From the NCBI GenBank assembly GCA_965248195.1, contig CBDFIQ010000001.1:960001-1024000 (forward strand): DNA of 64,000 nt. Reading direction: 5' to 3'. Source of the stretch: Longimicrobiales bacterium. GTDB taxonomy: Bacteria > Gemmatimonadota > Gemmatimonadetes > Longimicrobiales > Gaopeijiaceae. The translations under genes were made by a program, and so were the position numbers. The notes under the pieces are model-generated. The model was given only the letters and a program-made list of their open reading frames with translations, was not told the DNA's origin and did no database searches. This document shows, one piece after another, positions 1 to 64,000 of the stretch (position 1 is its first letter; each line of letters starts with the position of its first letter).

Positions 1-137
1 GCCGAATCCGTGACACGCCCAGCCGACTTCGCGAGAAGGAAGTGAAGAACCGATACGTTGAACGTGACTCCCTTCATGGTCTGGTGCTCAGCCTCCGGTT
101 GGTTCTTCGGCCTCACCCTCGATGCGACGATGCTCAT
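1..137 (-). CDS. 5' part of a gene running off the left edge (possibly a zinc-binding dehydrogenase)
   Basis: Open minus frame from ATG 137 or 77 (MKGVTFNVSVLHFLLAKSAGRVTDS...) to the window edge; divergent from the thiolase. Product is a weak guess. Confidence 0.3.
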   Translation of the reverse strand, partial: MSIVASRVRPKNQPEAEHQTMKGVTFNVSVLHFLLAKSAGRVTDS

Positions 138-320
138 TCGCCTTGCTGGGGGTCCGGAGGGCAGTCTAGCCCCGGGGGATTCGCCTAGCCACCGGAGCGC
201 CGCACGCCACGGCAGTCCCAGCCGCGGATCGCCACCTCGAAAGCGTTACTCGCTCGCAGTCCGTCGTCACGGCACTCCCTCACGGAACCGCGGCCGAAGG
301 CGGTGGGTTACAGGGGGGTC

Positions 321-1706
321 ATGACGAAACGCACCGCCATCATCGCAGGAACCCGCACGCCGTTCGTCCGGTCCGGCACCGTCTTCAAGGACCTTACGGC
401 GATCGACCTGGGTGTGCTCGCGGTGCGTGAGCTCATGGACCGAAGCGGCGTCCGCGGCGAGGACGTGGACCACCTGGTCTACGGGACCGTCGTCCATGAT
501 CCCCACGCCCCCAACATCGCCCGCGAAGTCGGGCTTGCCACCCTGCCCAAGACCGTGCCCGCCGTGACCGTCTCCCGGGCTTGCACCACCGCCAATCAGT
601 CGATCGCGGACGGTGCTAATCTCATAGAGCGGGGCTATGCCGACGTGGTCGTCGCCGGCGGGTCCGAATCGCTCACGCACATTCCGATCACGATCAAGCA
701 GTCCCTTGCGGAAAAACTGATCGGCGTCTCCAAAGCGAAGACGGTCGGCGCGCGATTGGGTACGCTGGCCAAGATCCGTCCCAAGGATTTCATACCCAAC
801 TTCCCGCAGATCGCGGAGCCCACGACGGGCGAAAGCATGGGAGAGTCGGCCGAGCGCATGGCCAAGGAAAACGGCATCAGCCGGGCCGATCAGGACGCGT
901 GGGCGCTTCGCTCGCATCAGCTCGCCGCGGCAGGAACGCAGGACGGGAGGCTTACCGCAGAGATTGGCCCGGTCTACGTGCCTCCGCGTTTCGACACGGT
1001 CGTGGCGACCGACAACGGCATACGGACCGACACTAGCAAGGCGGCCTTGGCCAAGCTGCGCCCCGTTTTCGACCGCAAGCACGGCAGCGTGACGGCGGGC
1101 AACGCCTCGCCGCTCACCGATGGGGGCTCGGCGGTCCTGATGATGTCCGAGGAGCGGGCAAATGCCGATGGCCTCGAGCCGATGGGCTTTGTCCGCAGCT
1201 ATGCGTTCTCGGGTCTCGACCCCGGGGGGCAGCTGCTCCAGGGGCCCGCCTACGCCGCGCCGATGGCGCTGGACCGGGCGGGCATCACCATGGCGGACAT
1301 CGGCCTGATGGAAATGCACGAGGCTTTCGCGGCGCAGGTGCTCTCGAACCTCCAGGCGCTCTCGTCTCAGAAGTTCGCCGAGGAGGAATTGGGCCGAAGC
1401 CAAGCTGTGGGGCACCCCGACGTCGAGCTCATCAACGTGATGGGCGGCTCCATCGCGATCGGCCATCCGTTCGGCGCCACCGGCGCCCGCCTCACGACCA
1501 CGCTGCTGAACGAAATGAAGCGTCGGGACGTGGAGTTGGGGTTGATTACGGTGTACGCCGCTTTAGCTGACGGACGCCACTTCACAGGATCCGGGTGGAC
1601 GCTGGTCCTCGTCTGCCCTACTAGCCCCCCAGTTCCCTTTCCAGCGCCTCGCGATTCTCCCGCCGCCGTTTGCCGTCCTCGAACCTCTCCTTGTCCTCAT
1701 CCGTAA
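321..1706 (+). CDS. fadI: Acetyl-CoA C-acyltransferase (FadI-type thiolase) with an aberrant C-terminus, possible pseudogene
   Basis: RTPF, VSRAC (catalytic Cys), HEAFAAQ and GHPFGATG motifs present; the terminal CAAGG motif is missing and the ORF runs on into the convergent gene. Confidence 0.85.
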   Translation: MTKRTAIIAGTRTPFVRSGTVFKDLTAIDLGVLAVRELMDRSGVRGEDVDHLVYGTVVHDPHAPNIAREVGLATLPKTVPAVTVSRACTTANQSIADGANLIERGYADVVVAGGSESLTHIPITIKQSLAEKLIGVSKAKTVGARLGTLAKIRPKDFIPNFPQIAEPTTGESMGESAERMAKENGISRADQDAWALRSHQLAAAGTQDGRLTAEIGPVYVPPRFDTVVATDNGIRTDTSKAALAKLRPVFDRKHGSVTAGNASPLTDGGSAVLMMSEERANADGLEPMGFVRSYAFSGLDPGGQLLQGPAYAAPMALDRAGITMADIGLMEMHEAFAAQVLSNLQALSSQKFAEEELGRSQAVGHPDVELINVMGGSIAIGHPFGATGARLTTTLLNEMKRRDVELGLITVYAALADGRHFTGSGWTLVLVCPTSPPVPFPAPRDSPAAVCRPRTSPCPHP

Positions 1707-2109
1707 CCAGCTTCAGACCAGGCACCGGCGCCGGGCGGCTGTTCTCGTCGATGGCCACGAAGGTCAGAAAGCAGTCGTTGGTGTTGCGGCGACGGCCTGT
1801 TATCGGATGCTCCGCCACGACGCGGACGCCGATCTCCATCGAGGTGCGGCCGACGTAGTTGACCCGTGCGCTGCACGTCAGGAACTCGCCCGTGTAGATC
1901 GGCTCCTTGAAGTCCACCTGGTTGATCGACACGGTCACACACGGCTGGCGCGAATGGCGCATCGCCGTGACCGCCGCAGCCCGGTCCACCATCGAGAGCA
2001 CAACGCCCCCGAAAACGTGGCCGAGGTTGTTGACGTCGCCCGGCATCATGAGCTCCGCGATCTCCGAGGCGGACTCGTCCGGGCTTTGGGCTTCTCGTTC
2101 TTCAGTCAT
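1621..2109 (-). CDS. Acyl-CoA thioesterase (hot-dog fold, YciA family)
   Basis: MPGDVNNLGHVFGG...VDRAA, VGRTSMEIGV and TFVAIDE motifs; start uncertain (2109/2121). Confidence 0.9.
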   Translation of the reverse strand: MTEEREAQSPDESASEIAELMMPGDVNNLGHVFGGVVLSMVDRAAAVTAMRHSRQPCVTVSINQVDFKEPIYTGEFLTCSARVNYVGRTSMEIGVRVVAEHPITGRRRNTNDCFLTFVAIDENSRPAPVPGLKLVTDEDKERFEDGKRRRENREALERELGG

Positions 2110-2283
2110 CAGCAGGCTCATCCTGGCTCTGGGACTCCCGAATCCAACCCCGCTGTGAAAGGCAAAAGTGAGCACCTCGGGACAGCGGAACCTGGAAAGC
2201 TAAACGGTGAGCCTGGTCCCGGGCCACCCGGTGTTCCGCCTCCCTTGTCCATCGCCACCCACCTCACTAGCGTAGTTCCCCTC

Positions 2284-2958
2284 ATGAAGAATTTCCTTGG
2301 ACCGATTTCGGGCGGCTTCCCTCTCTCGGCCGCCCTCGCAACAGTCGCGGTCGTCGCTGCGCTGCCGGCGAGCGCGCAGGATCCACCGCCGGTCATCGTG
2401 CAGCCGGGCGCGCCCGGCGAGCCGACCCGGACGCTCACAGCCGAGGAGGCAGCCGCCCTCGGGCAACCGGTGCACGTCGACGCGGACGTACGGTTCATGC
2501 AGGGGATGATCCACCACCACGGCCAAGCCCTGGACATGACCGATCTGCTCTCCACCCGGACGGAGAGCGCAGAGATGCGGCTTCTGGCCCGGCGGATTGA
2601 CATCTCTCAAACCGACGAGATAGGGATGATGGAGGGGTGGCTGAAATCTCGGGGCGAAGACACGCCAAGGGTGCGTGACGAGGAATCGACACCCCTCAAT
2701 GACGACCAACTCATGCCCGGAATGCTCAACGAGCGACAGATGGCTGAGTTGGCCTCAGCGACGGGCGAGGCGTTCGACCGCCTTTTCTTGGAGTTCATGA
2801 TCGTCCACCACGAAGGGGCGCTGACCATGGTAAGTGAGCTCTTCTTGGTCTCTCGGGCCGGCCAGGAGCCGGTGATTTTTCAGTTCGCCTCCGACGTCGA
2901 CGCCGACCAGACCGCTGAGATCGGGCGGATGAACACGATGCTGCAGGCTCGGCGATGA
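2284..2958 (+). CDS. DUF305-family secreted protein
   Basis: Signal peptide ending ASA-Q; DVRFMQGMIHHHGQA and FLEFMIVHHEGA ferritin-like repeats. Confidence 0.85.
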   Translation: MKNFLGPISGGFPLSAALATVAVVAALPASAQDPPPVIVQPGAPGEPTRTLTAEEAAALGQPVHVDADVRFMQGMIHHHGQALDMTDLLSTRTESAEMRLLARRIDISQTDEIGMMEGWLKSRGEDTPRVRDEESTPLNDDQLMPGMLNERQMAELASATGEAFDRLFLEFMIVHHEGALTMVSELFLVSRAGQEPVIFQFASDVDADQTAEIGRMNTMLQARR

Positions 2959-3020
2959 CCCGATACGCCACACGCCGATGCCCACTCGCCGGTACCCCAC
3001 ACGCCGATACCCCACACATA
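2957..3020. repeat. Short imperfect tandem repeat (CCCCACACGCCGATA-like, ~4 units)
   Basis: Directly visible between the DUF305 stop and the next start. Confidence 0.7.
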
Positions 3021-3031
3021 AGAGGCTCTGT

Positions 3032-4873
3032 ATGACCCGCAGAAATAATCATGGTTTGACCTCTGGATACACAGCCACGAAAATCCGGTCCACCCTGTCC
3101 TGTCTTCTGCTGGCCGCGGCCGTCTCCTTGGTCGGCGCAACCCTGGCGGCCGCCCAAGATGCTGCGCCGTCCGCTGATCCGCGTGTGGGGCTCGCCCCCG
3201 GTTGGCACGACGCCGCCTCTGCGATCAGCAACGTCGAGCTGTTGGCTTCTGTGCCAAAGGGCGTGGCCTTCGTGAACCCCGATTCGGCATTCGGGAGGGG
3301 GTATTCCAACTCGGACATCGCGTTCACAGCGAACTATGCGATCCAGGGCAACTACCGGGGCTTTCAGATCTACGACATCGAGGACCCGCTCAACCCGACG
3401 CTACGTACCTCGGTCGTGTGCCCCGGGGACCAGGGCGACCCCTCCGTCTACGGCGACCTTCTTTTCATATCGGTGCAGGCCCTGAGCGCGCGGCTCGACT
3501 GCGGAACGCAAGGCGTCGCGGACTCGATCAGCGCCGAACGTTTCAGGGGCGTCCGCATCTTCGACATCAGCGACATCCGGAGTCCTAGACAGGTTGCGGC
3601 TGTGCAAACGTGCCGGGGCTCCCACACGCATACCGTCGTCGAAGATCCCAGAGACGACGAGAACGTCTACATCTACGTGCAGGGCACGGGTTCTGTGCGC
3701 GCCCGCGAAGAGTTGGAGGGTTGCTCGGACCTTGGGGCAGAAGACCCGAACACGTCCTTTTTCCGCATCGAGGTGATCCGGGTGCCCCTCGCTCGGCCCC
3801 AGGATGCCGCGGTGGTGAGCGAGCCTCGCATTTTCACCAACGAGCAGACGGGGGACATCGCCGGCCTGTGGGGCGGCGGTGACCACGGCCCGGGAACCCA
3901 AGCGTCGAGGGAGACCAACCGGTGCCACGACATCACGGCGTATCCCGCGATTGGATTGGCCGCCGGGGCCTGCGGCGGAAACGGCATCCTCCTGGACATC
4001 TCGGATCCGGTGAACCCGTACCGTATCGACGAAGTCGTGGACCCGGGTTTCGCGTCCTGGCACTCGGCGACGTTCAGCAACGACGGCACCAAGGTGATCT
4101 TCACGGACGAGTGGGGCGGGGGTAGTCAACCCCGCTGCCGCGACACGGACCCACTCAATTGGGGCGCAGACGCGATCTTCGATATCGTCGGCCGCAAGCT
4201 TCTCTTCGCAGGTTACTACAAGATGAGCGCCCCCCAGACCGAGGAGGAGAATTGTGTTGCCCACAACGGGTCGCTCATTCCCGTGCCTGGTCGGGACATC
4301 AAGGTCCAGGGCTGGTATCAGGGCGGCATGTCGGTTTTCGATTTCACGGATCCGGCGAACCCCATCGAGATCGCGTACTTCGACCGCGGCCCGGTCACTT
4401 CGGAGCAGCTGGTCTCGGGTGGTTACTGGTCGACCTATTGGTACAACGGCTTCATCTACGGAGCGGAGATCTCCAGGGGCTTCGACGTGTTCCGTCTGGT
4501 ACCCAGTGAGCACCTGAGCCAGAACGAGATCGACGCAGCGGCCGAGGTCCGCATGACCGTGTTCAACACGCAGCACCAGCCCAAGATCGTTTGGGAGCCC
4601 ACGCTCGCCGTGGCACGCGCCTACCTCGACCAACTCATGAGGAGCAACGCCATCCGAGCCGACAGAGCCGTGAGCATCGCGGGCGCCCTGGATCGGTTCG
4701 AGCGGCTGTCAGGGGGACCGGAGCAGGCAGAGCTGTTGGCGCAGCTCCAGCAGACGGCAGCCGATCTGGAGAGCGACTCACGGGTTTCGGTCGCCGGCGA
4801 ACGATCGACCGATCGAAGTCGTATGCGCTTGCTCGCCGCAACGTTGAGAGGCCTGGCCGGCTCGGTGCGTTGA
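3032..4873 (+). CDS. LVIVD-repeat secreted beta-propeller protein
   Basis: Signal peptide; repeated IYDIEDP/IFDISD/LLDISDP/VFDFTDP units; CRGSHTHT, CHD, CVAHNG; adjacent to DUF305. Confidence 0.8.
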   Translation: MTRRNNHGLTSGYTATKIRSTLSCLLLAAAVSLVGATLAAAQDAAPSADPRVGLAPGWHDAASAISNVELLASVPKGVAFVNPDSAFGRGYSNSDIAFTANYAIQGNYRGFQIYDIEDPLNPTLRTSVVCPGDQGDPSVYGDLLFISVQALSARLDCGTQGVADSISAERFRGVRIFDISDIRSPRQVAAVQTCRGSHTHTVVEDPRDDENVYIYVQGTGSVRAREELEGCSDLGAEDPNTSFFRIEVIRVPLARPQDAAVVSEPRIFTNEQTGDIAGLWGGGDHGPGTQASRETNRCHDITAYPAIGLAAGACGGNGILLDISDPVNPYRIDEVVDPGFASWHSATFSNDGTKVIFTDEWGGGSQPRCRDTDPLNWGADAIFDIVGRKLLFAGYYKMSAPQTEEENCVAHNGSLIPVPGRDIKVQGWYQGGMSVFDFTDPANPIEIAYFDRGPVTSEQLVSGGYWSTYWYNGFIYGAEISRGFDVFRLVPSEHLSQNEIDAAAEVRMTVFNTQHQPKIVWEPTLAVARAYLDQLMRSNAIRADRAVSIAGALDRFERLSGGPEQAELLAQLQQTAADLESDSRVSVAGERSTDRSRMRLLAATLRGLAGSVR

Positions 4874-4953
4874 GGGAGGCCTGGCTCGTTGCGTTGAGGG
4901 CCGAGGGTGCACCCCCCGCGGCCTGATCCGAAGAGCCTCCTCCATCTGTCATT

Positions 4954-6474
4954 GTGCAGAAGAACCTGATGCAGCGGATCGGCCTGGTCCTCGGGCCGAT
5001 TCTGTTCATCGTGATCAACTTTCTCGACTTGGAGCCGGGAAACCCGGCCCTCACGCGCATGGCTGCCGTGGCGGCCCTGATGGCCACCTGGTGGATCACC
5101 GAGGCGATTCCGCTCTTCGCGACTGCGCTCCTGCCCCTCGTTCTCTATCCGCTGCTCGGGATCGAGCGCGGGGGAGCCACGGCGCCCATCTACTTCAACA
5201 GCACGATCGTGCTGTTTCTGGGCGGCTTCATGATCGCCCTGACCATGGAGAAGTGGAATCTGCACCGCCGGATCGCGCTCAAGATCATCCGGGCCATCGG
5301 CGGCGGGCCGTCCCGAATCGTGCTGGGCTTCATGGTGGCCGCCGCGTTCCTGTCCATGTGGGTCTCCAATACGGCCACCGCCATCATGATGGTGCCGATC
5401 GGCCTCGCCATCATCCTGGAAATGGAGAAGGACTTCGGAGAGGAGGACACGCACTCCTTTTCGGTGGGCGTCATGCTCGGCATCGCTTATGCGTGCTCGG
5501 TCGGAGGGATTGCGACGCTGGTCGGAACGCCCCCCAACCTCTCGCTGGCCCGGATCTTCGAGATCACGTTCCCCGACGCGCCGCCTCTGGTATTCGGCCA
5601 ATGGATGGTGATGGCGCTACCCATTTCGATCGTCATGTTGGTGATCGCTTGGCTGCTGATCACCAAGGTGTTCTTCCGTGTGCCCGAGCATATCACCGTG
5701 GACCAAGCCGTAGTCGAGGAACAGGCGGAGGCGCTCGGACCGGTGGCCTACGAGGAGAAGGCGGTGCTCGTCGTCTTCGGGCTCACCGCGTTCCTGTGGG
5801 TGTTCCGGTTGCCGCTCCAACTCGGCATCATCACCATACCGGGCTGGTCCCAGCTGCTTCCGTTCCCCGACCTGATCGATGACGGGACCGTCGCCATCGC
5901 CATGGCTGGGCTCCTGTTCCTCATTCCGACTCGGACTGCGGACGCGCCGGCCCCGACCCTGGCTGGCCGGGACATCATCCCGCGCCTGCCGTGGAACATC
6001 GTGCTCCTGTTCGGGGGCGGATTCGCCCTCGCCTACGGCTTCCAGGTCACGGGGCTGTCCATTCTGATCGGCAACGGATTCGCCGGCCTCGCGGGCGTGC
6101 CCCCCTTCGTGCTGATTCTCATGGTCTGCCTGGCGATCACCTTCCTCACCGAATTGACGTCCAATACGGCCACCACGGAGATGATCCTTCCGATCCTGGC
6201 CTCCGTGGCGGTCGCTACGAACGTGCACCCTCTGTTGTTGATGATCCCCGCGACCCTGTCCGCGTCGTGCGCGTTCATGATGCCCGTGGCCACACCGCCC
6301 AACGCCATCGTCTTCGGAAGCGACCGGGTCCGGATTCCGGAGATGGTCAAGATCGGACTCGTGCTGAACCTGGTGGGGGCCCTGGTGATTACCTTCGCGT
6401 TCCTGGTCCTGGGGACCGCGATATTCGGGATCGAGTCGGGGGTGATGCCGGAGTGGGCGGTGTTGGGGGGTTAG
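4954..6474 (+). CDS. SLC13/DASS family Na+:dicarboxylate/sulfate symporter
   Basis: WWITEAIP, SMWVSNTAT, GTPPN, TSNTAT and PVATPPNAIV motifs; many TM segments. Confidence 0.92.
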   Translation: MQKNLMQRIGLVLGPILFIVINFLDLEPGNPALTRMAAVAALMATWWITEAIPLFATALLPLVLYPLLGIERGGATAPIYFNSTIVLFLGGFMIALTMEKWNLHRRIALKIIRAIGGGPSRIVLGFMVAAAFLSMWVSNTATAIMMVPIGLAIILEMEKDFGEEDTHSFSVGVMLGIAYACSVGGIATLVGTPPNLSLARIFEITFPDAPPLVFGQWMVMALPISIVMLVIAWLLITKVFFRVPEHITVDQAVVEEQAEALGPVAYEEKAVLVVFGLTAFLWVFRLPLQLGIITIPGWSQLLPFPDLIDDGTVAIAMAGLLFLIPTRTADAPAPTLAGRDIIPRLPWNIVLLFGGGFALAYGFQVTGLSILIGNGFAGLAGVPPFVLILMVCLAITFLTELTSNTATTEMILPILASVAVATNVHPLLLMIPATLSASCAFMMPVATPPNAIVFGSDRVRIPEMVKIGLVLNLVGALVITFAFLVLGTAIFGIESGVMPEWAVLGG

Positions 6475-6524
6475 CGAAGCCTCTCTGAGGGGTAGCGGGA
6501 ATTTCAATTATCCCCTTTCCCCAA

Positions 6525-6552
6525 TTGACATGCCACACAGCTTCGCTATCGT
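6525..6552 (+). promoter_or_regulatory. Putative sigma70 promoter for the pro operon leader
   Basis: TTGACA (6525-6530), 16 bp spacer, TATCGT (6547-6552), with an AT-rich upstream tract. Confidence 0.55.
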
Positions 6553-6610
6553 CCGTCACACCATTTTCGACCGTTTCGATCTCTTTTTGACCTCTTCGAC
6601 CGGACCGACC

Positions 6611-6706
6611 GTGAACCAGCACGCACGACCGCGACGCCGACCGCGAACCGACCGTCCACTTCCCAGGGAGCGGGCGCGTCCTGTCTTGCGTGGGGAGATT
6701 CGATAG
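6611..6706 (+). CDS. Putative Arg/Pro-rich leader peptide (31 aa)
   Basis: GTG...TAG: MNQHARPRRRPRTDRPLPRERARPVLRGEIR; 11 Arg and 5 Pro; lies between the promoter and a terminator upstream of proC. Confidence 0.5.
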   Translation: MNQHARPRRRPRTDRPLPRERARPVLRGEIR

Positions 6707-6738
6707 AACCGCCTTCGACCCCCGAGACCTGACGTTCG

Positions 6739-6768
6739 CCGGCCCCCATTCCAGGAGCCGGTTTTTTT
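6739..6768 (+). terminator. Intrinsic terminator/attenuator just upstream of proC
   Basis: CCGGCCCC-cattcca-GGAGCCGG stem (one mismatch) followed by T7. Confidence 0.7.
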
Positions 6769-6786
6769 GTTTCCGAGAGGTTTCCG

Positions 6787-7632
6787 ATGTCCGCACAAAA
6801 AGCATCCGAATCATCGTCCGCCACCCTGGCAATTCTGGGTGGCGGGAACCTGGGCCAAGCCCTTGCCCGCGGCCTGGTACGCAGCGGGACGCTGGGGCCC
6901 GATCAGATCCACGTCACCCGCCGGCGTCCAGACGCGCTGGAGGATTTGGCCGCCGAGGGCTTCGGGGTCGGGATCAGTAATCTCGCTGCCATCGAACGGG
7001 GCGGAACGGTTCTGATCGCGGTTCAGCCCCAGCAGATCGCGGATCTGCTCGACGAGATCCGGGACGAGCTCGATCCTGGCCGCCACAAGGTGATCTCCGT
7101 GGTCTCGGGCGTGACCGTCGCCCAGCTTCGGCAGATGATCCCGGCTACGATTCCGGTGGTCCGAGCCATGCCGAACACGGCCGTTTCGATCGGAGAGTCG
7201 ATGACCTGTCTCTCGGCCGATCCCGAAGGGATCGGCGCCCTCGATGAGGCGGAGGCTCTGTTCAAGGGCGTGGGACTCACGCTCCGCATCGAGGACGAGA
7301 TGATGGTCGGAGCCACGGCACTGTGTGCATGCGGCATCGCCTTCTTTCTCCGCTCGGTTCGGGCCGCCTCCCAGGGCGGTATCGAGATCGGCTTCCACCC
7401 CGAAGACGCGCTCTTGCTCGCGGCGCAGACCGCGAGGGGAGCCGCTTCGCTCGCCCTGCGTGACAACCAACATCCGGAGTCGGAAATCGACCGGGTCACG
7501 ACGCCACGAGGCTGTACGATCGCGGGGCTCAACGAGATGGAGCATCAGGGCTTCAGCTCGGCGATGATCAAGGGCTTCGTGCTTTCGGCTCGTAAAGCTG
7601 GTGTGCTCTTCGACGACGGGAACGCTGCGTGA
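6787..7632 (+). CDS. proC: Pyrroline-5-carboxylate reductase
   Basis: ILGGGNLG Rossmann motif, VRAMPNT, VTTPRGCTIAGL. Confidence 0.95.
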   Translation: MSAQKASESSSATLAILGGGNLGQALARGLVRSGTLGPDQIHVTRRRPDALEDLAAEGFGVGISNLAAIERGGTVLIAVQPQQIADLLDEIRDELDPGRHKVISVVSGVTVAQLRQMIPATIPVVRAMPNTAVSIGESMTCLSADPEGIGALDEAEALFKGVGLTLRIEDEMMVGATALCACGIAFFLRSVRAASQGGIEIGFHPEDALLLAAQTARGAASLALRDNQHPESEIDRVTTPRGCTIAGLNEMEHQGFSSAMIKGFVLSARKAGVLFDDGNAA

Positions 7633-8831
7633 CCTCCACGTTGGACGCGGGCCGGGACTTCGGCGAGCTCCCCCGGGTCGTGGTCAAGGTCGGTAGCGGC
7701 ATCATCGCGCCCGCGGGGCGTCTCGATCCGCTCGTCATCGAGCGTATCGCCAGAGACGTTACCGCGCTGCGTAACAAGCGCCTCGAGGTCGTGCTGGTCG
7801 TGTCGGGTGCTGTCGCCGCGGGCTATCTCGGGATGGGAAGGGATCAGCCCCCGACGTCCGTCGTCGAGCGGCAGGCGGCCGCGGCGGTGGGGCAGTATCA
7901 ACTCATGACGATGTTCGCGCAGGAGTTCGAGAAGTGCGACACCGTGGTCGCGCAGCTCCTCATGATGCAGGACGACATCGAGGACCGGCGCAGGTTTCTG
8001 AGCGCCAGGCACACGCTACAGGAGCTCCTGTCGCGTGGCGTCCTTCCGATCATCAACGAGAACGACCCGCTAGCAGACGACGAAGCGAAGATCGGAGACA
8101 ACGACCATCTCGCGGCGCTCGTCACGAGCCTGACCACCGCCGATCTCCTCGTCATCCTGAGCACGGTCCCTGGTGTGCTTCGGTTCGGCGACGACGAGGT
8201 GATCAGCACCATCGAAGTCGGCTCCGAGCTCGACGACCACATCACCGATGACCAGAGCGATACCGGAGTCGGGGGGATGAGGGCCAAGGTTCGGGCGGCG
8301 AGATTGGCGAGTGGCTGGGGCGTCCCCACCGTGATCGCCTCGGGCAAGGAGCCCGGACTCCTCGCCCGCGTCGTGGACGGTGAGGAGGTCGGATCGCTTT
8401 TTGCGCCGGGCAAGAAGCGCCTCACGGAGCGGAAGCGGTGGATCGCCATCCGGACCCGTTCGCGGGGCTCCATCGTGGTGGACGACGGCGCCAAGCAGGC
8501 CCTCCTCGAGCGTGGGGCCAGCCTGCTACCCATCGGCATCGTCGAGGTCGAGGGCGACTTCGGGATCGGCGCGCGGGTCGACCTGCTCGATGGAAGCGGG
8601 GAGGCCTTCGCCGTGGGCCTCGTGTCGTACCCGGCGTCGGAGATTCAGCGCATGAAGGGACGGCAGAGTGGGGATTTCCAGGAAGTGCTCGGGTACAAGT
8701 ACGTGGAGGAGATCGTACACCGAGAGGATCTGGTCTTGCTCGACGTCAAGACCGACGAACGAGAGAGTTCCGACGACCGGGACTACGAGGTCGACCGGGA
8801 TCGCTTGAACAACGGGGAGAAGAGGGGATGA
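7629..8831 (+). CDS. proB: Glutamate 5-kinase with PUA domain
   Basis: VVVKVGS, VVSGAVAAG, PIINEND, GDND, GGMRAK; GTGA overlap with proC. Confidence 0.95.
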   Translation: MTSTLDAGRDFGELPRVVVKVGSGIIAPAGRLDPLVIERIARDVTALRNKRLEVVLVVSGAVAAGYLGMGRDQPPTSVVERQAAAAVGQYQLMTMFAQEFEKCDTVVAQLLMMQDDIEDRRRFLSARHTLQELLSRGVLPIINENDPLADDEAKIGDNDHLAALVTSLTTADLLVILSTVPGVLRFGDDEVISTIEVGSELDDHITDDQSDTGVGGMRAKVRAARLASGWGVPTVIASGKEPGLLARVVDGEEVGSLFAPGKKRLTERKRWIAIRTRSRGSIVVDDGAKQALLERGASLLPIGIVEVEGDFGIGARVDLLDGSGEAFAVGLVSYPASEIQRMKGRQSGDFQEVLGYKYVEEIVHREDLVLLDVKTDERESSDDRDYEVDRDRLNNGEKRG

Positions 8832-10072
8832 GTGAGGTACGGACGGCGGCCGAGGCCGCACGGGACGCCGCACAGCACGTCGCGACGCTGACGACCGAGA
8901 AGAAGAACGACTACCTGCGTGATCTGGCGGGGGCGCTCGTCGCCGCAGAGGAGGACATCCTCCGGGCCAACGCCGCGGACATCGGCCGCGCCGAAGAAGA
9001 CGGACTGTCGACGCCCAAGCTCAAGCGACTCGGGATCACAGCAGAAAGTCTCGGTCAGATGGCCGAGGGGCTGAGGCAGGTCGCGGACCTCGACGACCCG
9101 GTTGCGCAGATCACACGGGACCAGACGCTGGAGAACGGGCTCCGTGTAACGTGCGTGCGCTGTCCGCTCGGTGTCGTGATGATGATTTACGAGTCACGCC
9201 CGAACGTGACGATCGACGCGTTTTCACTCTGCTTCAAGTCGGGCAACGCCTGTATTCTCAAGGGCGGCAAGGAAGCGCAAGAGAGCAACGAAGCGCTCTC
9301 CGAGGTGATCCACGCCACGCTGCGCGAGCACGGCCTGCCGGAGGAGGCACTCGTGCTCGTGGGCCCCGGGGGGCGCGAGGCCGTCGCCGAGCTGCTCACG
9401 TTCGACGACTGCATCGATCTGGTCATCCCGCGCGGCGGTGAGACGCTCATCCGATACGTGAGCGAGAACTCCTCCATTCCGACCGTGCAGCACTTCCACG
9501 GAATCTGCCACGTGTACGTCGACGCCGACGCGAGCCTCGAGCATGCCTTGGAGATTTCGGTCACCGGCAAGACATCGGCGCCGGCCACCTGCAACGCCAC
9601 CGAAGCGGTGCTCGTCCATGAAGACGTAGCGGAGACGTTTTTGCCCGATCTCGTCGCAGGCTACCAAGAGGCGGGCGTCGAGGTCCGAGGAGACGAGGCG
9701 GTGCTCGCCATCGACCCGGATGTGACCGCCGCCGCAGCGGATGATTGGGGCCGGGAATTCCTCGATATGATCGTGGCCGTGAAGGTCGTTCCCGACATGG
9801 ACGCGGCCATCGATCACATCCGCCGCTTCGGCTCCGACCATACCGACACGATCGTCACCGAGAACGCCCAGACGGCTTCGGCGTTTACGGAGCGGGTTCA
9901 GTCGTCATGTACGCTGGTGAACGCATCGACCCGCTTCAACGACGGGTTTCAGCTCGGCATGGGAGCCGAAATCGGGATCAGCACCTCGCGCGTGCACGCG
10001 TATGGGCCGATGGGCCTGGAGGAATTGACCTCGCAACGGTTCGTGGTCGAGGGGGCGGGGCACGTACGCTGA
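8828..10072 (+). CDS. proA: Glutamate-5-semialdehyde dehydrogenase
   Basis: IYESRPNVT, IPRGG, CNATE, NASTRFNDG, GAEIGIST, GPMGL; ATGA overlap with proB. Confidence 0.95.
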   Translation: MSEVRTAAEAARDAAQHVATLTTEKKNDYLRDLAGALVAAEEDILRANAADIGRAEEDGLSTPKLKRLGITAESLGQMAEGLRQVADLDDPVAQITRDQTLENGLRVTCVRCPLGVVMMIYESRPNVTIDAFSLCFKSGNACILKGGKEAQESNEALSEVIHATLREHGLPEEALVLVGPGGREAVAELLTFDDCIDLVIPRGGETLIRYVSENSSIPTVQHFHGICHVYVDADASLEHALEISVTGKTSAPATCNATEAVLVHEDVAETFLPDLVAGYQEAGVEVRGDEAVLAIDPDVTAAAADDWGREFLDMIVAVKVVPDMDAAIDHIRRFGSDHTDTIVTENAQTASAFTERVQSSCTLVNASTRFNDGFQLGMGAEIGISTSRVHAYGPMGLEELTSQRFVVEGAGHVR

Positions 10073-10106
10073 AGGGCCGGCGCACGTACGCGGAGGGGCC
10101 GGGCAC

Positions 10107-10817
10107 GTGACCGCCTCGTTTGAGCTTCGATCCGTTGGCCAGGCGAGGGCCGGACGTACGGTTCTTCAGGACGTCGACGTTACGATCCCTCAGCATCTGA
10201 TTACGGTCTTGGTCGGTCCATCCGGCGGAGGGAAGACGTCACTTCTCCGGCTCCTCAACCGGCTCGATGATCCGGTCCGAGGGGACATTCTTTTCGACGG
10301 TAGTCCGATCGTCGATTACGCGGTGACCGAGCTCCGACGACGGGTGGCGCTCGTCTTCCAGACCCCTGTGATGTTTCCGGGAACCGTTTCGGACAACTTG
10401 GCAGTGGCCGCTGAGCTGGCCGGTGTTCAGGCCAGTCAGTTCGATCAGCAGGCAAGCGAGGTCATGCTTCTCGCCGAGCTCGAGCCATCCCTGCTCGAAC
10501 GGCCGGGGGGTGAGTTGTCCGTGGGCCAGAAGCAGCGGGTGAACCTCGCTCGAGCGTTGATGACGTCCCCCGAGGTTCTCCTCCTGGACGAACCCACGTC
10601 GGCCCTCGATCCCGAGACCTCACGTGCCCTCATGAAGACGATCGCGAGTCTGTCTGAGGTTCGAAGACTGACCCTCGTCGTGGCTACGCATCGAGTCTCG
10701 GAGGCCGGGGACTATGCCCACCACGCCCTGGTCCTTCGGGATGGGCGTGTGGTCGAGTCCGGCGATTCGAAGCGAGTTCTGAGCGGGCTTCCGGACCCCG
10801 ATGCGACGAGTCCATGA
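10107..10817 (+). CDS. ABC transporter ATP-binding protein (FetA/YbbL-like)
   Basis: GPSGGGKT Walker A, LSVGQKQR signature, LLLDEPTSALD; next to a FetB-like gene. Confidence 0.88.
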   Translation: MTASFELRSVGQARAGRTVLQDVDVTIPQHLITVLVGPSGGGKTSLLRLLNRLDDPVRGDILFDGSPIVDYAVTELRRRVALVFQTPVMFPGTVSDNLAVAAELAGVQASQFDQQASEVMLLAELEPSLLERPGGELSVGQKQRVNLARALMTSPEVLLLDEPTSALDPETSRALMKTIASLSEVRRLTLVVATHRVSEAGDYAHHALVLRDGRVVESGDSKRVLSGLPDPDATSP

Positions 10818-10843
10818 CGAATAGATTTGACCGGAGCCGCTGA

Positions 10844-11650
10844 ATGCAGACCCCCGACATTCTCGCGCAACCTCTCCTCGACCTCACCTGGATCGACCTG
10901 ACCGTGGCCGTCGGTTTGGTGCTGATCGCCATCGGGGTCTCCGGTTGGCATCGCACCGGCCTCGCGCGGAGCTTCGCCGTGGGTGCCCTGCGCACGGTCC
11001 TTCAGCTGACACTCGTCGGCTACCTCCTGGTCTACATCTTCGCGATCGACCGCTGGTACCTGGTGGTTGCCGCCCTTCTCCTGATGCTGGCGATCGCGAG
11101 CAAAGCGGCCGTTGACCGACAGGACTCGAAGCCCGCCGGGCTGTTCGGCATTACCGGCGCCGCGCTCCTGCTCGGTTCGGGGCTGACCCTGATCTACGTC
11201 AGTGTGATGGTCGTGCACGTGGATCCCTGGTATAACCCGAGGTATCTGATCCCCCTGTTCGGCATGATCCTGGGCAACGCCATGAATGCGGCTGCCCTGG
11301 CCGCGGATCGGTTGGCCGGCGAGATGGAAACGCGTCACGCTGAGATCGAAGCGTATCTGGCGCTGGGCGCGAGCTCGGTGAGAGCGGCGCGGGAACCGGT
11401 TCGAAGGGCCCTTCGGGCTTCAATGATCCCGACGCTGAACAGTCTCATGGTCGTAGGAATCGTTTCTCTCCCCGGAATGATGACCGGGCAGATCATCGCG
11501 GGTTCGGATCCGTTGGTCGCGATTCGGTACCAGATCGTCGTGATGTTCATGCTTACGTCCGCCGTGGCGCTCGCCGCGGTCATCGTCGTACTAGGCTATC
11601 GGAGGACGTTCTTCACCCCCGCCGAACAGCTTCGAGCCAAGGACAGCTGA
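10844..11650 (+). CDS. fetB: FetB/YbbM (UPF0014) ABC permease
   Basis: GMILGNAM, GIVSLPGMMTGQIIAG, AIRYQIVVMF. Confidence 0.85.
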   Translation: MQTPDILAQPLLDLTWIDLTVAVGLVLIAIGVSGWHRTGLARSFAVGALRTVLQLTLVGYLLVYIFAIDRWYLVVAALLLMLAIASKAAVDRQDSKPAGLFGITGAALLLGSGLTLIYVSVMVVHVDPWYNPRYLIPLFGMILGNAMNAAALAADRLAGEMETRHAEIEAYLALGASSVRAAREPVRRALRASMIPTLNSLMVVGIVSLPGMMTGQIIAGSDPLVAIRYQIVVMFMLTSAVALAAVIVVLGYRRTFFTPAEQLRAKDS

Positions 11651-11715
11651 GCGCCGGCTCATCTTGCGAGGGGCTGGGCCGCATTGGCCGCTCCGATCCT
11701 GCCCACTTACGTTAT

Positions 11716-11764
11716 CCCGACCCGTTACCCGACCTGTTAACCCGACCCGTTACCCGACCCGTAA
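11716..11764. repeat. Tandem repeat CCCGACCCGTTA x4 (imperfect)
   Basis: Directly visible intergenic 12-13 bp units. Confidence 0.85.
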
Positions 11765-11806
11765 AAGGGCCCCTTTTCTGGCTATCCCTCCGACAAAGGA
11801 GCCGTC

Positions 11807-12316
11807 ATGCTCAGATTCGCCTTCCTGAGAGTTTCCTTCGCGATGCTCGCCATGCTCGTGATCCTCACGGCTCCACCGGTCGCGGCGCAGGACAGCCCGG
11901 AGGCGACCGACGTGACGTCGGCCGGAATCCAGAAGTTCATCAACGCGCTGCCGCGTGACCGCGTCAGCGACCGGGCCATTCGTATAGTTAACGTTACAGG
12001 CAACTACCAGGTCGGGGTCTGGGGCGTGTTCCGTCCGAAGGACTTTCCGGGCGGCGCCAACCTCCACGAGGTGAACACCACCGAGATCTACTACATGGTA
12101 GAAGGGGTGGCGACCCTGGTCACGGGCGGCACCTTGACCGACACCAACGCCAGTACGCCGGGCCGCGGTATCGAGGGGGGTGTTTCGCGTCGAGTCACCA
12201 AGGGGGACGTCATCATCATCCCCGGCCACACCGCTCATTGGTTCAGCGAGCTGGAGACCGACATCGAGTACCTGATTTTTCGGAGTGACCCGGACAACCG
12301 GTTCGAGCTCAGGTAG
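11807..12316 (+). CDS. Secreted cupin-domain protein
   Basis: AAGGAG RBS, signal peptide, H-x4-E (LHEVNTTEIYY) and GDVIIIPGHTAHWF cupin motifs. Confidence 0.8.
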   Translation: MLRFAFLRVSFAMLAMLVILTAPPVAAQDSPEATDVTSAGIQKFINALPRDRVSDRAIRIVNVTGNYQVGVWGVFRPKDFPGGANLHEVNTTEIYYMVEGVATLVTGGTLTDTNASTPGRGIEGGVSRRVTKGDVIIIPGHTAHWFSELETDIEYLIFRSDPDNRFELR

Positions 12317-12365
12317 GAACCGGGCTCAGGTAGGAACCGGGCTCAGTAGAACCGGGCTCAGGTAG
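12296..12365. repeat. Tandem repeat AACCGGGCTCAGGTAGG x4 (imperfect) copying the cupin stop region
   Basis: Directly visible between convergent genes. Confidence 0.85.
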
Positions 12366-12369
12366 CCCC

Positions 12370-13539
12370 CTACGCCTCCAGCGCCTGCTCCACATCAGCG
12401 ATCACGTCCCGAAGGTCTTCCAGGCCGACGGAGATGCGGATCAGGCCCGGCGTGATGCCCACCGCCTGGCGCTCCTCTTCCGTGAGCTTGGCGTGCGTGG
12501 TGGACCCCGGATGGCTGACGATCGTGCGTGTGTCGCCGAGATTCGCAGTGAGCGAGCACAACTTCACGGAGTCCATGAAGCGCTTCCCCTGCTCGAGCCC
12601 GCCCTCGACGACGAAAGAGAGGATGCCGCCGCCGGAAGACATCTGCCGCTTGGCGATCTCGTGCTGCGGATGGGAAGGGAGGAACGGATACCGCACGGAG
12701 GCGACCCCCGGCCGCCCCTCCAACCACTCTGCCACGGCCAACGCATTTTCCGAATGCCTCTGCATCCGAACCTCGAGCGTCTCCACGCTCTTGGAGAGCA
12801 CCCACGCGTTGAACGGCGATAGGGCAGGCCCGGTAGCCCGCGCGAAGTCGTAGATCTCCTGCACCAGTTCCTTTCCGCCCACCACCACGCCGCCCATCAC
12901 GCGGCCCTGCCCATCGAGGTACTTAGTTGCGGAGTGGATCGAAAGGTGCGCGCCGAACTCGAGAGGACGCTGCAAGATCGGTGTGGCGAAGCAGTTGTCC
13001 ACGACCAGGATGACGCCCTTTTCGGCGGCCAGCTTCCCCAGCCACTCGAGGTCCACCAGGTCCACCGCCGGGTTCGTGGGTGTCTCCACGAAGATCATGC
13101 GGGTGTTGTCGCGAATCTCGCCGGGCCACGACTCGGGGTTCGCCACGTCGACGTACGTATGCGTGATCCCGAACCGAGGCAGGATCTTGGTGAGAATCGT
13201 GTGGGTCGATCCGAAGAGCGACCGGCACGCCAGGATATGCTCCCCACTGGAGAGCAGCGCTCCGAACGTGGCGAACACGGCAGCCATGCCCGTGGCCGTG
13301 GAGTGTCCCGCCTCGGCACCCTCCAGGCGACGGATCTTCTCGGAGAGCTCCTCGACGTTCGGATTCGTGAAGCGGGCATAGATGTTCCGGTCGATCTCGC
13401 CCGCGAAGGCCGCACGCATCTCCTCGCTGTCTTCGAAGACGAAGCTCGACGTCAGGAAGATCGGCACCGAGTGTTCGTGGTGCGATGATTCCTCGGCCTG
13501 TGCTCGCACGGCCCACGTTTGGGGTTTCCAATCCTTCAT
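12370..13539 (-). CDS. metZ: O-succinylhomoserine sulfhydrylase / Cys-Met metabolism PLP enzyme
   Basis: YARFTNP, ETPTNP, VDNCFATP, HSATKY (PLP Lys), ANLGDTRT, LIRISVGLE. Confidence 0.88.
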   Translation of the reverse strand: MKDWKPQTWAVRAQAEESSHHEHSVPIFLTSSFVFEDSEEMRAAFAGEIDRNIYARFTNPNVEELSEKIRRLEGAEAGHSTATGMAAVFATFGALLSSGEHILACRSLFGSTHTILTKILPRFGITHTYVDVANPESWPGEIRDNTRMIFVETPTNPAVDLVDLEWLGKLAAEKGVILVVDNCFATPILQRPLEFGAHLSIHSATKYLDGQGRVMGGVVVGGKELVQEIYDFARATGPALSPFNAWVLSKSVETLEVRMQRHSENALAVAEWLEGRPGVASVRYPFLPSHPQHEIAKRQMSSGGGILSFVVEGGLEQGKRFMDSVKLCSLTANLGDTRTIVSHPGSTTHAKLTEEERQAVGITPGLIRISVGLEDLRDVIADVEQALEA

Positions 13540-13548
13540 GTCTGAACT

Positions 13549-16500
13549 CTACTCCAAACGAATCATCAAGTCACCGGGCGTCACCTGGCTCCCCCGGTAC
13601 ACCAGCACCTCGGCCACCTTTCCGTCCCTCTCGGCGTAGAGGGTGGTCTCCATTTTCATGGCCTCCAAGCTCAGCAGCTTGTCCCCCTGCGCCACGGTCC
13701 CGCCCACCTCGACGGCCACGTCCACGACCATGCCGGGCATGCTCGAGCCGATCTGCTTGGGATCGTCCGGATCCGCCTGCACGGCGGCTAGGGTCTCCGG
13801 TTCGAGTGTTCGGTCGACCACGGTGACATCCCGCGGCTGTCCGTTCAGCTCGAAGAACACCGTACGTTTTCCGTCCGAATGGGGCTCACCGACCGTAAGA
13901 AAGTTCACGATGAGCGTCTTCCCGCGCTCGATGTCGACGGCGATCTCCTCGCCCGCCTCCTGACCGTAGAAGAAGACCGGCGTGGGTAGTACCGAGGTGT
14001 CGGAGTACTTGCTCTGATGGTCCGCAAAGTCGCGGTAAACCTTCGGGTAAAGCAGGTACGAGATCACGTCGCTCCGCGCGGGCTCCCGGCCCAGCATCTT
14101 CTCGACGGTGTCGGTGGCCTCCTTGAAATCAACAGGCTCCAGCGTCTCACCTGGGCGGCCGCTCAGACCCGGTTCACCGCGCAGTACGCGCTTCTTCACC
14201 TTTTTCGGAAAACCGCCCGGCGGCTGTCCCATTCCTCCACCGATCAAATCGACCACGGAAGCAGGAAACGCCACCTCGCGGCTCGGATCCAGAACATCCT
14301 CCGGTGTGAGCTCATTCGCGACCATGAACAACGCCATGTCGCCCACAGCCTTGGAGGTCGGCGTCACCTTCACGATGTCGCCGAAGAGCTCGTTCACGTC
14401 CGCGTAAACCCGGCAGACTTCGGCCCATCGATCGGCCAGACCCAGGGCACGGGCTTGCTGGAAAAGGTTGGTGTATTGGCCGCCAGGCATCTCGTGGCTA
14501 TACAGGTCTGCGGTAGCGGGCCGTCCGTGGCCCTCGAACGGTGAGTAGAAGTCGCGGGCCGCCCTCCAGTAGTCCGCGATGTCGTCCAGGTCCTGCCTCG
14601 TCAGTCCCGGATCGCGGGGAGTGAAGCGGAGCGCCTCGGCCACCGTGTTGATGTTCGGTTGGGACGTCGTGCCCGACATCGGGGCCATGGCAGCATCCGC
14701 TATGTCGAGTCCTTCCTCCGCGCTTTGCAGGATCGCCGCAGCCTGCACGCCGGCGGTGTCGTGTGTGTGGAAGTGGATCGGAATGCCCACCTCGTCCTTG
14801 AGAGCACGCACCAGCTTCGCGGCCGCGTACGGCTTGCAGAGCCCGGCCATGTCCTTGAGCGCGAGGATGTGTGCGCCCATCCCCTCCAACTCCTTGGCCA
14901 GCTTCACATAGTACTTCAGGTCGTACTTCGTGCGGCTGTCATCGAGGATGTCCCCGGTGTAACAGATCGAAGCCTCGCAGAGCGCGTCTGCCTTGAGCAC
15001 CGCCTCCATCGCCACCCGCATGTTGTCCGTCCAGTTGAGGGCGTCGAACACACGAAACAGATCGATGCCCGCGGCGGCCGCCTCTTCGACGAACGCCTCC
15101 ACGAGGTTGTCCGGATAGTTCGTGTACCCAACCGCGTTCGAAGCGCGCAGCAACATCTGAAAGAGGATGTTCGGAATGCGCTCTCTTAGGTCGGTCAGGC
15201 GCTGCCAAGGGCACTCCTTCAAGAACCGCAGCGAAACGTCGAACGTGGCGCCGCCCCACACCTCGAGCGAGAACAACTCCGAGCCACGCCGGGCGTACGC
15301 ATCGGCTACCCTGAGCAGGTCGTGCGTACGGAAGCGGGTGGCCAACAGCGACTGATGCGCGTCCCGGAACGTGGTGTCGGTAAGGAGCAGCCGCTCCTGG
15401 TCGGAGATCCAACCGCCGAACTTCATGGCCCCGAGGTCCCGGAACGTTTGCCGGGTGCCGTCCGGAATCGGGCTCTGGTAATCGACCTTCGGAACGGGGG
15501 CGGGCTCGCGCCGCGTGGCCCGCGCGTGATCCCTCACTGAAGGGTTTCCGTTGACGATCGTAGCTCCGAGATACGTCAGAAGTCGCGTCGCGCGGTCCCG
15601 CCGCTTGGGCAGCTCGAACAACTCGGGCGTATGATCGATGAAACGCGTCGTGCATCCACCCTTCAGAAACTGCTCGTGCGTCACCAAGCGAATCAAGAAC
15701 GGAATGTTCGTCTTCACGCCCCGAATGCGGAACTCCTGGAGGCAGCGCTCCATGCGCCTGGCCGCGTCGATGAAGCGCGTCCCCCGGGCTGTCACCTTCA
15801 CGAGCAGGGAGTCGTAGTGGGGGTTTACCACCGCACCACTGAACGCACTGCCTGCGTCGAGCCGCACTCCCATCCCCGCAGCCGAGCGGTAGTGCGACAC
15901 ACGCCCGTAATCGGGCATGAAATCGTTCACGGGATCTTCGGTGGTCACACGGCACTGCATGGCATAACCCTGAGTCCGCACGGCGACCTGGGAGGGTAAG
16001 CCGATCTCCTCGTCGTCGAGCGGCTTCCCCTGGGCGACCAGGATCTGCGATTTGACGAGGTCCACACCGGTGATCTCCTCGGTGACCGTGTGCTCCACCT
16101 GGATGCGGGGATTCACCTCGATGAAGTAGAAGTCGCCCTCGTCCTGATCGACGAGAAACTCCACGGTACCCGCGTTCTGGTAGGCGACCTCACGGCCGAT
16201 CGCCACCGCCGCCTCGAGGAGGCCACGGCGGACCTTCTCGTCCAGGGCCAGCGCCGGAGCGATCTCCACCACCTTCTGGTGGCGCCTCTGCACAGAGCAG
16301 TCGCGTTCGTACAGATGGACCAGGTTGCCGTGCTTGTCGCCCAGAAGTTGGACCTCTATGTGGCGCGCCCTCTGGACGAAACGCTCGACGAAAACGTCCT
16401 CACTCCCGAAAGCCATGAGTGACTCCCGCTGAGCATCGTTGAAGGCTCCTGGAAAGTCATTCGGATGACTCACCACGCGCATTCCCCGTCCGCCACCGCC

Positions 16501-16992
16501 CTTGGCGGCCTTGAGAATGACGGGATACCCCACCTTCCCTGCCTCCCGCTCCCCATCGATCACGTCGAGAAGCGAATTCTCGCTACCCCCGAGCACCGGT
16601 ACGCCGGCGTCGGTGGCGATCCTCCGGGCCTCGGTTTTGTCGCCCAGGCGCTCGAGCGCCTCCACCTGGGGACCGATAAAGATGATCCCCGCCCGCTCAC
16701 AGGCACGGGCGAACTCAGGATTTTCGGACAGGAATCCGTACCCGGGGTGGATCGCGTCCACCTGATTTTCCTGGGCCAAAGAGACGATCCACTCGATGTC
16801 GAGGTAGGCCCGGATCGGCTCCTCCGGCTTTCCGATCAGATACGCTTCATCGGCCTTGAAGCGGTGTAGCGCGTATCGATCCTTGTGCGAATAGATCGCC
16901 ACCGTCCGAATGCCCAGCTCATGGCCGGTGCGGAAGACGCGAATCGCGATCTCGCTACGATTGGCGACTAGGAGCTTCTTGATCTCTTTCAT
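13549..16992 (-). CDS. pyc: Pyruvate carboxylase
   Basis: ANRSEIAIR biotin carboxylase start, ERDCSVQRRHQK, DTTFRDAHQS, HEMPGGQYTNL, EAMKM biotin site. Confidence 0.97.
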   Translation of the reverse strand: MKEIKKLLVANRSEIAIRVFRTGHELGIRTVAIYSHKDRYALHRFKADEAYLIGKPEEPIRAYLDIEWIVSLAQENQVDAIHPGYGFLSENPEFARACERAGIIFIGPQVEALERLGDKTEARRIATDAGVPVLGGSENSLLDVIDGEREAGKVGYPVILKAAKGGGGRGMRVVSHPNDFPGAFNDAQRESLMAFGSEDVFVERFVQRARHIEVQLLGDKHGNLVHLYERDCSVQRRHQKVVEIAPALALDEKVRRGLLEAAVAIGREVAYQNAGTVEFLVDQDEGDFYFIEVNPRIQVEHTVTEEITGVDLVKSQILVAQGKPLDDEEIGLPSQVAVRTQGYAMQCRVTTEDPVNDFMPDYGRVSHYRSAAGMGVRLDAGSAFSGAVVNPHYDSLLVKVTARGTRFIDAARRMERCLQEFRIRGVKTNIPFLIRLVTHEQFLKGGCTTRFIDHTPELFELPKRRDRATRLLTYLGATIVNGNPSVRDHARATRREPAPVPKVDYQSPIPDGTRQTFRDLGAMKFGGWISDQERLLLTDTTFRDAHQSLLATRFRTHDLLRVADAYARRGSELFSLEVWGGATFDVSLRFLKECPWQRLTDLRERIPNILFQMLLRASNAVGYTNYPDNLVEAFVEEAAAAGIDLFRVFDALNWTDNMRVAMEAVLKADALCEASICYTGDILDDSRTKYDLKYYVKLAKELEGMGAHILALKDMAGLCKPYAAAKLVRALKDEVGIPIHFHTHDTAGVQAAAILQSAEEGLDIADAAMAPMSGTTSQPNINTVAEALRFTPRDPGLTRQDLDDIADYWRAARDFYSPFEGHGRPATADLYSHEMPGGQYTNLFQQARALGLADRWAEVCRVYADVNELFGDIVKVTPTSKAVGDMALFMVANELTPEDVLDPSREVAFPASVVDLIGGGMGQPPGGFPKKVKKRVLRGEPGLSGRPGETLEPVDFKEATDTVEKMLGREPARSDVISYLLYPKVYRDFADHQSKYSDTSVLPTPVFFYGQEAGEEIAVDIERGKTLIVNFLTVGEPHSDGKRTVFFELNGQPRDVTVVDRTLEPETLAAVQADPDDPKQIGSSMPGMVVDVAVEVGGTVAQGDKLLSLEAMKMETTLYAERDGKVAEVLVYRGSQVTPGDLMIRLE

Positions 16993-17013
16993 GAGGTGAG
17001 GCGATAGGAAAAC

Positions 17014-17149
17014 CGAGTAACCGTCCCCGGCGAGTGACCGTCCCCGGGCGAGTGACCGTCCCGGGAAGGTGGACAATCTAGACAGGTCGAGGCAAGGTGG
17101 GCTATTCTTGCCGACCAGTCCGGATTCACACAAACCGGATTCACACAAA
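17014..17149. repeat. Two short tandem repeats in the divergent promoter region
   Basis: CGAGTGACCGTCCCCGG ~x3 (17014-17065) and CCGGATTCACACAAA x2 (17120-17149). Confidence 0.75.
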
Positions 17150-17162
17150 AGGGGTGATTCAG

Positions 17163-18224
17163 ATGAAACTCTTACTTTCCGTTTTCGTAGCGGGTTCGTT
17201 GGCACTCGCCCCAGCAGGATCCACCTCTGCTCGCGCAGCGGCGCAGGGCGCCCAGGAGAGGTTCGAGGTGCATCCGTCCACGCAGGACCCGGCGGTCAAA
17301 GTCACCCTCGAGACGCTCGAGCGCTGGGAGACCGAGCTGTCGAACTGGGGTCGCTGGGGTCCGAAGGACCAGCGCGGCGCACTCAACCTGATCACCCCGG
17401 AAAAGACCCGGGCCGCTGCGCGTCTCGTAGAAGACGGCGTCACGGTATCCCTCGGCCACTTCGTCACCGGGGAAGACGCGATCGACAGCCAGAACTTCGG
17501 ACCGACCGAGCACTGGATGACCTCGATCGACCCGAACACAGGGGAGGTTCGGGGCGCCCTCGATGCCATGAGCTTCTCGCTGCATGACGGTCAAATGGCC
17601 CACATGGACGCCCTCTGCCACTACGCCACCCAGCGGGACGGCAAGGCCATCATCTTCAACGGCTACCCGCAGAACCTGACCATCGGCGGATGCACCGGGG
17701 ATCTCTCCATCAGCGATATGGGTCCCGGCTACGTCACGAGGGGCATTCTGGTGGACATGCCGCTGCTGCGAGGCGTCGACTGGCTCGACCCGAGCACACC
17801 CATCTACGTGTCCGATCTCGAGGAGTGGGAGGCGTTCGCGGGAATCACCGTCTCGAGCGGCGACGTGCTCTTCATTCGCGGAGGCCGTTGGGCCAGGCGT
17901 GAAGCAATCGGTCCGTGGAACTACGCGCGCGGCGGGGCCGGCCTGCACGCCTCCGTGCTGCCGTGGCTCAAGGAGCGAGGTGTGTCGCTCCTGGTCGGCG
18001 ACGCCGTGAACGACGTTCAGCCGTCCGGCGTGGCGGGCATCAACCGCCCGATCCACACCATGACGCAGGTCTTCATCGGTCTGCCGCTGGTCGACAACGG
18101 CTACCTGGAGGACGTCGCCAGAGAGGCTGCGAGCCGGCAGCGCTGGGAGTTCATGGTGTCGTGGCAGATCACCAAGGTGCCGGATGGGACGGCTAGTCCG
18201 TTTAATGCGATCGCGACGTTCTAG
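17163..18224 (+). CDS. Secreted cyclase-family (kynurenine formamidase-like) metal hydrolase
   Basis: Signal peptide; SNWGRWG..DQRGALNLIT, H..HMDALCH, TRGILVD, ASPFNAIATF. Confidence 0.85.
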   Translation: MKLLLSVFVAGSLALAPAGSTSARAAAQGAQERFEVHPSTQDPAVKVTLETLERWETELSNWGRWGPKDQRGALNLITPEKTRAAARLVEDGVTVSLGHFVTGEDAIDSQNFGPTEHWMTSIDPNTGEVRGALDAMSFSLHDGQMAHMDALCHYATQRDGKAIIFNGYPQNLTIGGCTGDLSISDMGPGYVTRGILVDMPLLRGVDWLDPSTPIYVSDLEEWEAFAGITVSSGDVLFIRGGRWARREAIGPWNYARGGAGLHASVLPWLKERGVSLLVGDAVNDVQPSGVAGINRPIHTMTQVFIGLPLVDNGYLEDVAREAASRQRWEFMVSWQITKVPDGTASPFNAIATF

Positions 18225-18249
18225 GGGAGCTCTACAGAAGAAGTAATGG

Positions 18250-18285
18250 GCGGGGCGCTCCGGTCGCGGGGCGTCTCGCTTTTTT
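18250..18285 (+). terminator. Intrinsic terminator
   Basis: GCGGGGCGCTCC-loop-GGGGCGTCTCGC followed by a T run. Confidence 0.75.
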
Positions 18286-18550
18286 AGTTCCCCATCCGCT
18301 GGCGAAGCTCCTCGAACCAGTTCACCACAACCAGGAATCGCTCTGATCCTGAAGCCCCCCCGTCCAGGTCCGTGGCGGCGACATCCTGCGGGACCACCAG
18401 CCGGAGGGGGGTGAGCGCTTCTTGCATTAATTTCCTTGTATTCGCGTAAGGCCACGTCCCATTTTTGATCTATTACGCTAGGGGACGGGCGGATAACTGA
18501 AAACCCCCTCTTGCTGAGCCCCCTCCCCCAGGGCTTACGCGAACCCTTAG

Positions 18551-19534
18551 GGAACACATCTCGCTGGCCCGGAGAAAATCGTAATCGTACTTCTCGTCAA
18601 CAGCCACGAGTGGACCGCGCGGTCGTTGGAGAGCGTCCTCCAGCTGGCGGGATTTACGGTTGTCAAGGCCTATACCGGTCGGCAAGCGATCGAATTGGCC
18701 GTCAGGCTCCGGCCCGACCTCGTCATCGTGGACTGCAAACTGACCGACATTATGGGTTTGGACGCTTGCCGTGCGATGAGAGAACTGCCGACGGTGGACG
18801 ATACTACCCCCTTCGTCATCACCACGACCGACAGTCTCAACAGGAAGGAGCGCCACGAGTGCTTTAGAGCGGGTATTTGGGATATCTTTTCTTCACCGTT
18901 CGATCCGGTCGAGCTTGTCGGTAAGCTGGAGGCATTCCTCAGTGCCCGTAGACAGGTCGAGCATGCTTTGGAGTCCACCCACAAGGATCCGGCAACCGGC
19001 CTCTATAACTGGAACGGGTTGTTCGCGAGGGCGGTGGAGTTGGTTGCGGACGCACAACGGAACCGCCGGTGGACCGCGTGTGTGGCTCTGGGGCCAAGGG
19101 AGGGCCAGACGGTCGTTTCCTCTGAAGGGCTTGTGGAGGGTTCTTCCGATAAGGTCCTCCGGATTTCCCTGAGCGATCCGGGGTCTCCCCGGCTTCTCGA
19201 CCGCATTGCGACAGCTCTTTTCGAGGCAACCCGGGACTCGGACTCTACGGGTATCCTGGACACGAACGACTTCCTCGTCTTAGCCCCTGGAACGGATGAG
19301 GAAGGTGCGGCGACGCTCGCGACGCGACTCGTCGAGGCCCTCAACGACCAAGCCATCCTCAAGGAGCGCCGGCGGTCCGAGCTGCGGTTCTCGGCAGGGT
19401 ATTATGCCGCTCTCGATGGAGCGGGGGGCTCACTCACGGCTAACGATCTAATAGGGCGGAGTATGGAGGCTCTTCGAGCGGCTCAAGTTGCCGACGCCCA
19501 ATCAGGGACGATTCTAGCGTTCCATCCTGCCTAG
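18551..19534 (+). CDS. Response regulator with degenerate GGDEF domain; 5' end lacks an in-frame start
   Basis: Receiver VLLVNSHEWTARSLESVL...PDLVIVD; DPATGLYN; RDSD-x5-DTNDF in place of GGDEF. Confidence 0.75.
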   Translation, partial: GTHLAGPEKIVIVLLVNSHEWTARSLESVLQLAGFTVVKAYTGRQAIELAVRLRPDLVIVDCKLTDIMGLDACRAMRELPTVDDTTPFVITTTDSLNRKERHECFRAGIWDIFSSPFDPVELVGKLEAFLSARRQVEHALESTHKDPATGLYNWNGLFARAVELVADAQRNRRWTACVALGPREGQTVVSSEGLVEGSSDKVLRISLSDPGSPRLLDRIATALFEATRDSDSTGILDTNDFLVLAPGTDEEGAATLATRLVEALNDQAILKERRRSELRFSAGYYAALDGAGGSLTANDLIGRSMEALRAAQVADAQSGTILAFHPA

Positions 19535-19837
19535 AAGGGCCTTTGGGTCCGCCGGTTCATCTCTGGCGCCGTACCTGTCGCTATCGCAAGTCTGATCGCC
19601 TCCTCACGGCCACCTCCGAACGATGGGGGTGGGCGTCTCTTTTTAGGGCGACTTCACGATGGTGTGACCAGAGTCGAAAGCGCGTTCTCTCACGCCAGCA
19701 GGTCGCGGACGTTTTCGTAAACTCCCGGCGTGGGGGGTGCGGTCATGAGTGGGCCGAGCTCGGCCCAGATGCTTTGTATCTGGGTGGCGGCGGCTGGTGC
19801 CCCTCACTGATGCGATTCGCAATCGGCACCCGCTGCA

Positions 19838-20275
19838 CTAGCCAGCCGCAGCTTCCACAGACGGCTCAATGTGCCCAAGCTGGGTCATCATCGTGAGCTG
19901 GTCATAATAGATGTTGCCGGATACGATCTGGCCATTGTCGTCGAAACGCATGAGCTCGCAGAAAGGGACGTCGATCTCGCGACCGGTCTTGGGGAGAGGT
20001 CCGAAAGCGCCGTCGTTAACGCCTCGCGCCATGAACTGAGCGATCACGGTGTCGCCGGCGTCCAGGTAAATTGGGTCGGACACCGCGGCGTTGGAAAACG
20101 CACTTACCCAGCCTTGCATGAACTCTTTGAAGCCGTTGCGTCCTGTGAAGGTGACATTGCGAGCTTGATCACGATATGTGAAATCTTCGGCCATCTTGCT
20201 CACCACCCCATCGAAGTCACGCCTGTTGAAGGCCTGGTGCGCCGCACGGAAGGTCTCCACGTTCTGTGATGCCAT
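19838..20275 (-). CDS. SnoaL-like/NTF2-fold ester cyclase
   Basis: AGGAGG RBS; AFNRRDFD, GPLPKTGR, YYDQLTMMTQLG. Confidence 0.85.
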   Translation of the reverse strand: MASQNVETFRAAHQAFNRRDFDGVVSKMAEDFTYRDQARNVTFTGRNGFKEFMQGWVSAFSNAAVSDPIYLDAGDTVIAQFMARGVNDGAFGPLPKTGREIDVPFCELMRFDDNGQIVSGNIYYDQLTMMTQLGHIEPSVEAAAG

Positions 20276-20388
20276 GATCCACCTCCTTTTAGTTCTGATC
20301 CTGTCCGATTAGAAATGCAGCCGAGCAGCCTGAGGTGCAAGCACAGAGCCGACAGCTGCTCGGTGAATCACCATGGGGTGGCCGTCCC

Positions 20389-21270
20389 TTACCTCTGACC
20401 TCGGAGTCGTTCCGGGGAGTCATTCCGCCTCGTCTTCACCACGAAGTCCCGATAGGCGTTCACGTCATCGACGCTCAGCAGATCCACGCCGGCGTCCAGG
20501 AGTTGACTCCACACTTCCTCGATGGGGCGGCGGTCGGGGGCAGGGATGTTCCAGAACCGAAGGCGGTAGCCGCTTCGGTGAGCCGTCTCGAGTCTCTGCG
20601 CCAGCCGCCGGGAGTCCCAGTCGGAGAGGCTTCCCAAACCGCGCCAGCTGAAATGGTCCTCCCAATTGTCGCTGATCATGAAAATAAAGTTTGCGGGAAC
20701 GCTAGCTGCCAAGTCCTCGATGTCCTCGAACCGGCCATCATAGCTCGCAATTCGCACGGCCTCGGCCATCATCGAGCTGCGCGGCCGATTCCCCGACACG
20801 ATCACGGAGATCGCTCTCGTCTGAACCTGGGTCTCGGAGTAGGTAGTGAGCATTTCCGAATACTGGGCGAGTACGCCACGCAGTGCCTCGTACGTCGACC
20901 TCCCCTCCGACTTGATGTCGATGAGGAGATCGAGTGAGTGTTCGCTCGGGTAGACCCAGCCGTTGTGCGCTCGCACATGATCTCTTAGCGGATCCAGGTA
21001 GAGCGACTGAAGCGTCTTGGTCGCGTCGAGATCTTCTTCGTCGTGACCGACGAGGAGCGCTCCCTCAACCAGATAAATATCGACTTCGATGCTGATGAAC
21101 CCGAGCGAAAGGGCGTCCCATAGCGGTGTTTGGCGCAGGAAGTCGTTGTGCGAATGGCCGGAGAGGATCGGCTCATTCGGGATCGCAATGTCGGTGCCCG
21201 GGTCACTTTGCGCACAGGCGCCCGCAGCGCCGCAAAAGAAGAGCGTCAGAAGGGGTAGGAGATGCTTCAT
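20389..21270 (-). CDS. PI-PLC/GDPD-like phosphodiesterase (Aim6-like), exported
   Basis: HSHNDF, IEVDI, LLVGHD, LLIDIK, LRFW, GVDLLSVD; hydrophobic N-terminus from ATG 21270. Confidence 0.75.
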   Translation of the reverse strand: MKHLLPLLTLFFCGAAGACAQSDPGTDIAIPNEPILSGHSHNDFLRQTPLWDALSLGFISIEVDIYLVEGALLVGHDEEDLDATKTLQSLYLDPLRDHVRAHNGWVYPSEHSLDLLIDIKSEGRSTYEALRGVLAQYSEMLTTYSETQVQTRAISVIVSGNRPRSSMMAEAVRIASYDGRFEDIEDLAASVPANFIFMISDNWEDHFSWRGLGSLSDWDSRRLAQRLETAHRSGYRLRFWNIPAPDRRPIEEVWSQLLDAGVDLLSVDDVNAYRDFVVKTRRNDSPERLRGQR

Positions 21271-21422
21271 GTCAGTCCCAGCGAGGATCCACTGGCTCCG
21301 ATTTAACGGACAAGATGCGTGGTAGCGGCCCTCGAGTGCACCGTTCAGGTGAGTGATGGAATCGGTCATGGATCAGGATCTTGATACGTAACATGAAGTC
21401 GGACTGATAGATACGGCCGCAC

Positions 21423-22487
21423 CTACCTCGCCTCCACAGGCCGCGCCACCATGACGCCGTCCTGGCCGCCGATCCGCTGGATCCGCTCGGCCAGCGGAAC
21501 CTCACTGATCTGCACCACGCCGCCCGCTAGCGGAGCGTGCAGCAGGTGCAAGCGGCCGTCCCTCCACAGCGCGATCCCCGTGTGGGCGATGTCCAATCCC
21601 GCCACGGTGCTGGTGGCGGCGATGATGTCGCCATCCTGGATGCGGTCCTCGACCGCAGCGATGCGGTCCTCGGGGATGTAGTACCGGGGCTCCGCGCTGA
21701 GACGGGCCTCGACCCCCCTCAGTTCCGTGAGGAACGCCGGGTCTTCGCCCAACTGGCGGTAGGCGTCCGGATGGGTCGTCATGAAGTCGATCGGCTCTGC
21801 GTCGGCGACGCCGCCCAACTCCTGTGACACGTCACGCACTAAACCCGTCGCATGGTTGTCGCTGATCCACTCGCTGAAGTAGTGCAACCGGCTCGGATAC
21901 TCATCGAGCTCCCCGGCGCGGTATCGGATGTCCTCCAGAATCTCGGAAAAGAAGGGCCGCTGGCGACTCGCGGCGCGGGCGCCCAGCAATCCGTCGGGGG
22001 CCGTCTGAACGAAGCGGGCCAGTGCCAGGACGTTCTCCACGAAGGTCACGCAGTCCAGCTCCTCCAGCTCGATCACGAGACCCTCCTCGCCGGGCGCCTC
22101 GAGGGTATGAGGAGCATAGGGAGTTCCGATGAACGTCTCCCCGATCCGGACGACCAGATCGCCGATGCTCAGCCCGGCATATCCCTGGTCGACCGCCCAG
22201 CGGGCCTTCTCCTGGACGATGGCCCAGTCGGCATCCGTGCCGGGCAGCGTGGTGGGGCCCGCAGGAGCACCGGCGGTTCCGGGGCCGGCGCTCGCGCCCA
22301 CTTCACTACCAGAAGATTGGGCGGCCCCATCGGATGGGGTGGCCCCGCTGGACGAGGCAGCCCCGCTGGATGGGGCAGCCCCGCTCGAAGGTCCGATGTC
22401 CGAGGAACCCCCGGAGTCTCCTCCGCATGCACCGAGAACACACACGCTCACACCCGCGAGCAAACAAGCGACTGTCTTGGCTCTCAT
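21423..22487 (-). CDS. DUF1460 NlpC/P60-like N-acetylmuramoyl amidase lipoprotein
   Basis: Lipobox LGAC; GTPY...LDCVTFVE, SRLHYFSEW, GLDIAHTG, LHLLHA. Confidence 0.85.
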   Translation of the reverse strand: MRAKTVACLLAGVSVCVLGACGGDSGGSSDIGPSSGAAPSSGAASSSGATPSDGAAQSSGSEVGASAGPGTAGAPAGPTTLPGTDADWAIVQEKARWAVDQGYAGLSIGDLVVRIGETFIGTPYAPHTLEAPGEEGLVIELEELDCVTFVENVLALARFVQTAPDGLLGARAASRQRPFFSEILEDIRYRAGELDEYPSRLHYFSEWISDNHATGLVRDVSQELGGVADAEPIDFMTTHPDAYRQLGEDPAFLTELRGVEARLSAEPRYYIPEDRIAAVEDRIQDGDIIAATSTVAGLDIAHTGIALWRDGRLHLLHAPLAGGVVQISEVPLAERIQRIGGQDGVMVARPVEAR

Positions 22488-22926
22488 CAACAAGCGACAA
22501 CCTCCATCAACATCCTAACCTTCGTCAGCCGGGCCTCGTTCCCGCCCTCCCGCATCATAAATCGAATCGATTGCCGCGGGAATGGACGCACGGTCTCGTT
22601 AGGCAATCGGTCTCCTCTCTGATTTGAGCGCCTCCGTTGAGAAGTCACTCCGTGGATTTCGCGTCAAGTGGTATAACTTATGGTCGGACTACCACTTACG
22701 AGTACAGGGCGACCGGCACTCCGGATACCCTCGGACTTGGGCGCCGCCGCGGATACACGCTTGCCGCACCCTTCAATCCCCCGGGGTAGTCATGGCGGTT
22801 CCAAAGGACCCCTATTATTTTGGATCCTTGGATTTGGGACGCTTATCTTTTGGGATCCTTCTATCTTAGGACCCGCGAGACGGCGGGCCCGCGAACGTAG
22901 CGAGAATTCTACCACCACAGGAGTAC

Positions 22927-23367
22927 ATGATGCCATATCCAGAGGAGCTGATCGCCCCGATGAGACACGAGCTGGTGCAACTGGGCTTCAAGGAGCTCAC
23001 AACCCCCGACGAGGTAGACAAGGTCTTGGGGACGGAGCGCCGCACGACGGTCGTGGCCATCAACTCGGTCTGCGGTTGTTCGGCCGGAGGCATGCGGCCT
23101 GGGGTAGCGGCTTCGTTGGGCAACGAAACCAAGCCCGACGTTCTCGTATCCGTCTTCGCTGGACAGGATCTCGACGCGACCGAAAGGGCGCGGGAGTATT
23201 TCACGGGGTACCCGCCGTCGTCACCCGCTGTGGCGTTGATGAAGGACGGCGAGCTGGTCTTCATGCTGGAGCGCCACGAAATTGAAGGGCGCCACCCGCT
23301 CGAGATCGCCGATACCTTGAAGGCGGCATACGACGAGCACTGCGCTGTGAGCCAAGAGGTGCCGTAA
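22927..23367 (+). CDS. BrxA/BrxB bacilliredoxin (DUF1094)
   Basis: MPYPEELIAPMR, NSVCGC, VFAGQD, PPSSP, RHEIEG. Confidence 0.9.
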   Translation: MMPYPEELIAPMRHELVQLGFKELTTPDEVDKVLGTERRTTVVAINSVCGCSAGGMRPGVAASLGNETKPDVLVSVFAGQDLDATERAREYFTGYPPSSPAVALMKDGELVFMLERHEIEGRHPLEIADTLKAAYDEHCAVSQEVP

Positions 23368-23433
23368 CCAGCCAAGAGGTGCCGTAGCTTCCTGCTGTGT
23401 GATTCGTTGGGTTCAGCTGCCCGCGTGGGTGGT

Positions 23434-24129
23434 TCAGGCCTCCGGCCCCGCCTGGAGTCTCGGCTGAACGCCCTTCCGCTCCAAACGACGGCGTTTCTTG
23501 GCCTGCCTGGGGGTTTCTCCTGGCAGCCGAACTTCGACGTTCACACCGGCCAGGATGGCAAGTCCCCGGACTCGTAGGGTCGGGAGATCCGGATTACTCC
23601 GGAGCGGCTCGTCCGTCTCATGGTCGAAGCCGCCACACAGGGCCATACCGTCTACCTCCACCGTCATCTCGGGCGGGACGATGATCTCGACCCCACTCAG
23701 AATCCCCAGGACGCTCAAGTCCGTTACGCCCGGTCCGAGTAACGCCCCCCGAAAGTCGAGCGAAAGGCCACCCAAGACACCGAGTGCGAAGGTCTTTCGG
23801 GCCGGGATCCACCGGCCGGCGCGGTTGGCACCGCCGAGGACGCCGATCATGAACCCGTGTTCCCTGACACGATCGGCATCTACGACAACGGGGCCTCCAC
23901 CCCGGGCTGGGATGACATCGGTCGCGGGCTTCGAGGACTCCAGAGGCGGCAGCTTAGAGAGAAGCTCGCGGAGTTCGCTTGCCGTCGAGCATCTATTTAC
24001 CGCGTCCAAGAGCCCCTCGAACTCCTCCAGATCCATGACGTCGTTGGAGAAGTGCTCCATGAGCACTTCGACCGCCCGCTCCCGGATCAGCTCGATATTG
24101 GGCGACGGAACCGGATAGTCCTTACTCAT
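23434..24129 (-). CDS. DUF1707 (SHOCT-like) + LiaF/DUF2154-like protein
   Basis: RERAVEVL..HF..D.MDLEEFE N-domain; GGLSLDFR...GVEIIVPP beta domain; ATGA overlap with the upstream gene. Confidence 0.7.
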   Translation of the reverse strand: MSKDYPVPSPNIELIRERAVEVLMEHFSNDVMDLEEFEGLLDAVNRCSTASELRELLSKLPPLESSKPATDVIPARGGGPVVVDADRVREHGFMIGVLGGANRAGRWIPARKTFALGVLGGLSLDFRGALLGPGVTDLSVLGILSGVEIIVPPEMTVEVDGMALCGGFDHETDEPLRSNPDLPTLRVRGLAILAGVNVEVRLPGETPRQAKKRRRLERKGVQPRLQAGPEA

Positions 24130-25370
24130 CCCGCCTCCGCAAACACGTCGGTGGCCATCTCGTCCGAATCCCCTTGGAGGAATTTCCGTGAAAAACGCTC
24201 GAGAACGGCGGCGCACGTCAGGATCTCTGAAGGATCGATCCATTCGTCGGCCGAGTGCGCCTGAGCGATCGAGCCCGGACCGAAACACACCGCAGGCGTA
24301 CCCGCTTCGTTCAAGAGAGCCGCATCCACCCAGGCGGTCATGCCCGTCACCCTCGGATCGACCCCCTCCCCGGCACACGCGGCGAGCAGCCCCTCCACCA
24401 GAGGGGAATCATTCGGTACCTCCGTGGCCGGACGAGCCAGCCCCTGAGTTAGTTTCGCGTCGAGCTCCGGCACGTAGGCCGCAAGCCCGTCCAGCACGGC
24501 TTGGAACTCTTCGATAATGCCGGCTGGATTTTCTCCCGGCAACGTGCGCCGCTCCAGCACCAGCCGGCACGCGTCCGGATAAACGGACGGCGCCGAGCCG
24601 CCGTCGATCGTACCGGCGTGAAACGATCCGCGACCCAGAAGCGGATGAGGCTCTCGGGCTCGCAGCCGGGTCCGCAACGCGCCCAAGGCGGTGAGGTAGA
24701 GACCCGCATGCTCGATGGCGTCCACGCCGGCTTCGGGCAGCGAACCGTGAGCGGCTCGCCCCCGGAAGTCCGCCTCGACCCACACGAACCCCTTGTGGGC
24801 GGGCATGACCGCCAAGCCCGTGGGCTCACACACGACCGCAGCGTCGGCCTTCATCCCAGAGCCGACCAGGGCCTCCATTCCCAGGCTGGCGTGCTCCTCA
24901 TCCGCCGTGAGGGCCACGATCAATTCCCCCGAAGGGCTTTCCCGAGCAACTCTGGCGGTGGCGGCGAGCAAAGCCGCCACGCCTCCTTTCATGTCGCACG
25001 ATCCCCTTCCCCGGAGGCGCCCCTCCCTCAGCTCGGCTCCAAAGGGATCGACGCTCATTCCTGCCACTCCTACGGTGTCGAGATGGCCGTTCAGGAGGAG
25101 CGTCGGGCCGGTTCCTTTGCCCCCTAGGCGACCCACGACGTTCCAGCGGCCAGGTGCTACCTCGAACATTTCCACCGAGAGACCCCATGCCCGTAGCCAC
25201 CCGGCGGTCAACTCCGCGACGGCGGCCTCTCCTGCGCCGGATTCTTCGAGCTCCGGGTTCACAGAAGGCGTGGCGACCAAGGCACGAGCGAGGGCCAAGG
25301 GCTCACCCGCCTGGGCATCCTCGAGAATCCGGCCCTTTTCCTTGAGAATCCGGCCCTTTTCCTGTGCCAT
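24126..25370 (-). CDS. ArgE/DapE-family M20 deacylase
   Basis: NGHLDTV, GRGSCDMKGG, ADEE, CEPT, GRAAHGS, AHSADEW. Confidence 0.92.
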   Translation of the reverse strand: MAQEKGRILKEKGRILEDAQAGEPLALARALVATPSVNPELEESGAGEAAVAELTAGWLRAWGLSVEMFEVAPGRWNVVGRLGGKGTGPTLLLNGHLDTVGVAGMSVDPFGAELREGRLRGRGSCDMKGGVAALLAATARVARESPSGELIVALTADEEHASLGMEALVGSGMKADAAVVCEPTGLAVMPAHKGFVWVEADFRGRAAHGSLPEAGVDAIEHAGLYLTALGALRTRLRAREPHPLLGRGSFHAGTIDGGSAPSVYPDACRLVLERRTLPGENPAGIIEEFQAVLDGLAAYVPELDAKLTQGLARPATEVPNDSPLVEGLLAACAGEGVDPRVTGMTAWVDAALLNEAGTPAVCFGPGSIAQAHSADEWIDPSEILTCAAVLERFSRKFLQGDSDEMATDVFAEAG

Positions 25371-25617
25371 GCTCACCCCCGACGCCTCGTGCACCACCAG
25401 AGGGCATGGTGGAGGTCGAGGCCCGTCGAGACAACCCCAAACGGATGGCGGCAAGGCGACCCTGAGCGGAAAGCGTCGAGAGACCAATAATGCCGCCCCA
25501 CTTGCGGAATCGACACCAATGTGGCCACTTCCTGTAGGTAAACATCTGGCGCCGGGACCTTCTGCGCATGGTAGCTGGTATAACGCAACGACGCAGAACC
25601 CGAACAAGGAGGCGACG

Positions 25618-25779
25618 ATCAACAAACTTACGTTAGGATTAGCGGGCGCCGTGGCTGTCGTAGCGAGCCTACTCTTGATGCGGCAGCAGAAGCAGGCTCA
25701 GCCGAAGGAAACCGTAGCCGAGGCGGAAAGCGCTACGGGGTCGATCACGCTGGACCGGATGAGGGAGCTAGGCCTCTAG
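25618..25779 (+). CDS. Putative small single-pass membrane protein (53 aa) with an ATC start
   Basis: Extended -10 TGgTATAAC (25576-25584), AAGGAGG RBS (25606-25612), then ATC-AAC-AAA and a hydrophobic helix. Confidence 0.5.
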   Translation: MNKLTLGLAGAVAVVASLLLMRQQKQAQPKETVAEAESATGSITLDRMRELGL

Positions 25780-25849
25780 CACCAGCGGCCAACGCTGGTA
25801 TCCGACGGGCAACTTGGGCGCACCCATCCAAGGGACCGGTGCGGCCTCC

Positions 25850-26086
25850 TCAGTCGTCGAAGTGGTCGGCGTTCTTCTCGATGTAGCTCGTCCACTCGGG
25901 AGGCACCTCCGTATCCGGGAAAATCGCCGTGACGGGACACTCCGGCTCGCATGCGCCGCAATCGATGCACTCTACCGGATGGATGTAGAACATGTCCTCC
26001 CCTTCGTAGATGCAGTCGACCGGGCATACCTCGACGCAGCTCGCGTCTTTGGTGTCGATGCAGGGCTCGGCAATGATATAGGTCAT
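25850..26086 (-). CDS. fdxA: Ferredoxin (FdxA-type dicluster)
   Basis: [10 protein letters not shown] and [12 protein letters not shown] motifs. Confidence 0.93.
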
Positions 26087-26180
26087 GGGCTGATTCGGGT
26101 GGTAGCGTGGCGGATCCGGAAATCAATGGACAGGCCACCATTAATGCAGAAAAAAGTGAGGCCGTCAAGTATCCCCAGCA

Positions 26181-26765
26181 TTATTCCCGCGCCTTCCCGA
26201 GGTACCTCTCCCTGAAAGCGCGGCACCAGCTAGCGTAACGTGCCGCCATTCGGGCATGCGTGCGCTCGGCCATCTTCAGGTAGACTTCGTACGCCTCCTC
26301 GTGTGCCGCTCGGGCTTCGGACATGACTCCCCAAAGATGTGCGTGGCGAATCTGGTCGAGCCGCTCCGCCAGGGCCACCAGGGCGACCTCGGGCTCACTG
26401 GCAAGCAGATCCTCGAGAAGCGTGGCGGACCCGGAGCGAGGCACCGCACTTCGGAAGACGGTCACGGCGGGACTCACGTGCTCGGTGACCTCGCGATCGG
26501 GCGGCTCCAAATCGACCCGGCGCGTATCCAGAAGACAGGCGGCCGCAAGCGCAACGGGATCGGCTAAACCGACATCATCCAGCAGGACCACCGCGGTACG
26601 GCCCGGGTGCAAGTAGTCGGGATCGTGGTCGTCGTCGATGGCGGCCAAGCGCGGCGACATCGCCGCCTCGATCGCCTTGCCGATGAGATCCCTGCCCGGG
26701 CGGTCCACCCCCACCCCCGCCGCGGTCCGGTCGACGCGCTCCGCCATCTGGTCCCACCGGCTCAC
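26181..26765 (-). CDS. Degenerate HD-domain (RelA/SpoT hydrolase-like) protein
   Basis: DYLHP, LAAACLLDT and ALAERLDQIRH align with YxxHP, AALLHDT and KLADRLHNMR; AGGAG before GTG 26765. Confidence 0.6.
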   Translation of the reverse strand: MSRWDQMAERVDRTAAGVGVDRPGRDLIGKAIEAAMSPRLAAIDDDHDPDYLHPGRTAVVLLDDVGLADPVALAAACLLDTRRVDLEPPDREVTEHVSPAVTVFRSAVPRSGSATLLEDLLASEPEVALVALAERLDQIRHAHLWGVMSEARAAHEEAYEVYLKMAERTHARMAARYASWCRAFRERYLGKARE

Positions 26766-26766
26766 T

Positions 26767-27405
26767 TCACTCCTGACTCCAGGGCACGTCCGCATGCCCC
26801 GCCCTGTGGTTTTCGAGACGAGCCCACACAAACAATAGATCGGAGAGTCGGTTGAGGTAGGGGACAATCCCAGGATCCAAAGGCTCCTTTCGCCCCAGGG
26901 CCACCACGGCGCGTTCCGCCCGCCGGCACACGGACCGGCATACGTGGAGCATTGCCGCTGCCTCGGTACCACCGGGCAGTACGAACTGACGCAACTCGGG
27001 GAGCTCCTCGGTGGCCTGGTCGATCCACTCCTCCATCGCCGCGACTCTGGCCACGGGAACGTCGGGCGTCTTGGGTCGCGGCCGCGAATCGTCGCTCCCC
27101 GGGGTCGCGAGGTTGGCGCCGAGAGCGAAGAGATCGTTCTGAATGAGGAGGAGTCCGCGCCGGACTCCCGCATCGACATCGGCGTCGGCAGCGGCGTCGG
27201 TGTCGGTGTCGGGGTCGGGGTCGGCCTCGGTGTCGCCGTCGGCGTGGGCATCGGTGTCGGTGATCGACGTGAGAGCGAGACCGACAAACGAATTCAGTTC
27301 GTCTACGGCTCCGTACGCTTCGACCCGCCGATCGTTCTTCGGCACCCGTCCACCCCCGAAGAGCGCGGTGTCGCCGTCATCCCCCGTCTTCGTGTAGATG
27401 GTCAT
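26767..27405 (-). CDS. PduO-type ATP:cob(I)alamin adenosyltransferase with an Asp-rich insertion
   Basis: IYTKTGDDGDT, EAYGAVDELNS, FVLPGG, CRRAER, YLNRLSDLLF. Confidence 0.93.
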   Translation of the reverse strand: MTIYTKTGDDGDTALFGGGRVPKNDRRVEAYGAVDELNSFVGLALTSITDTDAHADGDTEADPDPDTDTDAAADADVDAGVRRGLLLIQNDLFALGANLATPGSDDSRPRPKTPDVPVARVAAMEEWIDQATEELPELRQFVLPGGTEAAAMLHVCRSVCRRAERAVVALGRKEPLDPGIVPYLNRLSDLLFVWARLENHRAGHADVPWSQE

Positions 27406-27409
27406 CGGA

Positions 27410-27655
27410 TCACCGCAGCCGAGTCAAATTCCGGAGTTGCTGGGCTTTCTCCAGGAGGGACGACGTGGATTTCTCATCCTCGGGTGAGCCGCTCATGACA
27501 TCCCGCAGGTCGAGTATGACCTCCAGGTAGAGCTGATCGCGCTGGAACTCGAAGTCCAGGTGCTCCCGCCCGGCGCCTTCGCTCCCGGCACCCCGGTCCA
27601 ACTCATCACGATAGAGCTTCTCCAGGTTGTCGAGGATCCGCTGCCGATCTCTCAT
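27410..27655 (-). CDS. Hypothetical protein (81 aa)
   Basis: ATGA-coupled to the upstream hydrolase; helical charged sequence. Confidence 0.7.
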   Translation of the reverse strand: MRDRQRILDNLEKLYRDELDRGAGSEGAGREHLDFEFQRDQLYLEVILDLRDVMSGSPEDEKSTSSLLEKAQQLRNLTRLR

Positions 27656-28293
27656 TCGATGCTCCCTCCTACGACATCGCTCCCTGGGCCGCTTCGGAAG
27701 TATTCGCTCACCACGGCCTTCATCTCGTCGATGCGTCCGTTGAAGTAATGGTCCGCTCCAGCGATTCTGGCCAGCGTCACGTGGGAGCCCAAGGCCGCCA
27801 CGACCGGCTCCACTTCCGAACCCGAGCCGAGCTCGTCCTCGTCACCCTGAACCACAAGGATAGGCTTCCGTACATCCGCAAGAAATCCGTAGTCGTACAT
27901 GCGGACGGGAAGCGCGAGGCCGAAGAGCGCGACGACCCGGGGATCGTCCGCTCCCGCTGAGAGCGCGACCATCGAGCCGAACGAAAAGCCTCCCACAACG
28001 AGCGGCAGGCCGGGGTGCCTTACTTCGAGCCAACCCAGTGAGGCCATCACGTCGTCTTTCTCGCCGACTCCCTGGTCATAGCTGCCGGTGCTGGTTCCCA
28101 CACCACGGAAGTTGAAACGCAGGGCGGCGATCTTCACATCCGCGAGAGCCTGCGCGGCCCGGAACACCGCCTTCGTATGCATGGTGCCACCCTGAAGGGG
28201 GTGGGGGTGACAGACGATGCCGGCACCCCTGAGCGTGCCCGGGGGCTCCCGGTGAGCCGCCTCCAATTGCCCATGGGGCGCGGGAATGTTCAA
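27652..28293 (-). CDS. Alpha/beta hydrolase (CHPHP family)
   Basis: CHPHPLQGGTM, LRFNFRGVG, GFSFG nucleophile, GADHYF. Confidence 0.9.
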   Translation of the reverse strand: MNIPAPHGQLEAAHREPPGTLRGAGIVCHPHPLQGGTMHTKAVFRAAQALADVKIAALRFNFRGVGTSTGSYDQGVGEKDDVMASLGWLEVRHPGLPLVVGGFSFGSMVALSAGADDPRVVALFGLALPVRMYDYGFLADVRKPILVVQGDEDELGSGSEVEPVVAALGSHVTLARIAGADHYFNGRIDEMKAVVSEYFRSGPGSDVVGGSIE

Positions 28294-28360
28294 GTGTGTC
28301 TCCTACGGCTAACTTGGCCCCGAAGGCCCGACTGGATTTCGAAGGACACCCCATCATCCG

Positions 28361-28852
28361 ATGCCAACCAAAAAAAGCGACGACCAGAAGCTCGCGGATC
28401 AAGCCAACGAATTGTACTGGCGGTCCGGGCAGAGCGTGAATCAAATCGCCGAGGCGATGGACCTCTCCAAGAGTGGCTTGTACGCGTTGATCCGCCCCTT
28501 GCCCGCCGAGCGTACCTGTCCCGAATGCGGTGAGGGGCTGGTCTTTCCAAACCGGACCACGAAGCACAAGACGATCGCGTCCTGCCCGGAGTGTGAATAC
28601 GTGAGTGAGGGGCCAGCGCCGGACTCCGAGATGCCCCCGGCCAAGCGGCGAGCCCAACGTAAGAAGATCCCTTCCGCCAAACCCGACGCCCAACCCGACG
28701 GCGAGCCCGGAACCGACCTCGAACGCCAACGCAGCCCGAGCGGCGCACTCGAGACAAGCGGCGGCCGCCGCCTGAAATCGAGTCGTGTCCTTTGGGCGTC
28801 GGTGCTCCTAGGCATGGCCGTCGGGCTGTATTTGACCCGCCGCTCTCGCTGA
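28361..28852 (+). CDS. Hypothetical HTH + zinc-ribbon protein with a C-terminal TM anchor
   Basis: SVNQIAEAMDLSKSGLY HTH-like; CPEC x2; hydrophobic tail. Confidence 0.7.
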   Translation: MPTKKSDDQKLADQANELYWRSGQSVNQIAEAMDLSKSGLYALIRPLPAERTCPECGEGLVFPNRTTKHKTIASCPECEYVSEGPAPDSEMPPAKRRAQRKKIPSAKPDAQPDGEPGTDLERQRSPSGALETSGGRRLKSSRVLWASVLLGMAVGLYLTRRSR

Positions 28853-28873
28853 TCACGCGGGCTCCCGACCGGC

Positions 28874-30070
28874 ATGGCGATCACCTCTAGGGACCCGAGC
28901 ACGATCGTCACGCCGGACGCGTTTTCCGTGCATACCTCCCTTCTGGGAACCCCCCTCGCTTCCCCGTCGCGCCGTGGCGTCGCTCTCCTCGTCGACATCT
29001 TTCTGGTCGCTTTGATCACGGCACTCACGAGCGGTGTTTGGTTTATTCTCGGCGTGGTCGCCGCCGCTTTTTTCTTCACCCGTGCCAAGAAGGAGGGGAA
29101 GAACGACCGTAGGTCCAACGTGCTTCGGCTCTTTCTCGGGTGTATGGGGGTCATGGCCTTGTCTACGACCGCGGTGGTGTTTTTCGGGATACGGTACATG
29201 AACGAGCGCCCCGAGGAGTTCGGCCCCTTTTCTTCCATGGAGAGCGAGGGGCGGAGCCCGCTCGGGTCATCCGGCGGATCGGCGGCCGACCGCCTCCTCA
29301 CCGTTCTCGGAGGTTTCCAGGAGGTTGCCGAACTCAGATCCACGAGCGACCCCGACGGGGCGGTGGCCCTTGCCGTCAGCATTGGACGTCGGGTCCAGGA
29401 GCTCGAACCCACCGAGAATGTCGAGGAGCTGCTTCGGGACGCCATTCCTGAAGTGGTGGGTCGTGTCGATGGCGATGAGATCCTAGCCCGCGCGATGGTC
29501 CAGCTAAGCTCATCCGCCGCGGATGTGGCTGAACCTGCCGACTCGAGGCTGGCGGAAGCCATCGAACTAGCCGGAGACACGATCGGGGAGCTCGAGCAAG
29601 GTCTGATGCGTGCTCAGCGCGATCTCGAAGACACTCGCGCCGATCTCGAGGACTCTCGCGCCGACCTCGATGAGGCCGTTCAGAGACGCGGACTCGTCGG
29701 ATGGTTCACCAGCCGAATCGATTCGTTGGGCTTCGGCTTGGGGTGGTGGACGCTCTACTTCGCCATCCTCATGCCCTGGATGAAGGGCCAGACCCCGGGC
29801 AAACGCGCTTTGGGCGTCCGCGTGGTGCGCCTCGATGGTCAGCCGGTCACGTGGTGGCACGCCTTCGAGCGCGCCGGTGGATACGCAGCCGGCGTGGCGA
29901 CCGGGACGCTGGGATTCCTTCAGGTCTACTGGGACGCGAATCGGCAGGCGATCCACGACAAGGTCGCCGGAACCGTAGTCATCCGCGAGGGCGCCCCCAC
30001 GGTGCCGGGGAATTGGGATCGGCAGGTCACGGGTAGCCCCACGCAGCCCAGCGAGGCGGGGCCGGCCTAG
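28874..30070 (+). CDS. RDD-family membrane protein with a central coiled-coil insertion
   Basis: LASPSRRGVALLVD (N half); GQTPGKRALGVRVV and RQAIHDKVAGTVV (C half). Confidence 0.85.
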   Translation: MAITSRDPSTIVTPDAFSVHTSLLGTPLASPSRRGVALLVDIFLVALITALTSGVWFILGVVAAAFFFTRAKKEGKNDRRSNVLRLFLGCMGVMALSTTAVVFFGIRYMNERPEEFGPFSSMESEGRSPLGSSGGSAADRLLTVLGGFQEVAELRSTSDPDGAVALAVSIGRRVQELEPTENVEELLRDAIPEVVGRVDGDEILARAMVQLSSSAADVAEPADSRLAEAIELAGDTIGELEQGLMRAQRDLEDTRADLEDSRADLDEAVQRRGLVGWFTSRIDSLGFGLGWWTLYFAILMPWMKGQTPGKRALGVRVVRLDGQPVTWWHAFERAGGYAAGVATGTLGFLQVYWDANRQAIHDKVAGTVVIREGAPTVPGNWDRQVTGSPTQPSEAGPA

Positions 30071-30096
30071 CCGGCGCCGCGATTCGCCGACCAACC

Positions 30097-30834
30097 ATGG
30101 ACGCCACGAGTATCTCCCTGCCTTTCGCGTTTCTGGCAGGATTGGTCTCGTTCCTTTCACCGTGCGTGCTCCCTGTCGTGCCGGCCTACTTGAGCTTCGT
30201 CTCCGGCCTCACGATGGACGAGCTGTCCGATGGCTCCACAGCCACCGTGCGACGGACCGCCGTGCTCCACGCGGCCCTTTTCATTCTTGGCTTTCTTCTG
30301 GTCTTCATGACCCTGGGTGCGTCCGCCACGGCCGCCGGCCAGGCGTTCAATCGAATGCTTCCCATCATCACCCGGGTCGGCGGAGTGGTGGTCATCGTTC
30401 TCGGGGTCTTGCTCCTCGACTGGGTTCGACTCCCGCCGCTGGCACGGGACCTGCGCGTCCATCTCCGCACCAAGCCCTCCGGCGCTGCCGGCTCCGTGGT
30501 CGTGGGGATCGTGTTCGGCGCCGGATGGACCCCGTGCATCGGGCCGATCCTGGCCACGATCCTCCTCTACGCCTCGATGGAGGCGACGCTCACGCGAGGA
30601 ACCCTCCTGCTCGCCATGTACGGTCTCGGGCTCGGCCTTCCCTTCTTGGTTGCCGCCATCGGGTTTAACTGGTTTCTTACGAGTCTGGAGGCGTTGCGCC
30701 GGTGGGCCCGGCCCCTTCAGAGGATCGCGGGGATCCTTTTGGTGGTGATCGGCGTTCTTCTCGTTACCGGGAGGTTCGCCGCCGTCTCGGCTTCGCTTGC
30801 GGACCTCGGGCAATGGATCAACCTGGAACTGTGA
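30097..30834 (+). CDS. ccdA: Cytochrome c biogenesis protein CcdA
   Basis: SFLSPCVLP and GWTPCIGP motifs. Confidence 0.92.
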   Translation: MDATSISLPFAFLAGLVSFLSPCVLPVVPAYLSFVSGLTMDELSDGSTATVRRTAVLHAALFILGFLLVFMTLGASATAAGQAFNRMLPIITRVGGVVVIVLGVLLLDWVRLPPLARDLRVHLRTKPSGAAGSVVVGIVFGAGWTPCIGPILATILLYASMEATLTRGTLLLAMYGLGLGLPFLVAAIGFNWFLTSLEALRRWARPLQRIAGILLVVIGVLLVTGRFAAVSASLADLGQWINLEL

Positions 30835-30869
30835 TGAACCCAATCTACCCTACGCATGGTGTGGCGCCG

Positions 30870-31667
30870 ATGAAACGTTGGAATTTGGGGCGGCTCCTGT
30901 TCGCCGTCCTGATCGCGTTCGGAGCGGCGACCGCATGCACCCCAGGCGACTCGGGCGGGGCCGATGGGGACGCGGCGGTCGGCACGCGCCTGACGACGAT
31001 CGACGCCAGCGCACTCCGTTCCCGCGGTTTCAACAGCTCCGAGCCGGGGAGCGCCGGCCTGGCGATGCTCAACCGGGCAGGGGTCCCGGGACCGACTCCA
31101 GAGCAGATGACCATCGACTCCCTCGGTTTCGATTTTGGAACGTCCGAGGCGCCCCTTCGAATGATCGAGTTCTTCGACTACGGTTGCGGCTTTTGCCGAG
31201 CGTTCCACCAGGAAACGCGCGGACCGCTCCACGAAGAGTACGTGGAGCCGGGGCAGGTTCTCTGGAAGTCGGTTCCCTTCGTCATCGGCAGGTGGCCGGC
31301 CTCGGTGCCCGTGTCGCTCGCCGCCGAGTGCGCGGGAGACCAAGGGCGGGGTTACTTCGAGTCGATCTCCACCCTCATCTTCGAACACCAGAGCGACTGG
31401 AAATCGGCCGCCGCTCCCGCGGAGCTGGCGGAAGGGTACGCCGAGGCGGTGGGGCTCGATATGGAGAGATACCGGACCTGTGTCGAGGGCAACGAGCTTC
31501 TTTGGAGGGTGCAGGCACAGACCGAGTTCGCTGAGCAAATCGGTGTCCGGGGGACGCCCACCTTCTTTCTCATCGGCTGGGGGCCGATCCAGGGCGCGCT
31601 TCCGTTGGAGACGTTCCGGCAGGTCATCGATACCGTGCTCGTCGAGGTCGCCGCCGAGCAGCCTTAG
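30870..31667 (+). CDS. DsbA/BdbD-like thioredoxin-fold lipoprotein
   Basis: Lipobox-like ATAC; EFFDYGCGFC; GVRGTPTF; alternative start 30834. Confidence 0.85.
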   Translation: MKRWNLGRLLFAVLIAFGAATACTPGDSGGADGDAAVGTRLTTIDASALRSRGFNSSEPGSAGLAMLNRAGVPGPTPEQMTIDSLGFDFGTSEAPLRMIEFFDYGCGFCRAFHQETRGPLHEEYVEPGQVLWKSVPFVIGRWPASVPVSLAAECAGDQGRGYFESISTLIFEHQSDWKSAAAPAELAEGYAEAVGLDMERYRTCVEGNELLWRVQAQTEFAEQIGVRGTPTFFLIGWGPIQGALPLETFRQVIDTVLVEVAAEQP

Positions 31668-31669
31668 CC

Positions 31670-32635
31670 GTGAAGCCGTGTCTGGGTGCTCTGGCCCGCG
31701 TGGTGGCCCGCGTGGTGGTCCGCGTAGTGAGGCGGACGGTCTGGGTGACGCTACCCGCGCTCACGGCCTGCGGACACTTCCCGGCCGACGGATCGGAGTG
31801 CCGCCCCCTCGGACGTTCCATTGCTCTCCCTGGCGCTCTTCTCGAAGCCAGCGGCGTGGCCGTCGGCGTCCGGAGCCCCGGCCTGATCTGGACGCACAAC
31901 GATGGGTCGCGGCGACCATTTCTTTACGTGGTCGACGAGGAGGGTCGGGTCCAGGCCCGCCTCGAGGTGGACCAATCCGTCGATGATTGGGAGGACATTG
32001 CCCGCGGTCGTTGTGACCTCGGCGCCTGCCTTTATTTGGCGGACACCGGAGACAACGACGAGCGCAGGGACATGATCTCTCTTTACCGGCTGGCCGAGCC
32101 CGAGGGTGAGGGTGACCGGAAGGTGGATGCGGAGCGGTACCGGATGGTGCTGCCTGACGGACCTCGTGATATCGAGGCCATGTACGTCCTGCCCACCGAG
32201 CAGATCTTCTTCGTCACGAAGGGAAGGAATCATCCGGTCACGATCTATCGGTATCCGCCACCCCTCCGCTCTGAGGACGTGGTTGCGTTGGTCGAAGTCC
32301 AACGCCTTACGACCGGTCCGGCGAGCCGCCCCCGGATGGTTACCGGTGCCTCGGCTACGCTCGACGGAGGCAGTGTGGCCATCCGCACCTATGAGACCCT
32401 CGAGTTTTTCACCGTCACCGGAGGAGAGCGACTCCTCGCGAGCGATATGGGCCGCGTCGATCTCCGAGCGCTCGGAGAAGCCCAGGGGGAGGGAGTTGGG
32501 TTCGGTGCCAACGGTACCGTCGTCCTGACCTCGGAGTCCGCCCCCGGGATTCGCCCCTCCCTCACATTCCTGAGTTGCAACCTGAACCCAACCGCACTCG
32601 ACCAGCCCGAGCCGACGCAAGGTCCGCCAGCCTGA
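31670..32635 (+). CDS. Hypothetical exported beta-propeller-like lipoprotein
   Basis: LTAC lipobox; EASG, WTHND, DWEDIA, ADTGDN, QGEG motifs. Confidence 0.7.
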   Translation: MKPCLGALARVVARVVVRVVRRTVWVTLPALTACGHFPADGSECRPLGRSIALPGALLEASGVAVGVRSPGLIWTHNDGSRRPFLYVVDEEGRVQARLEVDQSVDDWEDIARGRCDLGACLYLADTGDNDERRDMISLYRLAEPEGEGDRKVDAERYRMVLPDGPRDIEAMYVLPTEQIFFVTKGRNHPVTIYRYPPPLRSEDVVALVEVQRLTTGPASRPRMVTGASATLDGGSVAIRTYETLEFFTVTGGERLLASDMGRVDLRALGEAQGEGVGFGANGTVVLTSESAPGIRPSLTFLSCNLNPTALDQPEPTQGPPA

Positions 32636-32727
32636 GCTGAGGTGAAGTCCACAGCAGGGTCATGGGCCCTCCACACTTGAACTGATGCGGAACCTGTCAA
32701 CGACAATGGGACACTCTACGGGATTAA

Positions 32728-33735
32728 TTAGAGAGCAATATCCTGTGTGGTGAGGGAAGGGATGGGAGGATTGATGTAGACGGCCTCCGGGAGCGGTTTG
32801 GGCTTCGGCACACCTGTGACGAAGCGTTCGGGATGAGCGGCCCATGCTTCGCGGAGCACGGATTTCCTGCCGGCAATGACCTGATCGGCGTTCCCGAAGT
32901 GGACCTGCTCGGGGGTTAGCATCGAGATACCGCCATGGCGGTGCTCGGCATTGTACCAGCGGAAGAACGATCGACACAACGTCTTGGCCTGGCCCTGATC
33001 CCCGAACCGCCCGGGAAACGAGGGATGGTACTTCAAGGTTTTGAACTGAGCCTCGGAAAACGGGTTGTCATCCGACACCTGAGGCCGGCTCAACGAGCGA
33101 GTCACGCCGAGGTCAGCGAGAAGTTGAGCGGTGCATTGGCTCGTCATTGGAGCTCCCCGATCCGAGTGCAGGGTCAGGACCCGGGGCTGGACGCCATGCT
33201 TCAGGCAGCTCTGCTGGATCAACCGGCCGGCCAGGGCCGAGTTCTCCCGGTCCGCCACCATCCAGCCCACGACGTAGCGGCTGTAGATGTCCATGATGAC
33301 GTAGAGGTAGTAATAGCTCCACTTCTTCGGCCCGAGTAGCCGCGTGATATCCCAGGACCACACCTGGTTCGGCGCCGTGGCCATCAACTCGGGCTTCTTG
33401 TACTCGGGATGGGTGCGCTGCGCCCGGCGTTCCTGAACCGGCACCTCGGAGGCCAGAACACGATACATCGTGCGTTCGCTGCACAGGTAGACCTCTTCGT
33501 CGAGCAGCGTGGCCACCACCTCGGCGGGTGAGCGGTCCACGAACCGCTCCGAACACAGCGTGTCGAAGACCTCGCCTCGTTCCGTCTCGCTCAATGCCCG
33601 GGCGGGCGTCGGGCGGGGCTGCCGTTGCCCGGTCGATGGGCCTCGACGACGGTAGAACGTCGATCGGGAGACCTCGAGAGCCGCGCACGCCGGTTTTACA
33701 CCGACGTGCTTAGCCAGCTCATCGGCCGCCTTCAA
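32728..33735 (-). CDS. IS3-family transposase OrfB (DDE integrase core)
   Basis: WSWDIT, DIYSRYVVGW, LHSDRG, NPFSEAQFKTLK, WYNAEHRH. Confidence 0.93.
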   Translation of the reverse strand: MKAADELAKHVGVKPACAALEVSRSTFYRRRGPSTGQRQPRPTPARALSETERGEVFDTLCSERFVDRSPAEVVATLLDEEVYLCSERTMYRVLASEVPVQERRAQRTHPEYKKPELMATAPNQVWSWDITRLLGPKKWSYYYLYVIMDIYSRYVVGWMVADRENSALAGRLIQQSCLKHGVQPRVLTLHSDRGAPMTSQCTAQLLADLGVTRSLSRPQVSDDNPFSEAQFKTLKYHPSFPGRFGDQGQAKTLCRSFFRWYNAEHRHGGISMLTPEQVHFGNADQVIAGRKSVLREAWAAHPERFVTGVPKPKPLPEAVYINPPIPSLTTQDIAL

Positions 33736-34181
33736 GAGTTCGTCCCGTCGTCGAGGCTTATCCCCAGCAGCCCCGCAACTTTTCCCTGCACGTCGATGAT
33801 CAGGTGTGCCTTCCTGAGCTCATTCTCGAGCCGTGCGTTTTGCCGCTCCAGCTTGCGTACCTTCTCATCCAGCGGATTCCGCTCCGGCTTGCGGCCGCGT
33901 TTCTTCGACAGGGCCTTCAGCGACCCGCTATGCGCCGCCTTGCGCCACGTCGTCAGGTGCGACGAGTACAGGCCCTCGCGCCGCAGGAGCTGACCCACCT
34001 CGCCGGGCTCGGTGCACCGGTCCGCTTCTTCGACGATCCGCAGCTTGTACGATGGACTGAACCGCCGGCGTAGCGGCCTATCTACTACCTCCGGGTCCGC
34101 AGGAGCTGCCGCGCTTCGCTTGGCCTCCCCGATTCCAGGGGCACTACCATTCTCTTCCATTCTCTCTCGCAGTCCCAACAT
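33732..34181 (-). CDS. IS transposase OrfA (HTH)
   Basis: RRRFSPSYKLRIV, LLRREGLYSSHLTTWR; overlaps orfB by TTGA. Confidence 0.88.
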   Translation of the reverse strand: MLGLRERMEENGSAPGIGEAKRSAAAPADPEVVDRPLRRRFSPSYKLRIVEEADRCTEPGEVGQLLRREGLYSSHLTTWRKAAHSGSLKALSKKRGRKPERNPLDEKVRKLERQNARLENELRKAHLIIDVQGKVAGLLGISLDDGTNS

Positions 34182-34274
34182 GTTCGTTTTCTCTGCCTTC
34201 GCCCTACTCTAATTCTTTGCGTGCTCCGTGTCTCACGTACGTTGGCAGAGAGGGATGGGACCACTGGGGTAATA

Positions 34275-34293
34275 TAGTTGTATCTTACAACTA
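34275..34293. promoter_or_regulatory. Palindromic operator upstream of arsM
   Basis: TAGTTGTA-tct-TACAACTA perfect inverted repeat. Confidence 0.65.
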
Positions 34294-34307
34294 CAGAGGG
34301 CACAACC

Positions 34308-35075
34308 GTGAAAAAAGATGCCATTCGTGAGGCCGTTCGCGACCGTTATGGCCGCATCGCCGCAGACGCGGAAGAGGGCTGTTGCGGGACCTCCTGCTGC
34401 GGGGGTACGAGCAAGACATCCGTTTCAACGACCGTCGGATACGACGAAGAGCAGTTAGGACGGGTCCCCGAGGGAGCCGACCTCGGGTTGGGATCGGGCA
34501 ATCCCGTCGCACACGCCGACCTCCGGGAGGGGGAGACGGTCCTGGACCTCGGCTCCGGGGGAGGGATCGACAGCTTTCTGGCTTCCGACAAGGTGGGGCT
34601 TTCGGGGAAGGTGATCGGCGTGGACATGACCCCCGAGATGCTCACGCGGGACCGCGCCAATGCCCGGAAGGGCGGATACGCGAACGTGGATTTCCGCCTC
34701 GGGGAGATCGAGTCGCTGCCCGTAGGCGACGCCACGGTAGACGTGATCATCTCGAACTGCGTGCTGAACCTCTCTCCCGAGCGGGATCGTGTCCTGGCCG
34801 AGGCGCTGCGGGTGCTCAAGCCGGGCGGCCGGCTGGTGATCTCCGACCTCGTGTGCGACGTGCCGATCCCGGCACAGCTCCGGGAAGAAGCCGAGGCGGT
34901 CACCGCGTGCCTGCCGGTGGAACGGGACGACTACGTGAGCCAACTCCGCACGGCGGGGTTCGTCGACGTAAAGATCACGGCCGGTCAGCCTTATCCCCGC
35001 GAGGCGCTGTCCTCGGTGGAGGCCTTCGCGGACTCGGTGAGGGGAGCGATCATCGAGGGACGGCGGGCGGACTGA
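34308..35075 (+). CDS. arsM: Arsenite S-adenosylmethionine methyltransferase
   Basis: VRDRYG..CC..SCC, GLG(S)GNP, VLDLGSGGGID, GVDMTPEM, ISNCVLNL, RVLKPGG. Confidence 0.88.
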   Translation: MKKDAIREAVRDRYGRIAADAEEGCCGTSCCGGTSKTSVSTTVGYDEEQLGRVPEGADLGLGSGNPVAHADLREGETVLDLGSGGGIDSFLASDKVGLSGKVIGVDMTPEMLTRDRANARKGGYANVDFRLGEIESLPVGDATVDVIISNCVLNLSPERDRVLAEALRVLKPGGRLVISDLVCDVPIPAQLREEAEAVTACLPVERDDYVSQLRTAGFVDVKITAGQPYPREALSSVEAFADSVRGAIIEGRRAD

Positions 35076-35255
35076 GGGAGTGACCCCCGAGCAGGGCGGG
35101 GTCCCCTTGGTCCTAGGCGGGGTCCAGGGACTGGACGGGCGAGCTTCCGCGCCCGATGTTGACCCTCAGCAAGTGTCGGCTCGCCAGCATCGGCGTGCCG
35201 GCCGGGGCGATGCCCCGTATCCACCGATGGACACCGCCGGAGATTGGAGAGTCGA

Positions 35256-35984
35256 ATGAAGCCTTCCGTTACCTCACGTCTTTGTGTGCTCGCAGCCCTC
35301 CTCCTCGCGACAGGCCCCGCCTTGCTCTCGGGGCAGGTCGCCGATCCCGACGCCACTCGCTTTGCCGAGAGGATTGATGAGTTCACGGCCCATGACGCCA
35401 AGAACAGCTTTCCCGCCGACGCCACGGTCTTCGTCGGCAGCTCGAGCATCGTGCGCTGGGACACGGGAGACCGTTTTCGTGGGATGCCGCTCCTCAACCG
35501 CGGCTTCGGCGGCTCCCAGATGTCGGACCTGGTTCATTACGTCGAGGAGACCGTCCTCCGGTACTCCCCGAGGACCGTCGTCGTCTATGAGGGCGACAAC
35601 GACACGAGCGCCGGAAAACGGAGTCAGCAGCTCCTGGAGGACTACAAAGAGTTCGTCGAGGCGGTACTCGCGGCCCAGCCGTCCACACGCGTCGTCATAC
35701 TCTCGATCAAACCCAGTCTGGCGCGTTGGGATGTGTGGCGCGATATGCAGGATTCGAATGCCGCCATCGAGGCGTACGCCCAAGGGGACACTCGTGTCGA
35801 CTTCGTCGACGTCGGCACAGCCATGCTCGGGGCGGATGGTCTGCCGATTCCCGAGCTCTTCGTCAGCGATGGGCTACACATGACTGCGGCCGGATACGAC
35901 GTCTGGGACGAGATCGTCATGGAGGCTTTGATGCCGGGGCATATGCACGGGGCTCATATGGCGGGCCATGGAGGCGGCCACTAG
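35256..35984 (+). CDS. Secreted SGNH/GDSL hydrolase with a His-rich tail
   Basis: FVGSSSI, NRGFGGS, YEGDND, DGLH. Confidence 0.88.
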   Translation: MKPSVTSRLCVLAALLLATGPALLSGQVADPDATRFAERIDEFTAHDAKNSFPADATVFVGSSSIVRWDTGDRFRGMPLLNRGFGGSQMSDLVHYVEETVLRYSPRTVVVYEGDNDTSAGKRSQQLLEDYKEFVEAVLAAQPSTRVVILSIKPSLARWDVWRDMQDSNAAIEAYAQGDTRVDFVDVGTAMLGADGLPIPELFVSDGLHMTAAGYDVWDEIVMEALMPGHMHGAHMAGHGGGH

Positions 35985-36613
35985 GCACCTCTGGTCTCGG
36001 ATCCCAAGTAGCGCAAGAAAATCGAGCCGAGCTCGTTCGCTAAATGTTGGTCCTCGATGCCATCGGGGCGGTTTCCCCAAGCGAAGATGAATCGGCTCCT
36101 GAGCGTGGCGAACACCTGTAGGGTGGCGAGTCGGATGGCCTCCTCCGGTTCGTCGTGGGTGAACTCACGGGCCCGAGGCAACAGAAGCCGAGTCAGATGA
36201 TCCGCGACCGTGTTGTCCAACTCGGCGGTCTGCTCCAGGAGATCGTACCCCTCATACGTCATCGCGTGGATCAGGAAGGCACGGAGCAACGCCCCGTGCG
36301 CCCGCATCCATACAACCGCCATTCGGGTGAACTGCATCACGATCTCTTTGGGACCGGCCGCCTCCCATCGCGGCGGCGAGAGCACCCCGGCCCAGCCCTC
36401 TTCAGCGTCGGACCGAAATCGGATGGCCAGGTAGGCGAGTAGCGCGTCCCTTCCGTCGAAGCGTGCGTAGAACGTGCCCGAGCCGACTCCGGAGCGCAGA
36501 AGGATGCCCTGCACCGTCGCGCCGTCGAGGCCGGACTCTGCAATGAGATCGTGGGCGGCGGCGATCATGCGTTCGAACGAAGCGCGGCTTCGGGGCTGCT
36601 GGGGAAGTCGCAC
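35981..36613 (-). CDS. TetR/AcrR transcriptional regulator
   Basis: PQQPRSRAS...GSGTFYARF HTH. Confidence 0.88.
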   Translation of the reverse strand: MRLPQQPRSRASFERMIAAAHDLIAESGLDGATVQGILLRSGVGSGTFYARFDGRDALLAYLAIRFRSDAEEGWAGVLSPPRWEAAGPKEIVMQFTRMAVVWMRAHGALLRAFLIHAMTYEGYDLLEQTAELDNTVADHLTRLLLPRAREFTHDEPEEAIRLATLQVFATLRSRFIFAWGNRPDGIEDQHLANELGSIFLRYLGSETRGA

Positions 36614-36679
36614 GCCCGGCGGGGGAGCCGTCTCGTCGGGCCGGGAGGAGGTCTTCGTCTGAGGTCTCTCCGGGAGAGG

Positions 36680-36713
36680 CTATATTGTAATTTGAATGCC
36701 AATTCCAATATAG
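36680..36713. promoter_or_regulatory. AT-rich inverted repeat, probable TetR operator
   Basis: CTATATTGTAATT-8bp-AATTCCAATATAG (12/13 match). Confidence 0.6.
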
Positions 36714-36749
36714 AGCGCAAAGGAGCTACTTCGCAAGGGTTTGGGGATC

Positions 36750-37394
36750 TCAACTCCAGATGTCGAAGAACTCCACGCTCTCCCCAGCCGGGGAAGACGA
36801 CGGTCGATCTCCCACGAGGTGCGCGACCAGGGCGATGCACAGATCCTCGAGGAACACCGGCTCAAAGAGGCGGGCCGAAGTTTCCAGCGTTCGGCAAACC
36901 GTCTCCACGGCCAACTCAGGGTCGGAGTGAACGATCGCATCGCGCTTTTCCAGGAGTAGACGCGCAGAGTCCTTCCGCACTCGCGCCCGAATCCGCAGCG
37001 CCGCGACCGAGGGGCCGGCCCCGGGCCCACGTAGCGCCCGGCCGATCGCATCCCTGGCGCCCCGGTGCACGAGGTCCATATCGGCATAGAGGCTCGCTAA
37101 ACCCCGCACCAACTGATCTATGGGGCGGTCGAGCAAGCCCTCGGCCGTGGCGTCGGACCATCGCTGCTCCACCGTCTCCCAGATGCGTTCATCCAGGTAG
37201 ACGAGGAGATCCGTTTTGCCGGCGAAGCGAGCGTAGAAGGAGCCGACCGACGATCCCGCTCGCCTGACGATGGCCCCAACCGTCGTGCCCTCCACGCCGT
37301 CTTGCGCGATCAGCTCCAGAGCGGCGCGTGCGATCCGCTGCAGGGTCCGGCGACTCCGGTGTTGCTTCGGCGGTCGAGCGGCGACCTCTTCCAT
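36750..37394 (-). CDS. TetR/AcrR transcriptional regulator
   Basis: PKQHRSRRT...SSVGSFYARFAGK HTH. Confidence 0.88.
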   Translation of the reverse strand: MEEVAARPPKQHRSRRTLQRIARAALELIAQDGVEGTTVGAIVRRAGSSVGSFYARFAGKTDLLVYLDERIWETVEQRWSDATAEGLLDRPIDQLVRGLASLYADMDLVHRGARDAIGRALRGPGAGPSVAALRIRARVRKDSARLLLEKRDAIVHSDPELAVETVCRTLETSARLFEPVFLEDLCIALVAHLVGDRPSSSPAGESVEFFDIWS

Positions 37395-37452
37395 TACATC
37401 CTACTGCGGGGCGCCGTTATCGGAAACGGGCGCTTGGGCAAGGACGTATTAA

Positions 37453-37470
37453 TTAGAACAGACGTTCTAA
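37453..37470. promoter_or_regulatory. Palindromic operator
   Basis: TTAGAAC-agac-GTTCTAA in the AT-rich divergent region. Confidence 0.6.
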
Positions 37471-37613
37471 ATAACCTCACGGCAGGCCGGTCGGCAAGTG
37501 GCCGAATTCGAGTGGGGGTCGCGTGGAGTGGGCTCGGTTCGCATCTTGGAGGCGCGTCAAGAGTGCGTGACGCCAAAACGTCCCTAATGCTCCGTGATGA
37601 GTGAGGATGTGAC

Positions 37614-38144
37614 ATGACCGATCTCAGGTATCCCATTGGCCCGTTCAAGGACCACGCGAAGGACCATACCACGGCTGATGAAAAGGCGGCCCTCATGGAC
37701 GCGATCGAAGCCGCCCCGGCCCGGCTACGCGCAGCGGTGGCGGGGCTCGATGATGCCCATTTGGACACCCCGTATCGGGAGGACGGCTGGACGGTGCGGC
37801 AGGTGGTTCACCACGTGGTCGACAGCCACGTCAACGCCTACGTGCGCTTCCGTTGGGCGCTCACGGAGGACGGACCCGCGATCAAGCCGTACGAGGAAAA
37901 GGATTGGGCTCGCCTACCGGATGCGAGGACCGCGCCGGTGGCCGTGTCGCTCGATCTGCTGGATGCGCTCCATACCCGCTGGCTCATCCTTCTCCGGGCG
38001 ATGGCCCCCGAGGAATTCGAGCGCCGATGGAGCAGTCCCGACTTCGGGGATTTGAGTGTGGATGTGCTGCTTCAGATCTATGGGTGGCACGGGAAGCACC
38101 ATGTGGCGCACATCACGGCGCTCAGGGAAAGGGAGGGGTGGTAG
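37614..38144 (+). CDS. bstA: YfiT/BstA bacillithiol S-transferase (DinB family)
   Basis: DLRYPIG, TPYREDGWTVRQVVHHVVDSH, YGWHGKHHVAHI. Confidence 0.88.
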   Translation: MTDLRYPIGPFKDHAKDHTTADEKAALMDAIEAAPARLRAAVAGLDDAHLDTPYREDGWTVRQVVHHVVDSHVNAYVRFRWALTEDGPAIKPYEEKDWARLPDARTAPVAVSLDLLDALHTRWLILLRAMAPEEFERRWSSPDFGDLSVDVLLQIYGWHGKHHVAHITALREREGW

Positions 38145-38284
38145 GGGGGGCTGGCCCTCACCGACCCACCCGGCAGCACCGGGTTTTGCTGGATAGTTCC
38201 TCGGGCGATGATAGGACGATGATGGCGGCCGGCTATGGTGGTCGGCTCAAGGTCCTTGATGTCACGCCTACTGGAGGAAGGTTC

Positions 38285-39223
38285 ATGAGAGCCCAGCCTG
38301 CGCAACCCCTTCCACTTTCCCTCTTCACCCCACCCTACAACCGACTTAAACCACTGCGCTGGGATGACCGTCGGTTCGCCCAACCCAGTAGCCCCGGCAC
38401 AGGCTTAGTGTGGCAACTCGGGTTTGGAAGCTGGAGCGGTGTATTCAAGGTCGTCCGCCGTCGTCCACCCGGGATGGCTCTTATCGTCATCCTACCGTCG
38501 ACGGTAGATCTCGACTCGGAGCCGCAGCTGCTACGCGTCGTGGAAGCGTGTCGCCCCCACAGCATCTTGCCTTTCCATCATGAGCCACACGTCGACGATC
38601 TCACCGCGCTCCTCAGGCGAGAGCCTGAGGACCTCTCGGTGGAAATCATGGACTATCTGCAATGGCGCGGTATCAATGTGGACATCGAGGTCCGGCGGCT
38701 AATCCGAAAAACCATCGACCTTTCCTCAGAGTTACGCAGCGTTACTGCGCTCGCTCGATCTCTCTACCTCTCAAGACGAGCTCTTGGACGGCGGTTCCTA
38801 ACAAACGGCCTGCCCGTGCCCTCACACTGGCTCCATTTTGGTCGGGTGTTACGAGCTTCCCTGAGCCTTCAAAGTTCGGACATGACTTTGGCAGAGGCCG
38901 CTAGCCGATTCGGATATCCCGACGGCTTCGCATTGTCGAACCAAATGCAGCACCTCGTAGGGGTGCGCCCCTCCGATGCGCGGCGGTACCTCGGATGGGA
39001 TTGGCTCGTCGAGGCATGGATTCACACGGAGGCCGCCAGCGGTGGCTTCTCAAGCCACATGTGGGGTACATTGACCAAGGACTTCGGCCTAGCCCCGCTT
39101 CGGCGGGCCGCGGTTGACTCTGAAGCTGACTCCGAAGAAGAGAAAGAAACCGGAATTTCGAGCGGCCCTCCCCCCCGGCCCCGTAAGAAAGAGCGGTCCC
39201 CGGTTGTAAGAGACCAGGCGTAA
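38285..39223 (+). CDS. AraC-family HTH regulator
   Basis: GGAGGA RBS; LARSLYLSRRALGRRF...AASRFGYPD..LSNQM..LVGVRPS. Confidence 0.75.
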   Translation: MRAQPAQPLPLSLFTPPYNRLKPLRWDDRRFAQPSSPGTGLVWQLGFGSWSGVFKVVRRRPPGMALIVILPSTVDLDSEPQLLRVVEACRPHSILPFHHEPHVDDLTALLRREPEDLSVEIMDYLQWRGINVDIEVRRLIRKTIDLSSELRSVTALARSLYLSRRALGRRFLTNGLPVPSHWLHFGRVLRASLSLQSSDMTLAEAASRFGYPDGFALSNQMQHLVGVRPSDARRYLGWDWLVEAWIHTEAASGGFSSHMWGTLTKDFGLAPLRRAAVDSEADSEEEKETGISSGPPPRPRKKERSPVVRDQA

Positions 39224-39256
39224 AAAACCCGATATCTCGCGAAAGAGTCGATCCAA

Positions 39257-39461
39257 GTGAGCGCTCACACGAACACTGACGATCCCCTGAGTATCGAGGT
39301 GCGTCTCTTCGGTGGCCCAATTGTTCTCGTCGAGGGCGAAGCGATCAGGCTATCAAGGTATCAATCGTACCTCGTTGGTCTCGTTTTCGGACACGCAGAG
39401 GAGGGAATCTCGCGTTCTCGATTGATCGAATACTTGTGGGATGAGCCGGACGGGGCTCCCC
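39257..39461 (+). pseudogene. Truncated AfsR/SARP(BTAD)-type activator N-terminus
   Basis: VRLFGGP...SRSRLIEYLW winged-helix pattern cut by IS256 at 39462. Confidence 0.65.
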
Positions 39462-40837
39462 GGTCAAGTCCCGATTTGTGTGTAAAAGCGGAGGAAGCTC
39501 CTCGCCTTCGGCTAGGCTGCTTGGGCGACCTCCTGTTTCTGGAGGAGTGAGAGGTCGAGGTAACGCCGGTCGCCCCAGACGTGTGTGGTCCTGAGTGCGA
39601 CGGCCGTGATGAGCCTGAGGGCGCTGGCCCGGTCCGGGAAGGCGCCGGCGGCCTTGATCCTGCGTTTGATCTCGCCGTGCAGCCGCTCGAGGCTGTTGGT
39701 GGTACGCAGCCGGGGCCAGTGCGCCTCGGGGAACGCGTAGAACTGCGTCGCTGCCCCGAAGCCCCGCTCCAGGACCTCCACGGCCTCGGGCAGCTCCTTC
39801 TTCCAGCGTGCGCCGAACTCGCCCAGGAGCTTCTTCGCCTCGGCGAGTCCGGATGTCTGGAAGATCACCGAGACCTCACGCGCCACGCGCTTGCGTAGGC
39901 GGTGGGGGACCCTCGCCCCCACATTACGCTGCAGATGGACCGTACACCTCTGACGGCGTGCCTCGGGCAGGAAGCGGCGGACCGCAGCTGCCAGGCCTGC
40001 GTGCTCATCGGCGATCACGAGCTCGACACCGCCGAGGCCGCGGTCCTGGAGTTGCTCGAGGAGCTCCGACCAGCTCTGCTGCGACTCCTCAGCGCCCAGC
40101 GTGACGGCCAGGAGCCGTCGGTGACCCTCAGGGCCCACTGCATACGCCACGAGCGCACTCACGTTCTCGACTTTGCGGGCCCAGCGGGCGTCCAAGAACG
40201 TGGCGTCCAGGTACAGATAGGGGTGAGGCCCCTCGATCGGCGCACGGCGCAGCCCTTCCACGGCCTCGTCGAGCCGTTTTGCCACACGACTCACCGTCGA
40301 GCGCCCAACACGCTCGCCCATCAGCGCCTCGGTGACGTCGCCCATCTTGCGCTGTGACACGCCGCTCACATACGCCTCGACCATCATCTCGTCGAGCTCG
40401 GGGCTCCTGCGCTGGTAGCGGCCGATCACGTCGGCCGGCGAACCGTTGTCCCGGCTCCGGGGCATGGCGACCTCGATCTGCCCCAGGCTCGTCAGCAGCC
40501 GCCTCAGGTATGTGCCGTTCCTATGGTCCTTCCGGCTTCCCACCCGCTCGAAGCGGCGTGCACCTACCATGGCCTTCAGCTCCTCTTCCAGCACCATCTC
40601 GAGCGTCAGCCGGATCGCGCCTTGAAACAGCTCGCGCAAATCATCGCGTAGCTCGTCTTGCGTGGCCCGACCGATCTCCACAATCTCTTGCATCGGAAGC
40701 TCCTCTCCGGTTCCGAGCCTGCTCTGCAGACCCGGACTCCCGGGTTCATGTGACAGTGAACAACAACAGAGGAGCTTCCGTTTTTCTTTCCCTCCTGTCC
40801 AGCTTATCCGCTTTTACACAAATCTAGGGACACTACC
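39462..40837 (-). mobile_element. IS256-family element, copy 1 (no target-site duplication)
   Basis: Ends GGTCAAGTCCCGATTTGTGTGTAAAAGCGGA and GGTAGTGTCCCTAGATTTGTGTAAAAGCGGA; flanks GGCTCCCC / GTTCGAGA differ. Confidence 0.95.
39512..40693 (-). CDS. IS256-family transposase
   Basis: RNG, YLYLDA, QRCTVHLQRN, RTTNSLERL..EIKRR, FPD. Confidence 0.95.
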   Translation of the reverse strand: MQEIVEIGRATQDELRDDLRELFQGAIRLTLEMVLEEELKAMVGARRFERVGSRKDHRNGTYLRRLLTSLGQIEVAMPRSRDNGSPADVIGRYQRRSPELDEMMVEAYVSGVSQRKMGDVTEALMGERVGRSTVSRVAKRLDEAVEGLRRAPIEGPHPYLYLDATFLDARWARKVENVSALVAYAVGPEGHRRLLAVTLGAEESQQSWSELLEQLQDRGLGGVELVIADEHAGLAAAVRRFLPEARRQRCTVHLQRNVGARVPHRLRKRVAREVSVIFQTSGLAEAKKLLGEFGARWKKELPEAVEVLERGFGAATQFYAFPEAHWPRLRTTNSLERLHGEIKRRIKAAGAFPDRASALRLITAVALRTTHVWGDRRYLDLSLLQKQEVAQAA

Positions 40838-41354
40838 GTTCGAGATGGTTGGACCTGCCAATGTCGAGAGGATTGGTCGCGATCTGTTCACCTCTCGTAA
40901 CGGCGCTGCCCACGTCCAGGCCGGCCAAGAGGGAGATGTGCTCGTACAAGAAGACCCACCCCTCACCTTCCGGCGCGTCCGTGCTCAAGAGAAGACGGAC
41001 GGCGTCTCCGGGGAACCCGTCGGTGGCCGCGGCGACTGAGACGATTACGCCATCGCCGACTGCGTGGATCGCGGTGCCCTGGGCCGATACGAGGTCGATG
41101 CCTGGGTGGCCCACTTCGTCTAAGTCGAGAGAGCTTCTTACAATGCCGAACGGGTTCACGATGGCCCCTTCAAGCAGGGCTGCGGCGGGCACGGGAAGGG
41201 CGAGATCCACCGGCGGGAGCGTGTCGACTGGCGGCGGTCCTGCCGTATCGTCCAGGTCGGGACCGGTGAGGTCGCTCGGCGGCGAACCGTCACCCCCACC
41301 CCCGCACGCGAGAAACAGCACGGTCACTGTTGCGAGCGCGAGTGGGCGCTCCAT
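40838..41354 (-). pseudogene. M23 peptidase-like lipoprotein truncated by IS256
   Basis: Lipobox FLAC; HPGID, AVGDG, YEH, VTRGEQIA; ends at NHLE against the IS end. Confidence 0.7.
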
Positions 41355-41359
41355 GTTGT

Positions 41360-41495
41360 TGATGATCCGTCGCACGTGGATCAGCTCCTTGATCTTACCG
41401 ATGACCTTGTCGCCGCTGACCCTGCGCTGTTCCTTGGTCTTTCCTCCGGCCTCTACACCGAGCTGACGGTCGGCTCCTGCGGTCTCGTCGTCCAT
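41360..41495 (-). pseudogene. DUF4342-like fragment in frame with the M23 gene
   Basis: VSGDKVIGKIKELIH-VRRII resembles DUF4342 KELIHEGNVRRII with EGN missing. Confidence 0.45.
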
Positions 41496-41898
41496 TCCGG
41501 TCCACTCCTGGTGCGTCCTGGATTCGGTAGGCCAGGCTCACCTTCAGCATGTTAACCACATAAACTTGGATCTTTAGGCCGGCCTCTTCAACAATACCTG
41601 CTGCAACGCAGCCCGTAACACCTTTTCTGCTATACGCCAGGATGGCCCGGCAATACCGCCGTATCGGTGGGTGGCCACGGCGACGAGATCCACCTGACCC
41701 ATCCTCGCCTACGGCGTCCGGGGCTGACGACCTACGACACGCCTGCAAGGGCGTGCAGCATATCTTGCCCATCCACGCATCTCATCGTCTCGTCCTTGCA
41801 TGGCTGGACAGCGTGCGCGCACCTTGGTCTGGGGTCAGCGTTGAAGGGGGAGGGTGTCGGCTCGCCTGGGTACCCGTAAATGGAGGGGAGAAAATTCT

Positions 41899-42501
41899 AT
41901 GGCATGGAAAGTTTCTGGACGAAGCTTGGATTTGTGCAGTTGCAAGATGTGGTGTCCATGTTGGCTCGGCCCTGAGATAGAGCCTGACGAGGGATGGTGT
42001 GCACATACGTTCGGGTATGAAATTCAGCAGGGTAACTCGGATGGCGTAGAACTGAGCGGCACGACGGTGGCACTTACAGGAGAATGGCCGGCTAATTTCT
42101 ATTTGGGTGGAGGCAAGGCTCGTCTCTACATTGGCGAAGCCGCTACCGAAGTTCAACAGCGCGAGCTGGAAGCCATTTTCAGTGGCAAGAAAGGCGGTCA
42201 TTTGGAGAGTCTTTGGGGCGGGGTGATAGACGAATGGTTGCCAGCCAAGGTTGTGAGTGTCGCAATTTCTTGGGGCGAGAAACCGAACCTTTCTGTGAAT
42301 GGTATTGGCCAAGCAACTATGCGGCCATTATCCGATGGTGCTGGAAGATCAACGATCGTATCTGGCGCGATGTCACAAGCAGGACTTCAGATTGATAGCA
42401 TGAACTTGGCTAGCAGTGACGGAAGCCAGTGGTCTGATCCTGACTTTCGCAGCTGGGAAGGCAGCTCTGGAAATATTCATGAATTTGACTGGAGCAACTA
42501 A
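41899..42501 (+). CDS. DUF1326-family Cys-motif protein
   Basis: W...CSC..CPC, G.C, AIFSGKKGG, FDWSN; visibly AT-richer codon usage. Confidence 0.8.
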   Translation: MAWKVSGRSLDLCSCKMWCPCWLGPEIEPDEGWCAHTFGYEIQQGNSDGVELSGTTVALTGEWPANFYLGGGKARLYIGEAATEVQQRELEAIFSGKKGGHLESLWGGVIDEWLPAKVVSVAISWGEKPNLSVNGIGQATMRPLSDGAGRSTIVSGAMSQAGLQIDSMNLASSDGSQWSDPDFRSWEGSSGNIHEFDWSN

Positions 42502-42569
42502 GGGGGGACTGGCGGGAGACTGTACGGCAGCGAAGGCTCAGATCCCCTGGCTTCGCGTTCTTCGTGGAA

Positions 42570-43945
42570 GGTAGTGTCCCTAGATTTGTGTAAAAGCGGA
42601 TAAGCTGGACAGGAGGGAAAGAAAAACGGAAGCTCCTCTGTTGTTGTTCACTGTCACATGAACCCGGGAGTCCGGGTCTGCAGAGCAGGCTCGGAACCGG
42701 AGAGGAGCTTCCGATGCAAGAGATTGTGGAGATCGGTCGGGCCACGCAAGACGAGCTACGCGATGATTTGCGCGAGCTGTTTCAAGGCGCGATCCGGCTG
42801 ACGCTCGAGATGGTGCTGGAAGAGGAGCTGAAGGCCATGGTAGGTGCACGCCGCTTCGAGCGGGTGGGAAGCCGGAAGGACCATAGGAACGGCACATACC
42901 TGAGGCGGCTGCTGACGAGCCTGGGGCAGATCGAGGTCGCCATGCCCCGGAGCCGGGACAACGGTTCGCCGGCCGACGTGATCGGCCGCTACCAGCGCAG
43001 GAGCCCCGAGCTCGACGAGATGATGGTCGAGGCGTATGTGAGCGGCGTGTCACAGCGCAAGATGGGCGACGTCACCGAGGCGCTGATGGGCGAGCGTGTT
43101 GGGCGCTCGACGGTGAGTCGTGTGGCAAAACGGCTCGACGAGGCCGTGGAAGGGCTGCGCCGTGCGCCGATCGAGGGGCCTCACCCCTATCTGTACCTGG
43201 ACGCCACGTTCTTGGACGCCCGCTGGGCCCGCAAAGTCGAGAACGTGAGTGCGCTCGTGGCGTATGCAGTGGGCCCTGAGGGTCACCGACGGCTCCTGGC
43301 CGTCACGCTGGGCGCTGAGGAGTCGCAGCAGAGCTGGTCGGAGCTCCTCGAGCAACTCCAGGACCGCGGCCTCGGCGGTGTCGAGCTCGTGATCGCCGAT
43401 GAGCACGCAGGCCTGGCAGCTGCGGTCCGCCGCTTCCTGCCCGAGGCACGCCGTCAGAGGTGTACGGTCCATCTGCAGCGTAATGTGGGGGCGAGGGTCC
43501 CCCACCGCCTACGCAAGCGCGTGGCGCGTGAGGTCTCGGTGATCTTCCAGACATCCGGACTCGCCGAGGCGAAGAAGCTCCTGGGCGAGTTCGGCGCACG
43601 CTGGAAGAAGGAGCTGCCCGAGGCCGTGGAGGTCCTGGAGCGGGGCTTCGGGGCAGCGACGCAGTTCTACGCGTTCCCCGAGGCGCACTGGCCCCGGCTG
43701 CGTACCACCAACAGCCTCGAGCGGCTGCACGGCGAGATCAAACGCAGGATCAAGGCCGCCGGCGCCTTCCCGGACCGGGCCAGCGCCCTCAGGCTCATCA
43801 CGGCCGTCGCACTCAGGACCACACACGTCTGGGGCGACCGGCGTTACCTCGACCTCTCACTCCTCCAGAAACAGGAGGTCGCCCAAGCAGCCTAGCCGAA
43901 GGCGAGGAGCTTCCTCCGCTTTTACACACAAATCGGGACTTGACC
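42570..43945 (+). mobile_element. IS256-family element, copy 2
   Basis: 1376 bp; 8-bp TSD TCGTGGAA at 42562-42569 and 43946-43953. Confidence 0.96.
42714..43895 (+). CDS. IS256-family transposase
   Basis: 393 aa, identical translation to copy 1. Confidence 0.95.
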   Translation: MQEIVEIGRATQDELRDDLRELFQGAIRLTLEMVLEEELKAMVGARRFERVGSRKDHRNGTYLRRLLTSLGQIEVAMPRSRDNGSPADVIGRYQRRSPELDEMMVEAYVSGVSQRKMGDVTEALMGERVGRSTVSRVAKRLDEAVEGLRRAPIEGPHPYLYLDATFLDARWARKVENVSALVAYAVGPEGHRRLLAVTLGAEESQQSWSELLEQLQDRGLGGVELVIADEHAGLAAAVRRFLPEARRQRCTVHLQRNVGARVPHRLRKRVAREVSVIFQTSGLAEAKKLLGEFGARWKKELPEAVEVLERGFGAATQFYAFPEAHWPRLRTTNSLERLHGEIKRRIKAAGAFPDRASALRLITAVALRTTHVWGDRRYLDLSLLQKQEVAQAA

Positions 43946-44038
43946 TCGTGGAAGGCGTGGTGATCGTCAGGTAGCTGCCGTGGAATGATCCGGGTGGGTC
44001 TCGGGAAACTGCGAGTGTCACCGCGCGATTAGGTGGAT

Positions 44039-44461
44039 ATGAGAACCAGACCAAGTGTGATCCTGATCAGGGAATGGGAAGAGCAGTTGTCAGGCAGCGG
44101 TTGCTGTGGACGAGTGGAAGGCGACTTCCTGACACGCGAAGGAGAGCCCGCCTTTCGGGAGCGTCGGGCATGCATGGAGGCGATGGCACCCTTGTCCCGG
44201 ACGTTGAGAGAGAGATTCGGCGACGCGATCGAGCTTCAGGTCGTGGATCCGCGGAATGCGTTCTTGATATTCCTCCTGCTCAGGGATTTCTGGGCCTTTC
44301 GTGTGGGCCTTGTTGAAGCCCTGAAGACGATCGGGGGGCTCCCGGTCCAGGCCGTGGTCGTGAACGGTAAGCTGCTATCACGAGGGGAGTGGCCGGATCC
44401 GCTCGAGGTGGTTCAGATTCTCGAGGAGGCGATCTCCGCGGGCGTCCTCCAACACGCCTGA
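44039..44461 (+). CDS. Hypothetical protein with a GSGCCG motif (thioredoxin-like fold suspected)
   Basis: Clean ORF with RBS; vicinal Cys; VVDPRN and AVVVNG..LSRG.WP. Confidence 0.7.
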   Translation: MRTRPSVILIREWEEQLSGSGCCGRVEGDFLTREGEPAFRERRACMEAMAPLSRTLRERFGDAIELQVVDPRNAFLIFLLLRDFWAFRVGLVEALKTIGGLPVQAVVVNGKLLSRGEWPDPLEVVQILEEAISAGVLQHA

Positions 44462-44551
44462 CGCGCGTCTTCGTGGAAGGCGTGGTTATCGGGTCGGGTC
44501 GATTCTGCTGGGGCGGCAGTCAAGTAATCACGTTCTAAAGGAGTAGAACGA

Positions 44552-44949
44552 GTGTTCAGGAATGTGCCCTTGCTGGTCTTACTCGGGGCTGTAGTAGGGT
44601 GCGCACGTGATTCGCCAACATCCAGTGAGACTTCAGGAATCGTGGGGTATTGGTTCGGGTGCGAGTTGGGCTCTTCAGACAGTTGCCAGATTCTGGATGA
44701 CGATGGTGCACACTTCACAGCCGACGGTCAGGTCTATGGAATCGAAGAATCCACCGCGCTTACTCTACCAGAATGTGGAGAAAGTCTCTGTTTTCGAGCA
44801 GATCGACCCAGCATAACCATTACCCGTGACCTAGTAGGTACCTACAGCCTGGATGGTACGTCCTTAACCGTGACCATTCTCTCATGTACACACACCAGCA
44901 TCTTCCAGATAGGTACTGATTTCACTGAAAACCAATCGAACTGCATGTT
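44552..44949 (+). pseudogene. Cys-containing lipoprotein, truncated by IS3
   Basis: AAGGAG RBS, lipobox VVGC; the frame runs into the IS3 end at 44950. Confidence 0.6.
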
Positions 44950-45093
44950 TGAATCGCCCCGGGTTCATCGGAGACTGTTTGACTTGAGTGTCAGAGGCTC
45001 ACCTGGAGCGTCCTGACGCGAATAATACAACTCTTCGTACTCGGCCGGCGGGATATGGCCGTGGGGCTCGAAGAGGCGATGGTGATTGAACCA

Positions 45094-46469
45094 GGTAGTG
45101 TCCCTAGATTTGTGTAAAAGCGGATAAGCTGGACAGGAGGGAAAGAAAAACGGAAGCTCCTCTGTTGTTGTTCACTGTCACATGAACCCGGGAGTCCGGG
45201 TCTGCAGAGCAGGCTCGGAACCGGAGAGGAGCTTCCGATGCAAGAGATTGTGGAGATCGGTCGGGCCACGCAAGACGAGCTACGCGATGATTTGCGCGAG
45301 CTGTTTCAAGGCGCGATCCGGCTGACGCTCGAGATGGTGCTGGAAGAGGAGCTGAAGGCCATGGTAGGTGCACGCCGCTTCGAGCGGGTGGGAAGCCGGA
45401 AGGACCATAGGAACGGCACATACCTGAGGCGGCTGCTGACGAGCCTGGGGCAGATCGAGGTCGCCATGCCCCGGAGCCGGGACAACGGTTCGCCGGCCGA
45501 CGTGATCGGCCGCTACCAGCGCAGGAGCCCCGAGCTCGACGAGATGATGGTCGAGGCGTATGTGAGCGGCGTGTCACAGCGCAAGATGGGCGACGTCACC
45601 GAGGCGCTGATGGGCGAGCGTGTTGGGCGCTCGACGGTGAGTCGTGTGGCAAAACGGCTCGACGAGGCCGTGGAAGGGCTGCGCCGTGCGCCGATCGAGG
45701 GGCCTCACCCCTATCTGTACCTGGACGCCACGTTCTTGGACGCCCGCTGGGCCCGCAAAGTCGAGAACGTGAGTGCGCTCGTGGCGTATGCAGTGGGCCC
45801 TGAGGGTCACCGACGGCTCCTGGCCGTCACGCTGGGCGCTGAGGAGTCGCAGCAGAGCTGGTCGGAGCTCCTCGAGCAACTCCAGGACCGCGGCCTCGGC
45901 GGTGTCGAGCTCGTGATCGCCGATGAGCACGCAGGCCTGGCAGCTGCGGTCCGCCGCTTCCTGCCCGAGGCACGCCGTCAGAGGTGTACGGTCCATCTGC
46001 AGCGTAATGTGGGGGCGAGGGTCCCCCACCGCCTACGCAAGCGCGTGGCGCGTGAGGTCTCGGTGATCTTCCAGACATCCGGACTCGCCGAGGCGAAGAA
46101 GCTCCTGGGCGAGTTCGGCGCACGCTGGAAGAAGGAGCTGCCCGAGGCCGTGGAGGTCCTGGAGCGGGGCTTCGGGGCAGCGACGCAGTTCTACGCGTTC
46201 CCCGAGGCGCACTGGCCCCGGCTGCGTACCACCAACAGCCTCGAGCGGCTGCACGGCGAGATCAAACGCAGGATCAAGGCCGCCGGCGCCTTCCCGGACC
46301 GGGCCAGCGCCCTCAGGCTCATCACGGCCGTCGCACTCAGGACCACACACGTCTGGGGCGACCGGCGTTACCTCGACCTCTCACTCCTCCAGAAACAGGA
46401 GGTCGCCCAAGCAGCCTAGCCGAAGGCGAGGAGCTTCCTCCGCTTTTACACACAAATCGGGACTTGACC
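45094..46469 (+). mobile_element. IS256-family element, copy 3
   Basis: 8-bp TSD TTGAACCA at 45086-45093 and 46470-46477. Confidence 0.96.
45238..46419 (+). CDS. IS256-family transposase
   Basis: 393 aa, identical translation to copies 1 and 2. Confidence 0.95.
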   Translation: MQEIVEIGRATQDELRDDLRELFQGAIRLTLEMVLEEELKAMVGARRFERVGSRKDHRNGTYLRRLLTSLGQIEVAMPRSRDNGSPADVIGRYQRRSPELDEMMVEAYVSGVSQRKMGDVTEALMGERVGRSTVSRVAKRLDEAVEGLRRAPIEGPHPYLYLDATFLDARWARKVENVSALVAYAVGPEGHRRLLAVTLGAEESQQSWSELLEQLQDRGLGGVELVIADEHAGLAAAVRRFLPEARRQRCTVHLQRNVGARVPHRLRKRVAREVSVIFQTSGLAEAKKLLGEFGARWKKELPEAVEVLERGFGAATQFYAFPEAHWPRLRTTNSLERLHGEIKRRIKAAGAFPDRASALRLITAVALRTTHVWGDRRYLDLSLLQKQEVAQAA

Positions 46470-47280
46470 TTGAACCACCAGACCCATTCGAGGGTGGCGA
46501 GCTCGATGTCTTCGAGGGTGCGCCACGGACCGCGTGGACGAATGAGCTCGGTCTTGTAGAGTCCGATGATCGTCTCGGCCAGGGCGTTGTCATACGAATC
46601 CCCCCGGCTGCCTACGGACGGCTCGATGCCTGCCAACGCCAGGCGCTCGGTGTAGCGGATAGACAGGTACTGCCCCCTGCGGTCGCTGTGATGCACCAGG
46701 CGCTTGTCTGCGTCGTCCTCGCGTTCACAGATCGCCTGCTCGAGAGCGTCGAGCGCTAAGTCACTGCGTAATGAGTTCGAGACCCGCCATCCGACGATGC
46801 GACGGCTGAACGCATCGATCACGAACGCCACGAAGACAAACGCATGGCCCGTCCGCACGTACGTGAGGTCCGAGACCCACAGCTCGTTGGGACGTGCCGC
46901 GCTGAAGTCTCGGTTCACGAGGTCCAGCGGGCGCTCGTCGCCCTCCGCCGTGTGCGTTGTCACCTTGAAGCGCCGCCCTCGCGTAACCCCACAAAGCTCC
47001 AGTTCCTTCATGAGCCGAGCCACCGTGCATCGAGCCACGGTGATGCCTTCCCGGTTCAGCTGCTTCCACACCTTCTTCGCCCCGTAGACCTGGAAGTTCT
47101 GCATCCACACTCGACGGATCTCCGGCTTCAGCATCTCGTCGCGCTGAGCCCGGACCGATCGTAGCGTCGGATCTGCCTGCATCGCCTTGTGCGTGTAGTA
47201 GGTCGACGGAGCGATCGGCAGTACCTCGCAGATCGGCTCGACTCCGTACGTGGGCCGGTAATCGTCGATGAAGGCCACCA

Positions 47281-47601
47281 TCACCGAACTCGGCGGTCGA
47301 GCTCCGCCTGTGCGAAATACGCCGATGCCTTACGCAGAATCTCGTTCGCCCGCTTCAGCTCACGATTCTCACGCTCCAGCACCTTCAGTCGCTCACGCTC
47401 TTCTGTCTTGAGACCGGGCCGTTGCCCCGTGTCTCGCTCCGCTCGTCGAACCCATTTACGTAGCGTCTCCGCCGTGCACCCGATCTTCTCCGAGATCGAG
47501 CAGATCGCCGCCCACTGTGAGCTGTACTCAGGCTCGTGCTCGAAAACCATCCGAACGGCTCGCTCCCGTACCTCTGGGGAGTACTGTCCTTTCCTTTTCA
47601 T
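47281..47601 (-). CDS. IS3 OrfA
   Basis: [43 protein letters not shown]. Confidence 0.93.
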
Positions 47602-47651
47602 GACTCCATCCTCTCAACTGATGGAGTCTCCGGCAAACCCGGGGTGATTCA

Positions 47652-50600
47652 CTCACCGCTCCGGGCTTGGTGAGCCCGCCGGTGGCCGGGTCGTACTCGG
47701 CGTACTTGACAGGGTTCTGGGCGAGGAGCGTGTTGGAGAGCGGGGGCGCCGCGAAGTACCGAGGTGTGCGGCCCTTGAATTGGATGCCGTTGGCGCCGTA
47801 GCGGACTACCCAGAGCTGGGCGTCCCGCGCCGGCCCGTTTCCCTGCCACGCCACGCCGCTCGCGATCACCATCGACTTCGCCGCGAACGCGTGCTTGAAG
47901 TCCTCCGCGAAATGCCGATAGGTGAGCGGGCCCTTCGAGGTGTCGAAGTCCTCGGCGGCGAGCGCGTGATCCGAAGGAGCGGCCGTCGTGGTCTGATCGG
48001 GCCGTGGTGGGATCGGCGTGACCGTCTCGACCACGTCGCTGACGCCGCCGTCGGGCTGATTGTCGAACGGCGCGTGTATGCACCCGTCCCTGCGCAGCAT
48101 GATCGACAGGCCGAGCAGATAGATGAGGTCGTCCTTGACGTCCGCTGCCGCGAAGCCCTCGGTGAGCTTGAGGGGCGTCAGCGCCGGCTCAGTCGGCGCC
48201 TCGGTCCCGATAACCGACGGGATCAGCCCCATCAGGTAGCCGTACACCGTATAGGCGTTGTGCTTCAGCAGCGTCGTCTCGAACTCGAGACCCGGCGGGG
48301 AGTCTCCCGGCGTCGCTTGGATCGCATCGAGGATCGAGCTCGTCACGTAGCCGGTGACGCCCTTGTCCGTGCCCGCGACAGCCTCGACATCGAGCTGATA
48401 GTAGAAGAGCGCGTATTTCTCCGCGTCGTTGGCGATGCTCTGAGGCGTGTTGACGAGCGTCTGCAGCGAGGTGCTGATGGGGTGCTGGGGGCAATCGTCC
48501 GTCACCGCGCTGCGGTCGCTGGCCCGTCCCTCGTCCGTCCCGAGGTGCGCCTCGGCCGCCGCGACCCACCCCGCGACCGTTGTCGGCGGGGAGCCGGTGT
48601 GCCCGACCCCGTTGGCCTTCAGGCATGCGATCGCCGCCTCCATGCGGGCGACAACATCCGTATACGGGTTCGTATTGAAGTGGAAGTCGACCTCGAGGTT
48701 CGCCCCCTCGGTTCCTCCGGCCTTGAAGCGGTACGCGAACGACAGATTCGGAAGTCCGGCCAGGCTCGGCACCGGATCGAAGTACAGCGCATCGATCGAG
48801 TCGAGACCCACTCCAGGTGTCGTGATCTCGTTTCCGAACAGATCGGTCCACGAAGCATAGAATGAGACCGGCTGCCCCACGGGCGTGTAGGGATTCTGAT
48901 CCGGCGGCGGCGGTGGTGATGGCGCCGGCGGGGCTGCCAGCGTGGCGGCCCCGGCCACTCGGTACGGGGGAAGGAGCGGGTAGACCTGTCGGTACGTCCA
49001 GACCCCACCAGCCGCCGTCGGCCCGTCTTCCGGATCGACAGGCCCCACACCGGTCGTCTTGGGCGGGGCCGCGATCGCCGTCGTTCCGATCGCGCTCACG
49101 TAGCAGGTGAGAAGGTTGAACAGGTACTCGAGGCTCGGCCCGTACTGTTCCCCACCGTTGTCCGAGCGCGGGGAGGCGGCGGGGTCGGGAGGCGCGTCGC
49201 GCGTCACCTGCACGCCGACGTGGCCGGCCTCGATCGTCGCCACCGTGTGCGTGATGTCGCTCGACGAGCTGTAGAGAACGTCGCCGGCGGCCACCGAGAC
49301 GTTCGCGGTGACGACCGCGTCCATGTAGCCGAGCGGCTTCGACGCGACCGTGGCGGAATCGTACCGGATCACCACCGTGAGCTCCGCCTCGCCCCCCTGA
49401 CCGAAGAGCTCCTCCGGGAGGCCGGCGCCCTTCACGTCGTAGTACAGGTAGTAGCCGCCCGAGTTGGTGATCCCCCCGGTCCACAGATTCGTCAGGAAGC
49501 CCGTCACGTCGGGCGGCGGGGCGGTCTCGAGAAGCGAGAGGAGAACGGCTGATGTGTTTTGCGGCCGACTCTCGGTCGATAGGTTGCTGCGTAACAGCAC
49601 CATCGTGAGGTCGGCTGCCTCCGCCGACTCGAACTGCTCTACGTGGCCCAAATCGTTGGCGAGTCCGTAGGCGATGTGCACCGTGGCCCCGTCGAGCGCG
49701 GCGGTGGCGGCGAGCACCTGCTGCAGGCGATGGATTCCGGCCGCGTCCACGCGGGCCAGCTCGTACGTCGAGGCGAGGTCTCCGGGTTGGCTGCCCTTCG
49801 CACCCGTGGTACCCGGGGTCGAGATGCGTCGGACCGTGACCCGGACGGTCGTTGCCCAGCTCAGATCGTCTGCGGCGACCGGCGTCGGGTCGGTGCTCGG
49901 AATCGAGCCGTCGTCCTGTTCCTTTCCCACGTACAGCTCGAACGTCGAGGCGCCATCCGCCTTCGCGAACGCCGACTGGAGCGTGGGCGGGAGCTGCCAC
50001 AACGTCGTCGGCGTTTTGTCGCCGCCGATCGCCCACGGCGTGCCGAGGGAGATACCGAAGCGACGCGCTTCGCTGTGAGCGATCGGGAGCTCTCCCGCCG
50101 TCGGCTCGATGGCCAGTTCGAGATCCAGACCCGAATGTATGCCGGCGGGACTCCGGAGCAGCGACTGGGCGTCCCCAGACTCGATCTCGACGAGCTGGAT
50201 CGAGCCGTGCATTTGCGGCGGCTCGGGGCCCACGACGTTCCAGTAGTCGTCGGCGTTCTCCGCCAGCGAGAGCGTCAGCGTCGCGGACGTGTCCGTGGTC
50301 CCCACCACCGGGAATCGCTGGCCCGTCAGCTCGTAGAAGGGCTCGGTCTCGGCCGCAGGGGGCGGGGCGGGAGCGTCCTCGTGCGGGGCGGGAGCGCCCT
50401 CGGTCGGGGGCAGAGCGCGTGTGCCGTGGAGGAGATTCCGGGTCGCGAAGCCCGCCGCGTCGGCGAGGTCGGCGTTTTCTACGACGTCTCCGATCGTGGG
50501 CGGCGAAGAAGCGCCCGTGACGTCGCCGTCGCCCTGACCGCCTCCATTTCCGAGGGTCTTCAAGTAGTCGGCTGCGCATTGTACGCCGAAGCGGGCCACG

Positions 50601-53600
50601 AGCTTGAAGTAGTCGACGACGACCTTGTCACGGAGCGAGGAGCCGTCCGTCGCGTCGAGCGTCGAGGAGTGGGTCCCGGAGACCGAGTTGCGGCGGCGCG
50701 AGCGCAGCGCTCCGTCGACGCTCGTGTCGTCGAGGCGGTCGAAGTACGCCGGGCTCAGCGTGATCGATCGTCCTCGGGTGGGGCCCGAGCCGCCTTGTGT
50801 GTACTCGATGTCGAACTCCGGCAACATGGGGAAGTACGCGAAGCCGTACTGCGATCCGTTGGACACCTGCTTCGGCGCCTGCAGCTGGAGCTTGTAGTAA
50901 TTCTCGGTGAAAGAGTGGACGTGGTGGATCGAGAAGGGCTCCGGGGTCGACCCGAGATACTCCTGGATCGCGGCGACCGTAGTCTCGTCGATGGGCTTCT
51001 CGTCGACCGTGCCCTCCGATACGGTCGTACCGGGATCGTCGTTTCCGTAGGCGTTGAGTACCCACCGGAGCACACCCTCGGCGAAGTCGGTGAACGCGGG
51101 CGCGGGATCCTCGTAGTCGATCTGGGGGGCGTCGCCCGCCGCCGGAGGCTCCTGCGGATTGTTCAGGTAGAGCATGGCGACCCACACCGGGGCATCCGCC
51201 TCGCCATCGATTTTGCCCTTCGTCAGCTGAGGCACCAGGTACCCGCTGAGCCCACAGAACTCGCCGGCGGTGTCCTTCCGGATCGGCTGCCAGCCCATCA
51301 CCGTGGCTCCCGTGCCGTCGGTGACGGCCAGAACGCGCCTCTCCTCGAGCGCCGGTGTCTGCGCCCACAAACCCGTGGAGTCGCTGCCGAACGAGAACGA
51401 GGTGTGAACTTCCGCTCCGAAGTGAACGTGGACGTGGATCGTGAACAGCCCCAGGTGGATCTTGACCGTCAGGCTCACCGAAACGGAGACGCTGAAGCGA
51501 GCGTAGGTCTTGACGTAGTGCTCGATGCTCAGCGTCGCGGTCGCAACGAGCTTGACCAGGAGGTCGGCGGTGATGATCGCCAGGTCGACCGAGCCGGTGA
51601 GCTCGCCGACGAAGCGCACCATCCCGGACACCTTGTAGTAGACGTCGCTGTTTTGCCCCGCAACGGGATTTTGTAGCGAGAACTTCGCGTAGGTACCCTG
51701 GATGATGAACTCCATCATCGCCTTCAACTGGGCCGAGAGCGGGCCCTCGTTGAACTCGCGCATGATCCCCACGGCGATCCCGATCCCGAACTCGATGACC
51801 GGGTTGAACGTCCCGGGGTTGGTGATCGTGGGCAGCCCGGAGGCAGTGTCGCCGTTGAGGTACCCGAAGTAGAAGCCGCCTTGCCCGGTGAAGACCAGGT
51901 ACGTGACTCCCGCGGACTTGCTGAAGTCCGCATGGTACGGGAAGCCGAGGTCGATCTTGAAGTTGCCGTTCGTGTAGATGGCGAGGCTGAACGACGGCAT
52001 GTAGACCACCACCGAGCCGAGGTCGAGCGTTCGGAACTGCTTCGGGAGGGTGAGCGCTACGAAGTACTCACCGATCGAGTCCGTGACCTTGCGGTACAGG
52101 ACCTCGAAGTACAGCCCCACGAAGAGGTCGAGCTTTTCATCACTCGGAGCCTTCCCGGGCGCAGCGTCGACGCGGATCATGAGCCCGTACATATTCGGGT
52201 CGTTGAAGATGATCTCGGTCACTACCTGGCCCAGGAAGGTCATCTTCGCGCCGATCAACCATCCGCTGTCCCCCTGGAATTCGAGCTTAGCCGGAAACAA
52301 CGTCTCCTGGTCACCGTCGGGACTCAGCACGGAAGTCAGCGTGCTGATCGCGTCCTCGACCCGATCGGGGGCGGGCACCGGGAACGCGATTCTCTGGCCC
52401 GCGGCTACGAGCCCGACGTCGAAGTAGCTTGCGCCGAGCCCGGGCACCGAGGGCTCCGTCCCTGGCTGCGACGGGTCCCAGGAGATCGTGCTCTTCCCAC
52501 TGGCGGGATTACCGCCGCTTTCCAGCAACGACGGGAACGTGCCCTCCAGCGAGAAGCTCAGCGCGCCCTCGGATTCACCTTGCTTCCTCTGGTACTGGAT
52601 GGTCACCGACTTCACTTCGATGCCGAAGTGGGGCTTCCCGCCCGCCGGCAACGTGACCTTCACCGACTTGGTCGCGCCCCATGACACTTCGAGCGTCGAC
52701 CCGCTCTTGATCTCGACCTCGTCGAGGATCTGATTCCACGGCTCGCTGAACTCGAAGCCGGGGTTTCCGGTCAGCGATGCGACGAACCAGGCAACGCCGT
52801 CCCCGATCGCGAGGTCGTCCTTGAACGTGAGCGACGCCGACTGCTTGTGATGGTCGTAGGTGCCGACCACGTCGACAGATCCGATCGCGACCTCGGCCTG
52901 GACCTCCTGCTGCACGAAGTCGTAGCCCAGGGAAAGCTTGAAGCCGTCCAGATCGAAGAGCGCGAAGACCTTGTCCGTGCGAGTTCCGTCGGCTTGCCGG
53001 AGGTCGATCTCGACGGCCGAGTGGAGGTCCAACCCGTCCACCCCCCAGTCGCCGTCGAAGACGCCATGAAAGGCATAGCTCGAACCGGGGCCGGCGTCCT
53101 CATCGACCTTGTATTCGACGCCGAGCGCCTCGAGCCCGAGCTGCCGTAGCTCGCTCGGGATGAGCGAGATCTTCGAGGCGCTCAAGTTCAGGAGGTGCTT
53201 GGCGATGAGCTCGACCGTGAGGGACTCGGCGGTGGTCTCGTTCCAGACCGTGAGCGTGCCGCCCACGTCGATCGCTCCGGAAAAGTCCCAGACGGCGTCC
53301 GACTTGCGGGCGTCCGCTGTGAGAAGGAGCCCTCTTCCCTTCGTGATCGACGGCACCGTGAACTCGAGCAGACCGACGACCGCAGCGGAGTAGCTCCCCT
53401 GTCCCCAGTCGAACGCGAAGCTCATCCGATCCAGGGCGAGCACTCCATCGATGAGCGGGAACGGTATCAGGTCGGACGCGCCGTCGCTCTTGGCGTTCGT
53501 GGTGACGAGCGCGGTTCCACCCGGGGACGACGGCGCCGTCGACGTCGGCACGTACACGACATCGGACGCGAACGAGACGCTCTTGTTGGAGAGCCCGACG

Positions 53601-54334
53601 ATGAACTGCAGATCCTCTAGGCTGAGGCTGGCGAAGTCGCCCTTTACCGAGATGTTGAAGATGCCGAGGAGATCGGCGATCGAGATCGTCTCGCCGCCAG
53701 GCTCCGTGATGGAGAGCTCGAGATCCGGGAAGTCGAGGGAGACGTCCAGCGTCTTGGGTGCGCGTGCGCCCGGCCCGCCCACCGCCGCGACGGCGGCCGG
53801 TTCGATCTCGAGCGTGCCGAGTGCCTTCGCGTAGAGCGTCTGTCCCGGGTGACCCGGCATGACGACCAGCACGTCCAGCGCGTCGAGCGTGATCGCCAGC
53901 TTCTCCGCCACCTGCAGCGTCGCGCCCCGCGTTGGCCTGCCCCCGCCCTGCGCCGGGGTCCAGACCGAGATCTCACATCCGAGGCTGCTGAGCCACGGCT
54001 TCTCCGACTTCGACGTGCGGAGTGCCGAATACGACACGGACTCGAGCCGTAGACTCTTGAAGACTTGGCCGAGGAACGACGACTGGGTGGGGATCGCGGT
54101 AGCGACGGGGGAGCCCGCGACCAGGCTCGCGATCTTGTTGACCTCGTCCTCGAGGCCGACGTCGAGCGCGACCGTCAACGAGGCTGGGCCGCTGTCGGGT
54201 CCCTCCGCAATCTCGAAGATGCTTTGGGCGGCCGGGAGGAACGGGCTTCCAGTCAGGAGCGCACTCTTGATGTCCTGCTCGAGCTGGTCCTTGGGGTCGG
54301 TGGCGGCGAGCGCCGGCTGGGTGCCCTCGCTCAT
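47652..54334 (-). CDS. Giant uncharacterised protein (~2227 aa remaining), 3'-truncated by IS3; DUF6603-like beta-rich region suspected
   Basis: ATGA-coupled to the EEP gene; long amphipathic beta stretch (FNDPNMYGL, IYTNGNFKIDLGFP, GGFYFG); frame reads into the IS end. Confidence 0.8.
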
Positions 54335-55659
54335 ACGTCGACGTACAGGGGCAGATGGTCGCTGACGAACACCCGTAGGAAGACGGCGGCGGTCACCCAG
54401 GTCGTGAAGGACCCCGCCCCGTGGACGCCGAAGTCGGATTCGAAATTGGGGATGATCGTATCGAGGTGCGGTCGGAGCGCCGGAGGCGCCGAGGTGGAGT
54501 CGGCCTTCCACGCCGCCACGCCCGCGGTCACCAGCGCGCGTATCGGGCTGTCGGACCCGAATATCCCCTCACAGACGGCCTGATTCGCCTTGCGTCCCCG
54601 GATGAGCGACAGCAGGTCGAGCACGCCGCCCTCGTATGCTTGCGAGCCGAGCCAGTAGTCGTTCGCGTCGCCGAAGCAACTGTCGTAGGAGCTGGAAAGG
54701 GTGCCAGACCGATTCACGTATCGCACCGACGTCTTCGCGTAAGCGCCGTCGGCTGGCGTGGTGCCGGTGCCGTAGCTCGTGCCCCTGTGGAACGAGGGGA
54801 GGTTGCCGAACGCCGCAGGCCTTTGGGACGGCGTGCGGAGGTTGAAGTCTCCCGCGAACACGGCCCCACCGTCGCCTTTCAGCTCGCCCAGCTCGAGGGC
54901 GAGGCTCGCCAGCATGACGCCCTCGGGCGCGGAGCTCGTCCCGTTGGGGGCATGATAGGTGACGACGTTGACCACCTTACCACCGCTGAGGACCTGGCAG
55001 CGACTCGGGAACCTGACGCCCGTCCGCCACGCGATCGCCGCGATGAGATCATCTGTGGCGGGCGTGGAGCGCGTGCTCCTCCGTGTGACCCCCACGGGCC
55101 CGGACTGACGTCGCGGAAACACCGCGGAGTCCTTCCCCCCGACCGCCGCCGCGTGGATCGGGACCGCCGCACTCGGGACCGCCTCCGGCTCGGCGATCTC
55201 GAGAACCAGGTCCAGGAAGCACGCTCCGCCCCTGAGATTGGATCGCTCGGATCGGTGAACGTGATCGAACTCCTGGAGGACGCCGGTCCTCCACACCACT
55301 CCGTAGCCCTCGTTATGTGCAGCCTCCGCGTACTGGAGCTGGTCGGCGGTCGTGGCGTCCGCAACGAGGAGCGCCCCCTTCACGAGGTCCCAGTTCGGCC
55401 CCAGAACGTTTTCTTGTCTCTCTTTGGAGTGCCTCCGCGAGGCACCGAGGAAGCCGAGGTCCGTGGCGAGCGCGGGCAGAAGAGCCACCGACCCCTTCTT
55501 CGCCTCCTGAATGATCAGCACGTCCGACACGCGAGCCGGCGTCCCGACTTGGTTCATCATCACGAGCTTGATGAACTCGTGTAGGCACTCGTAGTTGCCG
55601 CGGTACGACGGTGAGATCGACCCGTAGTTCTCGATGTTCCAGATCATCACGCGCGGCAT
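54331..55659 (-). CDS. Exonuclease-endonuclease-phosphatase (DNase I-like) protein
   Basis: WNIEN, IQE, YHAP, AGDFN, D-YW and SDHLP catalytic motifs; GGAGGT RBS; no signal peptide. Confidence 0.85.
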   Translation of the reverse strand: MPRVMIWNIENYGSISPSYRGNYECLHEFIKLVMMNQVGTPARVSDVLIIQEAKKGSVALLPALATDLGFLGASRRHSKERQENVLGPNWDLVKGALLVADATTADQLQYAEAAHNEGYGVVWRTGVLQEFDHVHRSERSNLRGGACFLDLVLEIAEPEAVPSAAVPIHAAAVGGKDSAVFPRRQSGPVGVTRRSTRSTPATDDLIAAIAWRTGVRFPSRCQVLSGGKVVNVVTYHAPNGTSSAPEGVMLASLALELGELKGDGGAVFAGDFNLRTPSQRPAAFGNLPSFHRGTSYGTGTTPADGAYAKTSVRYVNRSGTLSSSYDSCFGDANDYWLGSQAYEGGVLDLLSLIRGRKANQAVCEGIFGSDSPIRALVTAGVAAWKADSTSAPPALRPHLDTIIPNFESDFGVHGAGSFTTWVTAAVFLRVFVSDHLPLYVDV

Positions 55660-55660
55660 G

Positions 55661-58600
55661 TCACGCACCTCCCTGCGGGCCGCCCGTGACTTGCTTGGCC
55701 GGGTCGGGCTGCACGTAGCTCCCGAACCAGCCGAGCGTGTCGGGAGGCCTGTCCGCCACTTCCTCGGGATCGCCGAACACCACTACGTTGGTACTTCCCT
55801 TGGCGGGGAAGGTGAAGACCAGGAGCGAGAGCCCGATGCTCGCGAACTTGATCACGTACAGGTCGACCGTTTTGGAGCTTCTTGCCTGCTGCTTGCCACC
55901 GGAGTCCACGGTAACCAGGTCCATCACAACTTCCTGGGCGCCGAACTTCACGACCCCCTCCAGGTCGACCAGGCGCTCGATGGGCCCGAGCCCGGGAAAC
56001 TTGAGTCCGACATACCAATTCCCGGTGGAGATCCCCCACGCGAGGAGCATGTCGGCCGTCATGACCGGGTTCTTCGAGAGCGCGCCCAGAGTCCCGATGT
56101 CGAACTGATACGAGAGGCCGTACCACTCCGTACCGAGCTCTCCCGACATTCCGGCCTTGTCGAGCGGCGGCACCGTGATCGCGCCGTACCCCTTGGACTC
56201 CGGCGTTTCGGTGGACGAGGTAGCGTGGATGTAGCTCTTGAGCTTCAGCGGGAACTGAGCAGCGAGCCCACCCTTGCGTACGTACGTGAAGCCGTTCTGG
56301 AGCGAGGTGGCATGGGCGTCGACGATCTGGATGTTGCCGCCCTTCACGAGCAGGGCGTGATCGTCGAACGTGAAGGTCCGGTTCTCCGTGGTGGTCGTCT
56401 CGAGGTCGAGATCGAACGCCATCTCGACGGCGAGGTTGCTGAACCCGAGTCGGAGATAGGAGAACAAGTCGAAGTACTTGTCATCGGTCCCCGCGGGCGA
56501 GCCGAGCGCCGGGCCATGCCCGAACTCGATGCCTCCAGTCAGCGCGAACGCGGTCTCGAAGTGTGTGGTGTTCCCGTCGTGTTGGGTGTTCCCGTCGTTT
56601 TTGGTGTTCCCGACGGGCGTCGTGGAACGGATCTCGAATTCGGCGATATCGATCTCCACCGACGCCAGCGCCCCCTGGGCGGTATAGAACGTCGCACGCG
56701 AGCCGGAGGCAGTGGAAAAGGAGTAGTACGGCTTTCCGTTTCTGGTGTGGATCGCCCCGTCGAGTATCAGCCGATTGGTCGCCGGCGGCCGGTCAGCCGA
56801 GTCAGCGCCCGACGTGGATCCGCCCGCATCACGCGGCCTGGAGCTCAGCACCTTCTGCCCGAAGAGCGTCCCGAGCGCCAGGAGGATCTTGCTGGAAAAG
56901 CCCGCGAGCTTGGCCTTCTCGAACTGGACGATCAGGCTGAGCACGCGGAAGTCGTAGGGCGTCGACAGGATCTCGATTTCGGGAAGCTGCGTTCCGCTCG
57001 ACAGCGCGCGCTCGTACTCCGGATCGGTGTAGTGGACGAGCGCGAAGACGGCGCTACTCAGCTTGTACGGCGCGCCGTCGGCCGCGGTCCCCGACGCGCT
57101 CACCGGGGTCGCGTGCGTGACCTCGTTGCCCATGTGGTGCGCGTAGAAGCGCGACATGTCGATGCCAGCCGTGAGCGCCTGGATCTCTTCCGAAAGCTCA
57201 CCGAGGCCGAGATCGACGCGTAGAACGAGGAACCCCGACCAGTCCGGATCGTCCACCAGCTCTACGAACTGCTGGAAGCTCGCCTCACCGAGGCCTTCTT
57301 TGTATGCCTCGTCCGCCGACTTTATGTACTGCTGAAGCCAGTCCTTCAGATACGTCCCGTCCGGATCGGTGTCAGTGTCCGTGAACGACGTCCGCTCGGT
57401 CCACGCGGAGGGGTTGGCCACCAGGTCGCGGGTTTTCCCCTTGGCCGACTTGAAGATCCACACGTTGCGATAGGCGCCGACGACCTGCTGCTGCGGCGGA
57501 CGGACCTTGAAGGCCCATCCGCTCATCTCGACCTCGTGCGCGAGGCCGGTCAGGTTGCCCTGGTCGACACTGACAACGAGAAAGAGCTGGTTGGTAAGGA
57601 ACGCGCTGCGCAGGGTCGCAGGGAGCGCCGCCGTGTCGCCACCAGAGTCGAACTGCAGGACCTGCTGGGACTCGCCGTTCGCTCCCGCCGAGGCTGTCGA
57701 CGCTTCCTCCTGCGACTCGAACTCGGCGAAACGGAGCTGATTCCAGGTTCCGTGATGGAACCGGCTCATCGCTCCCGTGGCGGTGAGCGCGTACCCGTCC
57801 GCGGTCGCCGTCGCCGTCGCCGTCGCGGTCGTGTCTTCGGGGTCCTTCCGCTTTTCGCTCTCCACGCTGGCCTTCCGGGCCGGGTTGAGGACCTGCATCT
57901 CGAACGCCGAGAGCGCGAGATCCGCGTCGCTACCCGGGGGATCGTGAACGGAGGCGTGGCTGTAGGGAACGAGGGGGAACGGCTGGGGGGCAGCGGTGAC
58001 GGGAGGGCTGGACAGCTTGGCCTCGGAGACAGGGAGGAAGTCCAGCAACGTCGGCGCCGGATCGTCGGTGGCGTGCTGGAAGAACGGATTGCCGTTCGGC
58101 TCGGAGTAGTACCAACCCGGATCCGTGGACGCCTGGAGAAGCGCCACCCATGAAGTGGTGAACCCCTGCTCCGCGAGCGGCGTAAAGGTGAAGTCCGGTG
58201 CCTCGGAGCTAGCCCCGTTACCAGAGACCGCTCCGGCCCCGTCTTGCGAGCCCGCCTTCCACTCCACCGTGCTCTGCGCACGCCGGTCGGGAACGAAGCG
58301 CAGGACGTCACCCGCCGCGGGGTCGCTCTGGGTCCGCGGCGTGAACGCAAAGTACTCGGTGCCGCTCAGGCCCCCCAACAGATTGTCCCCGTAGTTCGGC
58401 TCGACGGTCGCGGCGGCGCCGGCGACTCCGAGCACGAAATCTCCCTCGGGCGCGAGATACACGCCCGTGGCCGACGGGGTCGAGGCGTCGCCCGCCGGCG
58501 CAGGCTTGTCGGTAAAGCGGAGACGCACGGCAACGTGGCCCCATGCGGGCGCGGTGGCGGGCGTCAACGTGACTTGATGACCAAGGAGCGTCCTCAGGTA

Positions 58601-59368
58601 ACTCCCCAACTCGGGTGCGAAGCTCCCATCCCCGTTCGTGAACGCGTAATACGTCCTGGACGGATCGGTGAGCTGGTACGGGTCCAGAGAACCGCGAAGG
58701 AGGACGGTCTCTGCGGGGGCGAGCTCGAACATCGGGTATCGGGGGGACCAGAACGCGTCTCCGTCCTTCCAGAAGTAGCGAAGGCCCACATCCAGGTCGT
58801 CGAGCTGCGCCTCGTTCAGCGCGCAGTCGAACTGCAGCATACCTTGGTGATCGACGTCCACGAGGAGGTCGACGGCGCCGAGAGTGACGCTCAGCTCCCC
58901 CGCGCCACCGCTACCCTGAACGAGCTCGAGTCCCTGCCCGTTCTCCCACGGTTGGATCACGAGCCCGTCCTTCGCGTCGTTGAGGCAGACCTTGCAATCC
59001 GCCGAGATCGTCACGGTCGCGTTGCGGAAGTCGAAGCTCATCGACTCGGACCACGACAGGATCTGTCCATCCGAGTTCAGAAAGATCCTGCGTGACGGAT
59101 TGAGCGGCCTCGCATTCGGATCGTCGATCCACAGGAACGCACGGGTGGCCCCCGAGACGAGAAGGGGGCGCACGAAGCTGCCGAAGCCCGTGTAGTCCGT
59201 CGGCAGCTCCTTTACGAAACAGAACACCCCCGAGTCGAACGCCTTCGACAGCTCAATCGACCTATCGGTAGACGCGGGTTTGGCCACGTATAGCAACACC
59301 GTATCCGCTCCGGGCTGCTCGGTCGGCGCGAACACGCCGCCGCCGAGCGCGTAGTACGTCACACTCAA
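55661..59368 (-). CDS. Large uncharacterised protein (~1235 aa)
   Basis: GAGG then TTG 59368 (or GTG 59362); strong coding bias; stop 1 nt before the EEP ATG; ends ...LGWFGSY... Confidence 0.8.
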   Translation of the reverse strand: MSVTYYALGGGVFAPTEQPGADTVLLYVAKPASTDRSIELSKAFDSGVFCFVKELPTDYTGFGSFVRPLLVSGATRAFLWIDDPNARPLNPSRRIFLNSDGQILSWSESMSFDFRNATVTISADCKVCLNDAKDGLVIQPWENGQGLELVQGSGGAGELSVTLGAVDLLVDVDHQGMLQFDCALNEAQLDDLDVGLRYFWKDGDAFWSPRYPMFELAPAETVLLRGSLDPYQLTDPSRTYYAFTNGDGSFAPELGSYLRTLLGHQVTLTPATAPAWGHVAVRLRFTDKPAPAGDASTPSATGVYLAPEGDFVLGVAGAAATVEPNYGDNLLGGLSGTEYFAFTPRTQSDPAAGDVLRFVPDRRAQSTVEWKAGSQDGAGAVSGNGASSEAPDFTFTPLAEQGFTTSWVALLQASTDPGWYYSEPNGNPFFQHATDDPAPTLLDFLPVSEAKLSSPPVTAAPQPFPLVPYSHASVHDPPGSDADLALSAFEMQVLNPARKASVESEKRKDPEDTTATATATATADGYALTATGAMSRFHHGTWNQLRFAEFESQEEASTASAGANGESQQVLQFDSGGDTAALPATLRSAFLTNQLFLVVSVDQGNLTGLAHEVEMSGWAFKVRPPQQQVVGAYRNVWIFKSAKGKTRDLVANPSAWTERTSFTDTDTDPDGTYLKDWLQQYIKSADEAYKEGLGEASFQQFVELVDDPDWSGFLVLRVDLGLGELSEEIQALTAGIDMSRFYAHHMGNEVTHATPVSASGTAADGAPYKLSSAVFALVHYTDPEYERALSSGTQLPEIEILSTPYDFRVLSLIVQFEKAKLAGFSSKILLALGTLFGQKVLSSRPRDAGGSTSGADSADRPPATNRLILDGAIHTRNGKPYYSFSTASGSRATFYTAQGALASVEIDIAEFEIRSTTPVGNTKNDGNTQHDGNTTHFETAFALTGGIEFGHGPALGSPAGTDDKYFDLFSYLRLGFSNLAVEMAFDLDLETTTTENRTFTFDDHALLVKGGNIQIVDAHATSLQNGFTYVRKGGLAAQFPLKLKSYIHATSSTETPESKGYGAITVPPLDKAGMSGELGTEWYGLSYQFDIGTLGALSKNPVMTADMLLAWGISTGNWYVGLKFPGLGPIERLVDLEGVVKFGAQEVVMDLVTVDSGGKQQARSSKTVDLYVIKFASIGLSLLVFTFPAKGSTNVVVFGDPEEVADRPPDTLGWFGSYVQPDPAKQVTGGPQGGA

Positions 59369-59399
59369 GAGTCGCGCCTCGTGACGGCGCCTTCCACGC

Positions 59400-60518
59400 T
59401 TACCGCCATAGTCGGAATCCCGCGAGCGCGGTCCACTGGCGCAGGGCCCCCCCGTGGCTGGGCCCCAAGAAGTCGACGTCGATGGTTCGCAGGCCCTTCG
59501 TCGGACCGTCTCCCAGCAGCGCCAGCTGATCCGCCGCGAGGGCCATGCCAGAGACGGACTGAAGGCGCCCTCCGATGAAAAGCCGACCGCGATCGAGATC
59601 GATCTCGAAACGGGCACCGATATCGACGAGCGTAGCCAACACGGCCTCGTCGCCCTCGACAAACACCAGGACACCGGTCACGGGCCCGGTAGGGTTGGCA
59701 TCCGTCCGATCCTCAAGTACGTCGTCCACAAGGTTCAGGAAAATACCGGCGCGACTCTCGAAGGCGAGGCCGGCCCGACCCTGTCCGAACCTGTGGCGCA
59801 GCCCGACCTCTCCACCCAACAGGTCGTTGCCCGCCGCCACGGTCAGGCGCTCCGTCCGTCCGGCCGTGCCCCCGAGGCCGGTCCCCGTGACTGTGGCCGT
59901 GAGGCGATCCGTGGCGCGGAAGTAGCGCAGGCCGAACTGCGCGGAGGTTCCCGGTCGCAACTCGGACAGGGCGGACACCGACGCGTCGTGATAGCGCATG
60001 TCCCGCTCGACCGCGTAATCAAAGGGTGGATCCACGAGGAAGTTCTGCGGCCATCCGGGCATCCCATTACCCCATGGTATGGAGCGGGATTCCGGGCGGA
60101 AGCTCCCTCTGCCACGCCACTCGCGCGTCGTCGAGTAGCTGACCTCCAATCCTCCACCGTCGCCGGCGTTACCGAAGGTCACGCGGCCGCCCCAGGCGCC
60201 GCCAAAATCGACGTCGCGCGTGGTCAGCGAGCCGAGGAGCGCCGGCGCCGCGGGTGAGGTCCGGTTCGATGCGAGTGGGACGAGCGCTCCGTTGCCGCGC
60301 CAGCCACGGATCCCCGAGAACTCGACGTAGGGGCCTTCTGGGCGCTCCTGAGCAGTCAGCGCCACGGGTTCGAGCACAGGAAAGAGGACGATGCCAAGCA
60401 CCGTACACCCGACAACCAGTGGACTACAACGCGAGCGGTAAGGGAGCACCGATGGGCCCATGTGAATCCTCATGCGTATAAGCGAAGTGCCAACATGGGG
60501 GGGCCACCGGAGCACCAT
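59400..60518 (-). CDS. Putative outer-membrane beta-barrel (BBP7-like); start uncertain
   Basis: Signal peptide ending ALTAQ, amphipathic strands, NDLLGGEVG, terminal AGFRLWR. Confidence 0.6.
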   Translation of the reverse strand: MVLRWPPHVGTSLIRMRIHMGPSVLPYRSRCSPLVVGCTVLGIVLFPVLEPVALTAQERPEGPYVEFSGIRGWRGNGALVPLASNRTSPAAPALLGSLTTRDVDFGGAWGGRVTFGNAGDGGGLEVSYSTTREWRGRGSFRPESRSIPWGNGMPGWPQNFLVDPPFDYAVERDMRYHDASVSALSELRPGTSAQFGLRYFRATDRLTATVTGTGLGGTAGRTERLTVAAGNDLLGGEVGLRHRFGQGRAGLAFESRAGIFLNLVDDVLEDRTDANPTGPVTGVLVFVEGDEAVLATLVDIGARFEIDLDRGRLFIGGRLQSVSGMALAADQLALLGDGPTKGLRTIDVDFLGPSHGGALRQWTALAGFRLWR

Positions 60519-60551
60519 ACGCGGTCGAAGGGCGCTACGCCATCGGCATGT

Positions 60552-62159
60552 CTACCGGCGGTCCTTCCGGTCGATGGGTGGGACAGGCATGTCGAGGCTG
60601 AGGGCCGGCCTTCGGGTATGCCATTCCGTGGCCTTCTCATAGGCGTTCGCGAGGGCTAACACTCTACCTTCCGAGAAGCGCGGCCCGGCGATCATGAGCC
60701 CGATGGGGAGGCCGTCTGCCGAGAAGCCGCATGGGATCGAGGCCGCGGGAATGCCGAAGCTATTGAAGGGTGAGCAGTTCGACGTGGCCCTCGGCTCGGT
60801 CGGCTCCCCCCCGTTCTCTTCCCGATCGAGCGCTTCGTTGATGGTGGGCTGCATCACGCGCCATGTGGGAAGCACGACGAGGTCGTGGTCTACGAAGGCG
60901 TCGTCAATGGTTTTCCGCATTCGCTGCAGCTCCCACTGGGCGTTGATGTAGTCCACCACCCTCGTCGAGCACTGCGTCGTCTCGACGTCGTTGAGCCTCC
61001 TGTGGACGGCCGCGATCGTCCGCCTCTGGTTGAGCGAATAGCGGCCGGCGCTCCGCTGGTACCACTCCCAGTGGAACGCCTCGATCTCCCCAGAGAGGTA
61101 CGATCTCGAGTACTTCCCCTGGGGCGGTAGGCGCGTGTCGCTGACGCTCCGGGTCAGCTCCGTCAGGACGCCGATGGCCTCCTCCATGGCGCTCGCGATC
61201 TCGGCGTCGAGGAAGTCGAAGAAAGGCTCTCTCAGGATTCCCAAGCGGAGCCCACTCACGGACTGACTCAGGGCCGCGCGGTAGTCTTCGAGAGGATGCT
61301 CGACGCTGGCCACGTCGTGCTTGTCGTATCCCACCATGCCGGACAGGAGCAAGGCACCGTCTTCGGCCGTCTTCGTCATCGGACCGCAGTGGTCCAGTGA
61401 GTATGTGCGCGGGATGATCCCCCCGATGGACACCAGGCCATACGTGGGCTTGAGGCCGACGATGCCGCAGTAGGCGGCGGGCATGCGGACCGAGCCACCG
61501 GTGTCGGTGCCCAGCGCTCCGAGGGTCATGTCTGCGATCACTGCGGCGGCCGAGCCCCCGGAAGAGCCGCCCGAGATGCGGTCGAGCGCCCAAGGGTTGC
61601 GGACGGGAAGGAAGTACGTCGAGACGTTGGTCCCGCCCATCGCGAACTCCTGAAGGCCGGCCTTAGCCATGATGACGGCACCGGACTCCTTCAGGCGTTT
61701 GACCACGAAGGCGTCCTCTTCGGGGACGTTCTCCTCGAACACGAGGCTGCCGCCCGTCGTGCGCGTTCCCGCCGTGTCGATGTTGTCCTTGAGCCCGACG
61801 GGGATGCCGTGCAGAGGTCCGCGGAAGTTCCCCGCGCTCGCCTCGGCGTCGAGCTGCCGGGCCTGCGCGAGAGCTTCCTCGTGCATGATCGTGATGAAAG
61901 CATTGACTGTGGGGTTGTACGCCTCGCCCCGGGCCAGGCAGGCCTGCGTGAGCTCCGTGCAGCTGATCTCTCTCCCCCGGATCATGCGCGATGCCTGAGC
62001 AATCGTCAGGCTCGCCAGCTCATCGGACTGGGTTGCGGTGGGAGTCGCGGCTTCGGCGTGCGAGTATCCGGGCAGGGCGGGGAGGGCGGCGGCGCCCGCG
62101 GCGGCGCTAGCGGTCACCCGGACGAAGTCGCGGCGGTTCCAGCCGTCTTGCAGCTTCAT
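60552..62159 (-). CDS. Tat-exported amidase-signature enzyme
   Basis: NRRDFV twin-Arg; GPLHGIPVGLKD, GGSSGGS, GTDTGGSVRMPA, GLPIG. Confidence 0.9.
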   Translation of the reverse strand: MKLQDGWNRRDFVRVTASAAAGAAALPALPGYSHAEAATPTATQSDELASLTIAQASRMIRGREISCTELTQACLARGEAYNPTVNAFITIMHEEALAQARQLDAEASAGNFRGPLHGIPVGLKDNIDTAGTRTTGGSLVFEENVPEEDAFVVKRLKESGAVIMAKAGLQEFAMGGTNVSTYFLPVRNPWALDRISGGSSGGSAAAVIADMTLGALGTDTGGSVRMPAAYCGIVGLKPTYGLVSIGGIIPRTYSLDHCGPMTKTAEDGALLLSGMVGYDKHDVASVEHPLEDYRAALSQSVSGLRLGILREPFFDFLDAEIASAMEEAIGVLTELTRSVSDTRLPPQGKYSRSYLSGEIEAFHWEWYQRSAGRYSLNQRRTIAAVHRRLNDVETTQCSTRVVDYINAQWELQRMRKTIDDAFVDHDLVVLPTWRVMQPTINEALDREENGGEPTEPRATSNCSPFNSFGIPAASIPCGFSADGLPIGLMIAGPRFSEGRVLALANAYEKATEWHTRRPALSLDMPVPPIDRKDRR

Positions 62160-62535
62160 AGGAAAGTTCCCCTTGGCGTTAGGTTGATCGTTTCCTGCCA
62201 CCCTACTGTCAGCTCCTGGAGGGCTGTTCGATCCAGCCGCTACGTCGTGTGCTGAGTAACGGCATCTGACGATGCGACAGCCGTTACTGCCGCCAACTAT
62301 AGTTTCCGATATCGCCGGTTGCAAACCGCCGAGCTGCAAGGAGAGGGCTGGGGGTCGTCGAGCATCCCCGGCCGTGAGCGAACCCTGTGCAGGAGCTAGG
62401 GTGACGGTACCACGGACTACATCGGTATGGGGAATCCCTTGGCCGGGAAGGAGTCCGTTCCAGCGACCCAGAAGTCAGGGCCTGGTTTTGACCTCGGAAG
62501 AGGTCGGCAGGATCGAGGGCAGACGGGCGGCCCCG

Positions 62536-62844
62536 TCAGCCTACCTGACCGCCACAGATCTCGTAGTCATTGCCGCACGCAGCCTGTGCGCCCGTGAAGA
62601 ATTGGTAACAGCGTCTCGTGTTCTGACAGTGATGTGGCGCCTCCGGAGGGCAACATTTTCCGTGCCGGACACAGCACCCCCACGTTGGATCGTCACAGCC
62701 GCAGCTGTCGCCGGAACCGGAACTGTCGGTCGGGGAAATGCAGCCCTCTCCCAAGACAAACGCCGCGAAAAGCGCGCCCAGCGCCGACCGGCGTGACATG
62801 GTGCTCGCGAGTTTTCGCGAGAGACCATCGAAGAGCTCATCCAT
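62536..62844 (-). CDS. Small twin-arginine, Cys-rich exported peptide
   Basis: FDGLSRKLA..SRRSAL + hydrophobic segment; 11 Cys in the mature part. Confidence 0.7.
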   Translation of the reverse strand: MDELFDGLSRKLASTMSRRSALGALFAAFVLGEGCISPTDSSGSGDSCGCDDPTWGCCVRHGKCCPPEAPHHCQNTRRCYQFFTGAQAACGNDYEICGGQVG

Positions 62845-62907
62845 CGGAGTCACCTTGCAGGAATTATTGACCTCTTCTGCAATTTACCACCCCGGGGCGG
62901 GGTCTCC

Positions 62908-63954
62908 TCAGGTTATTTTCCGCGGCGTACCCGTCTCGACGGCGGCAGCTACCAGCTTCTCGATGTCTTCCTTCCCGGTAGCGACACGGCTCGCGATCGT
63001 GCCGGCGGGATCGACTAGTACTACTGCCGGGGTGACGAAGACACCGTAGGCGTCGGCCACCCCGTCGTCCTCGTCAGAGAGTACGTCGCTCACGCCTGAG
63101 ACCAACTCTCGGGCCCGCGCGGCCTGCTCCCACCCACTGCCGAGCACGGCGATCCGCAGCGTCTCACGTTGTTCCCGCTGCCACTTCTCGACGTCGGGTG
63201 CCAGTGCCATACAAGGCTTGCACTTCGGGTCCAGGAAGATCAGCAGGATTTTTCTCCCATCGCCGCACAGGTCGTCGAGGGCGACGGATCCGCCCGCCAG
63301 GGAAGGCAGATGGAAGCCGGGGGCGACCTCCCCGACCGGGAGGTCGCGCGCCTCCGTGCGCGGGTTGAAGAGCTCAGGCACCGACCCACCCCGTCCTTCC
63401 AGGGCATCCAACCGAAGCAGAAGCCGGCCCTGCTGCCGGATCAAGTGGAGAATGAGCCACCCCTCGACCGCCACGGCGGCGAGCAACCCGATCACCACGG
63501 AGGGCCCCACCACCTCCGAGCGTGCGGACTGGGCGATGAGCGCGACGATGCTCGGCCCAGGGCCCGCCCAGACGACGAACCCAGCCAGCGCCAGCAGCAC
63601 GCCGTTCCGCAGGAGCGTCGACCACCCGATCGGACGCGTGTCGGTCGAGCCGAAGCATCGGCAGGGTGGCCTCCGCCCCAGCAGGAGATTCACCACGATG
63701 ACCGCGGTGAACACGAGTAGCAGGGTCAATGCAGCCAAGGCGCCCCACGACGCCGAGCGGACGGGGAGAAGGACCACGGCCACCGCCAGCTCGGTGAGTG
63801 GAAGCAACGCCGCGACGGTCGCGGCGAGCCGTTCCGGGACGCCGAGTTCCGTAGCCGCGTGCCGTGTACCCTTTGGGTCGAGCAGCTTCGCGCCAGCCGC
63901 CACGACGAAGACCGCGCTCAGCAGCAGTCTGGCGAACACCAGTAATGAATCCAT
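62908..63954 (-). CDS. MauE/DoxX membrane domain fused to a MauD-like thioredoxin (AhpC/TSA) domain
   Basis: ARLLLSAVF...AKL, PCRCFG, LLRNGVL; GEVAPGF, CKPC, TPAVVLVD..G.I. Confidence 0.85.
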   Translation of the reverse strand: MDSLLVFARLLLSAVFVVAAGAKLLDPKGTRHAATELGVPERLAATVAALLPLTELAVAVVLLPVRSASWGALAALTLLLVFTAVIVVNLLLGRRPPCRCFGSTDTRPIGWSTLLRNGVLLALAGFVVWAGPGPSIVALIAQSARSEVVGPSVVIGLLAAVAVEGWLILHLIRQQGRLLLRLDALEGRGGSVPELFNPRTEARDLPVGEVAPGFHLPSLAGGSVALDDLCGDGRKILLIFLDPKCKPCMALAPDVEKWQREQRETLRIAVLGSGWEQAARARELVSGVSDVLSDEDDGVADAYGVFVTPAVVLVDPAGTIASRVATGKEDIEKLVAAAVETGTPRKIT

Positions 63955-64000
63955 CCGACTCTCCTATGGACGACCGGCTTCCCGCCATATCCGCGAAAAC

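Follow-up and report, generated by a model that had tools for sequence, protein, structure and literature searches.

Giant bacterial proteins A and B very probably form a scaffold for a docked enzyme that is swapped between loci. We identified the system in the window, a 64,000-nucleotide stretch of a Longimicrobiales genome in which gene A, the slot enzyme gene E and gene B lie in a row (Table 1), and traced A to a family of 1,726 clusters. The best reading of the system is antagonism by a released particle that carries the exchangeable enzyme against other cells, to which we give a probability of about 0.45. The system is absent from the published literature as far as found, and the family has so far been named only 'hemagglutinin' or 'LysM', labels that mislead.

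A coupled three-gene locus cut by an insertion sequence

The minus-strand trio is packed as the initial annotation described, with a single base (55660) between A and E and with the TGA of E and the ATG of B sharing an ATGA overlap (54334–54331), and the sizes it gave (~1,235 aa, 442 aa for the EEP enzyme and >2,200 aa) agree with ours. Its remark that none of the three proteins has an obvious Sec or Tat signal is matched by a crude hydrophobicity scan, distinct from SignalP, in which A, E and B showed no hydrophobic N-terminus (best 11-residue Kyte–Doolittle mean 1.1–1.35, compared to 2.7 in the upstream gene) and no clear transmembrane helix. A and B belong to no Pfam family. The upstream gene, which likewise has no Pfam match, shares 27% identity (E 2e-5) with the gene directly upstream of A in loci L021 and L061 in a four-sequence comparison, and is possibly an accessory or a bystander. 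It occupies the usual position of U, a third conserved gene that usually accompanies A and B, and a U profile search of the window's genome gave no match.

Table 1 Features of the A–E–B locus and its surroundings in the window
Feature	Position	Strand	Description
IS3-family element	44950..47651	-	Cuts B; HTH_Tnp_1, rve; transposase interrupted by IS256
IS256 (Mutator-family) copy inside IS3	45094..46469	+	PF00872; identical copies across genome
Gene B, giant scaffold, truncated	47652..54334	-	2,227 native codons of expected ~2,900–3,000
B conserved core	51365..52420	-	Residues ~639–990; antiparallel strands, long and amphipathic, in a curved sheet or a barrel resembling porins
B N-terminal beta-sheet region	53558..54205	-	Residues 44–259; profile E 8e-11 to positions 268–460
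Gene E, slot enzyme	54331..55659	-	442 aa; ATG start; DNase I-like EEP phosphodiesterase
Gene A	55661..59368	-	1,235 aa; intact; TTG start; GAGG 8 nt upstream
Outer-membrane-barrel-like gene	59400..60518	-	372 aa; hydrophobic N-terminus; ends 31 nt before A

The operon first described stands as a three-gene structure, but its truncation by IS3 and the missing usual upstream gene had gone unmentioned. At codon ~2,227 the B reading frame passes into IS3, which contributes 41 further codons after 47652 before a stop at 47528. B residue ~2,205–2,219 aligns ~650–700 aa before the end of relatives of 2,953 and 3,006 aa, placing the loss at ~700 aa; complete B relatives span 3,006–4,421 aa and their C-termini are conserved. 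Neither tblastn nor a profile search located the lost end anywhere else in the genome. Assembled contigs from three of four sequencing runs cross the gene-to-IS3 junction and extend 27–28 bases into IS3 with no other letters, support that is not independent because all four runs come from one sample, and some assembled contigs skip the IS256 copy. The genome holds 10 left and 9 right IS3 ends, and the flanks of this IS3 (GAG and AAC) do not form a target duplication. Because the cut removes the end of B, the window copy is probably dead and non-functional, and what makes it useful is that it points to the family.

E is assigned by sequence to the EEP superfamily

E reaches 25.3 bits against PF03372, for which the cut-off is 24.5, and retains an intact set of catalytic residues (N8, E52, H236, D271, N273, D326 and S433-D434-H435), as judged from columns invariant across 42 slot EEPs; these data place E, by sequence, in the EEP superfamily. 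The initial annotation had pointed to the use of this fold in toxins such as CdtB, but the closest solved relatives of E are instead DNase gamma (E 1e-10) and DNase I (E 9e-10), the best among the PDB matches listed, followed by sphingomyelinase and nocturnin (E 2e-5), and CdtB is absent among the 60 of 68 matches listed. E has the full catalytic set in common with the CdtB/DNase I superfamily, whereas the slot EEPs, a clade with ~25% median identity, differ from DNase I and other superfamily members including CdtB in their length of 390–500 aa, large insertions and lack of a signal peptide. We also rejected a cytolethal distending toxin: the neighbours of E are A and B, which have no Pfam family and no signal peptides, and the CdtA and CdtC ricin-B-fold partners of a cdtA-cdtB-cdtC operon are missing.

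A recurring gene pair with an exchangeable middle slot

The A–B system occurs in at least 10 bacterial phyla, including single-membrane hosts (Paenibacillus, Lysinibacillus and Embleya; Bacillota and Actinomycetota are both represented), with patchy occurrence (1 of 60 relatives and 0 of 300 in a phylum sample). Intact natural copies are carried, for example, by Azospirillum lipoferum 4B, Aequorivita antarctica, Tistrella mobilis and Nostoc carneum. B lies downstream of A in 66 of 67 informative loci, those with at least 6 kb downstream of A, and the genome of the single exception carries B on another contig, bearing out the earlier suggestion of a recurring gene pair. The labels attached to that pair proved partly right. 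'Hemagglutinin-like' survives as a label only, through A relatives named 'hemagglutinin protein' in Tistrella; filamentous haemagglutinin (TpsA/TpsB) was rejected for A, which has neither a Pfam match nor a signal peptide, and of 23 loci one has a TpsB gene upstream, paired there with a TpsA of its own. 'Giant LysM/DUF6603-like' is right in that B relatives are named 'LysM' proteins but fails for DUF6603 membership: an HMM search with PF20248 found nothing in A or B at E ≤ 1, or at the position of B in five genomes, and DUF6603 is the nearest named cluster by language-model features (A 0.77, B 0.86) at scores that, being below 0.9, are leads only. LysM repeats occur in all seven complete B relatives scanned; window B lacks the LysM block present in most relatives, with no PF01476 match in its surviving 2,226 aa.

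The proposal that the middle gene is swappable cargo was upheld by the neighbourhood survey, in which unrelated enzymes occupy the slot. Across 75 loci showing both A and B, the slot holds an EEP in 36, so that the EEP gene is no one-off insertion, a ComEC-like MBL in 16, HNH pairs in 5, and a deiminase, a GT-like enzyme and a small protein in one each; 15 are empty, ~5 of which show no enzyme at all, and PLD fills the slot of two further loci that both end before B. The 60 filled slots nearly all hold enzymes with coupled starts. Slot type switches 18 times (minimum 6) on an A tree of 71 rows built with FastTree only, with HNH at four separate places. Tandem arrays of diverged EEPs occur in 5 of the 36 EEP loci, and three MBL slot enzymes have signal-like N-termini. 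No separate immunity gene is present, with B starting −14 to 166 nt from the last enzyme, barring two mis-called starts; the second HNH-like gene of HNH loci is a possible exception. The GT-like protein is stand-alone in L081, fused to the B N-terminus in L005, L006 and L118 and, in L013, joined to the leading half of B, which is split there.

Predicted enzyme docking on the B N-terminal region

Contact between the EEP and the scaffold, as initially suggested, is supported by complex prediction for a homologue of the window pair: L070 EEP with B residues 1–500 scored 0.66 using custom alignments, compared to 0.00 for the best of three controls, none of which was a non-cognate enzyme. Of 157 solved complexes, 116 attain the pass mark, against 2 of 215 mismatched pairs. 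Runs share at least 66% of contacts, partner pLDDT is at least 86, and the interface residues listed include none of the 10 EEP residues that are catalytic or conserved. Window B residues 44–259 are homologous to most of the predicted docking surface (29 of 47 interface positions), and window B lacks ~220 N-terminal residues of its relatives, including the other 18. The slot enzymes, which would attack DNA, lipid or protein, are predicted to dock on B.

The B N-terminus also tends to travel with the enzyme: for 47 of 50 N-termini, compared to 38 of 50 B cores, the nearest neighbour has the same enzyme type, a contrast that comes from 12 informative loci and ~5–6 events only, with L016 and L017 running in the opposite direction. 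Linkage alone can explain this co-travel, because recombination between conserved flanks moves both parts. If the slot were a mere recombination hotspot, its enzymes would be passengers with no physical tie and A and B would do otherwise, such as transport lipid along a hydrophobic groove. The 15 empty slots, ~5 with no enzyme seen, and linkage as a cause of co-travel agree with such a hotspot, and amphipathic sheets also line lipid-transfer grooves; we nonetheless regard it as improbable, since enzymes with coupled starts occupy nearly all of the 60 filled slots out of 75, one enzyme is found both free and fused to B, and the complex prediction passed against its controls.

Structure models of A and the B core

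Structure models confirmed the amphipathic beta strands noted from sequence. In the modelled B core, one face is hydrophobic (73% FILVMWY, 4% charged) and the opposite face is polar by comparison (27% and 23%). The core matches a porin at rmsd 7.2 Å with pTM 0.48, and therefore may be a curved sheet only. Outer-membrane porins (maltoporin and others) match at rmsd 7–9 Å, but the B core differs from them in lying inside a 3,000–4,400-aa protein without a signal peptide and in occurring also in single-membrane bacteria, and because the system occurs in single-membrane hosts, even a barrel-like core is unlikely to serve its producer as a normal outer-membrane porin. The B core further departs from outer-membrane beta-barrel proteins in being internal instead of C-terminal, in lacking a signal and in having members in Bacillota and Actinomycetota. 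A is beta-rich and has no match to any solved fold, making the modelled structure a candidate new fold.

A candidate released particle for antagonism

A released antagonistic particle would work as follows. U, A, the enzyme and B, whose genes are coupled and presumably co-transcribed, would be made together without signal peptides. The enzyme would dock on the polar face of the beta-sheet in the B N-terminal region or be fused there, as seen in the fusions and predicted for one homologous pair, and enzyme and docking region are exchanged between loci as one cassette. A and U may assemble with B, as their co-occurrence suggests. LysM repeats in B together with fn3, laminin-G or collagen modules, all present in relatives (fn3 or laminin-G fused to U), could bind the target surface, and the amphipathic porin-like core of B might, speculatively, engage the target membrane and deliver or present the enzyme. 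E, with its intact catalytic residues, would then cut DNA. Release could occur by lysis or self-export, both of which are guesses. Nucleases, PLD, arginine deiminase and GT-like cargo are typical of toxins.

The same surface modules could instead serve enzyme display, in which A, B and U form a wall-anchored coat or appendage, LysM binds the cell's own peptidoglycan and the hydrolase breaks down DNA, lipid or matrix outside the producer, without any cell as its target. Consistent with display, B relatives carry LysM repeats, some loci include signal-bearing EEP, MBL and accessory genes, an immunity gene would be unnecessary, and in L110–L112 B is followed by collagen-like genes, glycosyltransferases and a stand-alone A N-terminal domain, resembling surface glycoprotein loci. 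We consider display unlikely, as HNH, arginine deiminase and GT-like cargo would do little to obtain nutrients, repeated swapping and tandem diverged EEPs better fit an arms race, and the spread of the system is patchy.

That patchy spread, together with the lack of signal peptides on A, E and B, also accords with an intracellular anti-phage or anti-plasmid system in which A and B would detect infection or a damaged membrane and then release a docked nuclease or lipase. Elsewhere in the family, slot enzymes resemble PtuB (Septu/retron), Avs1a, LmuA and DrmC, with HNH matching PtuB models (E 2e-36), MBL matching LmuA, Avs1a and 6A-MBL models and PLD weakly matching DrmC, the NCBIfam matches to anti-phage models being below cut-off. 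Two plasmid loci lie near defence genes (SIR2 and type III-B CRISPR; nucleotidyltransferase-E2-JAB). Defence of this kind is nevertheless rather unlikely on several counts. The A–B system has neither the PtuA ATPase, STAND NTPase or SMC partner of those systems nor an NTPase or sensor of any other kind, and its LysM, fn3, laminin-G and collagen modules are of types that act outside cells. Most upstream ORFs in 23 loci are housekeeping or transport genes, and a single AbiEii gene and a single FRG gene occur among them. Known anti-phage systems were rejected: none of the 5,027 PADLOC models is matched by A, E, B or U, and matches to effector models are confined to slot enzymes from other loci.

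Comparison with known delivery systems

Several findings speak against a released particle: a separate immunity gene and signal peptides on A, E and B are lacking, T6SS, eCIS and T7SS genes are absent among 97 upstream ORFs of 23 loci, and contractile injection genes (sheath, tube, baseplate, VgrG) are absent from nine annotated plasmid regions, one of them without a gene table. Tc (ABC) toxin complexes and Rhs cocoons combine several very large beta-rich proteins that lack signal peptides with a part that engages membranes and a variable 30–55 kDa enzyme. The A–B system shares such proteins, the variable enzyme and, putatively, the membrane-engaging part, but shows no RHS core or autoprotease, and its folded cargo is predicted to dock on a sheet; no sequence match was found, and whole-chain Foldseek gave TM ~0.07, a comparison in which long models can hide domains. 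Polymorphic toxins (Zhang et al. 2012; PMC3482391) join a conserved carrier to variable enzymatic cargo including nuclease or lipase, with LysM and laminin-G adhesion modules and tandem cassettes. The A–B system likewise has a conserved carrier and an enzyme swapped by recombination, with six slot classes, but its cargo is a separate upstream gene or N-terminal fusion instead of a C-terminal tip, no cognate immunity gene directly follows the enzyme, and the carrier B matches no known trafficking domain.

We tentatively propose that the system may represent a new class of delivery machine unlike known secretion or injection systems: a self-contained U–A–B particle with a wall-binding arm, a membrane-inserting barrel and an N-terminal docking sheet swapped together with folded cargo (DNase, MBL nuclease, HNH, PLD, deiminase or glycosyltransferase), spread horizontally over at least 10 phyla. 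The analysis gives a ~1,700-cluster family with multi-thousand-residue members an architecture, a cargo slot of variable content and a predicted surface for docking, all testable in culturable environmental strains. If the system acts instead in defence or display, its cassette logic is still undescribed; if it is a true delivery particle, it would constitute a new route of microbial antagonism without signal peptides, in one- and two-membrane bacteria.

A conserved gene pair encloses an exchangeable enzyme

The minus-strand genes encoding A (the 1,235-aa protein), E (an EEP, or DNase I-like, enzyme) and the giant protein B are coupled as the initial annotation had claimed, with a one-base gap between A and E and an ATGA overlap between E and B. 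A crude hydrophobicity scan likewise bore out its view that none of the three has a signal-like N-terminus, and a Pfam domain search found no family for A or B. GC and GC3 of these genes are like those of neighbouring genes. We built a profile from five A sequences that matches 1,726 clusters (E<=0.001). Relatives seldom carry A: a single-protein search found it in 1 of 60, and a profile search of a phylum sample in 0 of 300. Our 104 loci comprise the window, 9 plasmid records, 24 genome loci and 70 metagenome loci drawn from the best 80 of 251 matches, a biased sample located by motif patterns and including near-duplicates. Named hosts belong to Pseudomonadota, Bacillota, Cyanobacteriota, Actinomycetota, Acidobacteriota, Bacteroidota, Planctomycetota, Thermodesulfobacteriota, Gemmatimonadota and Chloroflexota. 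Of 67 loci that extend 6 kb or more downstream, 66 have B after A, and the genome of the exception carries B on another contig; the pairing suspected from the window is thus a recurring one. A third gene, U, has a ~385-aa core that commonly carries fused fn3 or laminin-G repeats. Of 72 loci that extend 1.5 kb or more upstream, 44 have U before A; L021, L061 and the window locus lack it, and A is preceded by a barrel-like gene in the window and by a weakly similar gene in the other two. Eight loci (L008, L012, L030, L088, L097, L098, L101, L103) carry a ~580-aa family upstream of a long fn3-bearing U; its members in L008 and L012 show a C-terminal Hint domain. The A-B system is widespread and real, and its architecture is well supported.

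Unrelated enzyme types occupy the slot between A and B across 75 loci with both genes: EEP in 36 (5 as tandem arrays), ComEC-like MBL in 16, an HNH pair in 5, and an arginine deiminase, a GT-like protein and a 179-aa protein in one each, with 15 empty. The EEP is not a one-off insertion. A further 29 loci end before B (EEP 13, MBL 4, PLD 2, GT-like 2, nothing readable 8). In three of the empty loci (L005, L006, L013) the GT-like protein is joined to B or, where B is split, to its first half, an arrangement also found in L118. Upstream of A, five others encode a signal-bearing EEP from a different subfamily; two more are shortened near-copies of these, and no enzyme was seen in about five. HNH slots combine an HNH with a degenerate HNH-like partner; in L030, L037, L069, L071 and L084 a PtuB-like HNH is always followed by this shorter gene with degenerate motifs, possibly an inhibitor or partner. 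On a FastTree phylogeny of 71 A proteins (9 near-identical and the short or unassigned rows dropped), slot type switches 18 times, against a minimum of 6 and a shuffled mean of 29.8, indicating that slot types cluster by descent yet have been repeatedly replaced; HNH slots sit at four places.

Coordinates of features in the window and in related loci
Locus	Position	Strand	Feature
Window	59368-55661	-	A, 1,235 aa, TTG start
Window	55659-54331	-	E, 442 aa, passes PF03372
Window	from 54334	-	B, native reading of 2,227 codons up to IS3
Window	59400-60518	-	Barrel-like gene, hydrophobic N-terminus
Window	60552-62339	-	Upstream amidase, twin-arginine-like leader
Window	62908-63954	-	Upstream MauE-thioredoxin fusion
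Window	47651-44950		IS3, ends B's native frame; itself split by IS256
Window	39512-40693; 42714-43895; 45094-46469		Three IS256 copies
Window	44552-45016	+	Lipoprotein-like ORF reading into other end of IS3
Window	40833-41495	-	M23 peptidase ORF adjoining an IS256
L021 and L061	8249-9439		Gene weakly similar to window's barrel-like gene
L015 (same clade: L041, L044, L050, L052)	4653-9861		Signal-bearing EEP between U and A, usual slot empty; in some, FGE-sulfatase and carboxypeptidase-regulatory-domain protein also there
L110; L111; L112	12740-19225; 14017-19655; 12978-19936		Collagen-like gene and several glycosyltransferases downstream of B
L091 (also L076, L079 upstream)	7839-9476		Collagen or GT4 genes before A
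L011 (plasmid)	2416-14990; 41943-45001		SIR2 proteins and type III-B CRISPR nearby
L010 (plasmid)	4566-7886		Nucleotidyltransferase-E2-JAB cluster nearby
L046; L051; L118	7512-8201; 7622-8726; 2311-5384		Upstream PixA (inclusion-body protein) genes; in L118, pepsin-like aspartyl protease directly before A

An EEP slot enzyme is predicted to dock on B

Slot type tends to go with the N-terminal region of B: the nearest neighbour has the same slot type in 47 of 50 cases when the first 260 aa of B are compared, and in 38 of 50 when B cores are; a first pass over 55 loci gave 91% versus 69% for both the B core and the C-terminal half of A. The clearest case, L037, has a B core 76% identical to that of an MBL locus and an N-terminus nearest another HNH locus. 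The 12 informative loci represent about 5-6 events, L016 and L017 run in the counter-direction, the window's own agreement is a 4-bit score, and linkage by itself could yield the pattern. We modelled the L070 EEP together with the first 500 residues of B from that locus, homologues of the window genes from a clade chosen for its better alignments. The complex scored 0.66 (best of three controls 0.00). Of 157 solved complexes, 116 attain the mark that it passed, as do 2 of 215 mismatched pairs, a calibration that is rough here with self-made alignments; at least 66% of contacts were common to runs and partner pLDDT was at least 86. The prediction supports EEP-B binding, in keeping with the scaffold contact first proposed. 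Together with enzyme-B fusions, it speaks against the slot enzymes being passenger genes, which we consider very unlikely. The predicted interface joins outer helices of the enzyme to alternating, mostly small polar residues of B sheet 225-377, and none of ten catalytic or conserved EEP residues is among the interface residues listed, though the list is no sure guide to residues outside it; a holder would fit better than an active-site inhibitor. In the window's B, residues 44-259 match this docking region at E 8e-11, and 29 of the 47 interface positions fall within the match.

The window copy is broken

IS3 flanks are mismatched and an unrelated gene lies beyond the element, indicating that the locus is rearranged. 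Window B residue ~2,210 aligns ~650-700 residues short of relatives' ends (2,953 and 3,006 aa); B also lacks ~220 N-terminal residues of relatives and the LysM block of most. Genome searches found no match to the lost end, nor a profile search to U. Contigs from three of four runs, all of one sample, back the B-IS3 junction. Genome-wide there are roughly 100 near-identical full copies of one IS256, and 10 left and 9 right IS3 ends, several with unmatched flanks that point to rearrangements. Elsewhere, B is split or shortened at differing breakpoints in L008, L009, L010, L013 and L022, the last with frameshifts in both A and B.

Possible functions of the system

The initial annotation's DUF6603-like assignment failed for want of an HMM match. 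Its hemagglutinin-like description holds as a label ('hemagglutinin protein' on Tistrella A) and not as a domain; A has no haemagglutinin domain, and two-partner haemagglutinin identity was rejected, as was CDT identity for the locus. The system is undescribed within the literature searched, including parts of PMC3482391 and 10.1101/2023.11.21.568195, whose supplements could list these families. It operates like a polymorphic toxin system, yet lacks two features that define such systems: a toxin at the C-terminus and an immunity gene.

Slot enzymes resemble PtuB, Avs1a and DrmC, as anti-phage or anti-plasmid defence would predict, but core genes give zero PADLOC matches and we regard this role as unlikely. 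Collagen and glycosyltransferase neighbours favour enzyme display on the producer surface, a somewhat doubtful alternative. L110-L112 also have a stand-alone ~260-aa copy of the A N-terminal domain after B (E 1e-10 to 1e-13), and this domain may partner collagen fibres. Our model gives B a porin-like centre. Single-membrane hosts carry the system, which argues against an ordinary producer porin. Counting against a released antagonism particle, we found no immunity gene at the loci, where B starts directly after the enzyme, and no export route, with no T6SS, eCIS or T7SS gene among 97 upstream ORFs of 23 loci. Such a particle is the best reading, at a probability of about 45%: LysM and other adhesion modules would bind the target, the B core would then engage its membrane, and the docked enzyme would inflict damage.
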